Positions 1 through 48,348 of a stretch of DNA of 48,348 nt are shown here, piece after piece. Where the stretch lies: positions 1 to 48,348 of the forward strand of contig JBGQCU010000001.1 in assembly GCA_041495495.1 (NCBI GenBank), read 5' to 3'. Numbering within the stretch: the stretch's first letter is position 1; each line of letters starts with the position of its first letter. Under the pieces are notes generated by a model, which worked only from the letters and a program-made list of their open reading frames with translations, had not been told where the DNA came from and did not search any database. The stretch is from Candidatus Limnocylindria bacterium. Its GTDB lineage: Bacteria > Chloroflexota > Limnocylindria > QHBO01. A program made the translations under genes and the position numbers.

Positions 1-54
1 AGGCCGGTGGAGGTCCGCCAGCCGCCGATCTGAGGGCCCTCGCCCCGAGCGGCG

Positions 55-711
55 CTAGGCGCCGGGGCGCTTCCACTCGATGCCGTCGGCAAAACGCTCG
101 CGCTTCCAGATCGGCAGCCGCTCCTTGATCGCCTCGATCACGTATCGATTCGCCTCGTACGCGTCGGAGCGATGCGGTGCGGCCGTCACGATCGCCACCG
201 CCGCCTCACCGATCGGGACAACCCCGACCCGGTGCACGACCGCCACGCTGCTACCGCCCCAACGCTCCTGCGCCTCGGCGACGATCGCCGACAGCACCGC
301 GCCGGCCATCTCCGGGTAGGCCTCGTACTCGAGCTCCAGGACCGCGCGTCCGTCATCGGCTCGGTCTCGGGCCCGGCCCACGAAGGTGACGAGCGCGCCG
401 TCGCCCCTGCCGGCGACCGCCGCCTCAAGCGCCGCGACGTCGATCGCTGCGTCAGTCAGGCCACTCGGACCGCCACCGCTCACCGGGGGCAGGAAGGCGA
501 GCCGGTCGCCGTCGGCCAGCGGCACCTCCCACGCGGCATAGGCACCGTTCCGCGCGGGTCGCACGAATGGCCGGTGGGGCACCAGGCCGGGGTACGTCGT
601 GGTGAGGGTCGACCACGCGTCGGCGATATCGGCACCTGCGGGCAGTGTGAGCTGGGTGCGGTCGGCAGCCAGCTCGCGGAGAGTGGCGAAGCAGCGGACG
701 GTGACCTGCAT
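55..711 (-). CDS. MoaD-MoaE fusion protein (molybdopterin synthase small + large subunit)
   Basis: 218 aa. The N-terminal ~85 aa are a MoaD-like ubiquitin-fold module (MQVTVRCFATLRE...) ending in an internal Gly-Gly (PPVSGGG). The C-terminal ~130 aa are MoaE-like (YEAYPEMA, VHRVG, PIGE..V.I, APHR, IKERLPIWKRE). ATG at 709-711. Confidence 0.85.
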   Translation of the reverse strand: MQVTVRCFATLRELAADRTQLTLPAGADIADAWSTLTTTYPGLVPHRPFVRPARNGAYAAWEVPLADGDRLAFLPPVSGGGPSGLTDAAIDVAALEAAVAGRGDGALVTFVGRARDRADDGRAVLELEYEAYPEMAGAVLSAIVAEAQERWGGSSVAVVHRVGVVPIGEAAVAIVTAAPHRSDAYEANRYVIEAIKERLPIWKRERFADGIEWKRPGA

Positions 712-719
712 CGGCGGGC

Positions 720-1499
720 TCAGACCGGGACGCCGGTCAGGTAGGCGAGGCTGGCCCCCGCGATCGAGCCCGCCATCACCAGCGCCATACCGATGTAGAG
801 CAGGCCGGTGCTGGCCTGCAGCGACGCGGCGCTACTCGCCAGCAGGGCCAGGATCGTGATCCCGATCGGCAGCAGGATGCCAACCACCAGGCGCAGCCAG
901 GTGAGCCAGCCGATCGGTCCGCCAAGCGGGCCCGAGCTGATCGCGATGAGTGCCAGGGCGAAGGTGAGCGCCTGGAGCACGAGCGCGCCGAGCAGGAGCC
1001 ACATCATTCGCCGCAGCGGGTCGGGCGACAGCCTGGGTGTGACCAGGTACCAGTGGCCGAGCAGCATGGCCGCGGTGACCGCACCGAGCGACAGGGAGAC
1101 CAGGATCAGCTGGGCCGTGAAGAGCGGCGCGGAGAGCGTCCCGCCGGCGGCGGCCAGGGCGGCGAGCGCCACGATCCCGGCGGTTCCGGCGGCCACCGCC
1201 AGCCCACTGCGTGGCAGCCGGGCGATCGAGGCGACCAGGTATGCCGCGGTGAGGCCGCCGACGACCCAGATCAGACCCCGGCGAAGGCCGAACGTGGCCT
1301 CGACTGCCGGCGTCGGCACGAGGTTCAGCTCCGACACGAGCAGGATTCCCGCGCAGACGGCAAGGAGCCCGGCCATGAAGAGCCGATAGCCGCGGGTCGT
1401 CCCTCCAAGCAGCTCGGTGCCGCCGACCACCAGCGACGTCCCGGCGGTGAGCGTCGCCCAGAAGATCCAGTTGACGAAGGGGAGCGCCTCGAGCGACAT
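720..1499 (-). CDS. Polytopic integral membrane protein, unknown function (~8 TM helices)
   Basis: 259 aa, almost entirely hydrophobic helices, with a GHWYLVTPRL motif. ATG start. Lies 9 nt upstream of the moaDE start and 11 nt after the Rieske gene on the same strand. Confidence 0.6.
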   Translation of the reverse strand: MSLEALPFVNWIFWATLTAGTSLVVGGTELLGGTTRGYRLFMAGLLAVCAGILLVSELNLVPTPAVEATFGLRRGLIWVVGGLTAAYLVASIARLPRSGLAVAAGTAGIVALAALAAAGGTLSAPLFTAQLILVSLSLGAVTAAMLLGHWYLVTPRLSPDPLRRMMWLLLGALVLQALTFALALIAISSGPLGGPIGWLTWLRLVVGILLPIGITILALLASSAASLQASTGLLYIGMALVMAGSIAGASLAYLTGVPV

Positions 1500-1510
1500 C
1501 GGTCAGCCGT

Positions 1511-1879
1511 TCAGGCCGAGAGGCTGCCGGACAGGCCGATCTCGACCCAGCCATCGGCGCTGACCCGTACCGGGAAGATCTCGACCGGCTCGCTGGCGGG
1601 TGGCACCACCGCCGCACCGCTGCGGATGTCGAAGCAGCCACCATGCCAGGCGCAGACCAGCACCTCGTCGCGCGGGTCGAAGCCCGCCTCGGAGAGGGGG
1701 AAGTCCTTGTGCGAGCAGTTGTTCTGGACCGCATAGAAGGCACCGCGATGCCGCACCAGGACCACCGGCCGGCCGTCAATCTCGACCGGGATCAGCTCGC
1801 CGTCGCGCAGCTCGCTCGCCGGCAGCACGCGCGCGTAACGGAGGGCGCGGCCGGCCGGCGCGGCGGCCAGATCGGTCAT
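1511..1879 (-). CDS. Rieske [2Fe-2S] domain protein
   Basis: 122 aa with the two Rieske ligand boxes CSHKDFPL (CxH) and CAWHGGCF (CxxH). ATG at 1877-1879. Confidence 0.85.
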   Translation of the reverse strand: MTDLAAAPAGRALRYARVLPASELRDGELIPVEIDGRPVVLVRHRGAFYAVQNNCSHKDFPLSEAGFDPRDEVLVCAWHGGCFDIRSGAAVVPPASEPVEIFPVRVSADGWVEIGLSGSLSA

Positions 1880-1886
1880 GACCTGC

Positions 1887-3329
1887 CTACAGCGGCCGCG
1901 CGAATGCCAGCAGGCGCGGCTCGGTCATGTCCTCGATCGACCAGCGCAGCCCCTCGCGCCCGATCCCCGAGTCCTTCACGCCGCCGTATGGCATGGAGTC
2001 GGTCCGCCAGGTCGGCACGTCGTTGACGATCACACCGCCGACCTCCAGCTCGTCGTGGGCGAGCAGCGTCCGCTCCAGGTCGTTGGTGAAGACCCCGCAC
2101 TGCAGGCCGAAGCGGCTGTCGTTGAGCTCGGCCACCGCAGCCGCGAAGTCGGGCACCGCGAAGAGGTTGACCACCGGGGCGAAGACCTCCTCGCCGCAGA
2201 CCCGCGCATCCTTTGGCACGTCGACGAGCACGGTGGGGGGATAGAAGAGCCCATCCGGCTCGCCGCCGGTGAGGGCTCGCGCTCCGCGCGCCAGCGCCTC
2301 ACCGACCCAGGCGTGCGTGCGAGCGACGGCCCTGGCGTCGACCATCGGGCCGAGATCGGTGGCCGGATCGAGCGGGCTGCCCACGTGCAGCTGCCGCACC
2401 CTGTCGACGAAGCGACGCTGGAACTCGGCGAAGACCGATTCGACCACGTAGATGCGCTGGACGCTGATGCAGACCTGCCCCGCATAGGCAAAGGCGCCAA
2501 ACGCCAGACGCGCCACCGCCCAGTCCAGGTCGGCGGTCTCGTCCACGATCGCCCCGGCGTTGCCGCCCAGCTCCAGGACGACCTTCTTCTTGCCGGCATC
2601 GGCCTTCATTCTCCAGCCGACCGATGGGGAGCCCGTGAAGCTGAGCAGCTTGAATCGATCGTCCGCGACCATCCGATCGCCGGTCGGACGGTCCATGGGC
2701 AGGATCGAGACGGCCCCCTTGGGCAGGCTCGTCTCGGCCAGGTAGCCCGCCACCCGCAGCATGACAAGTGGGTCCTTGGACGGCGGCTTGAGCACGATGC
2801 TGCACCCGGCGGCGATCGCCGGCGCCACCTTGTGCGCCGCCAGGTTGAGCGGGAAGTTGAACGGGCTGATGCCCGCCACCGGACCGATCGGGTAGCGGCG
2901 CACGATCCCGCTGCGGCCGCGATTGGCGGCACTCCAGTCGAGGGGGAGCCACTCCCCGTTGATGCGCAGCGCCTCCTCGGCCGCGGTCCGGAAGGTGAGC
3001 GCCCCGCGCCCGACCTCGCCCTTCGCGTCTCGGATCGGCTTTCCGGACTCGCGGGTGAGCAGCTCCGCCAGCTCGTCGGCGTCCTGGCTGATCCGCTCGG
3101 CCACGTGCGCCAGGGCGTCCCGTCGCTCGAAGCTGGCCAGGCGGCGCGTCGCGGCGAACGCATCGACCGCGGCGGCGGTGGCCCGCTCCAGCTCCTGGGG
3201 GCCGGCCTGCCAGGTGGTCGCCACCAGCTCGCCGGTCGCCGGGTCGCGAACCTCGAGCGGCGTCCCAGCGCGAACGAACTCGCCGGCGAGGTAGATCGGT
3301 ACCGTGTCGGAGGTCACCTGGGTGGTCAC
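1887..3329 (-). CDS. NAD(P)-dependent aldehyde dehydrogenase family protein
   Basis: 480 aa. ALDH signatures are present: the general-base region VVLELGGNAG, the catalytic Cys in YAGQVCISVQRIYV, and FTGSPSVG. The start is GTG at 3327-3329; a nearby in-frame GTG is also possible. Confidence 0.85.
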   Translation of the reverse strand: MTTQVTSDTVPIYLAGEFVRAGTPLEVRDPATGELVATTWQAGPQELERATAAAVDAFAATRRLASFERRDALAHVAERISQDADELAELLTRESGKPIRDAKGEVGRGALTFRTAAEEALRINGEWLPLDWSAANRGRSGIVRRYPIGPVAGISPFNFPLNLAAHKVAPAIAAGCSIVLKPPSKDPLVMLRVAGYLAETSLPKGAVSILPMDRPTGDRMVADDRFKLLSFTGSPSVGWRMKADAGKKKVVLELGGNAGAIVDETADLDWAVARLAFGAFAYAGQVCISVQRIYVVESVFAEFQRRFVDRVRQLHVGSPLDPATDLGPMVDARAVARTHAWVGEALARGARALTGGEPDGLFYPPTVLVDVPKDARVCGEEVFAPVVNLFAVPDFAAAVAELNDSRFGLQCGVFTNDLERTLLAHDELEVGGVIVNDVPTWRTDSMPYGGVKDSGIGREGLRWSIEDMTEPRLLAFARPL

Positions 3330-3429
3330 CGCGGCATTCTACGACCGGCTGCGGGCGAATACCCTGCCGAAGGCAGGCCCCCAGACGCGCGTTGACCTTC
3401 GATCCTCGTGGCCCCGTATCATCGGAGCC

Positions 3430-4380
3430 ATGAACCCGCTCTACCTCCTGCTGGAGGTATCCGCCGCCCTCTTCTTCGTAGGCGCGGCTCTGTCGGCGCT
3501 GCGGCGCGGCCGCCTTCCGTTCCTTGAGCTGGTCTCCGCGGCCGCGTTCGGGATCCTGCTGGAGGAGGGCGACCAGCTCGTCTTCGAGACCTACCACTAT
3601 TCGAGCGACTGGATTCTGACCATCGACCGCGCGCCGGTCGTCATCGGCCTGACCTGGGCCCTGATCATCGCGGGGGCCATGCGCCTGACCGATGCGCTCG
3701 GCGTTCGCCGCCGCTATGCGCCGTTCGTCGATGCGGTGCTCGCCATCAGCCTCGACCTGGCCTTCGACGCGATCGCCATCCGGATCGGCCTCTGGACGTG
3801 GCGGGGCATCGCGCCGACCGCCGGCTGGTTCGGCGTGCCGGCCGGCAACTTCTACGCCTGGCTGTTCGTGACGCTCAGCTTCAGCGCCATGACCCGCTGG
3901 CTGCGGGATGCGTCGGACGGGCGGCCCATCCTGGAGTGGCTCCAGCTGGTCGTGCCGATCCCCTCCTGGGTCCTCCTTCTGGCCGGGCTGATGCCATTCG
4001 CGATCCTGCGGCCGATGGTCGATCCCCACCTTGGCGGAGGGCTGTGGCTCTTCGGAGTGGCGCTGGCCGGCTTCCTCGCCATATCGGCCTGGGGGGTCTG
4101 GGGCCGCGATCGCATCCAGCCCGACGGCGCCGGGCTGGCGATCCTGGAGCTGCGCCTCGCGCTCGGCACACGCATCGCGATCGAGGCCTTCTTCCTCAGC
4201 GCGCTGGTGATCATGGGGACGGCCTGGCAGCTGCCGGTGCTGCTCGGCGCGGCGCTGCTGCTGCTCATCGCCGAATGGCCGCTCGGGCGGCTGGTGCATG
4301 CCCGCCTCGCCGATGCGCACGCGGCGGCGCGGCGGCCACTGCGTGACGGCGGCCAGTCGCCCGCGCAGAGCTACCGTTGA
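3430..4380 (+). CDS. Membrane protein, DUF422 / CruF-like (carotenoid-biosynthesis-associated) family candidate
   Basis: I start at ATG 3430 (MNPLYLLLEV...), because the upstream 42 codons of the tracked ORF overlap the ALDH gene. The protein is polytopic. The motifs ETYHY..., LDLAFDAIAIRIGLWTW and FGVPAGNFYAW resemble the family pattern D..lDP...g.W.W / GvP..N..GW as I recall it. Confidence 0.5.
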   Translation: MNPLYLLLEVSAALFFVGAALSALRRGRLPFLELVSAAAFGILLEEGDQLVFETYHYSSDWILTIDRAPVVIGLTWALIIAGAMRLTDALGVRRRYAPFVDAVLAISLDLAFDAIAIRIGLWTWRGIAPTAGWFGVPAGNFYAWLFVTLSFSAMTRWLRDASDGRPILEWLQLVVPIPSWVLLLAGLMPFAILRPMVDPHLGGGLWLFGVALAGFLAISAWGVWGRDRIQPDGAGLAILELRLALGTRIAIEAFFLSALVIMGTAWQLPVLLGAALLLLIAEWPLGRLVHARLADAHAAARRPLRDGGQSPAQSYR

Positions 4381-4386
4381 TGTCGG

Positions 4387-5799
4387 ATGGCTGACCCCCT
4401 GCCGGCCGTCGACTGGGAGCGCGCCACGGGCGAGTGCGTCGAGCACCTGCGTGCGCTGATTCGTATTCCGAGCATCAATCCGCCGGGCCTGGCCGACGGC
4501 GCCGCCGGGCGGGATTCGGTCGGCGGGGAGACCGCGGCGGCGGCCTACTGCGCCGAGGTGCTCACCTCGGCAGGGGTGGCGGCCGAGGTGCTGGAGACGT
4601 TGCCCGGCCGCGGCTCGTGCTTCGCCCGCCTGCCCGCGACGGTGCGGGATCCCGACCCACCGATCGTGCTGCTCTCCCACGTGGACGTGGTCCCCGTCGA
4701 CGTCGAGTCATGGAGCCACGACCCATTCGGCGCGGAGCTGATCGACGGAGTGGTCTGGGGCCGCGGCGCGGTCGACATGAAGAACATGGTGGCGATGGAG
4801 CTCTGCGTGATGCTGGCGCTGGCACGCGCCGGCGGCGAACGGCGCCGCGAGGTGATCTTCGCCGCGGTCTCGGACGAGGAGGCGGGCGCCGTGTACGGTG
4901 CCGGCCACTGGGCGGCCGAGCGTCCCGACCTCTTCAGCGACGCGGCCGGGCAGCGCGCCGCGGTCGCGCTGAACGAGGTCGGCGGCTACTCCATGAGCAT
5001 CGGCGGCCGGCGCGTGTACGGCATCCAGGTTGCCGAGAAGGGGATCGTCTGGACCCGGATGCGCTCCACCGGCACCACCGGCCACGGCTCGATGCCGCAC
5101 CCCGATAACGCGGCGCTGAAGCTGGCCGAGGCGGTGACCCGCCTTGCCGCGGCGCCGCATCCGCTCAGGATCACGCCGGTGGTCGGCGCCTTCCTGGCGG
5201 CCCTGGGCCTCGAATCGGTTGCGGAACGGGTGCGTGCCGGCGACGAGCGCGGTGCCCTTGCCGCCCTGGAGGAGGCGGTCGAGGACCAGGTCCTGCGTCG
5301 ATCCCTTGCAGCCATGCTGCGCGACACCGTCACCACGACCGTGATGCAGGCGGGGAAGAAGATGAACGTGATTCCCGGCAGCGGCGAGGCGCAGATCGAC
5401 GTGCGCACGCTGCCCGGCACCGACCAGCAGGCCCTGCTGGCCGAGCTGCAGGCGACTGTCGGCAGCCTGGCCCGGGTCGAGCCGGTGATCGTCCTGCCTC
5501 CCATCGAGGCCGGCAGCGACGCGCCGATCGTGGACCTCATGCGCGACGCGCTGCTGGCCGCCGACCCCGGCGCCCGGGTCGCCCCGATGATGATCACCCC
5601 GGGCACCGACGCCAAGGCGCTGGCCACGCTTGGGATCCCCACCTATGGCTTCGCCCCGCTGCGCCTTGGCGCCGACACCCCGTTCCTGTCGCTCTTCCAC
5701 GGGCACGACGAGCGTGTGCCGGTGAGCGCCCTGCGCTTTGGGCTGCCGGTGCTGCACCGGGTGGTGAGCCGATTCGTGGGCGCCGCTGAGCACGGCTGA
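4387..5799 (+). CDS. M20 family metallopeptidase (ArgE/DapE/ACY1/CPG2-like)
   Basis: 470 aa. Metal-binding motifs LLSHVDVVP and GRGAVDMKN are present, plus the SDEE region and a C-terminal HG.DE motif. Confidence 0.8.
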   Translation: MADPLPAVDWERATGECVEHLRALIRIPSINPPGLADGAAGRDSVGGETAAAAYCAEVLTSAGVAAEVLETLPGRGSCFARLPATVRDPDPPIVLLSHVDVVPVDVESWSHDPFGAELIDGVVWGRGAVDMKNMVAMELCVMLALARAGGERRREVIFAAVSDEEAGAVYGAGHWAAERPDLFSDAAGQRAAVALNEVGGYSMSIGGRRVYGIQVAEKGIVWTRMRSTGTTGHGSMPHPDNAALKLAEAVTRLAAAPHPLRITPVVGAFLAALGLESVAERVRAGDERGALAALEEAVEDQVLRRSLAAMLRDTVTTTVMQAGKKMNVIPGSGEAQIDVRTLPGTDQQALLAELQATVGSLARVEPVIVLPPIEAGSDAPIVDLMRDALLAADPGARVAPMMITPGTDAKALATLGIPTYGFAPLRLGADTPFLSLFHGHDERVPVSALRFGLPVLHRVVSRFVGAAEHG

Positions 5800-5861
5800 G
5801 CGGCACTTCAAAGGTGCTCGGCTATACTCGCGGCCGATCCAACCGACCACCTTGATTGTGG

Positions 5862-6866
5862 ATGACCGACCAGACCGACAACACCGATCCGACCGATCAG
5901 GAGCCCGAGGCGCGCGCGCTCGCCTTCGTGTTCCCCGGTCAGGGCTCGCAATACGTGGGCATGGGCACGGCCCTGCTCGAGCGCTCGCCGGCCGCGGCGG
6001 CCGTGATGGAGCGCGCCGATGCGGCGCTTGGCTTTCCGCTGTCGCGCCTGATCGCCCAGGGTCCTGCCGAGGAGCTCGACCTGACGGTGAACGCGCAGCC
6101 GGCAATCCTGGCGACGAGCGTGGCCTACCTGGAGGCGATGCGCGCCGAAGCGCGCGAGGCTGGCGTCGAACTGGCCCCGCTGCGGGTGGCGGGTCATTCG
6201 GCGGGTCAGTACGCCGCCGCGGTGGCGGCCGATGCGATCGACTTCGAGACGGCGATTGCGCTCGTCCGTGAGCGCGGTCGGATCATGCAGGAGCGGGGCA
6301 TCGAGGGGGGCATGGGGGCCATCATCGGCCTGTCCGACGAGCAGGTGCACGAGATCGTGGACGCGGCGCGCGAGCACGGCGAGATCGGCGTCGCCAACGC
6401 CAACGCGCCGGGCCAGATCGTGCTCTCCGGGGTGATCCCCGCCCTCGCCTTTGCCCTCGAGATGAGCAAGACCGTCGGGGCCCGCAAGGCCGTTCGCCTG
6501 ACGGTGAGCGTGGCCAGCCACTCCCCGTTGATGCGCCGTGCGCGCGACGAGTTCAGCCAGATCCTGGCCAAGGTGCCGTTCCGGGAGCCGCGCGTGCCGA
6601 TGCTGGGCAATGTGCACGCGACCGTGATCCGAACCGCCGACGGCCTGCGCCGGGAGCTGTCCGAGCACCTGGTGCACGGCGTGCAGTGGACCGAGACGAT
6701 CCGCCGCATGGTGGCCGATGGCGTCACCGACTTCGTCGAGATCGGGCCCGGGCGCGTGCTCAGCGGGTTGATCAAGCGGATCGCGCCGGACGTGCGCACG
6801 CACGCGCTCGACGCTCCCGGCGCCGGCGGGCTGTGGCTGCCCGGCTCGGTCGAGGCGCCTGCGTGA
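5862..6866 (+). CDS. fabD: Malonyl-CoA:ACP transacylase
   Basis: FVFPGQGSQYVGMG; active-site Ser box GHSAGQYAA (the canonical form is GHSLGE); SVASHSPLM His box. The tracked ORF begins at TTG 5856; I prefer ATG 5862. A TATACT box lies at 5824-5829. Confidence 0.85.
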   Translation: MTDQTDNTDPTDQEPEARALAFVFPGQGSQYVGMGTALLERSPAAAAVMERADAALGFPLSRLIAQGPAEELDLTVNAQPAILATSVAYLEAMRAEAREAGVELAPLRVAGHSAGQYAAAVAADAIDFETAIALVRERGRIMQERGIEGGMGAIIGLSDEQVHEIVDAAREHGEIGVANANAPGQIVLSGVIPALAFALEMSKTVGARKAVRLTVSVASHSPLMRRARDEFSQILAKVPFREPRVPMLGNVHATVIRTADGLRRELSEHLVHGVQWTETIRRMVADGVTDFVEIGPGRVLSGLIKRIAPDVRTHALDAPGAGGLWLPGSVEAPA

Positions 6867-8146
6867 CCGCGCGACGGGTGGTCGTCACCGGCATCGGTGT
6901 CGTCTCACCGGTCGGAATCGGGGCTGCGGCGTCCTGGGATGCCCTGGTCGCCGGCCGCTCCGGCGTGGCTGATATCACGCTCTTCGACACGACCGACTAC
7001 GAGATCCACGTCGCGGGCGAGGTGAAGGGCTTCGACGCGACGCAGTACATGGACGCCAAGGATGCGCGGCGGCACGACCGCAACACGCACTTCGCGGTGG
7101 CGGCCGCCGGCGAGGCGCTGCGCGACGCCGGCCTGCTCGACGCGGATGGGATGCTCGACACGCGGCAGGCCGATCCGGACCGTTTCGGGATGATCGTCGG
7201 CACCGCCATCGGCGGGATCGGGATGATCTCCGACGGCATCGCCACCCTGCGCGAGCGCGGCCCGGGCCGCGTCTCTCCCTTCCTGCTGCCGCACATGATC
7301 CCGGACGCGGCCTCGGGCATGGTCGCCATCCAGTACGGGATCCGCGGACCGAACATGGCCGTGGTGAGCGCATGTGCCACCGGCGGCCACGCCATCGGCG
7401 AGGCAATGGAGACGATCGTCCGCGGCCAGGCCGACCTGATGCTGGGGGCCGGCACCGAGGCGGTGATCGTGCCGATCGCGTTCGCCGGCTTCGGCCAGAT
7501 GAAGGCACTCGGCACGCCGATCGACCCCGACACCGGCGCCTACGACCCGACCATCGCCTCGCGCCCGTTCGACGCCACCCGGGACGGCTTCGTCGTGTCG
7601 GAGGGGTGCGCGGTGCTTGTGCTCGAGGAGATGGGCCACGCCGCGGCGCGCGGCGCAGCAGCCATCGCAGAAGTGATCGGCTACGGCTCCACGTCGGACG
7701 CATTCCACATGGCCGCTCCGGCCGAGCGGGGAGAGGGCAGCCAGCGCTCGATGCGCGCTGCCCTGGCGCGCGCCGGCATCGAGCCCGAGGCGGTCGACTA
7801 CATCAACGCCCATGGCACCAGCACACCGCTGAACGACCGCTACGAGTCGGCGGCCATCGGCGCCGTCTTCGGCCCGCATGCGGGCCGGCTGGCGGTCAGC
7901 TCGACCAAGAGCATGACCGGTCATATGATGGGAGCCGCCGGCGCCTTCGAGGCATTCGTCTGCGCCCGCGTGGTGCAGACCGGCTGCATTCCGCCCACCA
8001 TCAACTACCGTCATCCCGACCCCGAGCTGACGCTCGACTACGTGCCGAACCATGCCCGCCAGGCCGACGTCCGGGTCGCGCTCTCGAACTCGATGGGGCT
8101 CGGCGGGCACAACAGCACCCTGATCCTGGGCCGGGTCGAGGCGTAG
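6863..8146 (+). CDS. fabF: Beta-ketoacyl-ACP synthase II (KAS II), copy 1
   Basis: The GTG start at 6863 overlaps the fabD stop (GTGA). VVVTGIGVVSPVG is present. The Cys-His-His triad is complete: SACATGGHA, AHGTSTPLND, KSMTGHMMGAAG. The first 59 codons of the tracked ORF are an Arg-rich shadow inside fabD. Confidence 0.85.
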   Translation: MTARRVVVTGIGVVSPVGIGAAASWDALVAGRSGVADITLFDTTDYEIHVAGEVKGFDATQYMDAKDARRHDRNTHFAVAAAGEALRDAGLLDADGMLDTRQADPDRFGMIVGTAIGGIGMISDGIATLRERGPGRVSPFLLPHMIPDAASGMVAIQYGIRGPNMAVVSACATGGHAIGEAMETIVRGQADLMLGAGTEAVIVPIAFAGFGQMKALGTPIDPDTGAYDPTIASRPFDATRDGFVVSEGCAVLVLEEMGHAAARGAAAIAEVIGYGSTSDAFHMAAPAERGEGSQRSMRAALARAGIEPEAVDYINAHGTSTPLNDRYESAAIGAVFGPHAGRLAVSSTKSMTGHMMGAAGAFEAFVCARVVQTGCIPPTINYRHPDPELTLDYVPNHARQADVRVALSNSMGLGGHNSTLILGRVEA

Positions 8147-8155
8147 CGGCAGACC

Positions 8156-9415
8156 ATGAGCCGCGAGCAGGCGCGCCGCGCGGTGGTGACCGGGCTGGGA
8201 GCCATCACCCCCATCGGCAACGATGCCGAGACCTTCTGGCGAAGCCTGCTGGCCGGCACCAGCGGCGTGGCGCGGATCAGCACCTATGACCCCTCCGACG
8301 AGGAGGTCCGCATCGCCGCCGAGGTGAAGGGCTTCGACCCTGCCAGCTGGATGGACTTCAAGCAGGCCCGCCGCATGAGCCGATTCAGCCAGTTCGCGGT
8401 GGCGGCGGCGGCCCAGGCGATCGAGCACGCCGGGCTGCAGATCACCGACGGCAACCGAGATGAGATCGGGGTCATCGTCAACACCGGCGGCGGCGGGATC
8501 GGGGACGTGGCGAATGGGGAGCGGACGTTCCTGGAGCAGGGCGGCAAGCGGGTCAGCCCCTTCATGGTGCCGATGCTCTCCCCGTCCATGGCGGCCTGCC
8601 AGATCAGCATCCAGAACCGCCTGCGCGGCCCCGTGATCGCATCGGTGGCGGCCTGCGCCTCCGGGGTCCAGGCGCTGATCGACGCCCAGCGGCTCATTGA
8701 GCACGGAGATGCCGAGGTGGTGCTCGCCGGCGGCACCGAGAGCGCCATCCTGCCGGTCGCCTTCGCCGCTCTCGCCAACATGGGTGCCCTGTCGAAGCGG
8801 AACGATGATCCGGCCGGCGCCTCGCGGCCGTTCGACGCGAATCGCGACGGCTTCGTCTTCGGGGAGGGGGCGGCCGTGCTGCTGGTCGAGTCAGCCGAGC
8901 ACGCCGAGCGTCGCGGGGCGAGCGTCATCGCCGAGGTGGCGGGCGGAGCCATGACCGGTGACGCCTTTCATATCAGCGCCCCCGAGCCGAGCGGCGAGGG
9001 AGCGGCGCGGGCGATGCTGCGGGCGCTGCGCGACGCGGGCGTCGCCCCCGACGAGGTCGACTACGTGGTCGCGCACGGCACGAGCACGCCGCTCAACGAT
9101 GCCACCGAGACGAAGGCGATCCACGCTGCCTTCGGCCCACATGCCGCCCGCCTCGCGGTGAGCAGCAACAAGAGCATGATCGGGCACACCCTGGGAGCGG
9201 CCGGCGCGATCTCCGCCCTGGTCGCGGTCTGCTCGATCCGGGACGGGATGATCCCGCCCACGATCAACTACCAGACTCCCGATCCAGCATGCGACCTCGA
9301 CTACGTCCCGAACACGGCCCGCCGGGCCGTGGTGCGGACCGCGATCATCAACGGCTTCGGCTTCGGCGGCCAGAACGCGGTCGCCGTCTTCCGACGCTAC
9401 GAGGCGGCCGGCTAG
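8156..9415 (+). CDS. Beta-ketoacyl-ACP synthase II (KAS II), copy 2
   Basis: 419 aa, starting 9 nt after copy 1. The triad is complete (AACASGVQA, AHGTSTPLND, KSMIGHTLGAAG), so this is not a chain-length-factor type. Confidence 0.85.
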   Translation: MSREQARRAVVTGLGAITPIGNDAETFWRSLLAGTSGVARISTYDPSDEEVRIAAEVKGFDPASWMDFKQARRMSRFSQFAVAAAAQAIEHAGLQITDGNRDEIGVIVNTGGGGIGDVANGERTFLEQGGKRVSPFMVPMLSPSMAACQISIQNRLRGPVIASVAACASGVQALIDAQRLIEHGDAEVVLAGGTESAILPVAFAALANMGALSKRNDDPAGASRPFDANRDGFVFGEGAAVLLVESAEHAERRGASVIAEVAGGAMTGDAFHISAPEPSGEGAARAMLRALRDAGVAPDEVDYVVAHGTSTPLNDATETKAIHAAFGPHAARLAVSSNKSMIGHTLGAAGAISALVAVCSIRDGMIPPTINYQTPDPACDLDYVPNTARRAVVRTAIINGFGFGGQNAVAVFRRYEAAG

Positions 9416-10008
9416 GCCTCGGGCTCGTCGCCGGTCACATACAGCTCCGGCTCGAATCGCGGGCCACGTCCCGGCAGGGACGCGACCCAGTCGCGCAGCG
9501 CGCTCTCGGCGGTGCTAAAGGCCAGCTCGTCCCACGGGATCTCGTCCGGCCCGAAGGCACGCACCTCCGCCGTCTCGACGCCGGGCAGAGCCTCGCCGCC
9601 CACGACAGCGGCCTCATAGATGAGCGTCACCACCCCGGCGTACGGCCGCGAGTAGGCGCCGATCAGGCGACCGACCTCGACCCGCAGCTGCGTCTCCTCC
9701 TCGGTCTCGCGGCGCGCCCCCTCCTGCGCCGCCTCGCCGACCTCCAGGTAGCCACCCGGGTAGGTCCAGCGCCCGGCTCCCGGCTCGATCGAGCGGCGGG
9801 CGAGGTAGACCCGTCCGTCGAGCACCGGCAGGGTGCCAACCACGAGGCGCGGATTGCGCCAGGTGACGTGCCCATCGGGACAGACGAGGCGCGGCCGGTG
9901 GTCCTCCTCGAGGACGCGCTGCACGAGGCCCTTCCCGCACGCCGGGCAGTAGGCCGGTTCCTCGCCAAGGGTCAGCGGATAGCCCTCTCCCACGTCGTGT
10001 TGCGGCAT
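9412..10008 (-). CDS. NUDIX hydrolase with N-terminal zinc ribbon
   Basis: Start at ATG 10008 (MPQHDVGEGY...). Zinc ribbon CPACG...CPDGH. NUDIX box GGYLEVGEAAQEGARRETEEETQL. A TAGCAT box lies 7 nt upstream of the ATG (plus coordinates 10016-10021). Confidence 0.8.
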   Translation of the reverse strand: MPQHDVGEGYPLTLGEEPAYCPACGKGLVQRVLEEDHRPRLVCPDGHVTWRNPRLVVGTLPVLDGRVYLARRSIEPGAGRWTYPGGYLEVGEAAQEGARRETEEETQLRVEVGRLIGAYSRPYAGVVTLIYEAAVVGGEALPGVETAEVRAFGPDEIPWDELAFSTAESALRDWVASLPGRGPRFEPELYVTGDEPEA

Positions 10009-10037
10009 GCCCCGAATGCTAGACCGGCAATGGCAGA

Positions 10038-11882
10038 ATGCGCAGACTCGTGACCGCTGCAGCAACCGTCCTGCCCACCCAGCCATCGCCCTACGCCGTC
10101 CTGCGCAACCGGTCCTTCCGGCGCATCTGGACAGCCCAGCTGGTCTCGACCATCGGTGACGCGCTCACCAGCCTGGCGGCCGGGATCATCGTCCTCGAGC
10201 GGACTCATTCGGTCCTGAGCGTGGGGCTGATGCTGATGGCCACCGCCGTGCCGACGCTCGTGGTGGGCCTGATCGCCGGAGTCGTGGTCGACCGCTACGA
10301 CCGCAAGAAGATCATGGTCGCCTCCGACATCATCCGCGCCGGGTTGGTGGCGACCCTCCCCTTCCTGGTGCACCAGAGCGTGGTCTGGCTGTATGTCATC
10401 GTGATGCTGTCGTCGTCGGTGACCCAGTTCTTCTCGCCGGCCAACGAGAGCGTCCTGCCCGAGATCGCCTCCGAGGAGGAGCTCGGCGCGGCAAACGCGA
10501 TCATGGCCATCGCCCAGTTCGGATCGACGGCGGTCGGATTCGCCGCGGCGGGCTTCCTGGCGCAGACCAAGTCGATCGAGCTGGTCTTCTTCATCGACTC
10601 CGCCACCTTCCTCTTCTCGGCGCTCATGATCAGCCTGGTAAGGATCGCACCGCTCGAGGTGACCGAGCACACCACCCTGGGCGAGCAGATCCGCAACATC
10701 GGGTTCGGCGCCAAGTTCATCTGGAAGACCCCCGTCCTGCGCAGCCTGAACATCGTGCGGGTGCCGGTCCTGATCGCGTTCGGCATGCAGAACGTGCTGC
10801 TGCTGCCGTTTGCCCTCCAGGTGCTGAAGGCCGATGACGTCCAGTACGGGCTGCAGGAGGGACTCACCTCGGTCGGCTTCGTGATCGGCAGCCTGGCCAT
10901 GGCCCGCCTCGCTGACCGATTGCGCGAGGGCCAATGGCTCTTCCTCTCGTTCATCGCCATGGGCCTGATGGGCCTCGCCTACTCCCTGCAATCGATGGTC
11001 TGGGTAGCGATCGCGCTGATCGCCATCTCGGGGGTGATGAACGCGCCCTCGTTCGTGGCCGGGCGCCTGATCAACCAGCGCAACACCCCGCGTGAGGCGC
11101 GCGGTCGAGTCTTCTCCACCTCGTACGTGCTCCGCGACGTGGTCTACCTGACCGGCATGGGGCTCGCGGGCCTGGCGGATCTGTTCGACGTGAGGATCCT
11201 GTTCGTCCTCAGCTCGCTGGTGGTCATCGGGGCCGGCCTGATCTGCGCGGTCCTGCCCGGCCTTGGCCTGCCCGCCGCGGAGTGGCGCCGCTCGATCAGC
11301 CTGCTGCGCGGCGCGGCCACCGCCCCGGGCCTGGCGATCGGTCGCTCGCCGACCGTCGCGGACCTGGTGTCGCTGGGCAGCTACCTGCCGGCGCTCTCCG
11401 GCCTGACCCCGCGCGACCGCGACGCCATCGTCTCGCGCGGGCGCATCCGCGAGGCGGCCACCGGGACCGCGGTGATGCGCGTCGGTGACAAGGGTGAGGC
11501 GGCCTACTTCGTGCTCGGCGGCAAGCTGGTGGCCGGCACGGCGACGGAGGGCGGCCCGCGCCGGACGCTCTCCACCATGGGCCCCGGCGAGATCTTCGGG
11601 GAGATCGCCACCCTCACCGGCAGCACGCGGACCGCCGACGTGGTGGCCGAGGAGCCGTCGACCCTGCTGGAGATCCCCGCCGACGTGCTGCGCCAGCTGA
11701 TGGCCGCCCCCCAGTTCGGGCAGCTGGTGCTCAGCAAGATGAACGAACGCCTGACCCGCTCCGCCTCGCTGGGCGACCTCCCGCGCTTCGGCGGCCAGGA
11801 CCGCGCCACGCTGCGCAGGCTGCGTCGCGAGGCGGCCGCGGGAAGCACCGTCGCCTCGTCCGAGGCGCCCGTCCAGGCCTAG
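10038..11882 (+). CDS. MFS transporter fused to a C-terminal cyclic-nucleotide-binding domain
   Basis: 614 aa. The first ~420 aa have 12 predicted TM helices (MFS_3/EntS-like, with DRYDRKKIM after TM2). The C-terminal ~150 aa are a cNMP-binding fold with the phosphate-binding cassette FGEIATLTGSTRTADVVA. Confidence 0.75.
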   Translation: MRRLVTAAATVLPTQPSPYAVLRNRSFRRIWTAQLVSTIGDALTSLAAGIIVLERTHSVLSVGLMLMATAVPTLVVGLIAGVVVDRYDRKKIMVASDIIRAGLVATLPFLVHQSVVWLYVIVMLSSSVTQFFSPANESVLPEIASEEELGAANAIMAIAQFGSTAVGFAAAGFLAQTKSIELVFFIDSATFLFSALMISLVRIAPLEVTEHTTLGEQIRNIGFGAKFIWKTPVLRSLNIVRVPVLIAFGMQNVLLLPFALQVLKADDVQYGLQEGLTSVGFVIGSLAMARLADRLREGQWLFLSFIAMGLMGLAYSLQSMVWVAIALIAISGVMNAPSFVAGRLINQRNTPREARGRVFSTSYVLRDVVYLTGMGLAGLADLFDVRILFVLSSLVVIGAGLICAVLPGLGLPAAEWRRSISLLRGAATAPGLAIGRSPTVADLVSLGSYLPALSGLTPRDRDAIVSRGRIREAATGTAVMRVGDKGEAAYFVLGGKLVAGTATEGGPRRTLSTMGPGEIFGEIATLTGSTRTADVVAEEPSTLLEIPADVLRQLMAAPQFGQLVLSKMNERLTRSASLGDLPRFGGQDRATLRRLRREAAAGSTVASSEAPVQA

Positions 11883-13108
11883 GCCGCGACCGCCGCGGCA
11901 CCCTCTGCGGCCGCCGGCTCGCGCGTCACCAGCAGCAGGGCCAGCGTCGCCATCAGGAGGCCGGCGGCGCTCACCCCGAATGCCGGCAGGTAGCTGCGCC
12001 ACAGGTCGTAGGCGAGGCCGCCGAACCAGACGATGAACGATCCGCCGACCGGGTAGGCGAGCGCGAAGATGCCCGACAGGAACCCGAAGCGTGGGCCCGC
12101 GAAGCGCTCGGCGAAGGTGGCCAGCCGCACCAGCAGGAGCACCGCCAGACCACCGCCGTAGAGAAGCACGGAACCGATGAGCCGGATCTCCGCCAGCGCG
12201 TCCGTCGAGCGGGTGCTGATCACCCCGGCGACTCCGATGGCAGCCACCACGAAGGCGGCCAGGGCGGTAGGCCGCGGTCCCCAGCGGTCCACCGCGGGGC
12301 CGCCGACCAGCTGGCCAACCACGTAGGCCGCCGAGACGAGCGCCAGGGCCAGCGCGGCCGTCGTCGGCGCGAAGCCTCCCAGCAGGGCGTGGGGCAGCAG
12401 GTTCTGGTAGACGCCCTCGTCGAGCAGGCCGAGCGCCATCGACGAGAGGAGGATGAGGATCAGGGCCGCCAGCGTGGCTCCCTGCGCGGTGGCCGGCCGC
12501 TGGCTCGCGGCGGATCCGGCCGCCGGAAGCTCCACGCGTGCGGCGGCGCCCGCATGCAGCCGCAAGATGCCGGGCACCACCAGCAGCGGAGTCAGGCTGA
12601 GCAGGAGCGCAGCGGTCCGCCATCCGAGCTCGACCACCAGCAGCTGGCCACCGATGGCGTAGAGGCCGGTGCCGATCCCCAGCCCGGCATATGCGATCCC
12701 AAAGGCGGTCGCCCGCTCCCCGCTGACGCTGCGGCCGATCAGGACGTTTGCGCCCAGGTAGATAAGCGTTTGTCCGGTCCCCAGGATGCCGGCGAAGGCC
12801 ACGTAGGCCTGCCACAGCTCGCGCGCCTGCGAGAAGGCCGCGAAGCCGATGGAGGCGAGCGCGATGCCGGCCAGCACAGCCGGGCGGGGCCCGATGCGGT
12901 CGATCAGCGCACCGATCGGCGGGCCGGAGACGGCGCCCCAGGCGAGCAGCGCCACCACGATCCCGGCGATGGCGGCTCGATCGGCGTGCAGCTCGGTGGA
13001 GAGCGGCACCACGAACAGGGGGAAGCTGTAGACGAGGCCCCAGACCGCCATCATGGCTGCGGCCAGGCCCAGTGCCGGGCGGAGGCGGAAGAGGCGCGAT
13101 CGGGTCAT
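11879..13108 (-). CDS. MFS transporter (oxalate/formate antiporter- or MCT-like)
   Basis: 409 aa, 12 hydrophobic helices, N-terminus ...VYSFPLFVVPLSTEL. AGGA lies 7 nt upstream of the ATG at 13108. Confidence 0.7.
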   Translation of the reverse strand: MTRSRLFRLRPALGLAAAMMAVWGLVYSFPLFVVPLSTELHADRAAIAGIVVALLAWGAVSGPPIGALIDRIGPRPAVLAGIALASIGFAAFSQARELWQAYVAFAGILGTGQTLIYLGANVLIGRSVSGERATAFGIAYAGLGIGTGLYAIGGQLLVVELGWRTAALLLSLTPLLVVPGILRLHAGAAARVELPAAGSAASQRPATAQGATLAALILILLSSMALGLLDEGVYQNLLPHALLGGFAPTTAALALALVSAAYVVGQLVGGPAVDRWGPRPTALAAFVVAAIGVAGVISTRSTDALAEIRLIGSVLLYGGGLAVLLLVRLATFAERFAGPRFGFLSGIFALAYPVGGSFIVWFGGLAYDLWRSYLPAFGVSAAGLLMATLALLLVTREPAAAEGAAAVAA

Positions 13109-13210
13109 CGGTCAATCCTGGGAATCGGGCGCTGGACCGATCGCTCGATCGGTGTAACCATTATAAGCCTTGGCACAGGTTACGGCAACCGGAGACCCGC
13201 GGTTGAGCGC

Positions 13211-13216
13211 TAGAAT
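13211..13216 (+). promoter_or_regulatory. Candidate -10 box (TAGAAT) for cysS, 9 nt upstream of the GTG start; short-leader or leaderless transcript
   Basis: TAGAAT fits TANNNT. There is no Shine-Dalgarno sequence between it and GTG 13226. No convincing -35 is seen. Confidence 0.35.
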
Positions 13217-13225
13217 GCCGGTCCA

Positions 13226-14644
13226 GTGCACCCGATCCGCCTCTACAACTCGCTCACTCGCCGGCTCGAGACGCTCGAGCCGATCGACGGCGAGCGGGTC
13301 ACGATCTACACCTGCGGCAGCACCGTGTATCGGTACGCCCACATCGGCAACCTTCGGACCTATCTCTTCGGCGACCTGCTGCGCCGCACCCTCGTCTACC
13401 TGGGCTATCGGGTCCTGTACGTCAAGAACATCACCGATGTCGGGCACATGCGCCACGACCTGACCGACAGCGGCGAGGACCGCATGGAGCAGGCTGCCCT
13501 CGACGAGGGGAAGAGCCCCGATGAGATCGCCGACTTCTACACGGCCGCCTGGCTCGACGATGAGCGGGCGATCAACATCCAGCCGGCCGACGTGATGCCC
13601 AGGGCGACCGATCACATCGGCGAGATGATCGCGATGATCGAGACGCTGCTGTCCCGCGGGCTGGCCTACCGGGTCGACGGGACCGTCTATTACGACGTCC
13701 GGGCGTTCAACGGGTACGGCAAGCTCTCCGGCCAGAGGGTCGAGGGTACCGAGGCGGGGCACCGGGTCGAGGTCGAGAGCGACAAGCGCAACCCGCAGGA
13801 CTTCGCGCTCTGGAAGGCCGCCGAGCCGGGCCGCATCATGAAATGGCCCTCTCCATGGGGCGAGGGTTTCCCGGGCTGGCACATCGAGTGCTCGGCGATG
13901 AGCATGAAGTATCTCGGCGAGCGATTCGACATCCACACCGGCGGGATCGACCTCAAGTTCCCCCACCACGAGGACGAGATCGCCCAGAGCGAGGGCGCGA
14001 CCGGGCACCAGGTCGTCAGCCTCTGGATGCACGGCGAGTTCCTGACCCTCGACGACGCCAAGATGGCCAAAAGCGCGGGGAACATCATCCGGGTCAGCGA
14101 CCTCCCCTCGAAGGGTTTCGAGCCCCTCGACTTCCGCTACCTGGCGCTCACCGCCCACTACCGCTCGAAGCTCGATTTCACCGGGGCCGCGATGCAGGGC
14201 GCCGCGGCGGGACTGCGCCGCCTGCGTCGCGCTGCAGCCTCAGGGACGACCCCAGCGGCCAACGCCGTGCCCGAGGTTGACCTGTCAACGGACCCGATGG
14301 CCGGCTACCGGTCGCGCTTCATCCTGGCCATCTCCGAGGACCTGGGCCTGCCAGCGGCGCTCGCCGTCGCCCACGCGGTGGCCAGCGCGGACGATCTGAC
14401 TCCGGATCAGCGCCGCTCGCTGCTGCTCGACTTCGACCGGGTGTTCGGGCTGGAGCTCGCGCGTTCGGCTGACGAGCCGGTCGCCGATCTGCCCGGCGGA
14501 GCGGCTGACCTGCTGGAACGGCGCGCGGCGGCGCGGGCGGCGCATGACTTCGCGACGTCCGATCAGCTGCGCCGCGAGCTCGCGGCCCTCGGCGTCGAGG
14601 TGCGTGACACCCCCGATGGTCAGGTGGCAGCCATCCGTCGCTGA
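13226..14644 (+). CDS. cysS: Cysteine--tRNA ligase
   Basis: HIGN motif (YAHIGNLRTY), Zn ligand region GWHIECSAMS, HHEDEIAQSE, and KMAKSAGN (the KMSKS loop). The C-terminal anticodon-binding region ends in ...DQLRRELAALGVEVRDTPDG. GTG start at 13226. Confidence 0.85.
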   Translation: MHPIRLYNSLTRRLETLEPIDGERVTIYTCGSTVYRYAHIGNLRTYLFGDLLRRTLVYLGYRVLYVKNITDVGHMRHDLTDSGEDRMEQAALDEGKSPDEIADFYTAAWLDDERAINIQPADVMPRATDHIGEMIAMIETLLSRGLAYRVDGTVYYDVRAFNGYGKLSGQRVEGTEAGHRVEVESDKRNPQDFALWKAAEPGRIMKWPSPWGEGFPGWHIECSAMSMKYLGERFDIHTGGIDLKFPHHEDEIAQSEGATGHQVVSLWMHGEFLTLDDAKMAKSAGNIIRVSDLPSKGFEPLDFRYLALTAHYRSKLDFTGAAMQGAAAGLRRLRRAAASGTTPAANAVPEVDLSTDPMAGYRSRFILAISEDLGLPAALAVAHAVASADDLTPDQRRSLLLDFDRVFGLELARSADEPVADLPGGAADLLERRAAARAAHDFATSDQLRRELAALGVEVRDTPDGQVAAIRR

Positions 14645-14669
14645 CCGTCAGCCGCTGGCGGGACCGGGC

Positions 14670-16106
14670 CTAGCGGCCGTTTGTGTGCAGCAGGTCAAGG
14701 TAGGCGCCAAATCCGCTCGCGGTCGCCCACTCGGTCGCCGACTCGACCGATGTGCCCTCGCCCCACTCATTGAAGGTGGTGATCAGCTGGAAGGGTGCTC
14801 CGCTGGCGACCATGTCCTGGACGTTCTGCGCCCAGCGCGCCAGGTCACGCGCAAGCCGAGCGGACGCCTCATTTGCCTTGTTGAAACCGGGGCTGATGGC
14901 GTAGCTGTAGCCGACCTGCGCATCCGCGGCCTTGGCGGGCGCGTACTGATGCCAGCCGGCCGGCTGCGCCGCGCAGGTCTTGAATCCCGAGAACACCTTG
15001 AGCACCACGTAGGCATCGATGCCTACGTTGGCCTGGCTCCAGCGAGTCGCCATGGCGCACGCATCCGCTCCATCGGTGTAGACGAACACGACGAATCGCC
15101 CATTGACCTTGAAGAAGCTCGGATCGACGGCGTAATGGTCGCGAATGTATCGCAGGTCGCTCGCGATCTGGGACACGGCCGGGTCGCCCTGGGCCTCCTG
15201 CTCGTAATAGAGGCTCCAGCGGAAGCTGCTCCCCGCCGTATTGGCCAGGATGGTGGGGACCCGCACGTCCGATCGCGTCCCCACGCCCCACCACGACGAG
15301 ATGCCGACCTTGATACCGCCGTACTGCATCGCCTGGATGTGCTGCCGGATCGTGGCCGAGGCGGACGAGTCGTAGAACCCGAGCGACGGATGGTAGTGCG
15401 TGAAAGGATTCATCCCCTGCTGGTTCCATGCCTCCGGGAACCACGGATAGTAGAAGGCGGCCCGAACCGGGAGGGAAGGTTGGGAGCTGGACGGCAACGG
15501 CTTTGGTGTGGGCACGGGCGTCGATGTGGGCGGAGCGGGCGTCACTGCCGGGCCCTCCGTCCCGGACGCTGATGCCGAGGCCGATGGACCGCCAGGCACC
15601 GAGGTGGCCAACATCGTGGAGGAAGGGCCGGCTTCGCCCGACGTGGCCGGGCTGGAGCTGGCCGCATTGGTCGGGGAGGCGGACTGATTGGACGGCGAGG
15701 GCTGCAGCGCCACCACCAGCAGCCCCGCCGACGCGAGCACCGCCGCGGCGAGCCCAGCCCTGCCCAGAAGGTTCGGGCGGCTCACCGCTGCCATGGCGGC
15801 GACCCGATGCGTGCCGGGAAGAGCGCTGGCGGGTACCGACACCACGATGGAGAAGCCCCCCGCCCCATCGGCTCGCGCCCCTCCGAGCTGCTCTGACTCA
15901 TCAAAGACAATCGCGACCTCCTGTCCCGAGGAGAATCCGGTACCCGTGATACCGACCTCCGCCCCGGCCGGCACCTCCGCCGCTGACAGGTTGATGAGCG
16001 CGCCCAGGGCCCGAACGCCAGGCTCCGGCGCGATGATCGCCAGGGTAAGCAGCAGGATGACACCGGTTGCGATGAGACCGCGAAGCCCACGCCGGGCCGT
16101 GCGCAT
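14670..16106 (-). CDS. Membrane-anchored IPT/Ig-like + Ser/Thr/Pro-linker + GH99-like glycoside hydrolase domain protein
   Basis: Start chosen at ATG 16106 (MRTARRGLRGLIATGVILLL...); ATG 16178 and 16265 are possible but add only Pro/Ala/Arg-rich sequence. IPT-like segment VPAGAEVGITGTGFSSGQEVAIVFD. Long S/T/P/A linker. The C-terminal domain carries AFYYPWF, LGFYDSS...IRQHI...GIKVGISSWW and TFNEWGEGTSVE, which parallel the GH99 motifs (FYY.WY, LG.YSS.D, SW, SFNEWHEGTQIE). Confidence 0.6.
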   Translation of the reverse strand: MRTARRGLRGLIATGVILLLTLAIIAPEPGVRALGALINLSAAEVPAGAEVGITGTGFSSGQEVAIVFDESEQLGGARADGAGGFSIVVSVPASALPGTHRVAAMAAVSRPNLLGRAGLAAAVLASAGLLVVALQPSPSNQSASPTNAASSSPATSGEAGPSSTMLATSVPGGPSASASASGTEGPAVTPAPPTSTPVPTPKPLPSSSQPSLPVRAAFYYPWFPEAWNQQGMNPFTHYHPSLGFYDSSASATIRQHIQAMQYGGIKVGISSWWGVGTRSDVRVPTILANTAGSSFRWSLYYEQEAQGDPAVSQIASDLRYIRDHYAVDPSFFKVNGRFVVFVYTDGADACAMATRWSQANVGIDAYVVLKVFSGFKTCAAQPAGWHQYAPAKAADAQVGYSYAISPGFNKANEASARLARDLARWAQNVQDMVASGAPFQLITTFNEWGEGTSVESATEWATASGFGAYLDLLHTNGR

Positions 16107-16443
16107 CGGCGCCGTGGCCTGCGTGGTGGACGGCGCGGCAGACGCGCGATGGGTCGGGGCCAGTGCATTCGGACGCATCCCACTCCTCGCGGCTGGCCTG
16201 GGGCCCGGATCGCTTTCTGTCTCCGGGCGCGGGCGAGGAGCGTACGCGGCAGATACGCGCCGCACGAGAGGCGCTTTCCTCCCACGATCGGGCTAGGAGA
16301 TCCGTACCGCCGGGACCTCGCCGGGCCGCCGCTCCCGCGCAGGTCGCAGGTGGCCTCGAGCCCGATCGTGATCGCTCCCCTGGCCCCACCTGGCCCTGAT
16401 CGGCCTTTCGGCGCGCAGCCGTCACATGCAAAGATGAACGGCG

Positions 16444-17127
16444 ATGTCGACGGACCCAACGGTTGAGCCCGGCACTCCACGGCGCCTCCCCCCTCCCCAG
16501 CGCCTGGTGATGAACGGTGTGACAGTTGTGCTCGTCCTGGTTGCCTGGCTCTTTTCCAGCGCTCCGCCACTGCCCGCAATCCAGACCCCGGAGCCATCGG
16601 CCAGCGTCGCTGCGCCCACCGTCACGCCGCAACCGACTGCGACGGTGCCAACCCAGGCCCTGACGTTCCCCGCAGTCGCCGACGCCTACGTCTTCGCCGG
16701 GCGTCCGGACTTGAATTACGGTGGCTCGGTGAAGCTGCGTCTCGACGCGGATCCCGAAACCACGAGCTATGTCAGGTTCTCCGTGTCCGGGATTCATTCG
16801 CAGGTGGTCGGCGTGGCGCTCCGCATTTATGCCCTCTCGAAGCTGAACGCAGGCTTCAGCGTCCAGGCTGCTGCAGCCGATTGGACCGAATCCGGAATCA
16901 CCTACGGCAACCGCCCGGGTGCGGGCGGCCCCGTCCTCGGCAGTTCCGGGCTGATCCCGGGCGAGTCGTGGGTCACCGTCCAGCTCGGGCCCGCAATTCA
17001 CGGCGACGGCGAGTACAGCTTCGTCCTGTCCACCACCGGCACCGGGCTGGCAATGGCCAGCCGCGAAGCCGGAGCTGCCACGGCGCTCATGCTGATCGTG
17101 CAGGTGGCGATCGGCCCAGGCGGTTGA
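16444..17127 (+). CDS. N-terminally anchored DNRLRE-domain (CBM96-like) protein
   Basis: 227 aa. TM anchor VMNGVTVVLVLVAWLF, then a Pro/Thr linker. The pattern ADAYVFAGRPDLNYGGSVKLRLD...SYVRFSV...VVGVALRIYA...WTESGITYGNRP is typical of DNRLRE domains. Confidence 0.6.
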   Translation: MSTDPTVEPGTPRRLPPPQRLVMNGVTVVLVLVAWLFSSAPPLPAIQTPEPSASVAAPTVTPQPTATVPTQALTFPAVADAYVFAGRPDLNYGGSVKLRLDADPETTSYVRFSVSGIHSQVVGVALRIYALSKLNAGFSVQAAAADWTESGITYGNRPGAGGPVLGSSGLIPGESWVTVQLGPAIHGDGEYSFVLSTTGTGLAMASREAGAATALMLIVQVAIGPGG

Positions 17128-17172
17128 TCGCAGCGTCCCACCGGCCGGCACGTGGTGGTGATGTTCAGCTCC

Positions 17173-18321
17173 TCATGGCGCGCGCCGGGCCCGGCGGGCC
17201 CGGCGGGCCAGCACGACCGGGGTGGCCGCGAGCGTCGCGATGAGCAGCGCCAGCGCGATGAGGCGCCCGGCATCCGACCCCGCCGGTGGAGTCGCGCTGG
17301 CTGGCGACTCGTCCCCGGTCGAGCCGAGCAGATCGACCGTCGGCGGCGGCAGGTGATGGATGTCGCTCAGCACCTGGAGATAGCGATCTCCGTACGAATG
17401 ACTGGGCTCGACCTGCGATTCCTCGCTGAATTCGTTCCAGCTGATGAGACCCACCGCATCCGGCCCGGATTGGACAGCGGCGGCCACCTCTCGTCGCAGC
17501 GTGCCTCCATCATTCCGATCGACAACGGCCACGCCACCGAGCAGCGTGCCGTTGAAGCCCGGCGCGGCCGGCGCGATCCACAGCCCACCTGTGGCGTGGA
17601 CCGAGGCGGCCATCTCGTCGAGCTTGCCCTGGTAGTCGGGATACGTTTCGGGATTGACGGATGACCAGTAGTACGCGTCGCCGTCGACGAGGTGTTGAAC
17701 GCGCTGGTAGCCCTTGACATTCTTCTCGGATGCAAGGATCAGCAGATCCTGACGCAGGTTGGCCGTCACGGAGTCCACTTCGACCTCCGAGTATGCCCAG
17801 GTGCCCGAGAAGATCACGAGGGGCTTCTCAAAGATTCGGAAGACCGGGTTCCGGGCGTAGTGCTCCTGGAAATAGCGCAGATCGGCCGCGACCCGGGCGG
17901 GCGACTGCGGGCGACGAAAGAAGTCGAGTCCCTGGTAGATGATCGCGAGCGTGAAATCTTCCTCGGTCGCCACCTGGATCAGCATCTCGAGGCGACGATC
18001 GAGCGTTGGGGTGCTCTTCCAGCTCACGATGAACCCGGTGATTCCTGCCGCTTTGGCCCAGCGGATGTGCTGCCGCATGACGACGGGGTCATCGCTGGAG
18101 TAGGGCCCGAGCGCCGGAACGTCGCGCTTCGCCCGGTCCCACGAGGTTCGGTCGAACCAGATGTAGTAGTACGCAAGAAACGGGACCGGGTCGCTCGCCG
18201 CTCGTGCAACGGGCCGGCTCAGCGGTGCGAGCCCTGGTATGCCCTGAACCGCTGATACCGATCCCAGGGCCGTCATGAGCACCACCGCGATTGCGGTTGG
18301 CAGTGCTCGTCGCCGGCTCAC
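17173..18321 (-). CDS. GH99-like glycoside hydrolase, signal peptide + C-terminal TM tail anchor
   Basis: The GTG start at 18321 overlaps the stop of the upstream LysM gene (GTGA). Signal-like N-terminus VSRRRALPTAIAVVLMTALGSVSAVQG. Motifs YYYIWF, LGPYSSDDPVVMRQHIRWAKAAGITGFIVSW and SWNEFSEESQVE. The C-terminus is ...SATPPAGSDAGRLIALALLIATLAATPVVLARRARRARRAP. Confidence 0.6.
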   Translation of the reverse strand: MSRRRALPTAIAVVLMTALGSVSAVQGIPGLAPLSRPVARAASDPVPFLAYYYIWFDRTSWDRAKRDVPALGPYSSDDPVVMRQHIRWAKAAGITGFIVSWKSTPTLDRRLEMLIQVATEEDFTLAIIYQGLDFFRRPQSPARVAADLRYFQEHYARNPVFRIFEKPLVIFSGTWAYSEVEVDSVTANLRQDLLILASEKNVKGYQRVQHLVDGDAYYWSSVNPETYPDYQGKLDEMAASVHATGGLWIAPAAPGFNGTLLGGVAVVDRNDGGTLRREVAAAVQSGPDAVGLISWNEFSEESQVEPSHSYGDRYLQVLSDIHHLPPPTVDLLGSTGDESPASATPPAGSDAGRLIALALLIATLAATPVVLARRARRARRAP

Positions 18322-20297
18322 CGGATCCTCAGCCGCGTGCCGGGCAGAATCCGGTCCGGATCGAAGACGACATCCCCGTTCGCATGCAGGATCTCCGGCC
18401 ACGCGTTCTCGTCGCCGAGCATCGTCGCCGCGATGGACCGCAGCGTATCGCCGGCGCGGACGACGTAGACCCTGGGCACGCGGATCGGCTCAGCCCTGGG
18501 AACGCGGATCGCCTGAGCCGCGGGAACCTTGGTCGCCTTATCCCTCCGAACCCGGGTCGCCTGAGCCCTGGGAACGCGGATCGCCTGAGCCGCGGGAACC
18601 TTGGTCGCCTTATCCATAGGAGCCTCGGGCGCCTCAGGCCTGCGAACCCGGGTCGCCTGAGCCCTGGGAACGCGGATCGCCTGAGCCGCGGGAACCTTGG
18701 TCGCCTTATCCATAGGAGCCTCGGGCGCATCGGCCCCTTGAACCCGGGTCGCCTGAGCCCTGGGAGCGCGGATCGCCTGAGCCGCGGGAACCTTGGTCGC
18801 CTTATCCGTAGGAGCCTCGGGCGCCTCAGGCCTGCGAACCCGGGTCGCCTGAGCCCTGGGAACGCGCGGCGCCTTGACGGCACCCGATGATTCCGCGCTT
18901 GGCGCTACCGGTGTCGGGACGTGGGCCACCCGTGTCTGGGCTGACCCGGGCGGGAAGATGCCGGATGCCATGGTGCGGACGACGCGTGGGCCCCTCGCGA
19001 CAGCCCCGACCAGCTCCGCCGTCCGGTTGACTGCGGCCGTCGCCACCGGAGCGCCTCGTCTCCAAGCGATGCCGCGCAGCGCCTGACCCATCCCGGGCCG
19101 GCCCGCGAGCATGAGGCCAAGAACGACGATAAGGAGCAGACCCGTGGCCACCCCGATGTCCAGGTAGCTGATGAACTTCAGCTCGACCTGCTGGTCACGG
19201 GAGAGGGCAACCGGCCACGAGAACGAGATACCCCAGCCCTGGGCGACGACTCGATAGTCGCCGCGAGCCAAGGCCGTCAAGGTCAACTCTCCATCCTTCG
19301 CCGGCATGCCGACCACGCGTCCGTCGGGATAGGTGACGGCCACATTGGTGTCAATCGGGAAGCCGAAGAGAGCGTCGCGCACGGAGATATGGGCCGAGTA
19401 GAAGAGAAGCGTGATGGTCCAGACGCGCTGCGTGCTCGGCGTGAAGCGCTGCTGGGCAACATGGATCACGCTTGCGCCGTCGACCACCACATCCTCCGCG
19501 GCGTAGGTGACTTCCTTCGCCTGGAGCTCGCCGGCGAGCGGAACCACTCGCTGGCCGAGAACCGTGAAGGGGCTGTCGGCCGGAACACTCATCTGGCTGC
19601 CGATGGCGCTCTTGAGGTCCACCTTCGTCACCCGACCAGGGTCGACCGGATGGCCGGCCAGGTCCACGAACGCGAGGCGGATCTGGTAGTACATCTCGTA
19701 CGTGGCGTAGATATCCCCGTTGTGGGTCCTCCACCGCGCGAATCGCTCCTCCACGCCGGGCGCGACCTGCTTGTCCGCCGCCTGGGGGCGCAAAGACGCG
19801 TCAAACGTGGGGGAGACCTGAACGCGAGCTACTCCATCGGCATCGGACACGAACACCGTGCCATTGAGGTTGAAGGACAGCCCTGGGTTCGATGGCACAG
19901 TTCGAATCGTGAAGAGACGCGGCTGCACGGTCAGGGTCCCGCCTGCCTGTGAGGGCAGCAATGTCGTCGTGCCGTTGAAGGTCACCTGGAAGTAGTACGT
20001 ACCAGGATTGACCGGTGTCTTCAGATCGAAGGTCGCTGTCCCGGCTGCGTCGGTGCGGCCGCCCGCGACATCCCCGGCGATGTGGAGATCGACGTGACGG
20101 TCGCCAAGAGGGGCCCCGCTCTGCAGCCTCAGATGGGCAGTCACCGTGGCACGGTCGCCCCAGACCACCGGCGCCGGCCGCTCAACGGTAAGCACGGTGG
20201 GGTCCTTGACCGCCCCGCGCGCCGGAGACGCCATCAGCGCGACAGCCAGAGCCATCAGCGCCATGGATCGCATTCGGCGCATGGATGTGCGTCTCAC
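18318..20297 (-). CDS. Signal peptide + beta-rich (Ig-like) ectodomain + single TM + basic tandem-repeat region + C-terminal LysM domain protein
   Basis: 659 aa. The GTG start at 20297 overlaps the phosphoesterase stop (GTGA). Signal sequence MALMALAVALMASPARG. TM helix ISYLDIGVATGLLLIVVLGLMLAG, followed by RPGMGQALRGIAWRRG. 32-aa repeats DKATKVPAAQAIRVPRAQATRVRRPEAPEAPM. LysM domain YVVRAGDTLRSIAATMLGDENAWPEILHANGDVVFDPDRILPGTRLRI. Confidence 0.75.
   Translation of the reverse strand: MRRTSMRRMRSMALMALAVALMASPARGAVKDPTVLTVERPAPVVWGDRATVTAHLRLQSGAPLGDRHVDLHIAGDVAGGRTDAAGTATFDLKTPVNPGTYYFQVTFNGTTTLLPSQAGGTLTVQPRLFTIRTVPSNPGLSFNLNGTVFVSDADGVARVQVSPTFDASLRPQAADKQVAPGVEERFARWRTHNGDIYATYEMYYQIRLAFVDLAGHPVDPGRVTKVDLKSAIGSQMSVPADSPFTVLGQRVVPLAGELQAKEVTYAAEDVVVDGASVIHVAQQRFTPSTQRVWTITLLFYSAHISVRDALFGFPIDTNVAVTYPDGRVVGMPAKDGELTLTALARGDYRVVAQGWGISFSWPVALSRDQQVELKFISYLDIGVATGLLLIVVLGLMLAGRPGMGQALRGIAWRRGAPVATAAVNRTAELVGAVARGPRVVRTMASGIFPPGSAQTRVAHVPTPVAPSAESSGAVKAPRVPRAQATRVRRPEAPEAPTDKATKVPAAQAIRAPRAQATRVQGADAPEAPMDKATKVPAAQAIRVPRAQATRVRRPEAPEAPMDKATKVPAAQAIRVPRAQATRVRRDKATKVPAAQAIRVPRAEPIRVPRVYVVRAGDTLRSIAATMLGDENAWPEILHANGDVVFDPDRILPGTRLRIR
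18472..18870. repeat. In-frame tandem repeat: one 72-bp unit, three 96-bp units and a partial unit, inside the LysM-protein gene
   Basis: The core gccctgggaacgcggatcgcctgagccgcgggaaccttggtcgccttatcc recurs starting at 18493, 18565, 18661, 18757 and, partially, 18853. Spacings are 72, 96, 96 and 96 bp, and copies are nearly identical. The repeat creates long artefactual ORFs in several frames on both strands. Confidence 0.9.
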
Positions 20298-21658
20298 GTT
20301 CGGCTCCTGAACGCGCGACTCCAGGTCACGGCCCGCGCGACGAGGCCCGGGCCGGTCGCCACCAGCAGCAGCCCGAGCGCGAGGACGATCGCCGCTGCAT
20401 ATGCGGCGTACAGCACAGCGCGATTCGGCTCGACGGGCGGGGGCGTGGCGAGGCTCGCAGACAGGAATGCGGGCGGCCGCGGCGGCCGAGTGAAGTCGAA
20501 CGCGGAAGCGATGCTGGTGGCGGCCGCATCGCGAGCCGCCAACGGAGGCAATCCCCAGTTCGTTTCGATGAACTTCATGACCGAGGTGTAGTCGAGCGTG
20601 GTGGAATTGACCTGGCCCTGGCGCGCGTAGGCGCTGACGAGCAGCGCGGGGACCCGGAACCCGTAGCCGTAGGTGTCAACCTGCGGCGGCGAGACGTGGT
20701 CATACCACCCGCCCCAGTCGTCATAGGCCCACATGAAGGCCGAGGTGTCCCAGTAGTCAGATCGGGTGAGGGCGTTGACGATGGTCTGGACCAGACGCTG
20801 CCCCGCCTGAATGCTGCCCGGCGGGTGCTCGCTTGAGCCGAGTGGGGCCATGTAGGCCACCGTCGGCAGCGTCCCGTTGCGGAGGTCGGTGTAGTACTGC
20901 TCCATGTCGACGATGTGGCTGAACAGGTACGGGTTGTCGAGGAAGCGGTTGAAGTCGAGCAATGGGACGAACACCGCCTGCGCCGCCTTGTCTCCCGCGT
21001 TCTGCAGCGTTCGATAGTTGATGGTGGGGTCGTAGTTCTGGACGTAGAACTTCCAGGAGATCCCTGCCGACTCGAGCCGATCGAAGATGGTCAACAGGTC
21101 GCCGAAGCCCGTCGTCGGGGGAGAGTCGTGATTCGGGTCACCCGGGGTGGCGGTGATCCAGTACATGTGGTTCATGAAGCTCCCGGCGGCCGCCGAGCTG
21201 AAGAACCGATCGAACAGCACGTACCGGTTCGCCACGTTCCAGTAATAGGGGAGGTCGCGGGCGTCGTAGTACCCCATCGTCAGGCGAGCAATCTGCTCCG
21301 CGTTCAAGCCGCCTGCCGCGATGTGGGCCGAGACGAACCCGTCCATCTTCCCATTGAGGTACTGGCCGACAAAGGTCTCCCGGTTGTGGAGCAGGTCGCT
21401 GATCGGCTGACTGCCAAGGTGGAACGGCTTGACACAACCGAGGCTGGGCTTGGTGGGATCGATCGGCATGCAGGTGCCGGGCGGGAGGCCATCGGCATTG
21501 GGGTAGGTACCGAAGTAGTTGTCGAACGAGTGGTTCTCCTGCAGGAGAAACAGGAAGTGCTTGATCGGGGTCTGCGTCGGCGGGTCGGCGGCAATCGCCT
21601 GGCCGGGGACCAGGATCGTGAAGAGCAGGGCGAGGACGGCGCAGGCTCGCGTGATCAC
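20294..21658 (-). CDS. Phosphoesterase family protein (phospholipase C / acid phosphatase AcpA type), secreted with C-terminal TM tail anchor
   Basis: 454 aa. The GTG start overlaps the GT-C stop (GTGA). Signal sequence MITRACAVLALLFTILVPGQAIA. The hallmark FLLQENHSFDNYFGTYP is present. The C-terminus is ...LATPPPVEPNRAVLYAAYAAAIVLALGLLLVATGPGLVARAVTWSRAFRSRT. Confidence 0.75.
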   Translation of the reverse strand: MITRACAVLALLFTILVPGQAIAADPPTQTPIKHFLFLLQENHSFDNYFGTYPNADGLPPGTCMPIDPTKPSLGCVKPFHLGSQPISDLLHNRETFVGQYLNGKMDGFVSAHIAAGGLNAEQIARLTMGYYDARDLPYYWNVANRYVLFDRFFSSAAAGSFMNHMYWITATPGDPNHDSPPTTGFGDLLTIFDRLESAGISWKFYVQNYDPTINYRTLQNAGDKAAQAVFVPLLDFNRFLDNPYLFSHIVDMEQYYTDLRNGTLPTVAYMAPLGSSEHPPGSIQAGQRLVQTIVNALTRSDYWDTSAFMWAYDDWGGWYDHVSPPQVDTYGYGFRVPALLVSAYARQGQVNSTTLDYTSVMKFIETNWGLPPLAARDAAATSIASAFDFTRPPRPPAFLSASLATPPPVEPNRAVLYAAYAAAIVLALGLLLVATGPGLVARAVTWSRAFRSRT

Positions 21659-23397
21659 GGACGCACCTCGTAGATCACGATGACCGGCGATTCGACATTG
21701 ACCCCGGATGCCGACGGTATCGTCACGGTCTCGGTGTGCACCGCCCGACCGTGGTAGCGGCGGACGTACTCGAGCAGCTTGCTTGCGAAGAAGCCGGAAC
21801 GGGAGGCGGAGAACGAGTCCCAGACGACGTATTGCAGCTCGTTGTTGCGGATCAGGAGATCCGGGTTCTTCAGCGGGTCATAGGACGGGTTGCGCTGAAG
21901 GGGGTTCGGGCTCACCGACAGTCCCGACGCGGACCGATGTCCGTAGAACTGCAGGATGTTGGCCATGGAAGGACCGATGGTCATCAGGTGAGAGCCGGCC
22001 GGGGTGTTGGCGTCGACCCATGCTCCCGCCTCGCGTCCACCTGGCACCCCACCCGATCCGGCGAGGAACGTACCCGAGGCGGACGGCGATACGATGGCGA
22101 GGGTCGGCACGGCCACCGATATGAGGACAGCCGCCACGGCCAATGGCCTGAGCCAGGACAGGTTGACAGCCCAACCGATCGGCGTTGCGACCCAGCCTGG
22201 GCGGAACTCGGTGAGTGCCCTCGCGGCCAACAGGGCCACCGGCGGGGCAATCGGCAGCAGGTACTGAAAGCCCTTGACCGGCCACAGCTGGAAGAACGCA
22301 ATCGGGACCACCACCCAGGACGCAAGGAGGACGTCCTGCCATCCGCGCCTGCGACGCAGAAAGACGAGGCCGGCAATCGCAACGGCCACCACCAGCAGGC
22401 CGATGGACGGTGTCACGACAGTGGCGTAGAAGATCCAGTCGTGGTTTGGCCGGCGGAACAGCTCCCAGACCAGATACTGGCGCGTCCGCTCCGCGCCGCC
22501 GCCCCCTGCCAGCACCAGGGACATGGGAAACGGAGCGATCACCACGAGCATCGCCCCTGTCGCAATCACAAGGTCGCGGATGCGGACGCGGATGTCCTGC
22601 CGCAGAGCGAGGAAGGTGTAGACCGCGCCGAGAAGAACGATGCCGGTCTCCTTGGCAAGGAAGGTGAGGCCCATGGCCCCACCCGCGGCGTACAGCCAGG
22701 ATGCTCTCTGGGTGGTCGCGAACTTGGCTGTCAGGTACAGGGTCAGCGTGGCCAGGAAGGTCATCGGGCCATCCAGCAACACCTGGCGCGACACGACCAC
22801 GTGGTATGGCATCAACGCCAGGATCGCGGCGGCAATCAGGCCCGCGGCATGCCCGTACATGAGACGGCCCAGGAAATACGCCAGGTAGACGGTGGCGAGG
22901 CCGATGACGACGGCAAGCAGCCTGCCGGTCAGGTCGCTCACGCCATAGTGGTAGACGATCGCCAGGACGAACTGGAACAGCAGCGGATGGGCTCTGAACA
23001 CCGGGAAGATCTGCGACAGGGTCGGGTCCTGGGCGATGGCCGCCGCCTGACCGGAGTAGACCGCCTCGTCGGTGTTATAGCCCAGGGCGTTCAGCGACCA
23101 GATGCGCACGACGGTTGCCACGGCCAGAATCACCACCAGCGGGAGCCATGTCACCAACGTGGTAGCGATCGCGCGTGCCAGTGCCAGGGCTCGCTCCCCG
23201 ATCTGGGGAGACCAGATCCTCACGGCGCCGATCCGCGTCGATCGGACGGTGGCGAGCGACATGCGGCGGGCGTGCGCGACCGCGGCAGGGGGGTCCTGTG
23301 GCAGGCGGGACCGCAAGGCGCCGAAACGCAACGCGCTAGGCAGGTTCCGGCTGATCGCCTGCCACCAGACCTTGCCGGTCCTGGCGGGCGGCTGCAT
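21655..23397 (-). CDS. GT-C fold glycosyltransferase (PMT_2 / ArnT-like, GT39/GT83-type)
   Basis: 580 aa and polytopic. The first extracytoplasmic loop carries GYNTDEAVYSGQA (DE motif). A soluble domain follows the last TM helix. ATG 23397 lies only 5 nt after the stop of the upstream gene. Confidence 0.7.
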   Translation of the reverse strand: MQPPARTGKVWWQAISRNLPSALRFGALRSRLPQDPPAAVAHARRMSLATVRSTRIGAVRIWSPQIGERALALARAIATTLVTWLPLVVILAVATVVRIWSLNALGYNTDEAVYSGQAAAIAQDPTLSQIFPVFRAHPLLFQFVLAIVYHYGVSDLTGRLLAVVIGLATVYLAYFLGRLMYGHAAGLIAAAILALMPYHVVVSRQVLLDGPMTFLATLTLYLTAKFATTQRASWLYAAGGAMGLTFLAKETGIVLLGAVYTFLALRQDIRVRIRDLVIATGAMLVVIAPFPMSLVLAGGGGAERTRQYLVWELFRRPNHDWIFYATVVTPSIGLLVVAVAIAGLVFLRRRRGWQDVLLASWVVVPIAFFQLWPVKGFQYLLPIAPPVALLAARALTEFRPGWVATPIGWAVNLSWLRPLAVAAVLISVAVPTLAIVSPSASGTFLAGSGGVPGGREAGAWVDANTPAGSHLMTIGPSMANILQFYGHRSASGLSVSPNPLQRNPSYDPLKNPDLLIRNNELQYVVWDSFSASRSGFFASKLLEYVRRYHGRAVHTETVTIPSASGVNVESPVIVIYEVRP

Positions 23398-23402
23398 CTC
23401 GA

Positions 23403-25082
23403 CTAGACCACTTCCTTGGCGACCGCGCCCGCATCCGTGCGAGAGTCATCCTCGACGGCCGCCTCAATGGGGAGCGCGACCAGCCGATTCTTGCGGGACC
23501 GAGCTTCGATGAGCCCGGGCAGCACCTCTGCCCACTCATGACCCGGCACTCGAAGCCTCCAGATCCTCGCATCGGTGAGGGAGGCAGCAAGGATCTCCCT
23601 CTCGGTGCGACGGAGCGTCGGGTAGTCGTCCCCGCCGATGCGGAGATGCGGCGCGAAGGTGGCGAACGGCGGGAAGCCGTATGCGTCGTCGGTGTTGTCG
23701 ATCAGCTGATCGATGGCGTCCTCCGCGCTGATCTCCTCGCGAAATGCCTCACCTCGTTCGAGCAGGAAGACATGTCGGATGGGAGCCTCGCCGCCGACCT
23801 CGCAATCGAACAGGCTGTTGATGTGGTACTTCGGGGGCGGAACGAGCCACTGCACCACCGAGTTGATCGACATGATCGGGATGTTGAACCTGCCCAGCCG
23901 CTGGCCCACGCTCCGACCGGTCTTGGAGTGCAGGCGGCTCTGAATCGCGAGTGCCGCGCGTTGGCGCCGAGTGAGGTCCTGACCCGCGATCGCCGACATC
24001 GTGTGATAGCTCAGGGTCATCGGCTTCGGGTACGAGATGGCACGGCCATCTGCGCTGATGATGGTCATGTCGTCGCTCAGGAACCGATAGCCGCGTTCCC
24101 GCACCAGCCGGATGACCGTGCTGGTCTTGCCGGTGTCCGTGAGCGCCGAGAGCAGGACCGCATGCTCGCCGGCAGCCAGCGACGCGGAGTGCAGCAGGAC
24201 ATAGCCCTTCGAGACGAGCAGGAACCGCAGGAACGCCTCGATGATGTTCGTGTACAGGACGTGCGGGGACCGCGCCAGCAGGCGGTTCACCGAGATGACG
24301 ACCGGTGAACCCATCTGGATCCGGAAGTTTGCGCCGGCGGCGCCGAGCTGCTCTCGGTAGTGCAGACGATCACCCTCGGCCACGAAGCGGGTGCGAAGGG
24401 TCGGGAGGCTGCCGGTCCTGTTGATCACGATCCGCAGATCGGGCTCGGCGAGGTCATCGGTTCGGAAGAAGCCCAGCTCTCGCAGCTGCACGGCCGACTC
24501 CACCGCGAGAATGCCGGCGATGTCGTAGCGGTAGGTCTTCGCCCGCAAAGGACGCGGCCCGGGCTGGTGCGGTCTCGCCGGCCATGCGCGCTTCGAGGGC
24601 GTTCCAGCCCCGTCGAGGGGATAGGCGGTCGCTGGATCGAGTGCCGCGTCGGTCAGGGTCGGCTCGCTCCAGATCATGTTGCGTGCGATGAGGAAACGGA
24701 ACATGAACAGGCCGCCGAGGGTTGCCAGGTTGGACCAGAAAGCGGACGCGCCCAGGGTGTCGATCAGCAACCAGAGGGCCGGGATGCGCGCCAGCAGAGT
24801 GAGGTTGTTCACGAGGATGAACGAGAGAAACCGGCGCGACGCGGCCTGACTGCCGTCTCCGGCATCAAAGACCCAGCGCTCAACCCAGTAGAAGTTCCAG
24901 ATGCTCGAGCCCTGGGTAGCGACGATGGCGGCCAGGGCGTAGGGCGATCCGGCCAGATCCACGAGTGCGCTGAAGAGCAGCTGGTTGACGATGATGCCGC
25001 TCAGGCCAACCAGGCCGAAGCGGACGAACTGGGCCGTCAGGAAACGAGACGGGCCAAGCCGAGCAGATGTGGAAGATGCCAA
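23403..25082 (-). CDS. GtrA-like 4-TM domain fused to an HprK-like P-loop kinase domain
   Basis: 559 aa. The TTG start at 25082 is preceded by GAGGGA at a 6-nt spacing. The N-terminal ~140 aa are GtrA-like (FVRFGLVGLSGIIVNQLLF...WNFYWVERWVF...). The segment LLHSASLAAGEHAVLLSALTDTGKTSTVIRLVRERGYRFLSDDMTII aligns by eye with the HPr kinase C-terminal core [45 protein letters not shown]. Confidence 0.65.
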   Translation of the reverse strand: MASSTSARLGPSRFLTAQFVRFGLVGLSGIIVNQLLFSALVDLAGSPYALAAIVATQGSSIWNFYWVERWVFDAGDGSQAASRRFLSFILVNNLTLLARIPALWLLIDTLGASAFWSNLATLGGLFMFRFLIARNMIWSEPTLTDAALDPATAYPLDGAGTPSKRAWPARPHQPGPRPLRAKTYRYDIAGILAVESAVQLRELGFFRTDDLAEPDLRIVINRTGSLPTLRTRFVAEGDRLHYREQLGAAGANFRIQMGSPVVISVNRLLARSPHVLYTNIIEAFLRFLLVSKGYVLLHSASLAAGEHAVLLSALTDTGKTSTVIRLVRERGYRFLSDDMTIISADGRAISYPKPMTLSYHTMSAIAGQDLTRRQRAALAIQSRLHSKTGRSVGQRLGRFNIPIMSINSVVQWLVPPPKYHINSLFDCEVGGEAPIRHVFLLERGEAFREEISAEDAIDQLIDNTDDAYGFPPFATFAPHLRIGGDDYPTLRRTEREILAASLTDARIWRLRVPGHEWAEVLPGLIEARSRKNRLVALPIEAAVEDDSRTDAGAVAKEVV

Positions 25083-25222
25083 TATGAATCCCTCGACGCA
25101 TGGGCAACGATGAGTCCGGATTCGTACTCAGGTAACCAAGGACGGCCACGAATTGAGCTGTCCGTTGAGGACGTGTCTCGCAGCGTTGGCCGTCACACGT
25201 GGTCGCCTGAGCCCGTTCCCTG

Positions 25223-25251
25223 AGGCTAGTACGAAGGTACTAAGAATACAA
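25223..25251 (-). promoter_or_regulatory. Candidate promoter of the envelope operon (TTGTAT-N17-TAGCCT) with an embedded palindrome
   Basis: Read on the minus strand. The -35 TTGTAT is at plus coordinates 25246-25251 and the -10 TAGCCT at 25223-25228. The perfect inverted repeat TAGTAC-GAAG-GTACTA (25227-25242) fills the spacer and overlaps the -10, which is operator-like. The site is ~140 nt upstream of the TTG start. Confidence 0.3.
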
Positions 25252-25372
25252 GGACCCGATGGGTCGGGGGGGCCGTAAGTCGTTGATACTGTTGCACTTT
25301 GTCAACAGGCAGGGGCATGATCCCCATCTCTCGTTAACCTTCGGTGCATGTTGAGTTGGGTAGGATTGGGTC

Positions 25373-25564
25373 ATGGAAGCAGCGAAGCCTCAGCCGCCTG
25401 ACCCACAACAGGGTCTTGCGAGCCTTCCGTGCAGCGTATGCGGCCAGCCGACCACGGGCTGGATCTACTACTCCACGACGGACGATGACGGCAACGACGT
25501 GGTCGAGGGGTTCTCGGCCTGCGCTGCCCACCTCCCACAGAACGTCGAGTCGGAGGCGAGCTAG
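25373..25564 (+). CDS. Small Cys-containing protein (63 aa), possible zinc-finger; hypothetical
   Basis: ATG preceded by TAGGA at a 7-nt spacing. Potential ligand set CSVC...C..H (C20, C23, C50, H53). Third-position GC is high in most codons. No family recognised. Confidence 0.4.
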   Translation: MEAAKPQPPDPQQGLASLPCSVCGQPTTGWIYYSTTDDDGNDVVEGFSACAAHLPQNVESEAS

Positions 25565-25567
25565 CCG

Positions 25568-25798
25568 CTACGAAGCTGAACGCGTGCGACCAGGGCGGAT
25601 CGACAGGCCCGGCCGCAGTCGCAGGCGCAGCACCATCAGCAGTGCCTCGCCCACGATGGCACCACTCATCTTCGACGACCCGGCCATGCGTTCGCGGAAG
25701 GTGATCGGAACCTCACGGATCCTCGCTCCCGAGCGATGGGCGCGCCACGTCATCTCGATCTGAAACCCGTACCCGGATCGATCCGGCTTGAATTGCGG
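25568..25798 (-). pseudogene. 3' remnant of a polyprenol-phosphate-mannose/glucose synthase (GT2, Ppm1/DPM1/GtrB-like) gene
   Basis: The translation [55 protein letters not shown] matches only the C-terminal ~55 aa of the catalytic domain (pattern GY.FQ.E...RA...G..I.EVPI.F.ER..G.SKMS). The expected ~170 N-terminal residues are absent. The upstream part of this frame overlaps another gene and reads as Arg/Pro-rich noise, and there is no start codon at the point where homology begins. Confidence 0.65.
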
Positions 25799-25827
25799 TG
25801 CCGCGACGCAACGAGCGTCGGCCCGGG

Positions 25828-26169
25828 CTATTCGAACAGGGTCGGCAGGTCGCTCACCAACTTCGAGCGGGCGCGCATCGGTCCCAGGCCCGCGGCACGG
25901 GCGGCGGCGTGGGCCTCCAGGTCCACGTGCGGGCCAAAGAGGATCACCCGAGGCCGGGCAGATTCCGGCGCCTCTTCGCACCAGGCGGCGATCCGCCCGC
26001 CCCAGTCCGCGGCACGATCGCCCCAATCGACCAGCAGCAGCCGGACCTCGGCGGGCGGTGGCAGGTCGGTCGGATCAGTGGCACGCACGAATGGAGCGCG
26101 GGCGCGCTCCGCGGCGGCGGCGATCCGCGATGCGATCATCAGGTCGCGGGCGAGGAGCGCGACCGTCAC
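25828..26169 (-). CDS. Hypothetical protein (113 aa), possibly a CheY-like/flavodoxin-like fold without a recognisable phospho-acceptor site
   Basis: The GTG start at 26169 overlaps the stop of the upstream gene (GTGA). The sequence VTVALLARDLMIASRIAAAAERA...VRLLLVDWGDR...RVILFGPHVDLEAH has an alternating beta-alpha pattern. The tracked 241-aa ORF is a shadow upstream of this GTG. Confidence 0.5.
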   Translation of the reverse strand: MTVALLARDLMIASRIAAAAERARAPFVRATDPTDLPPPAEVRLLLVDWGDRAADWGGRIAAWCEEAPESARPRVILFGPHVDLEAHAAARAAGLGPMRARSKLVSDLPTLFE

Positions 26170-26543
26170 TCGGCGAGGGCCGGCTCCGCGTCCAGCGCGT
26201 GGACCGGGTGAGGGTGCACGCCGTTGCCGTTCGAGCCGTTGAGGGGCATGCCGTCGATCACGTAGCGGGCGATCCGCATCGGGAAGATCCCGACCACGAC
26301 CGGCGCGCGGACCTCGACCGACAGCTGGATACCGATCTCGTCGCGCAGCCACAGTTCCTGCAGCTTGGCCGCTTCGCGCTCCGGCAGGCCAACCCAGGCG
26401 ACTGAACCGTCGCGCTCGAGGCATGACATGGCGTCTGGCTGGTCCAGGATGAAGCGACGACGCAGCTCGGCGATGGCGACATAGGGTCGCGAGCTGATGA
26501 AGCGCCGAAGGCTCGAGGTACTCGGCCGCTTGTTGGCGGTCAT
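26166..26543 (-). CDS. Hypothetical protein (125 aa), no family recognised
   Basis: ATG start and balanced amino-acid composition (MTANKRPSTSSLRRFISSRPYVAIAELRRRFILDQ...), possibly a winged-helix-like N-terminus. Coupled to the downstream 113-aa gene. Confidence 0.5.
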   Translation of the reverse strand: MTANKRPSTSSLRRFISSRPYVAIAELRRRFILDQPDAMSCLERDGSVAWVGLPEREAAKLQELWLRDEIGIQLSVEVRAPVVVGIFPMRIARYVIDGMPLNGSNGNGVHPHPVHALDAEPALAE

Positions 26544-26605
26544 GCGCGGGCAACCATGGTCCGTCCGAGTCTAGCGCTCAGGCGCCCGATGCGCTGCCGA
26601 CGGCC

Positions 26606-26950
26606 CTAGGCCCCACGTCCGTGCCCCCAGCCACGCGCGCGCTCCACCGCGGCGCGGATGAGCCGCTTGCCGGGAACCGGCTCGCGCGGTGGGCCTTCAA
26701 GGTCCTGGTCGCTCGGGTAGCGGCGCGCGCGCAGCCCCACCTCCCGGACCCCGGCGGCGTGGATGTCGGTCCCGTCGATGCGAATCGTGGGTGAGCCGGG
26801 GAAGGCAAGCAGCTCCGCGTCGGCGAGCGAGTTGACAGCGATCATCTGGATCGGCGTCTCGAAGGCGTCCTCGGTCAGCACCTCGACCAGGCGCTGGCGC
26901 GCGGTCATGTAGTGCGGATCGGCGTCCGAGTAGAGCAGCTCGACGCGCAT
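26606..26950 (-). CDS. Thioredoxin-fold-like small protein lacking the redox cysteines
   Basis: 114 aa. MRVELLYSDADPHY...LAFPGSPTIRIDGTDI resembles the M.IELLYF.GCP.W ... F.GSPTI.IDG.D family, but the Cys-containing position reads SDADPHY. ATG lies 3 nt after the stop of the upstream gene. Confidence 0.4.
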   Translation of the reverse strand: MRVELLYSDADPHYMTARQRLVEVLTEDAFETPIQMIAVNSLADAELLAFPGSPTIRIDGTDIHAAGVREVGLRARRYPSDQDLEGPPREPVPGKRLIRAAVERARGWGHGRGA

Positions 26951-26953
26951 CGG

Positions 26954-27211
26954 CTAGGCGTAGGTGAAGAAGCCAACCAGGCAGAAGACGGCGACCGTGG
27001 CCAGCAGCGCGGCCACTACCAGCCGCTGCCGCTCTCGGCGGGTGAGGCCGCCGGCTACCGGCCGCACCGCGCGGCCGCGCCAGGCAAGGTAACGCTCGGC
27101 ATTCAGGTCTCGCGATCGGCGCGCGCGGGACGCGCTCCACGCCGGCCACCCGGCGAGGAAGCCTCCGCCGCCTGCCAGGCCGGCAGCGAGGAGCCAGACC
27201 CAGGCGCTCAT
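26954..27211 (-). CDS. Small membrane protein (85 aa, 2 TM helices)
   Basis: ATG 27211 overlaps the pgl stop (ATGA). Sequence MSAWVWLLAAGLAGGGGFLAGW...VVAALLATVAVFCLVGFFTYA. Confidence 0.5.
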   Translation of the reverse strand: MSAWVWLLAAGLAGGGGFLAGWPAWSASRARRSRDLNAERYLAWRGRAVRPVAGGLTRRERQRLVVAALLATVAVFCLVGFFTYA

Positions 27212-27948
27212 GAGGCTTCCGTCGCGCCGGCAGCGTGCGCGTCCAGCAGCCATAGCGTCGAGCGCGCCCGAACGCGCGCCGCGGGGAGGTCGCGAGAGCC
27301 GGAGCGTATCGACCGCACGGCGTCCGCCTTGTCCGCGCCGGTCACGACCACGAGCGCTGCTCGCGCGGCATTGATGACGGGCAGGGTAAGGGTCATGCGC
27401 CACGCAGCCAGCGAAGGCGCCCAGGTGGCCACGGCCCAGCGGCGCTGTTCCGCGAGCGCGGTCGATCCAGGGAAGAGCGAGGCGGTGTGCCCGTCGCGAC
27501 CCATCCCCAGCCAGACGAGGTCGAGGGCCGGAGGGCGCGGGGCGTCGGAAGGGATGCCGAATGCCCGCGCCAACTCGGACTGGTACCGGCGTGCGGTCGC
27601 GTCGCGATCGGCCGCGTCGGCCGGCATGCGATGGATCGCTCCCCGCCTCACCCCCGGCAGGTGCTCCAGGAGCAGCTCCCGCGCAACGCCATAGTTCGAA
27701 TCCGGATGGTCAGGCGGGACGGCGCGCTCGTCTCCCCAGAAGAACTCGACGCGCGACCAGTCGACCGCCCCAACCCGGGGCGGGGCTGCCAGCAGCGCGT
27801 AGACCACCCGCGGCGTCGAGCCTCCCGACAGGGCGAGGTGGAACCGGCCGCGACGGCGGATCGCGTTGCGCGCCGCGGCCACGATCCGGTCGGCCGCCGC
27901 CTCGGCCACCACCGCGGGCGTTGGCAGGACCACGAACCGACGGCTCAT
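27208..27948 (-). CDS. pgl: 6-phosphogluconolactonase
   Basis: ATG 27948 overlaps the opcA stop (ATGA). Motifs LALSGGSTP, FFWGDERAVPPDHPDSNY and LGMGRDGHTASLFPG. The tracked 447-aa ORF extends as a shadow into opcA. Confidence 0.85.
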   Translation of the reverse strand: MSRRFVVLPTPAVVAEAAADRIVAAARNAIRRRGRFHLALSGGSTPRVVYALLAAPPRVGAVDWSRVEFFWGDERAVPPDHPDSNYGVARELLLEHLPGVRRGAIHRMPADAADRDATARRYQSELARAFGIPSDAPRPPALDLVWLGMGRDGHTASLFPGSTALAEQRRWAVATWAPSLAAWRMTLTLPVINAARAALVVVTGADKADAVRSIRSGSRDLPAARVRARSTLWLLDAHAAGATEAS

Positions 27949-29231
27949 CCGGCCAGGTCCACCTGGCGCGCGGAGGCAAGGAAGATCGCCGCGGCGCGGA
28001 GCGCGGCCTCGTAGACGGGATCGTGCGCATGGCTGACCAGGTCCGCCGCCAGCAGCTCCGACTCGGTCGGCTGCTCCATCGGCATGCGGCGCAGCAGGGC
28101 TGTCATGCCATCGGCATTCGAGGCAACCACCGCCTCGTCCACCGAGCGCTCGATGATGAACTCGGCCGCGCCCGTCTCCCCGAAGGCGCGCAGACGCACG
28201 GAGACCAGCTCGCCCGGCTGCAGCGCATCGGTCTCGACCGGCTCGATCTGCAGGTCCACCATCTCGTGGCGACCTTCGAGGGTCAGCCGCAGCCGACCGT
28301 CGCTGAGCGGCAGGTCGGTGGTGCTGCGACGCCACTCGAGGCGAGAGGCGATCCAGCCGGCGAACAGGATCGGGCCGGCCAGCGGCGAGGCGACACGCGG
28401 CTCCCTTTCGCCTGGATGCGCTGTCGGTCGCGCGCGCCGAGCACGGCGGCGGGCCGTGGGGACGGCGTAGCGGATCGCGAGGCGATTCAGGTTCGGCAGG
28501 TAGCGGCGGAAGCGCGGGGCGTCGAAGAACTCGGCGGTCAGCTCCTGCCACCAGCCCAGCCTCCGCCAGCCGAGGTCGCCGACGCCGCTGCGGCGCCGGA
28601 GCGTGGTCAGCCGGCGCAGGCCGCGCAGCAGGTCGCCGAACTCGTCGCTGTCGACCACCACCCGGTCGCTCATCTCGACCAGCTGGTCGAAGATCGGGTC
28701 AGCGAAGGGCGGATCGCCCGGCCACCAGACGTGGGTCGGCAGGTCGTGGATGAGGAGCGGCGCCACCACCCCGGCCAGGTGCTCGGCGGCCTCGCCCCGT
28801 ACGGTCAGCACCACCACCTCGTAGCAGACCGGCTCGCGGGCGTCGATCCCGCGATGACAGTGCGCGGTGATTGCGGCGCTCAGCGCAGGGCCCTCGGCCA
28901 CCGGATCAGCAGCCAATACGATCGCCCGCGACGGGTGACGGACGCCCAGGCCGATCATCGTCTCGACCACCTGCGATGCCGCAAGCTCATCGGGCACCAT
29001 CACGATGAGGTTGAGGACCGAGGCGCGGGCGTGGTGCAACCCCTTCTCGGTAACGGTCGGGTCGTCGCCGCGCGGATGATCCGTCCACAGCCGGGCGAGG
29101 TGAGCCCCGATCGCCCCAACGCTGGTGTCGTGCTCGACCCATGGCTGGGTGACGGTCGAATCTGCGTCGCCGAAACGCATCAGGCGGCGGTGCACGGCCA
29201 GCGCCCGCTTGGCGGCCGCCGTCCGATTCAC
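27945..29231 (-). CDS. opcA: Glucose-6-phosphate dehydrogenase assembly protein OpcA
   Basis: 428 aa. The GTG start overlaps the zwf stop (GTGA). Its position between zwf and pgl, and its N-terminal region (...VGAIGAHLARLW...ASVLNLIV...), are typical of OpcA. Confidence 0.75.
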   Translation of the reverse strand: MNRTAAAKRALAVHRRLMRFGDADSTVTQPWVEHDTSVGAIGAHLARLWTDHPRGDDPTVTEKGLHHARASVLNLIVMVPDELAASQVVETMIGLGVRHPSRAIVLAADPVAEGPALSAAITAHCHRGIDAREPVCYEVVVLTVRGEAAEHLAGVVAPLLIHDLPTHVWWPGDPPFADPIFDQLVEMSDRVVVDSDEFGDLLRGLRRLTTLRRRSGVGDLGWRRLGWWQELTAEFFDAPRFRRYLPNLNRLAIRYAVPTARRRARRARPTAHPGEREPRVASPLAGPILFAGWIASRLEWRRSTTDLPLSDGRLRLTLEGRHEMVDLQIEPVETDALQPGELVSVRLRAFGETGAAEFIIERSVDEAVVASNADGMTALLRRMPMEQPTESELLAADLVSHAHDPVYEAALRAAAIFLASARQVDLAG

Positions 29232-30838
29232 GGCCGTCGCCAGGCGCGCCCGTCGCGCTCGAGCAGCTCCTCGGCGGCGACCGGACCCCAGCTGCCGGCC
29301 GGGTAGAGGTGCAACCGGCCCCCGTCGCCAGAGGCCCAGGCATCCAGGATCGGGTCGAGGATCTCCCAGGCGCGCTCCACCTCATCGTCGCGGGTGAAGA
29401 GCGAGGCATCGCCGATCATGCAGTCGAGGAGGAGCGTCTCGTACGCGTCCGGCGAGTCGACCGCGAAGCTGGAGCCGTAGCGGAAATCCATGTTCACACC
29501 GCGGATCTGGAGCCCCGGCCCGGGGACCTTGGCGCCGAAGCGGAGGAGGATCCCCTCGTCGGGCTGAATCCGGATGGCCAGGATGTTCGGCTCCATGGGA
29601 GGCGCCCCCGCACGCGAGAAGAGTGCCAACGGGGCCTGCTTGAACTGCACGGCAATCTCCGTCACGCGCGTGGCGAGCGCCTTGCCGGTGCGCAGGTAGA
29701 ACGGCACGCCGGCCCATCGCCACGACTCGATCGACAGCTTCAGCGCCACGTACGTCTCCCGCTCGGAGTCGTGCGCGACCTCCGGCTCATCACGGTAGGC
29801 CGCAACCGGCTGCCCCTCGACCCAGCCGGACACGTACTGGCCTCGGATCGTGGCGGCGGTCACCTCGGTCGGCGACATCGGCTTCACCGCGCGCAGGACC
29901 TTCACCTTTTCGTCGCGCAGATCGGAGGCCTTGAACTCGATCGGCGGCTCCATGGCGAAGACCGCCATCAGCTGCAGAGCGTGGTTCTGGACGATGTCGC
30001 GCAGCGCACCGGTCTCGTCGTACGACTCGCCGCGACCCTCGATCCCCACTGTCTCCGCCACCGTGATCTGCACCGAGTCGATGTAGCGCCGGTTCCAGAT
30101 CGGCTCGAACAGGCCGTTGCCGAAGCGAAAGACCGACAGGTTCTGGACCGTCTCCTTGCCCAGGTAGTGATCGATTCGGTAGATCTGGTCCTCGTCGAAG
30201 ACGTCCCGCAGCTGGCGGTTCAGCTTGCGTGCACTGGGCAGGTCGAACCCGAACGGCTTCTCGACGATGACCCGCGACCAGCCGCGGCTGCGCCGGCTCT
30301 CGTCACCGTCGCTGCCGGACAGTCCGGCGGCACCGATCTGTCGCACGATCTCGGCATGCAGGGCGGGCGGCACGGCGAGGTAGAAGAGCCGGTTGCCGGA
30401 CGTGCCGCGATCACGATCGATGCGCTCCAGCCGCGCGGCCAGGGCCGCCCAGGCCTTCTCGTCGTGGAACTCGCCCCGCTGGTACTCGATGCCCGCGCTG
30501 AACGACTCCCAGATCGACGCCTTGGCGGGCCGATTGCGGCTGTAGCGGTCGATCCCCTGCCGGAGGTGGTCGCGGAAGTCGGCATCGCTCAGATCGCGAC
30601 GCGCGAAGCCGACCACCGTGAACTCCGGAGGTAGGGCGCCGCCCAGCATCAGGTTGTAGAGCGCGGGCGCCAGCTTGCGTTCGGTCAGGTCGCCGGTGGC
30701 GCCGATGATCACCATGGTGCACGGCTCCGGCATGCGTCCCAGGCGCAGCCCGACGCGCAGCGGGTTGCGGCTGCTGACCGGCCGCCCCTCGTGCCTGGCG
30801 GCGGGCGGCGCGTCGGCGGCCTTGCTGCGCGTCGTCAT
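29228..30838 (-). CDS. zwf: Glucose-6-phosphate 1-dehydrogenase
   Basis: GATGDLTERKL dinucleotide site, RIDHYLGKE active-site motif, EKPFG. The true start could be the internal Met (MPEPCTMVIIGATGDL) at 30733. Confidence 0.9.
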   Translation of the reverse strand: MTTRSKAADAPPAARHEGRPVSSRNPLRVGLRLGRMPEPCTMVIIGATGDLTERKLAPALYNLMLGGALPPEFTVVGFARRDLSDADFRDHLRQGIDRYSRNRPAKASIWESFSAGIEYQRGEFHDEKAWAALAARLERIDRDRGTSGNRLFYLAVPPALHAEIVRQIGAAGLSGSDGDESRRSRGWSRVIVEKPFGFDLPSARKLNRQLRDVFDEDQIYRIDHYLGKETVQNLSVFRFGNGLFEPIWNRRYIDSVQITVAETVGIEGRGESYDETGALRDIVQNHALQLMAVFAMEPPIEFKASDLRDEKVKVLRAVKPMSPTEVTAATIRGQYVSGWVEGQPVAAYRDEPEVAHDSERETYVALKLSIESWRWAGVPFYLRTGKALATRVTEIAVQFKQAPLALFSRAGAPPMEPNILAIRIQPDEGILLRFGAKVPGPGLQIRGVNMDFRYGSSFAVDSPDAYETLLLDCMIGDASLFTRDDEVERAWEILDPILDAWASGDGGRLHLYPAGSWGPVAAEELLERDGRAWRRP

Positions 30839-30845
30839 CGGTCGG

Positions 30846-31775
30846 TCAGGAGCCCTCGCCGGAGGACTTCACCGCATGTCCGCCGAACTCGTTGCGCAGC
30901 GCGGCCAGGACCCGGTCGCTGAAGCTGTCCGGATCGCGCCGGCTGCGCAGGCGCTGGAGCAGTGCGAGGGTGATGATCGGAGCCGGGACATCGTGCTCGA
31001 TTGCCTCGGCGACGGTCCAGCGGCCCTCGCCCGAGTCGGCGACCCAGCCGCGGATCTCCGCCAGGTCGTTGCCCTCCCGGGCGAATGCGTCGCCGGCCAG
31101 CTCCAGCAGCCAGGAGCGGATCACCGAACCGTTGTTCCACAGGCGCGCCACGGCGGCCAGGTCCAGCTCGAACTCGGACGCGTGCAGGATGTCGAAGCCC
31201 TCGCCGTATGCCTGCATCAGGCCGTACTCGATGCCGTTGTGCACCATCTTCACGTAGTGGCCGGCGCCGGAGGGGCCGCAGTACAGGTAGCCGTCCGGCG
31301 GAGCCAGCGACCGCACCGCCGGTTCGAATCCCGCGAAGACATCCCGCTTGCCGCCGACCATGGCGCAGAAGCCGACCTGCAGTCCCCAGATGCCGCCGCT
31401 GACCCCCATGTCCAGGAACTCGAGGCCGCGCGCTTCAAGCTCGCCGGCTCGTCGCTGCGAGTCGTGGAAGTTGCTGTTGCCGGCGTCGACGATCACGTCG
31501 CCGCGAGACAGGATCCCGGCCAGCCTCTCGACCAGCTCAGTCGTGGCGTCGCCGGCCGGCACGCTCACCACGGCGTGCCGCGGGGGGCTGACCAGCCCGG
31601 TGATCGCCTCGAGCGAATCGGCCACGGTGATGCGGCCACCGTTTTCGGGCTCGGCCGCGAGCTCCGCCGACACGGCCGGAGTGCGGTTCCAGGCGATCAC
31701 GTCGTGTCCGCTGCGCGCCAGGCGCCGCGCCATCCCCGCGCCGATTCGCCCCAAGCCTGCGATCGCGATCTGCAT
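30846..31775 (-). CDS. gnd: 6-phosphogluconate dehydrogenase (decarboxylating), short ~300-aa type
   Basis: MQIAIAGLGRIGAGMARRL Rossmann motif, GAGHYVKMVHNGIEYG, and a short C-terminus typical of the YqeC/Gnd-like subgroup. Confidence 0.8.
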   Translation of the reverse strand: MQIAIAGLGRIGAGMARRLARSGHDVIAWNRTPAVSAELAAEPENGGRITVADSLEAITGLVSPPRHAVVSVPAGDATTELVERLAGILSRGDVIVDAGNSNFHDSQRRAGELEARGLEFLDMGVSGGIWGLQVGFCAMVGGKRDVFAGFEPAVRSLAPPDGYLYCGPSGAGHYVKMVHNGIEYGLMQAYGEGFDILHASEFELDLAAVARLWNNGSVIRSWLLELAGDAFAREGNDLAEIRGWVADSGEGRWTVAEAIEHDVPAPIITLALLQRLRSRRDPDSFSDRVLAALRNEFGGHAVKSSGEGS

Positions 31776-31812
31776 CTGCCTCGACCCGTCTCCCTTTCCT
31801 GCGGCGGCGCCG

Positions 31813-33528
31813 TCAGGCGCGCGCCGGCTCTCCCAGCGTCTCGTGCATCATCGCCTCCAGGCGCATCAGCCCGGCCGCCGGATCGGCAAGGTGCAGGCGC
31901 AGCACCCGGCGTCCGCGACGCTGCAGCGCGGCCAGGTCGCCCGCCGCCTGGGCGGCGATGAGGATCCCGAAGCTCTCCTGCCAGCCGGGAATCGGCAGGT
32001 CGCGCCGGGGATCGGCGGTGATCTGCAGGAACAGGCCGCTGGCCGGGCCGCCCTTGTGCAGCTGCCCCGTCGAATGCAGGAACCGCGGCCCGAAGCCGAG
32101 GGTCGTCGCCATCCCGGTCTTGTCGCGGATGACGCCGCGCATCCGCTGCAGCTGCTCGACCGTGCCCGGATCCGCCGGGAGGTAGGCGAGCAGCGCGAAA
32201 TAGTCGCCGTTGCTCCCCGCTTCGAGCAGGGCGCGCAGCGCCCCGTCGACCGTCACCGGTTCGTCGCCGAGCGCGGCAGGATCTCCGTATGCGGCGATTT
32301 CGGGTTCCGCGACGAGCGGGGCCGGCTGCGGCAGGGCACCGTCGCGACGGTACGCGTCCAGCAGCGCCCGGGTGGCGTCCTTGGCCTCCTGCACGTTTGG
32401 CTGGTCGAATGGATCGATGCCGAGCACGATCCCCGCCGCCGCGGTCGCCACCTCCCAGCGCACGAATTCGGCGCCGATTTCGAGCGGGCCTGCCACCTCG
32501 AAGTGCAGGGCAGGGTGCGCCCGCCGCGCCAGGTCCGCCGCGAGCCGCGTCCAGCCCGGGTCGGCATCATCGGCGCTGGCAACGAACACGAACTGGCGAT
32601 CGGCGCCATATGCCTCGGCTGCCCCGAGCGGCTCCCCGACCACCGGGATGATGCCCCGCCCGGCCTTGCCGGTGCTCTCGGCCACCAGCTGCTCGATCCA
32701 GTCGCCAAGGCTTGCCAGCCGGGGAGAGGTGAGGATGGTGAGCTTGTCGCGTCCGGCCAGCGCCGCCTCCCCGATCGCGGCGCCGAGCTGGAGCCCCGGG
32801 TTGTCTGGCGCCGGGCGACGACAGGCGTCGGCCATCTCGTCCGCCCGCGACAGGAGGCCCTCGAGATCGACCCCGTGCAGCGCTGCCGGCAGGAGCCCAA
32901 AGACCGACAACGCGCTGTAGCGGCCGCCGACATCGGGCTGGCCCTCGACGATGGCCCGGAAGCCCTGCGAGCGGGCGAGGTCGGCGAGCAGGGTGCCGGG
33001 GTCGGTGATCGCCACGAAGTCGAGCGCCGGGGCGTGTGCGCTCATGGCGGCATGGAAGGCATTCGGCTCGGTCGTCGAGCCGGACTTGCTGCTGACGCAG
33101 AAGAGGGTGCGCCCCGACTCAGCCCACTCGCGGAAGCCGCGCACCGCGTCCGGGTGGGTGGAGTCCAGGATCCTCAGCTCCAGGCCCGGGTGCGCCGCCT
33201 CCGGCGCGCCCATGGCATCGCCGAAGACCCGGCTGAAGAGCTCGGGCGCAAGGCTCGAGCCCCCCATCCCCAGCACCGCCGCCCGTCCGTACCCGTCGTC
33301 GCGCACCTCGCGGGCGATGCGTTCCAGCTCCGCGACCCGAGCCCGCATGCTGAACGGAAGGTCCAGCCAGCCGAGCCAGGCGGAGAGCTCCTCAGGCCGC
33401 TTCCCCGACGCTGCCCAAAGGGTCCCATCCCGCGCCCACAGCCGTTCGGCGACCCGCCCTCCGGCCCACTCAGCCAGGCGCGCCGTGATCGCCGATGCCA
33501 CCGGCGATGAGCCGACCTCGCCGCTCAC
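31813..33528 (-). CDS. pgi: Glucose-6-phosphate isomerase
   Basis: The GTG start at 33528 overlaps the tal stop (GTGA). Sequence ...LGWLDLP..., GMGGSSLAPE, SKSGSTTEP, GGRYSALS. The tracked 677-aa ORF has a shadow N-terminus inside tal. Confidence 0.8.
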   Translation of the reverse strand: MSGEVGSSPVASAITARLAEWAGGRVAERLWARDGTLWAASGKRPEELSAWLGWLDLPFSMRARVAELERIAREVRDDGYGRAAVLGMGGSSLAPELFSRVFGDAMGAPEAAHPGLELRILDSTHPDAVRGFREWAESGRTLFCVSSKSGSTTEPNAFHAAMSAHAPALDFVAITDPGTLLADLARSQGFRAIVEGQPDVGGRYSALSVFGLLPAALHGVDLEGLLSRADEMADACRRPAPDNPGLQLGAAIGEAALAGRDKLTILTSPRLASLGDWIEQLVAESTGKAGRGIIPVVGEPLGAAEAYGADRQFVFVASADDADPGWTRLAADLARRAHPALHFEVAGPLEIGAEFVRWEVATAAAGIVLGIDPFDQPNVQEAKDATRALLDAYRRDGALPQPAPLVAEPEIAAYGDPAALGDEPVTVDGALRALLEAGSNGDYFALLAYLPADPGTVEQLQRMRGVIRDKTGMATTLGFGPRFLHSTGQLHKGGPASGLFLQITADPRRDLPIPGWQESFGILIAAQAAGDLAALQRRGRRVLRLHLADPAAGLMRLEAMMHETLGEPARA

Positions 33529-34628
33529 GCCGGAGCGAGCGCCTGGCGCTGGGCGTCGATGACGCCCATCAGGTCCTCGAACGAGCGGGTGAAGGCAGCC
33601 ACGCCCTCGGCGATCAGCTCGTCGGTGACCGTTTCCATCCGAATTCCCTGCGCCTCTACCGCCCGCAGCGCCTCGTGCGCCTGCTCCAGCCCGACGTCGA
33701 GCGTGCGCCGAACCAGGCCGTGATCCAGGAAGGCCTGGATCGTATCGGTCGGCAGGGTGTCGACGGTCTGCGGCCCGATCAGCTCCTCGGCGTACATCAC
33801 GTCGCGGTAGGCCGGGTTCTTGGTGGAGGTACTGGCCCACAGGCAACGCTGCACACGAGCCCCGCCTGCGCGCAGATCGGCGAACTCAGCGCCGCCGAAG
33901 ATTTCCCCGAAGGCTCGGTAGGCGAGCTTGGCGTTGGCCACAGCTGCCTTGCCGCGGGCGGCCAGGGCTGCATCGGTCCCGATTGCGTCGAGCGCCTTGT
34001 CGACCTTGGTGTCCACCCGGCTCACGAAGAAGGACGCCACCGATGCGACCCGGCCGATGCCGGCGCCCGCCGCGTGCCGGCGCCGCAAGCCGGCGAGGTA
34101 GGCGCGCGCCACGGCGCGGTAGACCTCCACGCTGAACATGAGGGTGATGTTGATGTTGATCCCGTCCGCAATGCCCGCCTCGATCGCCGGCAGGCCGGCC
34201 GGCGTGGCCGGGATCTTGACCAGCACGTTAGGACGCCCAAGCCGGGCCCACAGGTGCCGTGCGCGCTCCAGGGTGCGCGCCGAATCATCGGCCAGGTCGG
34301 GCTCGACCTCGATCGACACGAAGCCGTCGGCCCCGTCGGAGTCGTCGTACACGGCGCGCAGGATGTCGGCGGCATCGCCCACGTCGGCGATCTCGATCTC
34401 CTCGAAGATCTGGCGGCTGTCGTGACCCGCGGCGATCTCGCGCCGGATCAGCTCGTCGTACTGGCCTGAGGCGACCGCCTTGGCGAAGATGGTGGGGTTG
34501 CTGGTAAGCCCCCGGATCCCCTGGCCGACCTGCTCGGCGAGCCGCCCGCTGGCGATCAGCTGGCGATCGATGAAGTCGATCCACGGGCTCTGGTCCTGCT
34601 CGGCATGCAGCCGTTGCAGCGTATTCAT
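33525..34628 (-). CDS. tal: Transaldolase
   Basis: GLTSNPTIFAKA, active-site Lys in VLVKIPATPAG, FFVSRVD. ATG overlaps the tkt stop (ATGA). Confidence 0.9.
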   Translation of the reverse strand: MNTLQRLHAEQDQSPWIDFIDRQLIASGRLAEQVGQGIRGLTSNPTIFAKAVASGQYDELIRREIAAGHDSRQIFEEIEIADVGDAADILRAVYDDSDGADGFVSIEVEPDLADDSARTLERARHLWARLGRPNVLVKIPATPAGLPAIEAGIADGININITLMFSVEVYRAVARAYLAGLRRRHAAGAGIGRVASVASFFVSRVDTKVDKALDAIGTDAALAARGKAAVANAKLAYRAFGEIFGGAEFADLRAGGARVQRCLWASTSTKNPAYRDVMYAEELIGPQTVDTLPTDTIQAFLDHGLVRRTLDVGLEQAHEALRAVEAQGIRMETVTDELIAEGVAAFTRSFEDLMGVIDAQRQALAPA

Positions 34629-36484
34629 GCTCGGCTCTCCTGTACGAGGTCGCGGGCGGCGGCGGCGATGTGCGCGGCGTCGATCCCGGCCAGTGCCAGC
34701 TGCTGGGCGGGGGTGGCCGATCCCGGGAGATGGCGGACCGCCAGCTTGACGATCCGCGGCCGCGAGGGATCGGTCGCGAAGACCTCCAGCACCGCGTCCC
34801 CCAGCCCGCCCTCCGGCCAGTGGTCCTCGACGGTGACGATCGCCCCGGTCTGGAGTGCGGCAACCCGGAGTGCCGTGGCGTCAATCGGCTTGACCGAGTA
34901 GCAGTCGATCACGCAGGCAGAGATCCCCTCCTCGGCGAGGAGCGCGGCGGCGGCCAGCGCCTCGTGGAGGGTGATCCCCGCACCGACCAGCGTCACCGCG
35001 TCGGCATCGGTCCGGCGCACGACGCGGCTGCCGCCGACCTCGAACCGCTCGCCGGGCGGGTAGATGACCGGCAGCTTCTCGCGCGTGGTGCGCATGAAGA
35101 TGATCCCCTTGCGGTCCACCACCTCGGCCAACAGGGACGCGGTCTGGTTGGGGTCGGACGGGTAGAGGACCGTGCTTCCGAAGACAGCGCGCAGCGAGGC
35201 AAGGTCCTCGAGCGCCATCTGCGACGGCCCGTCCTCGCCGATGCTCACCCCGGCGTGCGAGCCGGTCAGCACGATGTTGGCGCGGCTGATGGCCGCCATC
35301 CGCACGAAGTCGTAGGCGCGCGACAGGAAGGCGGCGAAGGTGGCGACGAACGGTCGCCAGCCGCGAACCTGGAGGCCGATGGCGTTGGCCACCATCTGCT
35401 GCTCGGCGATGTAGGACTGGATGAAGCGCTCCGGGTATGCGGCGGCGAATTCCTCCGAGTAGGTGGAGTTGCCGACCTCCCCGTCAAGCGCCACCACGTC
35501 GCCGCGCGCCGCGCCCAGGGCCACCAGCGCGTCGCCATAGGCCTTGCGCGTGGCCTCCTTCGTACCGACCTCGTAGGTTGGCAGCCGCAGCTCGCCACCG
35601 GCTGCGAATCGATGCGGGATGGCGGCACCGGTTGGCCTGGGCACGGCAACGGAGATGTTCCGGACGCCGCCGAGCTCGGCGATGGCCGCCTCAGGATCCG
35701 GCAGCGGCTTGCCGTGGAAGCCGTTCTTGTTGGCCACCGCGGCCACGCCGTGCCCCTTCTCGGTCCGGGCCAGGATCGCGGTCGGCCGACCCGTGGTCGC
35801 CAGTGCCTCGGCATAGGCCTGGTCGATCGCGCCGAGATCATGGCCGTCGATCTCGATGGCGTGCCATCCGAACGCCCGCGCCCGCTGCGCGTAGAGGTCG
35901 AGGTCCCAGCCGTACATCGTTTCGCCGGTCTGGCCGAGCCGATTGACATCGACGATGGCGGTCAGGTTGTCGAGCCCATGGAAGGCGGCCGCCTCGAACG
36001 CCTCCCAGATCGATCCCTCGGCCATCTCCGAGTCCCCGCACAGGCACCAGACGCGGTACGGAAGCCGATCCAGCAGCCGGCCGGCGATCGCGATTCCCAC
36101 CGAGATCGGCAGGCCCTGGCCCAGCGATCCGGTGGCGACGTCGACCCAGGGCAGGACCGGGGTCGGGTGCCCCTCGACCCGGCTCCCCGCCTTGCGGAAG
36201 GTGAGCATCTCCGCGTCGGAGATGGCTCCGGCCGCCTTGTACACGGCATACAGCAGCGGCGAGGCGTGGCCCTTGCTGAAGATGAGGTGGTCGTTGCGCG
36301 GGTCGTCTGGCGCGTCGAAGTCGTAGTGCAGGTACTTCGTCATCAGCACGGCGAGCAGGTCGGCGGCCGACATCGAGCTGGTGGGGTGACCCGAGCCGGC
36401 GGCCGAGCTGGAGCGAATCGAATCGACCCGAAGCTGCGCTGCCAGCTCGGCCCAGGAAGCGCGGTCGTTCATGTTGCGGCCCAT
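34625..36484 (-). CDS. tkt: Transketolase
   Basis: Real N-terminus M(GRNM)NDRASWAELAAQLRVDSI.... Motifs GSGHPTSSMSAADL and LCGDSEMAEGSIWEA (ThDP motif), plus C-terminal Pyr and TKC domains. The start is ATG 36484 or 36472. The upstream 149 codons of the tracked ORF overlap the zinc-ribbon gene and are a shadow. Confidence 0.85.
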   Translation of the reverse strand: MGRNMNDRASWAELAAQLRVDSIRSSSAAGSGHPTSSMSAADLLAVLMTKYLHYDFDAPDDPRNDHLIFSKGHASPLLYAVYKAAGAISDAEMLTFRKAGSRVEGHPTPVLPWVDVATGSLGQGLPISVGIAIAGRLLDRLPYRVWCLCGDSEMAEGSIWEAFEAAAFHGLDNLTAIVDVNRLGQTGETMYGWDLDLYAQRARAFGWHAIEIDGHDLGAIDQAYAEALATTGRPTAILARTEKGHGVAAVANKNGFHGKPLPDPEAAIAELGGVRNISVAVPRPTGAAIPHRFAAGGELRLPTYEVGTKEATRKAYGDALVALGAARGDVVALDGEVGNSTYSEEFAAAYPERFIQSYIAEQQMVANAIGLQVRGWRPFVATFAAFLSRAYDFVRMAAISRANIVLTGSHAGVSIGEDGPSQMALEDLASLRAVFGSTVLYPSDPNQTASLLAEVVDRKGIIFMRTTREKLPVIYPPGERFEVGGSRVVRRTDADAVTLVGAGITLHEALAAAALLAEEGISACVIDCYSVKPIDATALRVAALQTGAIVTVEDHWPEGGLGDAVLEVFATDPSRPRIVKLAVRHLPGSATPAQQLALAGIDAAHIAAAARDLVQESRA

Positions 36485-36508
36485 GATAGGGACCGATCGG
36501 CCACCGCG

Positions 36509-36550
36509 AAAAACGTGAGAGGCGGCATCCCGCGAACGGGACGCCGCCTC
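36509..36550 (-). terminator. GC-rich hairpin with UUCG tetraloop followed by a U5 tract, between the zinc-ribbon gene and tkt
   Basis: The minus-strand RNA reads GAGGCGGC-G-UCCCG-UUCG-CGGGA-U-GCCGCCUC (plus coordinates 36519-36550). That is 13 paired positions around one mismatch. UCACG-UUUUU follows (plus 36509-36513). The element sits 27 nt after the zinc-ribbon stop and about 35 nt before tkt ATG 36484. Confidence 0.5.
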
Positions 36551-36576
36551 AACGGGCTGCGATGCCGAGGTCGGGA

Positions 36577-36915
36577 TCAGCCGCGCATCAGCCGGAAGCA
36601 GTCGCTGCAGTAGACGGGGCGTGCGCCGGTCGGGCGGAACGGGACCTGGGTCTCCTTGCCGCATCGGGCGCAGACCGCGTCGAACATCTCGCGCGGGCCA
36701 CGGCTGTAGCCGCCGCCGCTGTAGCCGCCGCTGCTGGCGCCGTAGCTGCTGGCACCGCCGCCACCGCCGGTGGCGCGCCGCTGAGCCCGGCACGAGGCGC
36801 AGCGCTTGGGCGCAGAGGTGAATCCCTTCTGCGCGAAGAATTCCTGCTCGGAGGCGGAGAAGACGAAGTCGATTCCGCAATCGGCGCAGGTCAGAACCTG
36901 ATCGGTGTAGGCCAC
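36577..36915 (-). CDS. CxxC-x17-CxxC zinc-ribbon domain protein with Gly/Ser/Tyr-rich linker
   Basis: GTG start at 36915 with GGGAGG 7 nt upstream. Sequence VAYTDQVLTCADCGIDFVFSASEQEFFAQKGFTSAPKRCASCR and a second unit CARCGKETQVPFRPTGARPVYCSDCF. The linker is GGGGGASSYGASSGGYSGGGYSRG. Confidence 0.7.
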   Translation of the reverse strand: MAYTDQVLTCADCGIDFVFSASEQEFFAQKGFTSAPKRCASCRAQRRATGGGGGASSYGASSGGYSGGGYSRGPREMFDAVCARCGKETQVPFRPTGARPVYCSDCFRLMRG

Positions 36916-37138
36916 GAGGACCCTCCCACATAGAGTTGCCACATCGGGCGTCTACGCCTTTGATCAGCGCCGGCCACGGGTCTTGCCGCTACCCCGTGAG
37001 CCGACGATGGACGTGGTGGGAGGGGGAGGGAAGGCTGCAGGCGCCGCTCTCATGCGGCCCGACTGGCGCGAGTATACGCGCAGATTTCAGGCACGCAAGA
37101 GGCTGGCGATGGTCAGATCGGGCTATCCTGAACGAGCC

Positions 37139-37327
37139 ATGCGGACGGGTGCGATGGTGGTCGGCGCGGTCCTGGCCCTCGGTGGGCTGGTCTGGATCGC
37201 CCAGGGGTTGAACCTGCCATTCGCCCCGCGCAGCTTCATGACCGCCGATCGGACCTGGATTGTGCTCGGCGCCGTGGCGGTCCTGATCGGCGGCGCGACC
37301 GTCAGCTGGGCCCGCCGACGCCCCTGA
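37139..37327 (+). CDS. Small membrane protein (62 aa, 2 TM helices); hypothetical
   Basis: MRTGAMVVGAVLALGGLVWIAQG...WIVLGAVAVLIGGATVSW. A TATCCT box (37124-37129) lies 9 nt upstream of the ATG. The longer tracked ORF has a non-protein-like N-terminus. Confidence 0.35.
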   Translation: MRTGAMVVGAVLALGGLVWIAQGLNLPFAPRSFMTADRTWIVLGAVAVLIGGATVSWARRRP

Positions 37328-37340
37328 CGGACGGCTTCGG

Positions 37341-37925
37341 CTAGGCGCGCCGCGCCCCGGCAGCGACCATCTCGGCCAGCGCGCGAGCGCCATCCCCCGA
37401 AGCCAGCTCGACCGCCGCCACCGCCTCGCTCAGCACGGTCGTGTCGAAGCCGAGCCGGCAGGCGTCGAGCACCGTGCCTCGCACGCAGTAGTCGGTCGCC
37501 AGACCGCAGACCACGACGCGGGTCACGCCTCGCTCCACCAGCAGCGCATCGAGCTCGGTCGGCCGCTCATCAGCGGAGATCGGGTCACGCATGGTGAAGC
37601 CCGAGTAGCCGTCCTCGCCGTTGCTCCCCTTCCGTACCTGTGTGCCGGCGACGATCAGGTCGCGATGAAGCTCGGCTCCCCAACTGTCGGCCACGCAGTG
37701 GACCGGCCAGATGCCGCCGTCCTTGGCGAAGTGCGGGGTCGAGGCCGGATGCCAGTCCTGGGTATAGACGACCAGCGCCCCCCCGGCCACAGCTCGCTGC
37801 ACCTCGTCGTTGACGTGGCCCACGACCGCCTCGCTGCCCCGTACCGAGAGGCTTCCCGACGGGTCGGCGAAGTCGTTCTGGACGTCGACCACGATAAGGG
37901 CAGTGGTCGGGTCGTAGGCCGTCAT
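37341..37925 (-). CDS. pncA: Nicotinamidase/pyrazinamidase (isochorismatase family)
   Basis: ALIVVDVQNDFADPSGSLSV, WPVHCV, and catalytic Cys in VVCGLATDYCV. Confidence 0.8.
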   Translation of the reverse strand: MTAYDPTTALIVVDVQNDFADPSGSLSVRGSEAVVGHVNDEVQRAVAGGALVVYTQDWHPASTPHFAKDGGIWPVHCVADSWGAELHRDLIVAGTQVRKGSNGEDGYSGFTMRDPISADERPTELDALLVERGVTRVVVCGLATDYCVRGTVLDACRLGFDTTVLSEAVAAVELASGDGARALAEMVAAGARRA

Positions 37926-37948
37926 GCGGCGATCCCTGGCGGCAGCGA

Positions 37949-39592
37949 CTACTCCAGCGCGGCGATCGCGGTGGGCTCAGAGGGGTCGCCCCCCGGAGCG
38001 GACGCCGGGACAGGACCGTGATGCCGGCGCAGCGGAAGCTCCGGCAGCCCGAAGACAGTCGCTACGGTGGCGATCACGGCCGCCGCCACGCTGATCCATA
38101 GCGCGCTCCCAATGGCCAGGCTGAACGCCTCATGGACGCCGGAGACAACCATTGAGCGGAATTGCTCGGGCACGTTGGCGAGGACCTGAGCGCTCAGCCC
38201 GCCGACGCCGCTCAGGTTGCTCGCGGCGCCTGACGACGCGAACTGCCGGGTCAGGTCGGCCGGCACCCCGGCGGCTACCATCTGCCGCGGGATCTCGGTC
38301 GCCAGCGCCGACCCGAAGAGCGTGCCTGCAATCGCCAGGCCAACCGTCCCGCCGACCTGGCGGAAGAAGGTGAGCGCACCGGTCGCGGCGCCCAGCTGGG
38401 CGAACGGGGCGGCATTCTGGACCACGATCGTGAAGGCCGCCAGGGTTGGACCGATCCCCAGCCCGGCCACGACCATCCAGAGCCACATCTGCGGCAGGCT
38501 CGTATCGCCGCGCAGCTGGGTCATCAGCAACAGGCCGACCGACAGGAAGACCATCGAACCGATGATGATCCAGCGGTAGCGGCCGGTGCGGCTGATGATC
38601 TGGCCAGAGATGACGGAGCTGACGATCAGGCCGGCGAGCAGCGGCAGGATCTGGTAGCCCGACTCGGTCGCGCTCGAGCCGAGGACGACCTGGAACCAGC
38701 GCGGGACGAAGATGATGGCGCCGAAGAACCCAAAGCCCGCCAGGAAGACGGCGAGCAGGGACACGCTGATCGATCGATTGCGGAACAGGCTGAGCGGCAG
38801 GATCGGCTCGGCGGCGCGCGACTCGACCCACACGAAGAGCGCCGACAGGACCAGGCCGAGCAGGACGAGGCCGCCGACCTCCGGGCTGGTCCAATCCATG
38901 GTCTGCTTGTTGGTGAGGCCGATCAGGATCGGCACCAGCGCCGCGGTGAAGACCGCGCTGCCCAGGTAGTCGATGCTGCGTGCCCGCTCGGGGTGCTTGA
39001 TCGGCGGCAGGAGGCGCCAGATGATCACCAGCGCCACCGCGCCGATCGGCAGGTTCACGAAGAAGATCCAGTGCCAGCCCACGTTGTCGGTCAGGAAGCC
39101 GCCAAGAGCCGGCCCGATCAGGGCGCTGATCCCGAAGACCGCACCGAACAGCCCCTGGTACTTGCCGCGCTCGGCGGGCGTGAAGAGGTCACCGATGACG
39201 GCCAGCGCGATCGGGAAGATGGCGCCAGCGCCGAGGCCCTGCAGGCCGCGTGCCGCGATCAGCTGCCACGCCTCCTGCGAGAGGCCGGAGAGCGCCGAGC
39301 CGATCAGGAACAGGGTGACGCCGATCATGACCATGGGTCGTCGTCCGAACAGGTCGGAGAGCTTGCCGTAGATCGGCCCGCTGATGGTGGCGGTCAGCAG
39401 GTAGACGGTCACGACCCAGGTGTAGTAGTTGTTGCCGTGCAGCTGGGTCATGATCGTCGGCAGCGCTGTGCCAACGATCGTCTGGTCGAGGGCCGACAGG
39501 AACATGGCCAGCAGGATCGCGATCAGGATCTCGGTCCTTGCCCGGGCGTCGACGTGCACCGGGGCATCCATCGGCTGGGGTAGAGAGGTCAC
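37949..39592 (-). CDS. MFS drug:H+ antiporter, DHA2 (EmrB/QacA, 14-TMS) family
   Basis: 547 aa. Motifs LDQTIVGTALPTI and GKLSDLFGRRP, with 14 hydrophobic segments. The GTG start overlaps the marR stop (GTGA). Confidence 0.8.
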   Translation of the reverse strand: MTSLPQPMDAPVHVDARARTEILIAILLAMFLSALDQTIVGTALPTIMTQLHGNNYYTWVVTVYLLTATISGPIYGKLSDLFGRRPMVMIGVTLFLIGSALSGLSQEAWQLIAARGLQGLGAGAIFPIALAVIGDLFTPAERGKYQGLFGAVFGISALIGPALGGFLTDNVGWHWIFFVNLPIGAVALVIIWRLLPPIKHPERARSIDYLGSAVFTAALVPILIGLTNKQTMDWTSPEVGGLVLLGLVLSALFVWVESRAAEPILPLSLFRNRSISVSLLAVFLAGFGFFGAIIFVPRWFQVVLGSSATESGYQILPLLAGLIVSSVISGQIISRTGRYRWIIIGSMVFLSVGLLLMTQLRGDTSLPQMWLWMVVAGLGIGPTLAAFTIVVQNAAPFAQLGAATGALTFFRQVGGTVGLAIAGTLFGSALATEIPRQMVAAGVPADLTRQFASSGAASNLSGVGGLSAQVLANVPEQFRSMVVSGVHEAFSLAIGSALWISVAAAVIATVATVFGLPELPLRRHHGPVPASAPGGDPSEPTAIAALE

Positions 39593-40068
39593 GCACGGTC
39601 TCCTTCGGAGTGCACGCGGTTGAACGCCGCGCGAAGTGCTCGGACCGACGCCAGGAGCTGCTCACGCTCCGCGTCGGAAAGGTGTGCCACGGCGGTCGCC
39701 ATGCGCTGCCGACGGCCGAGCTGCAGCTGACGAATCTCAGCCAGGCCCTGCTCGGCCAGGCGCAGGGTGACCACGCGCCGATCCTCGGCCTCGTGCTGCC
39801 GCTCCACCAACCCCCGCTCCTCCATGCGCGAGACGATCCCGGTCGCGGTGGGCAGGCCACAGCCGAGCAGCTCCGCCACGCGGCTCATCGGCAACGGCCC
39901 GTGCGTCTCGAGCAGGGTCATCAGGTGCAGGTGGGTCATGCTGATCGAGCGCTCGTGGCAGCGATGAGCGAAATCGGCTCGCTCACCGGCGATGATCGGG
40001 GCGAGCTCGTCGATCAGCTCTGCGGCGACAGTTCTCGTCTCGTGAATGATTCGTGTCACGCGAACCAT
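39589..40068 (-). CDS. MarR family transcriptional regulator
   Basis: Winged-HTH region LHLMTLLETHGPLPMSRVAELLGCGLPTATGIVSRMEERGLVERQH...DRRVV. The true start may be GTG 40059 (see promoter feature). Confidence 0.8.
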   Translation of the reverse strand: MVRVTRIIHETRTVAAELIDELAPIIAGERADFAHRCHERSISMTHLHLMTLLETHGPLPMSRVAELLGCGLPTATGIVSRMEERGLVERQHEAEDRRVVTLRLAEQGLAEIRQLQLGRRQRMATAVAHLSDAEREQLLASVRALRAAFNRVHSEGDRA

Positions 40069-40094
40069 TATGCAGATGCGAAGTTGATTGGCAA
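40067..40094 (-). promoter_or_regulatory. Near-consensus sigma-70-type promoter TTGCCA-N16-CATAAT for the marR-MFS-pncA unit
   Basis: The minus strand reads TTGCCAATCAACTTCGCATCTGCATAATG. The -35 is at plus coordinates 40089-40094 and the -10 at 40067-40072. The -10 overlaps the first two bases of the longest-ORF ATG. The predicted TSS (~40059-40061) therefore coincides with in-frame GTG 40059, implying a leaderless mRNA. Confidence 0.45.
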
Positions 40095-40104
40095 GCGCCG
40101 CCGC

Positions 40105-40614
40105 TCAGTAGACCCGGGGCACGAATCGCCTGGTGCGCCGCTGGTAGGCGGCATACGTTGCGTACTGCTCGCTGAGCCACACCTCCTCGCGGCGTGACTT
40201 CAGATCGAGGTAGATCGCCAGCGCAACCGCCACCGCAGCGGCCGGCAGGCTACGGGTGAGCGCGCTCCAGCCGACGGCCGCCAGGATCAGGCCGGCGTAG
40301 ATCGGGTGGCGGATGGCGGCGTAGATCCCGGTCTCCACGTGCAGGGCATCGTCTCGCGGCCGCGGCATCGGCGTCAGGTTGGTGCCGAGACCCCGAAAGC
40401 CAGCCGCCACGACCAGGCCCGCCACCGCCAGTGCCGCTGCTCCCGCCACGACCGGCACCCATTCCAGGGCGGTACCCGGCAGCAGATGAGCGAGACGGGG
40501 CATGCCCGCCACGACGAGCAGGCCGAGGAGCAGGAATTGTCCGACGACCCAGCCTTCGCCATGTGGACCGAGATCCGGCAGCCGAGACCGGCCTGCGTCC
40601 GGCGCCACGCCCAT
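40105..40614 (-). CDS. ICMT/PEMT-superfamily membrane methyltransferase
   Basis: ATG 40614 lies 1 nt after the stop of the upstream gene. 169 aa with 4-5 TM helices and the C-terminal signature TGIYAAIRHPIYAGLIL...E...L...Y..Y... Confidence 0.65.
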   Translation of the reverse strand: MGVAPDAGRSRLPDLGPHGEGWVVGQFLLLGLLVVAGMPRLAHLLPGTALEWVPVVAGAAALAVAGLVVAAGFRGLGTNLTPMPRPRDDALHVETGIYAAIRHPIYAGLILAAVGWSALTRSLPAAAVAVALAIYLDLKSRREEVWLSEQYATYAAYQRRTRRFVPRVY

Positions 40615-40615
40615 C

Positions 40616-42289
40616 TCAGCCGGTGAAGATGCGGCGGATCCGGCGATACGCCGACGCGGCGGGACCACGGCGGCGACGGAGCCAATTCGGATCCGACACC
40701 GGGCCGCGTTGCGGGACCGGCGACTGGCGGGCCGCCGTCGGAGCGGGTTCTGCTTCGAATGCCCAGTCGTCGTGGCCACCGGTCTCCGGGCTGTGGGTAG
40801 CCGGCTTGGTCCACTGGCGCGGAGATGCCGCGTGCGGATCCGACCCGATCGGCACCGCCTGGAGCGCGGCCATCGCCTCATCCAGCTCGGCTGCCCCGGG
40901 CAGCTGTACGGCTCGCGGCGCAGGCCGCGAGATCATGGCGCGGATCGCGGCCACTTCCGCGTCGTCCCATCCCTCGTCGCGCGCCAGCTGAGCGAGCTCC
41001 TGCTCCGTCATGGCCAGTGGCGGCGCCATGGCCTCGGCGACGGGAGCGGCGACGTCAGACGCCGGCCAGGCGGCAGTCTCCAGCGGATCCCACACACTCG
41101 GAGCTGGAGTCGTCTCGGCGTGTCGCGCCGCCGGGGCAATCTCCATCTCCGACGCCGCGTCGCCCGCGGCACCGGGCCACATGAATGCTCCCGCGCCAGC
41201 GCCGCTCACCTCGATCGGCTCGAGCGATTCGGCGGCGCGCGCCGGCTCCGCCTCCGGTTCCGGCTCGCGCATCGGTTCCGCGGCCGCTTCGGGCTCCTCG
41301 AGGAACGCGGGCTGCGACGGTGCCTCGGCGATCGGCTCGGCCTCGACCTGGGGCTCTGCTTCGGGTTCGGGCTCGACTTCGGCAGGAGCGGGGGCAAGGG
41401 CGGCGACCGTCGCGGTTGCGCCACGAGCCTCCATGTCGGCGGCGTCGAGCCACGAGAAGTCGCCATCGGCGAACCAATCCGGCTCGACCACGGCGGCGCT
41501 GTAGGTCGGCTGGGCCGCATCGGCCTCGGCGGGCTCGGCCACCTCTGCGGCCTCGACCGGCGCGACCTGTTCGGCGTGCGCGACCTGTTCGGTCGGGCCG
41601 ACCTCGAGCGCCACGACTGCCTCGGCCACCGTCTCGACCTCTTGCGACCCATCCCCCTGCGCTGGCTCGGTCGCGACCTCCCTGGAGGCGCGGGCATCGC
41701 CGACGTCCGCCACGTTCGGATCCTGGGCACGCGCCAGCGCGTCGGCGAAGCCAGCGACAGCAGAACGGGTCGATCGCGGCTTGCGCGGCCGCGGGGTGCG
41801 CAGGACCGGGGCAGGCGTCGGCATGACCGGCTCGACCCTGGCGGGCGCCGGCGGCTCCGGGGCAGCAGGTGCGCTGCCTGTCGGCGCCTCCCAGGCGATC
41901 GGTGCGGTGTCGAGGGCGCTCGGCAACCGCAGGTCGAGCCGCGCCTCCAGCAGCTCCACCCGGGAACGCAGGCCGGCCACCTCGCCCCGTGCCTCGCCGA
42001 GCGCCAGCAGGGCCTGCCCGTAGCGCTCGGTCAGGTTGCGGAATTCGGTCAGCAGCTCGCGAAACGCGCTCGCCTCGCCGGAGCCGTGCGAGCCGCCATT
42101 ACCGTTGCTTCGTGGCAACACCTCTTGGGGAGGAGGGGCTCCCATCGGTGCCGGTTCGCCCTTCAGATAGACGCGCATGGAGTCGCCCTCGGGGGTGCCA
42201 GACAGGACACCTCTGGCAAGAAGCTCCCAGACGCGCCCTTCAGGGACCCCGAGGACTGACGCGGCATCCTGCACCGAATAGCCGTCCAT
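40616..42289 (-). CDS. HTH (excisionase/MerR-like) + coiled-coil + long acidic Pro/Glu/Ala-rich disordered region + basic C-terminal tail protein
   Basis: Only the last 557 codons of the tracked 1139-aa ORF are credible, because the upstream part is antisense to glgP. N-terminus MDGYSVQDAASVLGVPEGRVWELLARGVL. Coiled-coil segment FRELLTEFRNLTERYGQALLALGEARGEVAGLRSRVELLEARL. About 300 aa of EPEPEAEP-type low complexity. Tail NWLRRRRGPAASAYRRIRRIFTG. The start is ATG 42289 or the adjacent GTG 42292. Confidence 0.6.
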   Translation of the reverse strand: MDGYSVQDAASVLGVPEGRVWELLARGVLSGTPEGDSMRVYLKGEPAPMGAPPPQEVLPRSNGNGGSHGSGEASAFRELLTEFRNLTERYGQALLALGEARGEVAGLRSRVELLEARLDLRLPSALDTAPIAWEAPTGSAPAAPEPPAPARVEPVMPTPAPVLRTPRPRKPRSTRSAVAGFADALARAQDPNVADVGDARASREVATEPAQGDGSQEVETVAEAVVALEVGPTEQVAHAEQVAPVEAAEVAEPAEADAAQPTYSAAVVEPDWFADGDFSWLDAADMEARGATATVAALAPAPAEVEPEPEAEPQVEAEPIAEAPSQPAFLEEPEAAAEPMREPEPEAEPARAAESLEPIEVSGAGAGAFMWPGAAGDAASEMEIAPAARHAETTPAPSVWDPLETAAWPASDVAAPVAEAMAPPLAMTEQELAQLARDEGWDDAEVAAIRAMISRPAPRAVQLPGAAELDEAMAALQAVPIGSDPHAASPRQWTKPATHSPETGGHDDWAFEAEPAPTAARQSPVPQRGPVSDPNWLRRRRGPAASAYRRIRRIFTG

Positions 42290-42379
42290 CACGGGTCCGA
42301 TAGCGTACCCCCTTCCGCCCACCCGGGCGATACCCAATCGCCGCGCGCCGCCGACGCCAGCGGCCCTTGCGCCCGCCGC

Positions 42380-42385
42380 TATGAT
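42380..42385 (+). promoter_or_regulatory. Candidate -10 box (TATGAT) 9 nt upstream of the glgP ATG
   Basis: TATGAT fits TANNNT. There is no SD between it and ATG 42395. No good -35 is seen. Confidence 0.35.
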
Positions 42386-42394
42386 CGGCGCCGC

Positions 42395-44578
42395 ATGACG
42401 AGCCCGGTCCGTGTGCCAACCCAGCCCGGCTATGACTTTGGCCTGCCGCCCGGGCTCGAGGGCCTGGGCGAGCTGGCCTACAACCTGTGGTGGACCTGGA
42501 CCCCGCGGGCGGGTGCCCTCTTCGCGCGGATCGACTCGGCGGCTTGGGCGCGCCATCGAAGCCCGATCCCGGTGCTCACCGCGCTCGAGCCGGGCCGCTG
42601 GGGCGAGCTGCTCGCCGACGAGGACTTCATGGTGGACGCCAGCCGCCTCCTCGACGAGTTCGATCGCTATCTTGCCAACGGGTCTGACTCGTGGTACCGC
42701 GCCGCCGCCGACTCCGATCCGGCAGCATCGCTGCCCGGTCCGATCGCCTACTTCTGCGCGGAATACGGCATCCACGAGTCGATGCAGATCTACTCCGGCG
42801 GCCTCGGCATCCTGGCCGGAGACCATTGCAAGTCGGCATCGGACGCGGCGCTGCCGTTCGTGGCGGTCGGCCTGCTCTACCGGCGCGGCTACTTCCGCCA
42901 GCAGATCGACGCGGACGGCCACCAGGAGCACGCGCAACCCGACCTGGACCCTGCCACGCTGCCGCTGCGTCGTGCCCGGGGACGCGACGGATCGCCGCTG
43001 CAGGTGAGCGTCGACTTCCCCGGCCGCAAGGTGCATGCCGCCGTCTGGGTGGCGCAGGTGGGGCGGGTGCCGCTCCTGCTGCTCGACACCGACATCCCCG
43101 CCAATGACGGACCGGACCGCCCGATCACCCACATCCTGTACGTCCGCGGCCGCGAGATGCGGCTCTGCCAGGAGCTGGTGCTGGGGATCGGCGGCGTGCG
43201 TGCGTTGCGCGGGCTTGGGATCGAGCCGGCGGCCTGGCACCTCAACGAGGGACATTCCGCCTTCCTGCTGCTGGAGCGTGCCCGCGAGCTGATCGAGGCG
43301 AAGCCCGGTTTGGCGGCCGACGAGGCACTGCGCCGAGTCGGCCGAAATGCCGTCTTCACCATCCACACGCCGGTCAAGGACGGCAACGAGCAGTTCGACC
43401 GGGGCCTCGCGGCGGGCCTGCTGGGCCCATGGCTGGATGCGTGCCACGTGCCTGCCGAGCGGCTGATGGAGCTCGGCCGCGGCCTTACCGATGACGCCGA
43501 GGCCCCGTTCGACATGACCGCCTTCGTCCTCCGCCACGCGACGGCGGCCAATGCCGTCAGCCGGCTGCACGGCGAGACCGCCAATGCCACCTGGCAGTCG
43601 CTCCTGTCTCAACCGATCGCGGCAATCACCAACGGGGTCCACGCCGCCACGTGGATCGGCCGGCCGATGCGGCGGCTCTACGAGCGCGCCACCGCACGCT
43701 CGCTCGGCAGTGACGCGCCCGGTCCCGACGCCTTCGATCGGCTGTCCGAGGTCTCGGAGACCGACCTGTGGGGCGCCCATCGGCAGCAGAAACGGGAGCT
43801 GGTCGAGTTCATGCGTCGCCGCCTGGCGCGCCAGTTCGCACGCCACGGCGAGTCGCCCAGCGTCCTGCGCGAGCTGCATGCCGCCTTCGATCCCGAGACG
43901 CTGACGATCGGCTTCGCACGACGCTTCGCGACCTACAAGCGCGCCGACCTCCTCTTCCATGACGAGGAGCGCCTTGCCAGGCTGCTGGGAGACGACGAGC
44001 GGCCCGTGCAGGTCGTGCTGGCCGGCAAGGCCCACCCTGCCGACCGCGCCGGGCAGCAGGTGATTCAGCGCATCTTCAGCCTGTCGCGCTCATCGGACCT
44101 TCGCGGCCGGGTCTTCATCCTCGAGGACTACGACATGCGCATCGCGCGATTCCTGGTCGGCGGCGTGGACATCTGGCTGAACAACCCGCGCCGGCCACTG
44201 GAGGCATCCGGCACGTCGGGCATGAAGGCCGCGATGAACGGGATCCCCTCGATCAGCATCCTCGACGGCTGGTGGGACGAGGGCTACAACGGCCACAACG
44301 GGTGGGCGATCGGCGGACGGGAGACGCTCGACGACGACGAGGCCCAGGACGACGCCGACGCCGAGGAGCTGTACCGGCTGCTTGAGGAGGAGGTCGCGCC
44401 GCGCTTCTACGCCAGGGATGCGAATGGCGTCCCGGGCGACTGGGTCGCAACCATGCGCGGCGCCATCGACGCCGCCATCTGGCAATTCAGCACGGCACGC
44501 ATGCTCGGCCAATACGTGGAGATGATGTATCGGCCCGCAGCGCGAGCGGCGCAGCCGGCCGCCGCCGGAACGGCCTGA
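42395..44578 (+). CDS. glgP: Alpha-glucan (glycogen/maltodextrin) phosphorylase, GT35
   Basis: 727 aa. Motifs LAYNLWWTW, YFCAEYG, GGLGILAGDHCKSASD, EASGTSGMKAAMNG (PLP-Lys region), and WWDEGY. Confidence 0.85.
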   Translation: MTSPVRVPTQPGYDFGLPPGLEGLGELAYNLWWTWTPRAGALFARIDSAAWARHRSPIPVLTALEPGRWGELLADEDFMVDASRLLDEFDRYLANGSDSWYRAAADSDPAASLPGPIAYFCAEYGIHESMQIYSGGLGILAGDHCKSASDAALPFVAVGLLYRRGYFRQQIDADGHQEHAQPDLDPATLPLRRARGRDGSPLQVSVDFPGRKVHAAVWVAQVGRVPLLLLDTDIPANDGPDRPITHILYVRGREMRLCQELVLGIGGVRALRGLGIEPAAWHLNEGHSAFLLLERARELIEAKPGLAADEALRRVGRNAVFTIHTPVKDGNEQFDRGLAAGLLGPWLDACHVPAERLMELGRGLTDDAEAPFDMTAFVLRHATAANAVSRLHGETANATWQSLLSQPIAAITNGVHAATWIGRPMRRLYERATARSLGSDAPGPDAFDRLSEVSETDLWGAHRQQKRELVEFMRRRLARQFARHGESPSVLRELHAAFDPETLTIGFARRFATYKRADLLFHDEERLARLLGDDERPVQVVLAGKAHPADRAGQQVIQRIFSLSRSSDLRGRVFILEDYDMRIARFLVGGVDIWLNNPRRPLEASGTSGMKAAMNGIPSISILDGWWDEGYNGHNGWAIGGRETLDDDEAQDDADAEELYRLLEEEVAPRFYARDANGVPGDWVATMRGAIDAAIWQFSTARMLGQYVEMMYRPAARAAQPAAAGTA

Positions 44579-44590
44579 CCGGCATCGGTC

Positions 44591-45916
44591 CTACGGCAGG
44601 TAGACCCGCGGGTTCTCCCAGATGCCGTGGTCGTTGATCGCGAAGTGGAGATGGCAGCCGGTCGAGTTGCCGGTCGACCCCTCGTAGCCGATGACCTGGC
44701 CGATGGCTACCACCTGGCCGGGGTGCACGATCACCTTTGCCCGCAGGTGCCAGTACCAGCTCTGGACGCCGGAGCCGTGGCTGATCACCACGCCGTAGCC
44801 CGAGTCCCACGGCCAGAGGGGCTGTCCCGAGGCCGCGACCGTACCCTTGCCGACGGCGCGGATCGGGGTGCCGCAGCCATTGGCCAGGTCGATCCCGCCG
44901 TGGAAGTGCGGGTAGTACTTGCCGCGATACGTATACGGCGGCTCGAGCAGGAAGGTGGTCGGTCCCCACTCCTGGGTCACGGTGAAATTGTCCTCGGGCC
45001 AGCGGAAGCCGAAGGCCGACGGCTGCTGACGACGAGCGTCCTCCTGCGCCTGCAGCTTGGCCACCAGCCTGGCGGCGGCCAGGGCGGCCTGCTCGCTGGC
45101 AGCAACCTGCGCCGCCACGTTGCCGCGCGCCTGGAGCGCCGCGTTGAGGGCAGCCTCCTGCTGTCGCTTCTTCTGGTCGGCGGCTGCCTTGAGCGTGGCC
45201 AGCTGCACCTCCATGGCGTCCAGCTCGGCCTGTCGGTCGGCGAGCACCCTGGCCTCGGCGTCGGCCTCGTCGCGAGCCGCGGCCAGCGCCTGCCGCCCTT
45301 CGCTGAGGGTGGACTCCTCGGAGAGAAGGCTCGTCCGCAGGCTGCGGATGTCAGTGGCCAGCTGCTGGTCTTCGTCCGAGACCGTGAGCAGGTAGCCGAC
45401 CTGGGTCGAGGCTGAGTCGAACGAGTCTGACGATAGGATCAGCTCGAGCAGGGAGGTCTGGCTGCGCTCGTAGGCGGAGCGGAGGTGCTCCTGCAGGAGC
45501 GATTCGCGGGTCTGCAGGTTCCGGGTCTCGACCGTGATCTGGGTCGCGACCTCCTGCATCTCCTGGTCCAGTGCGCCGATCTGCGCTTTCAGGTCATCCA
45601 GCCGCGCGGTGATGTCGGCGACCTGGCCCTTCACCTGCTCCAGCAGGCCGTTGACCCGGTTGTACTCCGCGGTCACGGCGGCCAGCTCGGACTTGGCCGC
45701 GTCGAGCCTGCCGGCCAGCGCGGTCGACCTCGCCTTCAGGTCGGCCAGGGCAGCGCGCTGCGCGCTCAAGGTCTTCTCGAGCGCCTTCTGCTGCGCCTTG
45801 GCATCGGCGAGCGGGTCCGCGGCCTGGGCCAAGTCGCGGGGAGAGGTGGGGACGATGCTCGCTCCGACCAACAGCAGGGCAATCAGCGTGATGGCCAGAT
45901 GAGATCGTCGCCTCAT
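44591..45916 (-). CDS. Secreted coiled-coil + M23 family metallopeptidase (EnvC-like architecture)
   Basis: Signal sequence MRRRSHLAITLIALLLVGASIV, then ~270 aa of Ala/Gln/Leu-rich coiled coil. M23 motifs HFHGGIDLA and GYEGSTGNSTGCHLHFAI. Confidence 0.85.
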   Translation of the reverse strand: MRRRSHLAITLIALLLVGASIVPTSPRDLAQAADPLADAKAQQKALEKTLSAQRAALADLKARSTALAGRLDAAKSELAAVTAEYNRVNGLLEQVKGQVADITARLDDLKAQIGALDQEMQEVATQITVETRNLQTRESLLQEHLRSAYERSQTSLLELILSSDSFDSASTQVGYLLTVSDEDQQLATDIRSLRTSLLSEESTLSEGRQALAAARDEADAEARVLADRQAELDAMEVQLATLKAAADQKKRQQEAALNAALQARGNVAAQVAASEQAALAAARLVAKLQAQEDARRQQPSAFGFRWPEDNFTVTQEWGPTTFLLEPPYTYRGKYYPHFHGGIDLANGCGTPIRAVGKGTVAASGQPLWPWDSGYGVVISHGSGVQSWYWHLRAKVIVHPGQVVAIGQVIGYEGSTGNSTGCHLHFAINDHGIWENPRVYLP

Positions 45917-46040
45917 GCGACGGTGTTCCGTGCGGTGTCCATTTGCCCAAAGGCCCCGTTACGTGCTCCAAAGGGATGCTACCCGGCCGTTCCGAGCGCG
46001 TGACGTGACCGAAAGGTACTACAACGCACTACACGACGGT

Positions 46041-46928
46041 TCAGGAAGGGGGCGCGGGGTCGTCGTCCTCCAGCACGTTTGCCCGGGCAATCTCCGCTCC
46101 GAGCAGCACCACCATGCTGGCGAAATAGAGGAACACCAGCAGGGTGATGACCGTCGAGATCGGCCCGAAGAAGCTCTCGTAGCGGGCCACATCGGTGGCA
46201 TACCACGTAAAGCCGATGCGCAGCAGCGTGAAGAGCAGGGTGGCAATCAGCGCGCCGGGCCAGACCTGGCGGAACGTCACGCGCCGGTTCGGCACGACCC
46301 GGTAGATGACCAGCAGCGCGACCAGCACCAGGAGAATCGGGACCAGGAGCCCGACCAGGTTGAGCGCGAGGCGCCCGCCCGTTCCGCCACCTGGCAGGTC
46401 GCTCGCCAGCCGCGCGGCGATCCCCGCCCCCAGGCCGATGCCGACCGCGATCAGCGCCAGCGCGCCGGCCGCCACCAGCAGCGACAGGCCGATCAGCTTG
46501 TCCTGCCAGAACGGCCGCCGGGTCGAGGTCGCGAAGGCGCGCCCCACCCCCGTGGTCAGGGCGCCGAAGAAGCCGAGCGCCCCCCATGCCAGGATCGCGA
46601 GGCTGACGAGGGTGATCCCGCCCCGCGAGGCGATGATGCTGTCCACCACGGCGCCGATGGTGCCCGGCTGCAGCGGGAGCGCCGCCTCGAGGCGCCCGAT
46701 CACGATCCGCCGCGCCTCGCCCTCGCCGATCACCAGGCTGAACACAACCACTCCCAGGACGATCACCTGGAAGAGGGAGAGGATCGCGAAGTAGGCCATC
46801 CCGCTCGCCACCTCCGGCCCCTGGTGATTCGCGAACCCGACGATCGCGCGGCGCCCGACCCGTGTGCTCCGCCGCTGGGCGGACCATCGGTCCAGGGCGC
46901 GCAGCAGCCGCTCCCATCGCTCCACCAT
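46041..46928 (-). CDS. YihY/BrkB (virulence factor BrkB / 'RNase BN') family membrane protein
   Basis: Motif GMAYFAILSLFQVIV and 6 TM helices. I prefer ATG 46928 (MVERWERLL...), which has a TAGCCT box 7 nt upstream. ATG 46967 would overlap the divergent gene. Confidence 0.65.
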   Translation of the reverse strand: MVERWERLLRALDRWSAQRRSTRVGRRAIVGFANHQGPEVASGMAYFAILSLFQVIVLGVVVFSLVIGEGEARRIVIGRLEAALPLQPGTIGAVVDSIIASRGGITLVSLAILAWGALGFFGALTTGVGRAFATSTRRPFWQDKLIGLSLLVAAGALALIAVGIGLGAGIAARLASDLPGGGTGGRLALNLVGLLVPILLVLVALLVIYRVVPNRRVTFRQVWPGALIATLLFTLLRIGFTWYATDVARYESFFGPISTVITLLVFLYFASMVVLLGAEIARANVLEDDDPAPPS

Positions 46929-46935
46929 CGGGGAG

Positions 46936-46945
46936 AGGCTACCCT
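46936..46945. promoter_or_regulatory. Overlapping divergent -10 boxes in a 23-bp intergenic region (AGGCTACCCT)
   Basis: Plus-strand TACCCT (46940-46945) lies 6 nt before GTG 46952. Minus-strand TAGCCT (reverse complement of 46936-46941) lies 7 nt before ATG 46928. The two boxes share the central TA. Both genes would be leaderless. Confidence 0.35.
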
Positions 46946-46951
46946 GTCGCC

Positions 46952-48346
46952 GTGCCGCCTGACGCATCCGTCCTGCTGGAGGTCGACGGCTTCGAGGTTG
47001 CCATCAGCAACCCGGGGAAGGTCTTCTTCCCCGAGGCCGGGATCACCAAGCTCGACCTGGCGCGTTACTACCTGGCCGTGGCGGAAGGTGCGCTGCGCGG
47101 GGTGCGCGACCGACCGATGGCGCTCAAGCGGTTCGTGAACGGCGTGGCCGGCGAGGCCTTCTTCCAGAAGCGCGCGCCCGCATCTGTGCCGCCATACGTG
47201 CGGACCGTCGAGCTCTCGTTTCCGTCAGGGCGCACCGCCGACGAGGTCGTGGTGAGCAATGCCGCCGCGCTGGCCTGGGTGGTGAACCTGGGCTGCATCG
47301 ACCTCAACCCGCACCCCGTGCGCGCCGATGACCTCGAGCACCCCGACGAGCTGCGGGTCGACCTGGACCCCGGCCCGGGCGTGCCATGGAGCGCCGTCCG
47401 GGAAGTGGCGCTCGTCGTTCGCGAAGTGCTGGTCGACCACGGCCTGACCGGCTGGCCGAAGACATCGGGCTCGCGAGGGATCCATGTCTATGCGCGGATC
47501 GAACGGCGCTGGGGATTCGGCGAGGTGCGGCGCGCCGCGCTGGCCCTGGCCCGCGAGGTCGAGCGCCGGGCTCCGGCACTCGCCACCAGCAGGTGGTGGA
47601 AGGAGGAGCGGCACGGCGTCTTCCTCGACTACAACCAGAACGCCAAGGACCGGACCGTGGCGTCGGCCTACTCCGTGCGGCCGGTGGCTGATGCGCGGGT
47701 ATCGGCTCCGCTGGTCTGGTCGGAGGTGCCCGATGCTGAGCTTGCGGATTTCACGATGATCTCCATGCTGGACCGATACGCCCGGCTCGGCGACGTCGGT
47801 GCCGGGATTGATGCTGCGGTTGGCTCGCTCGAGGGCCTGCTGGAGCTTTCCGCGCGGGACGAGGCGACCGGGCTGGGCGATGCGCCATGGCCGCCGAACT
47901 ACGTCAAACAGCCCGGCGAGCCACCCCGTGTCCAGCCGTCGAAGCGGCGCATGCCGATCGACCCACCTCCGCCGCCGGACCCATCCGCGCCGCGCGGGCG
48001 TTTGGGATCGGTGGCCCCCGCCATGCCGTCGCCGCCGGCCCGCGGCGCCGATGGCACCGCCTCTCCCACCGGCCGTCGCCGGTCGGCCCACCCGCTTCTG
48101 GTGATCAGCCAGGCCAAGGCCAAGAAGGACGCCCTGGCTGGCCTGGAGCGCTGGAGGGAGCGCTTCCCCAAGGCGTCGACGCACCTTACCGAGGACGACG
48201 TTCTCGTCGACGGCATGCGCGGCCGCTCCTCGTTGTGGTACCGAGTCCGAGTCAACCTGCGTCACGTCCCGGAGGACGAGCGCCCGCCGGCCGAGCCGCC
48301 CGACCCCGACTACGACCCGTGGGCCGAGTACCGCGATCGCAGGTAG
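46952..48346 (+). CDS. Stand-alone LigD-type NHEJ polymerase/primase (Pol domain) with Pro-rich linker and an extra ~75-aa C-terminal domain
   Basis: GTG 46952. LEVDGFEVAISNPGKVFFPEAGITKLDLARYYLAV..., FFQKRAP, TSGSRGIHVY, DYNQNAKDRTVASAYSVRP, and ...PPNYVKQPGEPPRVQPSKRR mark the end of the Pol domain. A PPPPPDPSAPRG... linker follows, then LLVISQAKAKKDALAGLERWRERFPKA...VLVDGMRGRSSLWYRVRVNL. Confidence 0.75.
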   Translation: MPPDASVLLEVDGFEVAISNPGKVFFPEAGITKLDLARYYLAVAEGALRGVRDRPMALKRFVNGVAGEAFFQKRAPASVPPYVRTVELSFPSGRTADEVVVSNAAALAWVVNLGCIDLNPHPVRADDLEHPDELRVDLDPGPGVPWSAVREVALVVREVLVDHGLTGWPKTSGSRGIHVYARIERRWGFGEVRRAALALAREVERRAPALATSRWWKEERHGVFLDYNQNAKDRTVASAYSVRPVADARVSAPLVWSEVPDAELADFTMISMLDRYARLGDVGAGIDAAVGSLEGLLELSARDEATGLGDAPWPPNYVKQPGEPPRVQPSKRRMPIDPPPPPDPSAPRGRLGSVAPAMPSPPARGADGTASPTGRRRSAHPLLVISQAKAKKDALAGLERWRERFPKASTHLTEDDVLVDGMRGRSSLWYRVRVNLRHVPEDERPPAEPPDPDYDPWAEYRDRR

Positions 48347-48348
48347 CG

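Follow-up and report, generated by a model that had tools for sequence, protein, structure and literature searches.

A conserved envelope gene cluster combining a GtrA-kinase-like fusion, a GT-C glycosyltransferase, a phosphoesterase and GH99-like hydrolases in Chloroflexota and Actinomycetota

Background

Three-component GtrA/GtrB/GT-C glycosylation modules in their classic form contain no kinase, no phosphoesterase and no GH99 enzyme. Lipid-linked sugar phosphates have a precedent in decaprenyl-P-ribose-5-P, which is dephosphorylated by Rv3807c, and soluble kinases have one in WbdD, which phosphorylates lipid-linked polymannan (PMC11127046).

In this article, we analyse a locus from Candidatus Limnocylindria bacterium, located in a stretch of 48,348 nucleotides of contig JBGQCU010000001.1 that we refer to as the window. 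In contrast to the classic modules, the locus adds predicted counterparts of all three, and the distinction that the initial annotation drew on this point is upheld. The arrangement had also been proposed to be undescribed, and we found no account in the literature of a locus that adds a kinase-like domain, a phosphoesterase and a glycosidase to such a module. What is known is the core of envelope glycosylation on a lipid carrier; what appears to be new is its combination with a cytoplasmic kinase-like domain and with tethered enzymes on the outside.

Results and Discussion

Organization of the cluster

The features of the cluster and its flanks, in order of position, are:
14670-16265, minus strand: second GH99-like gene, 531 aa (PF16317, 8.6e-14; motif NEWGEG)
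16444-17127, plus strand: membrane-anchored CBM96 (DNRLRE-domain) protein, convergent (PF24517, 4.3e-21; NF033679, 8.5e-15)
17173-18321, minus strand: gene 5, 382 aa counted from the coupled GTG
18318-20297, minus strand: gene 4, 659 aa
18470-18866, minus strand: 96-bp tandem repeat in the gene 4 tail, 4.1 copies of a 32-aa unit (Tandem Repeats Finder)
20294-21658, minus strand: gene 3, 454 aa
21655-23397, minus strand: gene 2, 580 aa
23403-25082, minus strand: gene 1, 559 aa, TTG start
23490-24542, minus strand: kinase-like domain of gene 1, aa ~181-531
24669-25022, minus strand: GtrA/DPMS transmembrane domain of gene 1, aa 21-138 (Pfam PF04138, 2.2e-18)
25373-25564, plus strand: short ORF of 63 aa (CxxC...CxxH), divergent, lying between gene 1 and the GT2 remnant
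25571-25807, minus strand: remnant of a GT2 polyprenyl-phosphate hexose synthase, C-terminal ~79 aa (phmmer against the GT2 of locus L001, 3e-22)

The five-gene operon (17173-25082) is genuine and tightly packed, and its junctions, read directly from the sequence, bear out the 5-nt spacer and three GTGA overlaps reported initially. Genes 1 and 2 are joined by TAG-TCGAG-ATG, with the spacer at 23398-23402, and the overlaps lie at 21655-21658 (genes 2 and 3), 20294-20297 (genes 3 and 4) and 18318-18321 (genes 4 and 5; the longest ORF of gene 5 starts at 18402). The TTG start of gene 1 is also chosen in JGI annotations made independently on identical metagenome contigs, and these place the same 4-nt overlaps at the gene 3/4 and gene 4/5 junctions (L085, one contig spanning both). 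The block had been drawn as far as 25251, but the stop-to-stop frame of gene 1 ends at 25127, and 25083-25251 is a noncoding leader. An intrinsic terminator and a sigma-70-like promoter were sought inside the five-gene block and neither was found, which is weakly suggestive of a single transcript. GTGA overlaps are frequent in high-GC operons and unremarkable alone; it is the conserved gene order described below, rather than the overlaps as such, that takes the operon beyond chance. The unit is also larger than the five genes originally proposed, with the GT2 remnant upstream and the CBM96 and second GH99-like genes downstream belonging to the same conserved neighbourhood.

Domain composition of the encoded proteins

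Gene 1 encodes a four-helix GtrA/DPMS-type transmembrane domain at the N-terminus, a disordered linker of ~40 aa and a C-terminal P-loop domain of the PEPCK/HprK fold. In a profile built from 71 homologues, this domain matches the transmembrane residues 253-373 of Pyrococcus DPMS (5mlz, E 1.1e-13), and Foldseek finds the same fold in DPMS 5mlz/9ep0; together with PF04138 these matches support the GtrA assignment, and the module is best interpreted as the membrane domain of a DPMS-type synthase that has been split. Structure prediction of the fusion protein (AlphaFold, pLDDT 83) followed by Foldseek recovered both the DPMS and the PEPCK/HprK folds, the latter from matches to PEPCK 1j3b (4e-6) and to HprK/P 2qmh, 3tqf and 1knx (about 2e-3).

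The C-terminal domain had been called an HprK-like kinase. The fold stands but no HprK family model reaches its cut-off (for TIGR04352 HprK_rel_A, aa 292-367 match with 9.7e-9, under the family cut-off), and the domain belongs to the PEPCK/HprK fold and the ScmC-like family PF27840. Its P-loop-helix-DD segment can be aligned with B. subtilis HprK. Among the columns of the 71 homologues H298, the P-loop S312-A-x-T-D-T-G-K-T-S-T322 and D337-D338 are invariant. Searched alone against 1.84 billion representative proteins, the domain has 1437 relatives at E<=1e-3, and next to a stand-alone copy lie genes for a PMT_2 GT-C and a flippase-like LPG_synthase_TM protein.

The product of gene 2 is a PMT_2/PMT-type GT-C glycosyltransferase, as previously assigned (PF13231, 5.8e-21; PF02366, 8.6e-11; TIGR03663 Agl23-like, 3.7e-12, under its cut-off). 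It has an 80-aa predicted-cytoplasmic N-terminal extension and eight hydrophobic segments in the hydropathy profile; the first loop on the outside contains a DE motif (NTDEAVY), and the C-terminal domain is soluble. Sequence search found no related solved structure. Gene 3 encodes a phosphoesterase of the AcpA/PLC family, matching PF04185 over its full length (8.3e-71) as well as AcpA 2d1g (6.5e-29) and bacterial and plant PLCs. Its QEN and YDD motifs are intact; in a motif survey these were lost from many actinobacterial PF04185 orthologues. According to hydropathy the protein begins with a signal sequence and is anchored by a transmembrane segment at its C-terminus, in agreement with the extracytoplasmic location proposed for this enzyme.

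Gene 5 encodes a GH99-like (beta/alpha)8 hydrolase, an assignment that holds with PF16317 (1.1e-12, 48.3 bits vs a cut-off of 33) and with the Bacteroides endo-alpha-mannosidase 4acy (3.9e-10), in whose alignment NEFSEE occupies the site of the GH99 motif NEWHEG; PF03659 (GH71) also matches (1.5e-9). By hydropathy its N-terminus is a signal or anchor and its C-terminus a transmembrane anchor. In the second GH99-like protein, a membrane segment at the N-terminus is accompanied by a Ser/Thr/Pro-rich linker. The predicted topology agrees with the earlier proposal of activities on both faces of the membrane, the kinase-like domain being cytoplasmic and the phosphoesterase and GH99-like enzyme extracytoplasmic and tethered.

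The protein encoded by gene 4 had been described as a LysM-repeat protein, which does not hold. It has a signal peptide, followed by several Ig-like beta-sandwich domains in a row (Big_3_5, 3e-7), one transmembrane helix (aa 381-399) and a tail of basic repeats, predicted to be cytoplasmic, that ends in one LysM, which is borderline (20.2 bits vs a cut-off of 20.9) and of the YgaU/Kbp type (PRK11198, 2.3e-10). The ectodomain model is all-beta (pLDDT 91.6), and its Foldseek matches are the TIE protein 6fwv, pilins and adhesins. A sister contig differs in tandem repeat copy number, giving 627 aa vs 659 aa with a 100% identical ectodomain, and the tail and LysM are conserved only among close relatives.

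Conservation of gene order and domain fusions

The GtrA-kinase fusion gene occurs in at least 590 stretches from GTDB species-representative genomes, in Chloroflexota (Limnocylindria) and Actinomycetota, including Oryzobacter, Micromonospora, Dactylosporangium and Actinoplanes. Carriers of the operon comprise hundreds of soil members of these two phyla. For gene order we used 57 informative loci, defined at the species level and drawn from both phyla, in which the sequence continues for 7 kb or more downstream of the fusion gene. The order GT-C, phosphoesterase, beta-sandwich protein, GH99 on one strand is exact in 36 of them, a further 6 differ only by lacking the phosphoesterase, and in a separate look-up outside the 57 Streptomyces sp. 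R44 carries the whole set in the same order. The gene order proposed for checking in relatives is thus conserved across two phyla. Synteny between the window and a 57%-identity relative is kept between the pentose-phosphate operon and cysS.

An intact GT2 gene lies directly upstream in 48/74 loci; its products match several polyprenyl-phosphate hexose/HexNAc transferase models, all below cut-offs. The cluster of the relatives normally starts with this synthase, of which the window's lineage has kept just a remnant: the match covers the C-terminal part of the L001 GT2 only, and four independent metagenome contigs carry the same remnant. At the other end, orthologues of the second GH99-like gene adjoin the cluster in many loci, and the CBM96 gene recurs in most related loci, frequently fused to a metallophosphoesterase or GH99.

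Fused reading frames connect the parts, which argues that they act together: GT2+GtrA+kinase (24 loci), GtrA+kinase+GT-C (10), GT-C+gene-4 beta-sandwich domain (2), gene-4 beta-sandwich domain+GH99 (5), GH99+metallophosphoesterase (5), CBM96+metallophosphoesterase (25) and CBM96+GH99 (8), with independent fusion proteins P0121, P0135, P0131, P0208, P0295, P0304, P0309 and P0310. The biosynthetic and cytoplasmic parts are linked to the phosphoesterase via gene 4 and GH99 only, never by direct fusion.

An extracellular-type phosphoesterase is present in 57/57 informative loci, the metallophosphoesterase being scored by its raw presence in the locus. It is either of the PF04185 type or of the unrelated calcineurin/purple-acid type, and all 17 loci that lack the former carry a metallophosphoesterase. 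This co-occurrence provides strong indirect support for an arrangement with the kinase inside and the phosphoesterase outside, and from the gene content phosphoester chemistry outside the cell looks integral to the system. The alternative phosphoesterases are large, secreted and fused to CBM96, FN3, PKD or GH99 modules; the frequent fusion to CBM96 or GH99 points to a glycan rather than a lipid substrate.

Proposed function and alternative explanations

Starting from the observed domain identities, topology, gene coupling, two-phylum synteny, fusions and phosphoesterase association, we consider it about an even chance that the locus works as a single system, in which three-component glycosylation is extended to the building and trimming of an envelope glycan that is phosphorylated. 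A GT2 enzyme, which for the window would have to be supplied in trans, would load a hexose on polyprenyl phosphate at the cytoplasmic face. The four-helix domain of gene 1, whose fold is that of DPMS, would partner the synthase and may aid the crossing of the lipid-linked sugar, and the P-loop domain would act at the membrane surface as an ATP-dependent kinase, most likely on the sugar of either the lipid-linked donor or a lipid-linked glycan. Outside, the PMT-type GT-C would move the sugar onto an envelope acceptor, and the anionic glycan would be processed by the tethered products of gene 3, gene 5, the second GH99-like gene and the CBM96 gene, with the bitopic Ig-like protein of gene 4 probably scaffolding the GT-C and GH99, as the fusions suggest. 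Attachment to the cell wall or surface proteins, as initially suggested, may be the outcome.

Several observations favour the phosphorylated-glycan system. Active-site motifs are intact in genes 1, 3 and 5 of the window, the stand-alone kinase-like copy has flippase-like and PMT_2 neighbours, and CBM96, a phosphoesterase fusion partner, was founded on a member that binds alginate, a polyanion (PMC9971899). Against it, the phosphoesterase lacks a direct fusion to any cytoplasmic or biosynthetic part. The deletion of GT2 means that the window's pathway relies on another gene or may be decaying, and the loss of motifs from many actinobacterial PF04185 orthologues means that hydrolysis by this protein is not universally required. 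Moreover, by sequence the kinase-like domain is nearest the HprK branch, where the enzymes that have been characterised act on proteins or peptides (HPr or lasso-peptide precursors), not sugars.

This affinity (to TIGR04352, TIGR04355, PF27840 ScmC and, in relatives, Hpr_kinase_C) is the basis of a rather unlikely alternative, in which the domain is a protein-serine kinase or ATP-sensing switch acting on the synthase, the GT-C or the gene 4 tail, and the phosphoesterases have unrelated targets. The cytoplasmic extension of gene 2 and the long tail of gene 4 are possible targets, but the latter is conserved in close relatives only, in the Foldseek ranking PEPCK, a small-molecule kinase, comes before HprK (about 400 aligned columns), and the presence of one or other of two unrelated ecto-phosphoesterase folds in every locus would be left unexplained.

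It is distinctly unlikely that the cluster serves a carrier-lipid cycle, in which the outside phosphoesterase dephosphorylates the spent carrier or cleaves polyprenyl-P-sugar, PLC-like cleavage releasing or transferring sugar-1-phosphate, and the kinase-like domain, held beside the synthase, turns the polyprenol, which when free flips back easily, into polyprenyl phosphate again for another round. A kinase required only together with an ecto-phosphoesterase would explain the co-occurrence in 57/57 loci, the kinase-like domain is always attached or adjacent to a lipid-handling membrane domain or GT-C, and true phospholipases C, which cut lipid-O-P bonds, are among the PF04185 enzymes. Gram-positive bacteria also maintain a polyprenol pool and possess an undecaprenol kinase. 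However, none of the known polyprenol or dolichol kinases is a soluble P-loop domain, all being integral to the membrane; the modules fused to the alternative phosphoesterases suggest a polysaccharide, not a membrane lipid, and metal-site motifs are degenerate in many PF04185 orthologues.

The GT2/GtrA/GT-C core might also O-glycosylate secreted proteins, like Ppm1/Pmt in Actinomycetota, with the phosphoesterases, GH99-like and CBM96 proteins being glycoprotein clients that scavenge fungal phosphomannan or organic phosphate rather than building the cell's own glycan. The GT-C belongs to the PMT type, the ecto-proteins have Ser/Thr/Pro-rich linkers typical of O-glycosylated regions, secreted phosphatases with a CBM resemble scavenging enzymes, and the PDB matches of gene 5 are gut Bacteroides GH99 enzymes, which break down yeast mannan. 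We nevertheless find this very unlikely: the GT-C, phosphoesterase, gene 4 and GH99 genes are translationally coupled, fusions of the gene-4 domain to GT-C and to GH99 favour a physical complex over an enzyme-client relation, the ecto-enzymes are tethered beside the GT-C and not released, and the kinase-like domain is left without a role. Chance juxtaposition of unrelated envelope genes, for which the only support is the frequency of GTGA overlaps in high-GC genomes, is refuted by the conserved order and multiple domain fusions; the synteny between the pentose-phosphate operon and cysS also speaks against it, and its probability is negligible.

The 63-aa ORF keeps its position in Limnocylindria-type loci (L001-L003, L006-L011, L013, L016, L018 and L041; tblastn, equivalent antisense position), and gene calls list it as well.

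Organization and borders of the gene cluster

The five minus-strand genes between 25082 and 17173 form a single conserved multi-component envelope system that is built on the logic of three-component glycosylation and carries conserved additions, namely a PEPCK/HprK-fold domain on the membrane module that is predicted to be cytoplasmic, an extracytoplasmic phosphoesterase, and GH99-like, Ig-like and CBM96 extracytoplasmic partners. The core logic is that of the established three-component pathway, so the locus is not categorically new. The functional unit extends past the five genes, to a CBM96 gene and a second GH99-like gene downstream and a GT2 remnant upstream.

Features of the cluster (forward-strand coordinates)
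25571-25807, minus strand: GT2 remnant, the C-terminal ~79 residues of a polyprenyl-phosphate hexose synthase
25373-25564, plus strand: small ORF of 63 aa with CxxC...CxxH, between the GT2 remnant and gene 1
23403-25082, minus strand: gene 1, GtrA/DPMS transmembrane domain and PEPCK/HprK-fold P-loop domain
21655-23397, minus strand: gene 2, PMT_2/PMT-type GT-C
20294-21658, minus strand: gene 3, full-length PF04185 phosphoesterase
18318-20297, minus strand: gene 4, signal peptide, Ig-like beta-sandwich chain, one transmembrane helix, basic tail, LysM
18470-18866, minus strand: 96-bp tandem repeat, 4.1 copies, 88% matches, inside the gene 4 tail
18324-18467, minus strand: single LysM at the C-terminus of gene 4
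17173-18321, minus strand: gene 5, GH99-like hydrolase, membrane-anchored at both ends (hydropathy)
16444-17127, convergent to gene 5: membrane-anchored CBM96/DNRLRE protein (profile match)
14670-16265, minus strand: second GH99-like gene, 51.8 bits against a cut-off of 33, motif NEWGEG

The tight coupling of the genes claimed in the initial annotation is seen directly in the sequence. Five long ORFs are packed into 17173-25082; the junction of genes 1 and 2 reads TAG-TCGAG-ATG with a 5-nt spacer (23398-23402), and the other three junctions are stop/start GTGA overlaps at 21655-21658, 20294-20297 and 18318-18321. The last two overlaps are both matched by JGI gene calls on the one retrieved contig that spans them (L085), and the TTG start of gene 1 recurs in the JGI calls of four metagenome contigs whose first protein is identical. 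The start of the operon had been placed at 25251; gene 1 begins at 25082, and its reading frame extends no farther upstream than 25127. A scan for promoters and terminators placed no such site within the five-gene block, and the scan as a whole is uninformative (zero promoters; 3.7 terminator-like sites expected, 3 found). Rfam detected no RNA family anywhere in the window, and hence no riboswitch in the 290-nt leader.

The cluster is bordered by cysS on one side and an oxidative pentose-phosphate operon on the other, and the same borders are found in a relative of 57% identity. The G+C content, ~70% in the window, is 65-68% in 16001-26000 and 69-73% in the flanks. We rejected a recently acquired horizontal island, since the position between cysS and the pentose-phosphate genes is kept in the 57%-identity relative despite the low G+C; the dip probably stems from the composition of genes for membrane and secreted proteins and not from recent transfer.

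The GtrA/kinase-like fusion protein

Public annotation describes gene 1 only as 'GtrA family protein' or 'dolichol-phosphate mannosyltransferase'. Its N-terminal part is the GtrA module that had been read from the sequence: residues 21-138 match PF04138 (2.2e-18, 67 bits against the Pfam cut-off of 26.1), the structure model has four helices, and the profile of 71 homologues relates them to the four-helix domain of Pyrococcus DPMS (5mlz, 1.1e-13). The AlphaFold model is confident (pLDDT 83), with a low-confidence linker of ~40 residues leading into a kinase-like domain of 350 residues. Sequence searches of solved structures with the single protein and with the 71-sequence profile gave nothing meaningful for this domain, and its placement in the PEPCK/HprK fold comes from the fold search. 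Foldseek matched it to ATP-dependent PEPCK (1j3b, 4e-6 over ~400 columns) and to HprK/P (2qmh, 3tqf and 1knx, ~2e-3), with both folds at probability 1.0. Structure prediction and Foldseek, which had been proposed as a check on the fusion, thus return the PEPCK/HprK fold for the C-terminal domain and DPMS for the N-terminal one.

The invariant columns of the 71 homologues comprise H298, the loop S312-A-x-T-D-T-G-K-T-S-T and D337-D338, with the invariant His 21 residues ahead of the P-loop Lys. The P-loop-helix-DD segment aligns with B. subtilis HprK in an approximate local alignment. The domain scores 34.7 bits (9.7e-9) against a cut-off of 200 for TIGR04352 (HprK_rel_A) and 19.4 bits against 200 for TIGR04355. 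PF07475 has no match in the window protein and reaches at best 23.5 bits against 33.3 in relatives, and the newer Pfam family PF27840 (ScmC) has weak or faint precomputed matches on relatives of gene 1. The description of the domain as an HprK-like P-loop kinase therefore stands for the fold, the TDTGKTS loop and the DD pair and fails for family membership, every HprK cut-off being missed. The domain also has strongly conserved motifs of its own (YPKPMTLS, QSRLHSKSGR, PPPK and NTDDAYGFPPF). It is presumably cytoplasmic, since a four-helix DPMS-type domain has both termini on that side of the membrane and a kinase would need ATP.

A search of 1.84 billion representative proteins with the kinase-like domain alone finds 1437 relatives at E<=1e-3. 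One retrieved locus (L088, 595-4331) has it as a stand-alone protein, with two LPG_synthase_TM (MprF-flippase-like) genes on one side and a PMT_2 GT-C on the other; another putative flippase appears to take the place of GtrA in this lineage.

Glycosyltransferase genes

The GT-C assignment of gene 2 is borne out by two Pfam families, PF13231 (5.8e-21, 75.8 bits against a cut-off of 26.1) and PF02366 (8.6e-11, 42.3 bits against 22.7). The protein has eight or more hydrophobic segments, with the acidic motif NTDEAVY after the first transmembrane segment, and no relative is detectable by sequence among solved structures.

A clustered intact GT2 polyprenyl-phosphate-sugar synthase is absent from the window, where the C-terminal remnant alone survives; at this place the relative in L001 has an intact GT2 of 256 aa, with a 1377-aa gene ahead of it. 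An assembly artefact was rejected because the identical truncation is found on four independent metagenome contigs, whose agreement shows a real deletion in the lineage of the window. Across the retrieved loci a GT2 lies directly upstream of the gene-1 homologue in 48 of 74 and is fused in 24. The intact GT2s of relatives match models for AglJ, dolichyl-phosphate hexose transferase, PpgS and ArnC, all below cut-off, so we leave their sugar specificity unassigned. The 63-aa ORF is kept at the same opposite-strand position in about a dozen Limnocylindria-type loci and may encode a zinc-ribbon regulator.

Extracytoplasmic components

Gene 3 matches PF04185 over profile positions 1-356 of 356 (8.3e-71, 239.4 bits against a cut-off of 23) and, by hydropathy, begins with a signal sequence and ends in a membrane anchor, which upholds its reading as an extracytoplasmic phosphoesterase. 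Its closest solved relatives are Francisella AcpA (2d1g, 6.5e-29) and bacterial and plant phospholipases C. The active-site motifs (QEN...FD, Ser/Thr-x-x-N and YDD...YDH), which we take to be metal ligands, align with AcpA 2d1g, and QENHSFDNYFG and YDDWGGWYDHV are intact in the window protein. The protein falls below the named equivalogs for phosphocholine-specific PLC and Burkholderia-type acid phosphatase (TIGR03396, 175 of 580 bits; TIGR03397, 158 of 363 bits).

The QEN/YDD motifs are kept by PF04185 orthologues in the window, Limnocylindria, Oryzobacter and Micromonospora, whereas many other orthologues from Actinomycetota, including that of Streptomyces sp. R44, have QSG/QGD/QGG and YDG/YDS instead. 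Altered motifs occur in the retrieved loci L046, L052, L056, L062, L065-L069, L073-L078, L081, L082 and L091 (8511-10004). As far as these motifs tell, the altered orthologues may be inactive pseudo-enzymes or may have a differently built active site.

Among the 57 informative loci, i.e., species-level loci with at least 7 kb downstream of the gene-1 fusion, the PF04185 type is present in 40 and a metallophosphoesterase in 47; all 17 loci without a PF04185 gene carry a metallophosphoesterase and none of the 57 is without both, these being raw counts. The loci without PF04185 have large secreted neighbours in which a calcineurin-like or purple-acid-type metallophosphoesterase is fused to FN3, PKD and CBM96 modules. 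The system thus shows a strong association with an extracellular-type phosphoesterase, present in every informative locus.

Gene 4 had been described as a LysM-repeat protein, which does not hold. It has one LysM of borderline score (PF01476, 20.2 bits against a cut-off of 20.9) that resembles YgaU/Kbp (PRK11198, 2.3e-10) rather than wall-binding LysM and is predicted to be cytoplasmic from its place after the sole transmembrane helix (aa 381-399 by hydropathy, with a basic tail after it). This LysM is present in close relatives only, which carry precomputed PF01476 matches. The ectodomain is modelled as a chain of Ig-like beta-sandwiches (pLDDT 91.6), with the B. anthracis TIE protein, pilins and adhesins as the best fold matches; an enzymatic role was rejected, as the confident model holds Ig-like beta-sandwiches only. 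The unit of the tandem repeat is a basic stretch of 32 aa (KATKVPAAQAIRVPRAQATRVRRPEAPEAPMD) in the predicted cytoplasmic tail. The gene-4 protein of a sister contig is 32 aa shorter, which indicates that the copy number varies within the population.

The GH99-like assignment of gene 5 is supported by PF16317 (48.3 bits against a gathering score of 33) and by alignment to the Bacteroides endo-alpha-mannosidase 4acy (3.9e-10), where NEFSEE stands opposite NEWHEG. The protein also exceeds the GH71 cut-off (37.6 bits against 34), so its family placement is loose. The paired Glu residues of the N-E-W-x-E-G motif are presumably catalytic, as known from work on BtGH99 and BxGH99. The founding CBM96 binds alginate via Lys and Arg residues, and the DNRLRE domain occurs on lyases of acidic polysaccharides (PMC9971899). 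Both observations fit an anionic glycan as the putative common substrate of the extracytoplasmic proteins.

Conservation and gene fusions

When one genome per GTDB species was scanned, at least 590 of 599 candidate stretches were confirmed. Among the matches listed, the gene-1 fusion occurs in Chloroflexota and Actinomycetota, with Oryzobacter terrae, Micromonospora, Dactylosporangium, Actinoplanes, Jatrophihabitans, Acidimicrobiaceae and Thermoleophilia represented. Metagenomic homologues number in the thousands, the named ones being Candidatus Limnocylindria or Chloroflexota. In a comparison of six-frame ORFs from 80 listed loci with the proteins of the window, the same-strand order GT-C, phosphoesterase, gene-4 homologue, GH99 was exact in 36 of the 57 informative loci, and six more lacked the phosphoesterase only, with the order otherwise kept. 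The five-gene neighbourhood is therefore conserved in relatives from two phyla, and its shared order, together with the domain fusions listed below, excludes a chance juxtaposition.

Fused reading frames in the surveyed loci
GT2 + GtrA + kinase: 24 loci
GtrA + kinase + GT-C: 10 loci
GT-C + gene-4 domain: 2 loci
Gene-4 domain + GH99: 5 loci
GH99 + metallophosphoesterase: 5 loci
CBM96 + metallophosphoesterase: 25 loci
CBM96 + GH99: 8 loci

Independent examples from protein databases bear out several of these fusions: GT2, GtrA, kinase-like domain and PMT_2 in one protein (P0135), GtrA, kinase-like domain and PMT_2 in two (P0121 and P0156), kinase-like domain and PMT_2 in P0208, and gene-4 domain with GH99 in P0295, P0304, P0309 and P0310. 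Streptomyces sp. R44 has the full set, i.e., an 871-aa GT2+GtrA+kinase protein, a GT-C, homologues of gene 3 (5e-116) and gene 4, and a GH99, as well as a convergent purple-acid-type metallophosphoesterase. The full cluster is also present in Oryzobacter terrae NBRC 109598 and Micromonospora spp.; all of these are cultured strains, which makes the system open to direct testing. The cluster lies at about 1.105-1.115 Mb of CP163444.1 in Streptomyces sp. R44 and at about 0.58-0.59 Mb of NZ_CP170578.1 in O. terrae.

Two Actinoplanes-type loci (L053, 11563-16093; L076, 12054-14570) have a related cluster with different equipment, in which the GT2+GtrA+kinase gene is followed by a processive-type GT2 (Glyco_tranf_2_3), a divergent PMT_2 GT-C, a GH5 cellulase-family enzyme and a CBM96-CBM96-metallophosphoesterase protein.

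Relation to known systems

Three-component systems are the general bacterial route by which O-antigens, teichoic acids and arabinogalactan are decorated outside the membrane, and they are considered well understood. Periplasmic glycosylation systems of this type include Shigella GtrA/GtrB/Gtr*, Listeria/Bacillus GtlA or CsbB/GtcA/GT-C and mycobacterial PpgS-Rv3632-Rv3779. They consist of a GT2 polyprenyl-phosphate-sugar synthase, a GtrA-family four-helix protein and a GT-C acting outside (PMC11127046, PMC7389260). The cluster shares the GT2 (a remnant in the window), the GtrA-family membrane protein and the GT-C with these systems, but differs in the PEPCK/HprK-fold domain on GtrA and in the extracytoplasmic PF04185 enzyme or metallophosphoesterase, GH99-like, Ig-like bitopic and CBM96 proteins; these additions are conserved and in many genomes share a reading frame with core components.

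Other systems resemble parts of the cluster. The transmembrane domain of Pyrococcus furiosus type III DPMS (5mlz/9ep0) is similar to that of gene 1 (30% identity by Foldseek), and a DPMS-like architecture arises in the 24 loci where the GT2 is fused ahead of the membrane domain; DPMS has no C-terminal P-loop domain, however, and in the clusters the synthase and membrane domain are often split. Actinobacterial O-mannosylation by Ppm1 and Pmt, in the same phylum, likewise combines a polyprenyl-phosphate hexose synthase with a PMT-family GT-C, but these genes are not clustered with a kinase, phosphoesterase or GH99, and Pmt is GT39 proper whereas gene 2 fits best with PMT_2 and an Agl23-like model. 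GH99 endo-alpha-1,2-mannosidases and mannanases (BT3990 4acy, human MANEA) share the paired-Glu motif with gene 5 and the second copy; gene 5 is very distant from them (E 1e-10 to 1e-12), also passes GH71, and is tethered at both ends. The arrangement had not been recognised as a described locus, and our literature search agrees: no paper on this gene combination was found in the collection searched, which takes in a minority of subscription-journal papers, and searches for ScmC/SynChlorMet returned unrelated acronyms only.

Proposed mechanism and significance

In the preferred mechanism, which is about as likely as not, the kinase-like domain would phosphorylate a lipid-linked sugar or glycan, the GT-C would then install the phosphorylated sugar or glycan outside the membrane, and the extracytoplasmic enzymes would trim the resulting phosphorylated glycan. 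In a bolder reading, less likely than not, a cytoplasmic kinase built into the DPMS/GtrA module would act on the polyprenyl-phosphate-linked sugar, or on the carrier itself, in a step that glycan export cannot do without, with the extracytoplasmic phosphoesterases finishing the cycle outside.

A regulatory protein kinase is a less probable function for the domain. The fold, the His-to-Lys spacing and the P-loop-helix-DD segment of gene 1 are those of HprK/P, HprK_rel_A/B, ScmC, lasso-peptide kinases and PEPCK; in contrast to these relatives, gene 1 is membrane-tethered, has its own motifs and is partnered by glycosylation genes, not by PTS or RiPP genes. It is improbable that the domain re-phosphorylates polyprenol in the carrier cycle, and decidedly doubtful that the locus is a glycosylation machine with the extracytoplasmic enzymes as its clients. 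The phosphoglycan mechanism is preferred because the alternative phosphoesterases have carbohydrate-binding and glycosidase modules that target them, and because soluble kinases acting on lipid-linked glycans provide a precedent. The soluble kinase WbdD phosphorylates a lipid-linked polymannan, and decaprenyl-P-ribose-5-P is a lipid-linked sugar phosphate that Rv3807c dephosphorylates.

The mycobacterial decaprenyl-phospho-arabinose pathway and the Gram-negative pentofuranose three-component systems pass through a phosphorylated lipid-linked sugar, from which a dedicated phosphatase takes off the phosphate, and they too rely on a flippase (GtrA-like or SMR-type) together with a GT-C (PMC11127046). 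In both, however, the phosphate comes from PRPP and not from a kinase, the phosphatase (PAP2/HAD type) is on the cytoplasmic side, and there are no GH99 or CBM96 partners.

The cluster is a widespread version of three-component glycosylation, present in at least several hundred species of two phyla. If the bolder reading is true, envelope glycan assembly would include a trans-membrane phosphorylation/dephosphorylation logic, and hundreds of soil Chloroflexota and Actinomycetota (among them Streptomyces, Micromonospora and Actinoplanes) would make a previously unknown phosphoglycan. Were the kinase to act on the lipid-linked sugar or carrier, the export of lipid-linked glycans would gain a new step, and a so far unknown phosphorylated envelope polymer would be implied both in the abundant, poorly known Limnocylindria of soil and in antibiotic-producing actinomycetes. 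The ScmC/HprK-related domains as a family, and a large set of bacterial 'GH99-like' proteins, would thereby be assigned a role.

Other genes in the window

An MFS transporter (MFS_1/MFS_3) at 10023-11882 on the plus strand has a cyclic-nucleotide-binding domain fused at its C-terminus, an uncommon architecture that is unrelated to the cluster. Two ordinary context genes encode a DUF3417 and glycogen-phosphorylase-family protein (42260-44578, plus strand) and an M23 peptidase with a PcsB-like coiled coil (44591-45958, minus strand).

Follow-up and report, generated by a model that had tools for sequence, protein, structure and literature searches.

What is a kinase-like domain doing on the same polypeptide as a GtrA-type membrane module? 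The question is raised by a gene in the window (the whole 48,348-nucleotide stretch of Candidatus Limnocylindria DNA analyzed here), whose product consists of a four-helix membrane module, a linker and a soluble domain of about 350 residues, hereafter the X domain. Two unsettled questions are touched by this domain, namely how proteins of the GtrA family work and how a charged, correctly oriented pool of polyprenyl-phosphate carrier is maintained.

Gene Structure and Distribution

The fusion is encoded on the minus strand, a detail absent from the preliminary description of this locus, as a single intact open reading frame of 559 codons that runs from TTG (25082-25080) to TAG (23405-23403) and comprises the three parts that had been described (Table 1). 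No possible start lies between the upstream stop and the TTG codon, which yields an N-terminus comparable in length to those of homologs; both this codon and the putative Shine-Dalgarno-like GAGGGA, 6 nt further 5′, can be read in the sequence as had been proposed. The 290-nt leader 5′ of the gene contains neither an Rfam match nor a sigma-70-like promoter. That an assembly error or frameshift has joined two separate genes, a caveat raised with the preliminary description, can be practically discounted: in some lineages GtrA and X are indeed encoded by split genes, but the 100% identical protein is recorded on four contigs, more than 100 full-length homologs share the architecture at 51-71% identity, the match to the closest genome (L004) spans residues 1-558, and GtrA and X are fused in one frame at 110 of 163 loci. 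GtrA-X is a genuine, widely conserved bacterial gene.

The proposed database search for this architecture and its companion genes placed relatives in 368 GTDB species representatives and brought out a recurrent glycosylation cassette; the 80 listed among these are mostly soil Chloroflexota and Actinomycetota. The X domain itself is matched by 1,428 representatives after clustering at 50% identity (E ≤ 0.001). Relatives take the form GtrA-X, GT2-GtrA-X, GtrA-X-GT-C, GT2-GtrA-X-GT-C or adjacent split genes, and are publicly annotated as "GtrA family protein" or, wrongly, as "dolichol-phosphate mannosyltransferase." A cultured carrier, Dactylosporangium darangshiense JCM 17441, encodes the GT2-GtrA-X form. 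Where X loci have enough flanking sequence for neighbors to be counted within 6 kb (83 loci, the basis of all such counts below), a GtrA module is present in every case. Likewise, all 15 unfused X frames for which 600 nt or more of upstream sequence is available are preceded by a same-strand GtrA frame, 30-156 nt upstream, and at locus L164 the stop of one split gene overlaps the start of the other. X invariably comes with such a membrane module, in the same chain or an adjacent gene.

Table 1. Features of the GtrA-X locus, in window coordinates.
Feature	Position	Strand	Basis
Second GH99-like protein	14670..16265	-	Pfam Glyco_hydro_99 8.6e-14; syntenic in relatives
GH99/GH71-like membrane-anchored glycoside hydrolase	17173..18402	-	Pfam Glyco_hydro_99 1e-12, GH71 1.5e-9; syntenic in relatives
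Membrane-anchored Ig-like/LysM surface protein	18318..20297	-	Weak Pfam Big_3_5 and LysM; NCBIfam LysM; syntenic in relatives
PF04185 phosphoesterase (PLC/acid-phosphatase family)	20294..21658	-	Pfam E 8e-71
PMT_2-type GT-C glycosyltransferase gene	21655..23397	-	Pfam PMT_2 5.8e-21, PMT 8.6e-11
GtrA-X fusion gene, complete, 559 aa	23403..25082	-	ORF list and sequence
X domain, aa 181-529, predicted two-lobed mini-PEPCK/HprK-superfamily P-loop phosphotransferase fold	23496..24542	-	AF2, Foldseek and HMMs
Asp337-Asp338	24069..24074	-	Aligned to ADD of HprK, GDD of PEPCK
Walker A/P-loop, A313-LTDTGKTS-321	24120..24146	-	Read from sequence
His298 (core His, upstream of Asp-Asp)	24189-24191	-
Pro-rich disordered linker, aa 141-180	24543..24662	-	AF2 pLDDT 35-38
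GtrA/DPMS-type four-helix membrane module, aa 21-138	24669..25022	-	Pfam PF04138, E 2e-18
GAGGGA, putative Shine-Dalgarno-like motif	25089..25094	-	Read from sequence; 6 nt 5′ of TTG
Remnant of GT2 polyprenyl-phosphate hexose transferase gene	25568..25777	-	tblastn and custom HMM

The Membrane Module

The N-terminal four-helix GtrA pattern noted at the outset is borne out by a Pfam GtrA_DPMS_TM match of 67 bits (cut-off 26.1) that covers profile positions 1-117 of 117, and by an AlphaFold2 (AF2) model with four long helices within residues 11-136 (11-43, 48-71, 81-109, and 114-136). When the module was searched by sequence against the PDB, the sole match was the transmembrane domain of the type-III dolichol-phosphate mannose synthase (DPMS) of Pyrococcus furiosus (E 1.1e-6, about 30% identity; PDB 5MLZ, 5MM1, 9EP0). 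The two have a polar pocket in common: N33, N63, F126, and R129 of the window protein align with N248, N277, F338, and R341 of PfDPMS, and among 44 homologs N33, N63, and R129 are each conserved in 44 and F126 in 36. The GtrA protein of phage P22 is without the two pocket asparagines, and by sequence the window module is nearer to the archaeal type-III DPMS domain than to phage GtrA. In PfDPMS this pocket binds the flipped Dol-P-Man head group, with Phe338 serving in gating (PMC12992685). Modules of the GtrA/DPMS type hold, and probably translocate, polyprenyl-phosphate-hexose.

By its definition type-III DPMS was confined to hyperthermophilic archaea, and the polar-pocket transmembrane module was described in 2026 as a trait of that archaeal enzyme (PMC12992685), whereas the hosts of the window-type module are mesophilic bacteria. 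The archaeal enzyme carries, on the same chain, an N-terminal GT2 domain with a DADxQHPP motif and Dol-P-binding residues; the window protein has no GT2 and bears X at its C-terminus, although some relatives, such as the Dactylosporangium protein, likewise have an N-terminal GT2 fused to the module. The earlier remark that GtrA proteins normally stand alone therefore needs qualifying, as they do not always do so and DPMS provides a fused precedent.

The linker that follows is Pro-rich, as first described; it is modeled as disordered (pLDDT <40) and is poorly conserved among homologs. The positive-inside (Arg-rich) N-terminus and the even number of transmembrane helices suggest an N-in/C-in topology, which would place the X domain in the cytoplasm.

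Fold and Catalytic Motifs of the X Domain

The X domain belongs to the PEPCK/HprK superfamily of P-loop phosphotransferases. The preliminary proposal of an HprK/PEPCK-like soluble domain, which profile or structure comparison might have overturned, is upheld along three independent lines: NCBIfam HMMs, hhalign, and Foldseek comparison of two AF2 models. Modeled alone (pLDDT 90.2, pTM 0.87), X returned only PEPCK among its best 50 Foldseek matches to the PDB (probability 1.00, best E 7.5e-7), over about 430 aligned columns at about 10% identity and an rmsd of 7-11 Å, with query TM-scores of 0.41-0.49 for the top 33; this was the Foldseek check originally suggested, and with the full-length model HprK/P is present further down the list than PEPCK. 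The N-lobe of X pairs with PEPCK and not with the HprK N-domain, and the predicted fold is closest to a whole PEPCK rather than to HprK. X is nevertheless about 180 residues shorter than PEPCK, whether ATP- or GTP-dependent, and has no Pfam PEPCK match. In the E. coli enzyme, oxaloacetate/PEP and Mn are bound by R65, Y207, K213, and R333.

At the level of sequence, the matches run to the HprK side. NCBIfam HprK_rel_A (TIGR04352) matches X at E 1e-8, though with 34.7 bits against a cut-off of 200 and over profile positions 94-169 of 280; the matches to HprK_rel_B and ScmC are also below cut-off. Among 31 domain-only relatives, 26 match HprK_rel_A and three match true HPr(Ser) kinase (TIGR00679) at E 8e-5 or weaker, while Pfam Hpr_kinase_C gives a weak, sub-cut-off match in 6 of 75 relatives. 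A Pfam scan of the window protein yielded no match to Hpr_kinase_C (PF07475), and searches of the PDB with X as a single sequence or as a 31-member profile retrieved nothing relevant, so that it is the NCBIfam HMMs, hhalign, and the comparison of folds that link X to HprK and PEPCK. Because X stays below the cut-off of every curated HprK model, it is best described as a superfamily relative and not as an HprK.

The nucleotide-binding core is where the resemblance is greatest. The segment on which the preliminary description had based its HprK alignment, LLHSASLAAGEHAVLLSALTDTGKTSTVIRLVRERGYRFLSDDMTII, is present in the fusion protein and aligns by hhalign with the HprK core of PDB 1ko7 at 94% probability and with one single-residue gap; H298, A313-T320, and D337-D338 all fall on the 1ko7 core. 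The P-loop aligns with GDSGIGKS of HprK and had been called atypical, but A313-LTDT-G318-K319-T320 fits the classic [AG]xxxxGK[ST] pattern. By alignment, Asp337-Asp338 appear equivalent to the catalytic and metal-binding Asp-Asp of HprK and PEPCK, and H232, GTGKT, and GDD of PEPCK all have counterparts in X. All 44 homologs compared keep His298, D316-T320, and D337-D338 unchanged, conservation of these residues across 75 diverse representatives is 90% or higher, and this invariance argues for catalysis; further invariant residues, candidates for lining an acceptor pocket, are K353, H360, R383, H385, R390, K418, N463, D465, D466, H515, and W517; X is, we infer, an active NTP-dependent, or possibly PPi-dependent, phosphotransferase. 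Degenerate P-loops occur in a few relatives, e.g., P0230 and P0212.

The same His, P-loop, and Asp-Asp core, at nearly identical spacing, is found in HPr kinase/phosphorylase and in the HprK-related kinases (TIGR04352, TIGR04355, and ScmC, PF27840, as well as lasso-peptide kinases). HPr kinase/phosphorylase itself acts on Ser46 of HPr and is a hexamer with a MurE/F-like N-terminal domain. Apart from its scores, X differs from this family in having no HprK N-terminal domain, in carrying family-specific motifs (YPKPMT, QSRxHS, PPPKY, and NTDDAYGFPP) that the HprK core segment aligned with it does not share, and in being tied to membrane glycosylation machinery and not to PTS or RiPP genes.

The Gene Neighborhood

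The usual cassette comprises a GT2 glycosyltransferase, GtrA-X, a PMT_2-type GT-C glycosyltransferase, a PF04185 phosphoesterase, and GH99-like proteins, and the neighborhood is a cell-surface glycosylation gene cluster. In most relatives the GT-C gene comes next, and in some it is fused to X; in the window it lies directly downstream, its first possible start 5 nt past the stop of the fusion gene, and encodes about 10 hydrophobic segments. It is found within 6 kb of X at 67 or more of the 83 loci, a lower bound because the custom PMT HMM missed some GT-C genes: it passed over L116, where Pfam assigns PMT_2 and GT87, as well as L060, which has a 9-TM protein without family assignment. Locus L069, where GtrA-X stands among housekeeping genes, looks like a true orphan.

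The phosphoesterase gene, whose start overlaps the GT-C stop, encodes a protein whose hydropathy profile shows a signal peptide and, at the C-terminus, a membrane anchor, and which has sub-cut-off matches to NCBIfam PC_PLC and acid_phos; it occurs within 6 kb of X at 47 of the 83 loci and is absent from about 43%. Purple-acid-phosphatase-like proteins were seen in several cassettes. The gene for the Ig-like/LysM surface protein contains an internal 96-bp tandem repeat. A 416-aa frame at 15901-17151 (minus strand) was treated as spurious, being Arg/Gly-rich, without a family match, and overlapping the GH99-like genes.

No intact GT2 polyprenyl-P-sugar synthase was found adjacent to the fusion in the window, where only a remnant persists: the tblastn match of the L001 GT2 is confined to 25643-25777 and that of the custom HMM to 25580-25774, the upstream gene ends at about 25828, and the ~45-70 C-terminal residues that remain equal residues ~186-230 of a 256-aa relative followed by the C-terminal end of the frame. 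The gene is intact in L001-L004 and lies within 6 kb of X at 44 of the 83 loci; its product most nearly resembles dolichyl- and polyprenyl-phosphate hexose transferases.

This cassette follows the logic of the three-component systems, of the GtrA/GtrB/Gtr type in Shigella and Salmonella phages and CsbB/GtcA/YfhO in Firmicutes, in which a cytoplasmic GT2 makes the polyprenyl-P-sugar and is joined by a small four-helix GtrA-family module and an extracytoplasmic GT-C (PMC7389260). It differs in adding the P-loop phosphotransferase-like domain, fused or adjacent to GtrA, along with the phosphoesterase and GH99-like genes, and, in the window, in having its GT2 reduced to a remnant.

Proposed Role in Lipid Carrier Phosphorylation

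The preliminary description suggested a lipid-linked sugar, the polyprenol carrier, or a partner protein as the possible substrate, and all three are still candidates. The reading we favor, at a probability of roughly 0.3, is that X uses NTP to phosphorylate the polyprenyl carrier on the cytoplasmic side, acting on a lipid that the membrane module would present there. X would phosphorylate free polyprenol to polyprenyl phosphate, priming or recycling the carrier for GT2, which would add a hexose; the membrane module would then flip the polyprenyl-P-hexose, and GT-C would transfer the sugar outside. This reading is preferred on account of the architecture, the fold, the invariant catalytic motifs, the coupling of X to GtrA and its fusions with GT2 and GT-C, together with the resemblance of GT2 to dolichyl- and polyprenyl-phosphate hexose transferases and the PfDPMS-like polar pocket. 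Orphan GtrA-X genes among housekeeping genes, as at L069, fit a general carrier-lipid function, and the PLC/acid-phosphatase-type ectoenzyme could, by inference only, be a source of free polyprenol outside the membrane. A chemical precedent is offered by the lasso peptide pseudomycoidin, for which an HPr-kinase homolog makes a Ser-O-phosphate that a nucleotidyltransferase then glycosylates (PMC8498205); the resulting R-O-P-hexose is the same type of product as polyprenyl-P-hexose.

Several considerations weigh against polyprenol phosphorylation. The kinases known for polyprenol and dolichol are integral to the membrane and have unrelated folds. To our knowledge, all characterized HprK-family kinases act on serine in proteins or peptides and PEPCK acts on a small acid, so a lipid alcohol would be a new substrate. 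A kinase is not obviously needed, since transfer by GT-C releases the carrier as polyprenyl-P; GT2 and the phosphoesterase, given their incomplete co-occurrence, are not obligatory partners; and the similarity to PEPCK (TM <0.5) is modest. Our literature search found no paper on such a phosphorylation step, a link between GtrA and HPr kinase, an HprK-related kinase or SynChlorMet.

An unlikely alternative, if the weightiest of those considered, is that X is an HprK-like regulatory Ser kinase/phosphorylase acting on a protein partner (the linker or membrane module, GT2, GT-C, or another), which would tune the supply of lipid-linked sugar to the energy or metabolite state. Such a role agrees with the aligned HprK core, with sequence-profile matches that are confined to HprK-related kinases and, for three relatives, true HPr(Ser) kinase, and with the Ser phosphorylation of proteins and peptides by characterized HprK homologs (PMC8498205). 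It accords poorly with scores far under the HprK cut-offs, with the absence of recognizable HprK likeness outside the core motifs, and with a best structural match, PEPCK, that is a small-molecule enzyme; moreover, the strict partner of X is a lipid-binding membrane module and not GT2 or GT-C, and no conserved candidate substrate protein was identified. A small divergent CxxC frame was considered as a peptide substrate with a C-terminal Ser, by analogy with the lasso-peptide kinases, and was dropped because its last residue is Ser in the window but Gly at L001.

Somewhat less probable again is phosphorylation of the sugar, in which X would modify the hexose of cytoplasmic polyprenyl-phosphate-hexose, e.g., at C6; flipping and transfer of the phospho-sugar would follow, and its phosphate would afterwards be trimmed or processed by the PF04185 phosphoesterase. 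X is indeed tethered to a module whose pocket binds a hexose-phosphate head group, and the cassettes frequently include a surface-anchored phosphoesterase, several of them also encoding the purple-acid-phosphatase-like proteins. Yet the phosphoesterase is missing from a large share of well-flanked loci, the polar pocket would need to accept an extra charge, and no enzyme of the PEPCK/HprK fold is known to us to phosphorylate a sugar carried on polyprenyl monophosphate.

The obligate one-to-one pairing between a putative flippase module and a P-loop domain, fused or translationally coupled, also invites the rather improbable reading that X is an NTPase that gates or energizes translocation, making the pair an ATP-coupled flippase. 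Enzymes of the PEPCK/HprK fold are known to pass a phosphoryl group to a substrate and not to perform mechanochemical work, and the ~40-residue disordered linker is ill-suited to force transmission. The mechanism of GtrA-type flipping is not established (PMC7389260; PMC12992685), which leaves room for such coupling, but flipping by the related DPMS module has been proposed to be passive (PMC12992685).

Least probable by a wide margin among the functional alternatives is a non-catalytic scaffold or pseudoenzyme that recruits partners. Rv3789 reportedly was proposed to act as an anchor of this kind, and the relatives with degenerate P-loops would suit such a role, but the invariance of the catalytic motifs speaks against it.

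Implications

A kinase-like domain that is always paired with a GtrA module, and sometimes forms one chain with GT2 and GT-C, points to an unrecognized pathway step that is probably ATP-dependent, and its attachment to a lipid-linked-sugar membrane module within a glycosylation cluster suggests an undescribed phosphorylation step in the handling of lipid carriers. The polar-pocket membrane module, for its part, is widespread in mesophilic bacteria, beyond the hyperthermophilic archaeal DPMS, and Dactylosporangium darangshiense JCM 17441, being cultured, puts the function of X within experimental reach. Taken more broadly than polyprenol phosphorylation, and with a likelihood that comes closer to an even chance while still falling short of it, X may represent a new class of lipid-carrier kinases, soluble and of the PEPCK/HprK fold, that have polyprenol or polyprenyl-phosphate-hexose as substrate and dock on a DPMS-type four-helix translocator; with the sometimes-fused GT2 and GT-C, X would constitute a machine coupling ATP to the activation and export of lipid-linked sugar in soil Chloroflexota and Actinomycetota.

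The Fusion Gene and Its Three-Part Protein

The preliminary description had proposed a GtrA-like membrane domain fused to an HprK-like P-loop kinase domain, and this is borne out by a single unbroken ORF encoding 559 aa (see table), with GAGGGA, read from the sequence, six nucleotides 5' of the TTG as the putative ribosome-binding site. The N-terminal four-helix GtrA domain, the Pro-rich linker and the soluble region described earlier are all recovered: residues 21-138 score as GtrA_DPMS_TM in Pfam (67 bits; cut-off 26.1), and the full-length AlphaFold2 model (input 44 homologues, mean pLDDT 80) consists of four long helices (11-136), a disordered Pro-rich linker (141-180) and a confidently folded alpha/beta region (181-529), the ~350-aa soluble domain being referred to here as X. 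The Arg-rich N-terminus and the four helices suggest that X would be cytoplasmic. The fusion is genuine; a sequencing or assembly frameshift joining two genes, raised as a possible refutation, has virtually no standing, as an identical protein (100%) is on record on four contigs and more than 100 homologues among the matches listed (51-71% identity, 90-100% query coverage) share the architecture.

Features of the fusion gene and its surroundings in the window
Feature	Position	Strand	Remarks
GtrA-X fusion gene	23403-25082	-	single uninterrupted 559-aa ORF; TTG start, TAG stop
PMT_2 GT-C glycosyltransferase	5 nt past fusion-gene stop	-	first downstream gene
PF04185 phosphoesterase	downstream of fusion gene	-	signal peptide and C-terminal anchor
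Ig-like/LysM membrane protein	downstream of fusion gene	-	
Two GH99/GH71-like proteins	downstream of fusion gene	-	
96-bp tandem repeat	18470-18866		4.1 copies, 88% matches; within Ig-like/LysM membrane protein gene
Terminator-like GC hairpin, then T-rich tail	25253-25268	-	in leader of ~290 nt; fusion-gene start about 170 nt downstream
63-aa divergent small ORF	25373-25564	+	CxxC...C..H pattern resembling zinc ribbon
GT2 polyprenyl-phosphate hexose transferase remnant	25568-25777	-	residues ~186-230 of 256-aa homologue at related locus L001 align, nothing more

The Membrane Module

The only PDB sequence match of the membrane module is the TM domain of the type-III dolichyl-phosphate mannose synthase of Pyrococcus furiosus (PfDPMS; E 1.1e-6), which is also recovered by Foldseek at 30% identity. 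Residues N33, N63, F126, and R129 align with PfDPMS N248, N277, F338, and R341. Crystallographic work from 2026 shows that these PfDPMS residues make up a polar pocket in which "flipped" Dol-P-Man is bound by its mannosyl-phosphate head group; according to the same work, GtrA proteins lack this pocket, which is limited to hyperthermophilic archaea (PMC12992685). The 44 homologues never vary at N33, N63, and R129, and 36 of them have F126; where these proteins have the two Asn, GtrA of phage P22 carries His and Ser. These shared pocket residues mark the module, at the level of sequence, as DPMS-TM-like; it would work like its PfDPMS counterpart and is predicted, most likely, to bind a polyprenyl-phosphate-hexose head group. 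The neighbors of the family are repeatedly mannose-associated, including PMT_2, GT87, and GH99-like genes (4502-5962 and 9008-10108 of related locus L116; 14670-18402 of the window), and because of these neighbors and the Asn/Asn pocket also found in PfDPMS, which binds Dol-P-Man, the carried sugar may be mannose.

Fold and Conservation of X

The fusion protein matches the NCBIfam models HprK_rel_A (E 1e-8), HprK_rel_B, and ScmC, in each case with a score that falls far short of the curated cut-off. Among 31 domain-only relatives, HprK_rel_A matches 26, ScmC 15, HprK_rel_B 14, and the true HPr(Ser) kinase model three; many homologues carry the precomputed Pfam label PF27840 "ScmC", graded weak or faint. 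Plain sequence searches of X against the PDB found nothing. Profile comparison by hhalign aligns X with the authentic HprK core of PDB 1ko7 at 94% probability, against a weaker 64% for the matching segment of E. coli PEPCK. The core sequence quoted previously is found in the protein, and its proposed residue-for-residue alignment with HprK holds in register (H298, the P-loop, D337-D338) with one single-residue gap. The Walker A motif had been called atypical; A313-L-T-D-T-G-K-T320 in fact conforms to [AG]x4GK[ST].

An AlphaFold2 model of X alone (pLDDT 90.2, pTM 0.87) has ATP- or GTP-dependent PEPCKs as all of its best 50 structural matches in the PDB (best E 7.5e-7). Normalized to X, the TM-score lies at 0.41-0.49 in the best 33 of these and at 0.34-0.44 in the others; the alignments span about 360-480 columns with ~10% identity. 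With the full-length model, HprK/P structures follow the PEPCKs at E ~1e-3. Profiles and models thus support the suggested HprK/PEPCK likeness and place X, on this reading, in the PEPCK/HprK P-loop phosphotransferase superfamily as a compact member with two lobes. X shares a catalytic core with both named families and belongs to neither, since it falls under the curated threshold of every HprK model and lacks the PEPCK sequence signature.

H298, D316-T320, and D337-D338 are invariant in all 44 close homologues, as are the family-specific residues K353, H360, R383, H385, R390, K418, N463, D465-D466, H515, and W517, and across 75 diverse representatives conservation of the core motifs is 90% or higher. 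This pattern indicates that X is a predicted active enzyme with a defined substrate site.

Architectures and Genomic Partners

An exhaustive search with X alone yielded 1,428 cluster representatives (50% identity clustering, E <= 0.001), in which Pfam scans recover stand-alone X, GtrA-X, GT2-GtrA-X (as in a Dactylosporangium protein), GtrA-X-GT-C, and one GT2-GtrA-X-GT-C chain of 1,310 aa. Custom HMMs run on 163 fetched loci assign 110 to GtrA-X, 15 to GT2-GtrA-X, 11 to GtrA-X-GT-C, and 27 to X alone. Every unfused X ORF for which 600 nt or more of upstream sequence is available (15/15) follows a same-strand GtrA ORF 30-156 nt upstream, and at one locus (L164) the GtrA stop and X start overlap. 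Of the 83 loci whose flanks are long enough, all 83 have a GtrA module no more than 6 kb from X; at least 67 have a PMT_2-type GT-C within this distance, 47 a PF04185 phosphoesterase, 44 a GT2, and 40 a GH99-like gene. The membrane module is therefore an obligate partner of X, and glycosylation enzymes are frequent but not universal ones; a second clade includes orphans amid housekeeping genes (L069) as well as members that adjoin PMT_2 and GT87 (L116).

Besides PF04185, the surroundings of the cassette in distant lineages repeatedly contain purple-acid-phosphatase/Metallophos proteins, some of them large with fn3 repeats (L082 16920-19799, L028 11506-16140, L164 3712-4860, L002 21562-21695), a recurrence that hints at a tie of cassette product or regulation to phosphate.

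When one genome per GTDB species was scanned with a pattern, 368 stretches proved to encode relatives; the 80 loci listed are mostly from Chloroflexota (Limnocylindria, Chloroflexia MAGs) and also from Actinomycetota (Jatrophihabitans, Thermoleophilia, Acidimicrobiia, and the cultured Dactylosporangium darangshiense JCM 17441). In public records the proteins go by "GtrA family protein", "putative flippase GtrA", or "dolichol-phosphate mannosyltransferase". One Chloroflexia MAG carries two paralogues ~20 kb apart on contig CAWCXQ010000011.1 (L009, ~412-434 kb; L018, ~432-454 kb), one with the full GT2/GT-C/phosphoesterase cassette and the other with just an Ig-like protein gene and GH99-like neighbors.

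The Locus in the Window

Related loci have the same gene order, preceded by a 256-aa GT2 closest to dolichyl/polyprenyl-phosphate hexose transferases (AglJ, PpgS, ArnC). This GT2 is intact in relatives, including the closest genome (L004); in the window only a C-terminal remnant survives, the gene preceding it stopping at about 25828, which reflects either a real lineage deletion or an assembly problem. The leader hairpin may be what is left of the GT2 gene's terminator, or it may be an attenuator, and the leader has no Rfam match. By tblastn, about 10 related loci (L001-L004, L008, L009, L011, L012, L019, L047) have the 63-aa ORF in the same place and orientation. It has no family match, and as its C-terminal Ser is not conserved, a role as a lasso-type kinase substrate is unlikely. 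The 96-bp repeat translates into a series of KATKVPAAQAIRVPRAQATRVRRPEAPEAP units located between TM segment and LysM domain.

Proposed Function

In the fusion protein, one chain joins a DPMS/GtrA-type lipid-linked-sugar module to a P-loop phosphotransferase fold with intact catalytic motifs; its gene lies in a polyprenyl-phosphate-sugar glycosylation cassette. X would move phosphate from an NTP (or PPi) onto an oxygen nucleophile of a substrate that the TM module offers at the surface of the membrane. The favored, though tentative, reading (a probability of roughly 30%) is that X is a polyprenol kinase supplying polyprenyl-P to the GT2. GT2-GtrA-X fusions would then channel polyprenol phosphorylation and the GT2 step, and a PLC/acid-phosphatase-type ectoenzyme might, speculatively, regenerate free polyprenol outside. 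The nearest chemical precedent is pseudomycoidin, in which phospho-Ser is made by an HPr-kinase homologue and its phosphate is then glycosylated by a nucleotidyltransferase (PMC8498205).

An HprK-style protein Ser kinase or regulator is an unlikely role for X, a domain below every HprK threshold. Phosphorylation of the sugar of the lipid intermediate, which the predicted head-group pocket would present, is rather less probable, and an NTPase gating flipping is doubtful still further down the scale. A pseudoenzyme scaffold, against which the conservation of the core speaks, is highly improbable.

Relation to Known Systems

The cassette would work like the three-component systems CsbB/GtcA/YfhO and GtrABC (PMC7389260) but adds X, an uncharacterized kinase-like module. 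Searches of a full-text library found no paper on GtrA together with HPr kinase, on HprK-related kinase, or on SynChlorMet. The GtrA-X family is common and strictly organized, a cultured host makes the question testable, and the family bears on two open questions: the workings of GtrA-type modules and the management of the carrier lipid.
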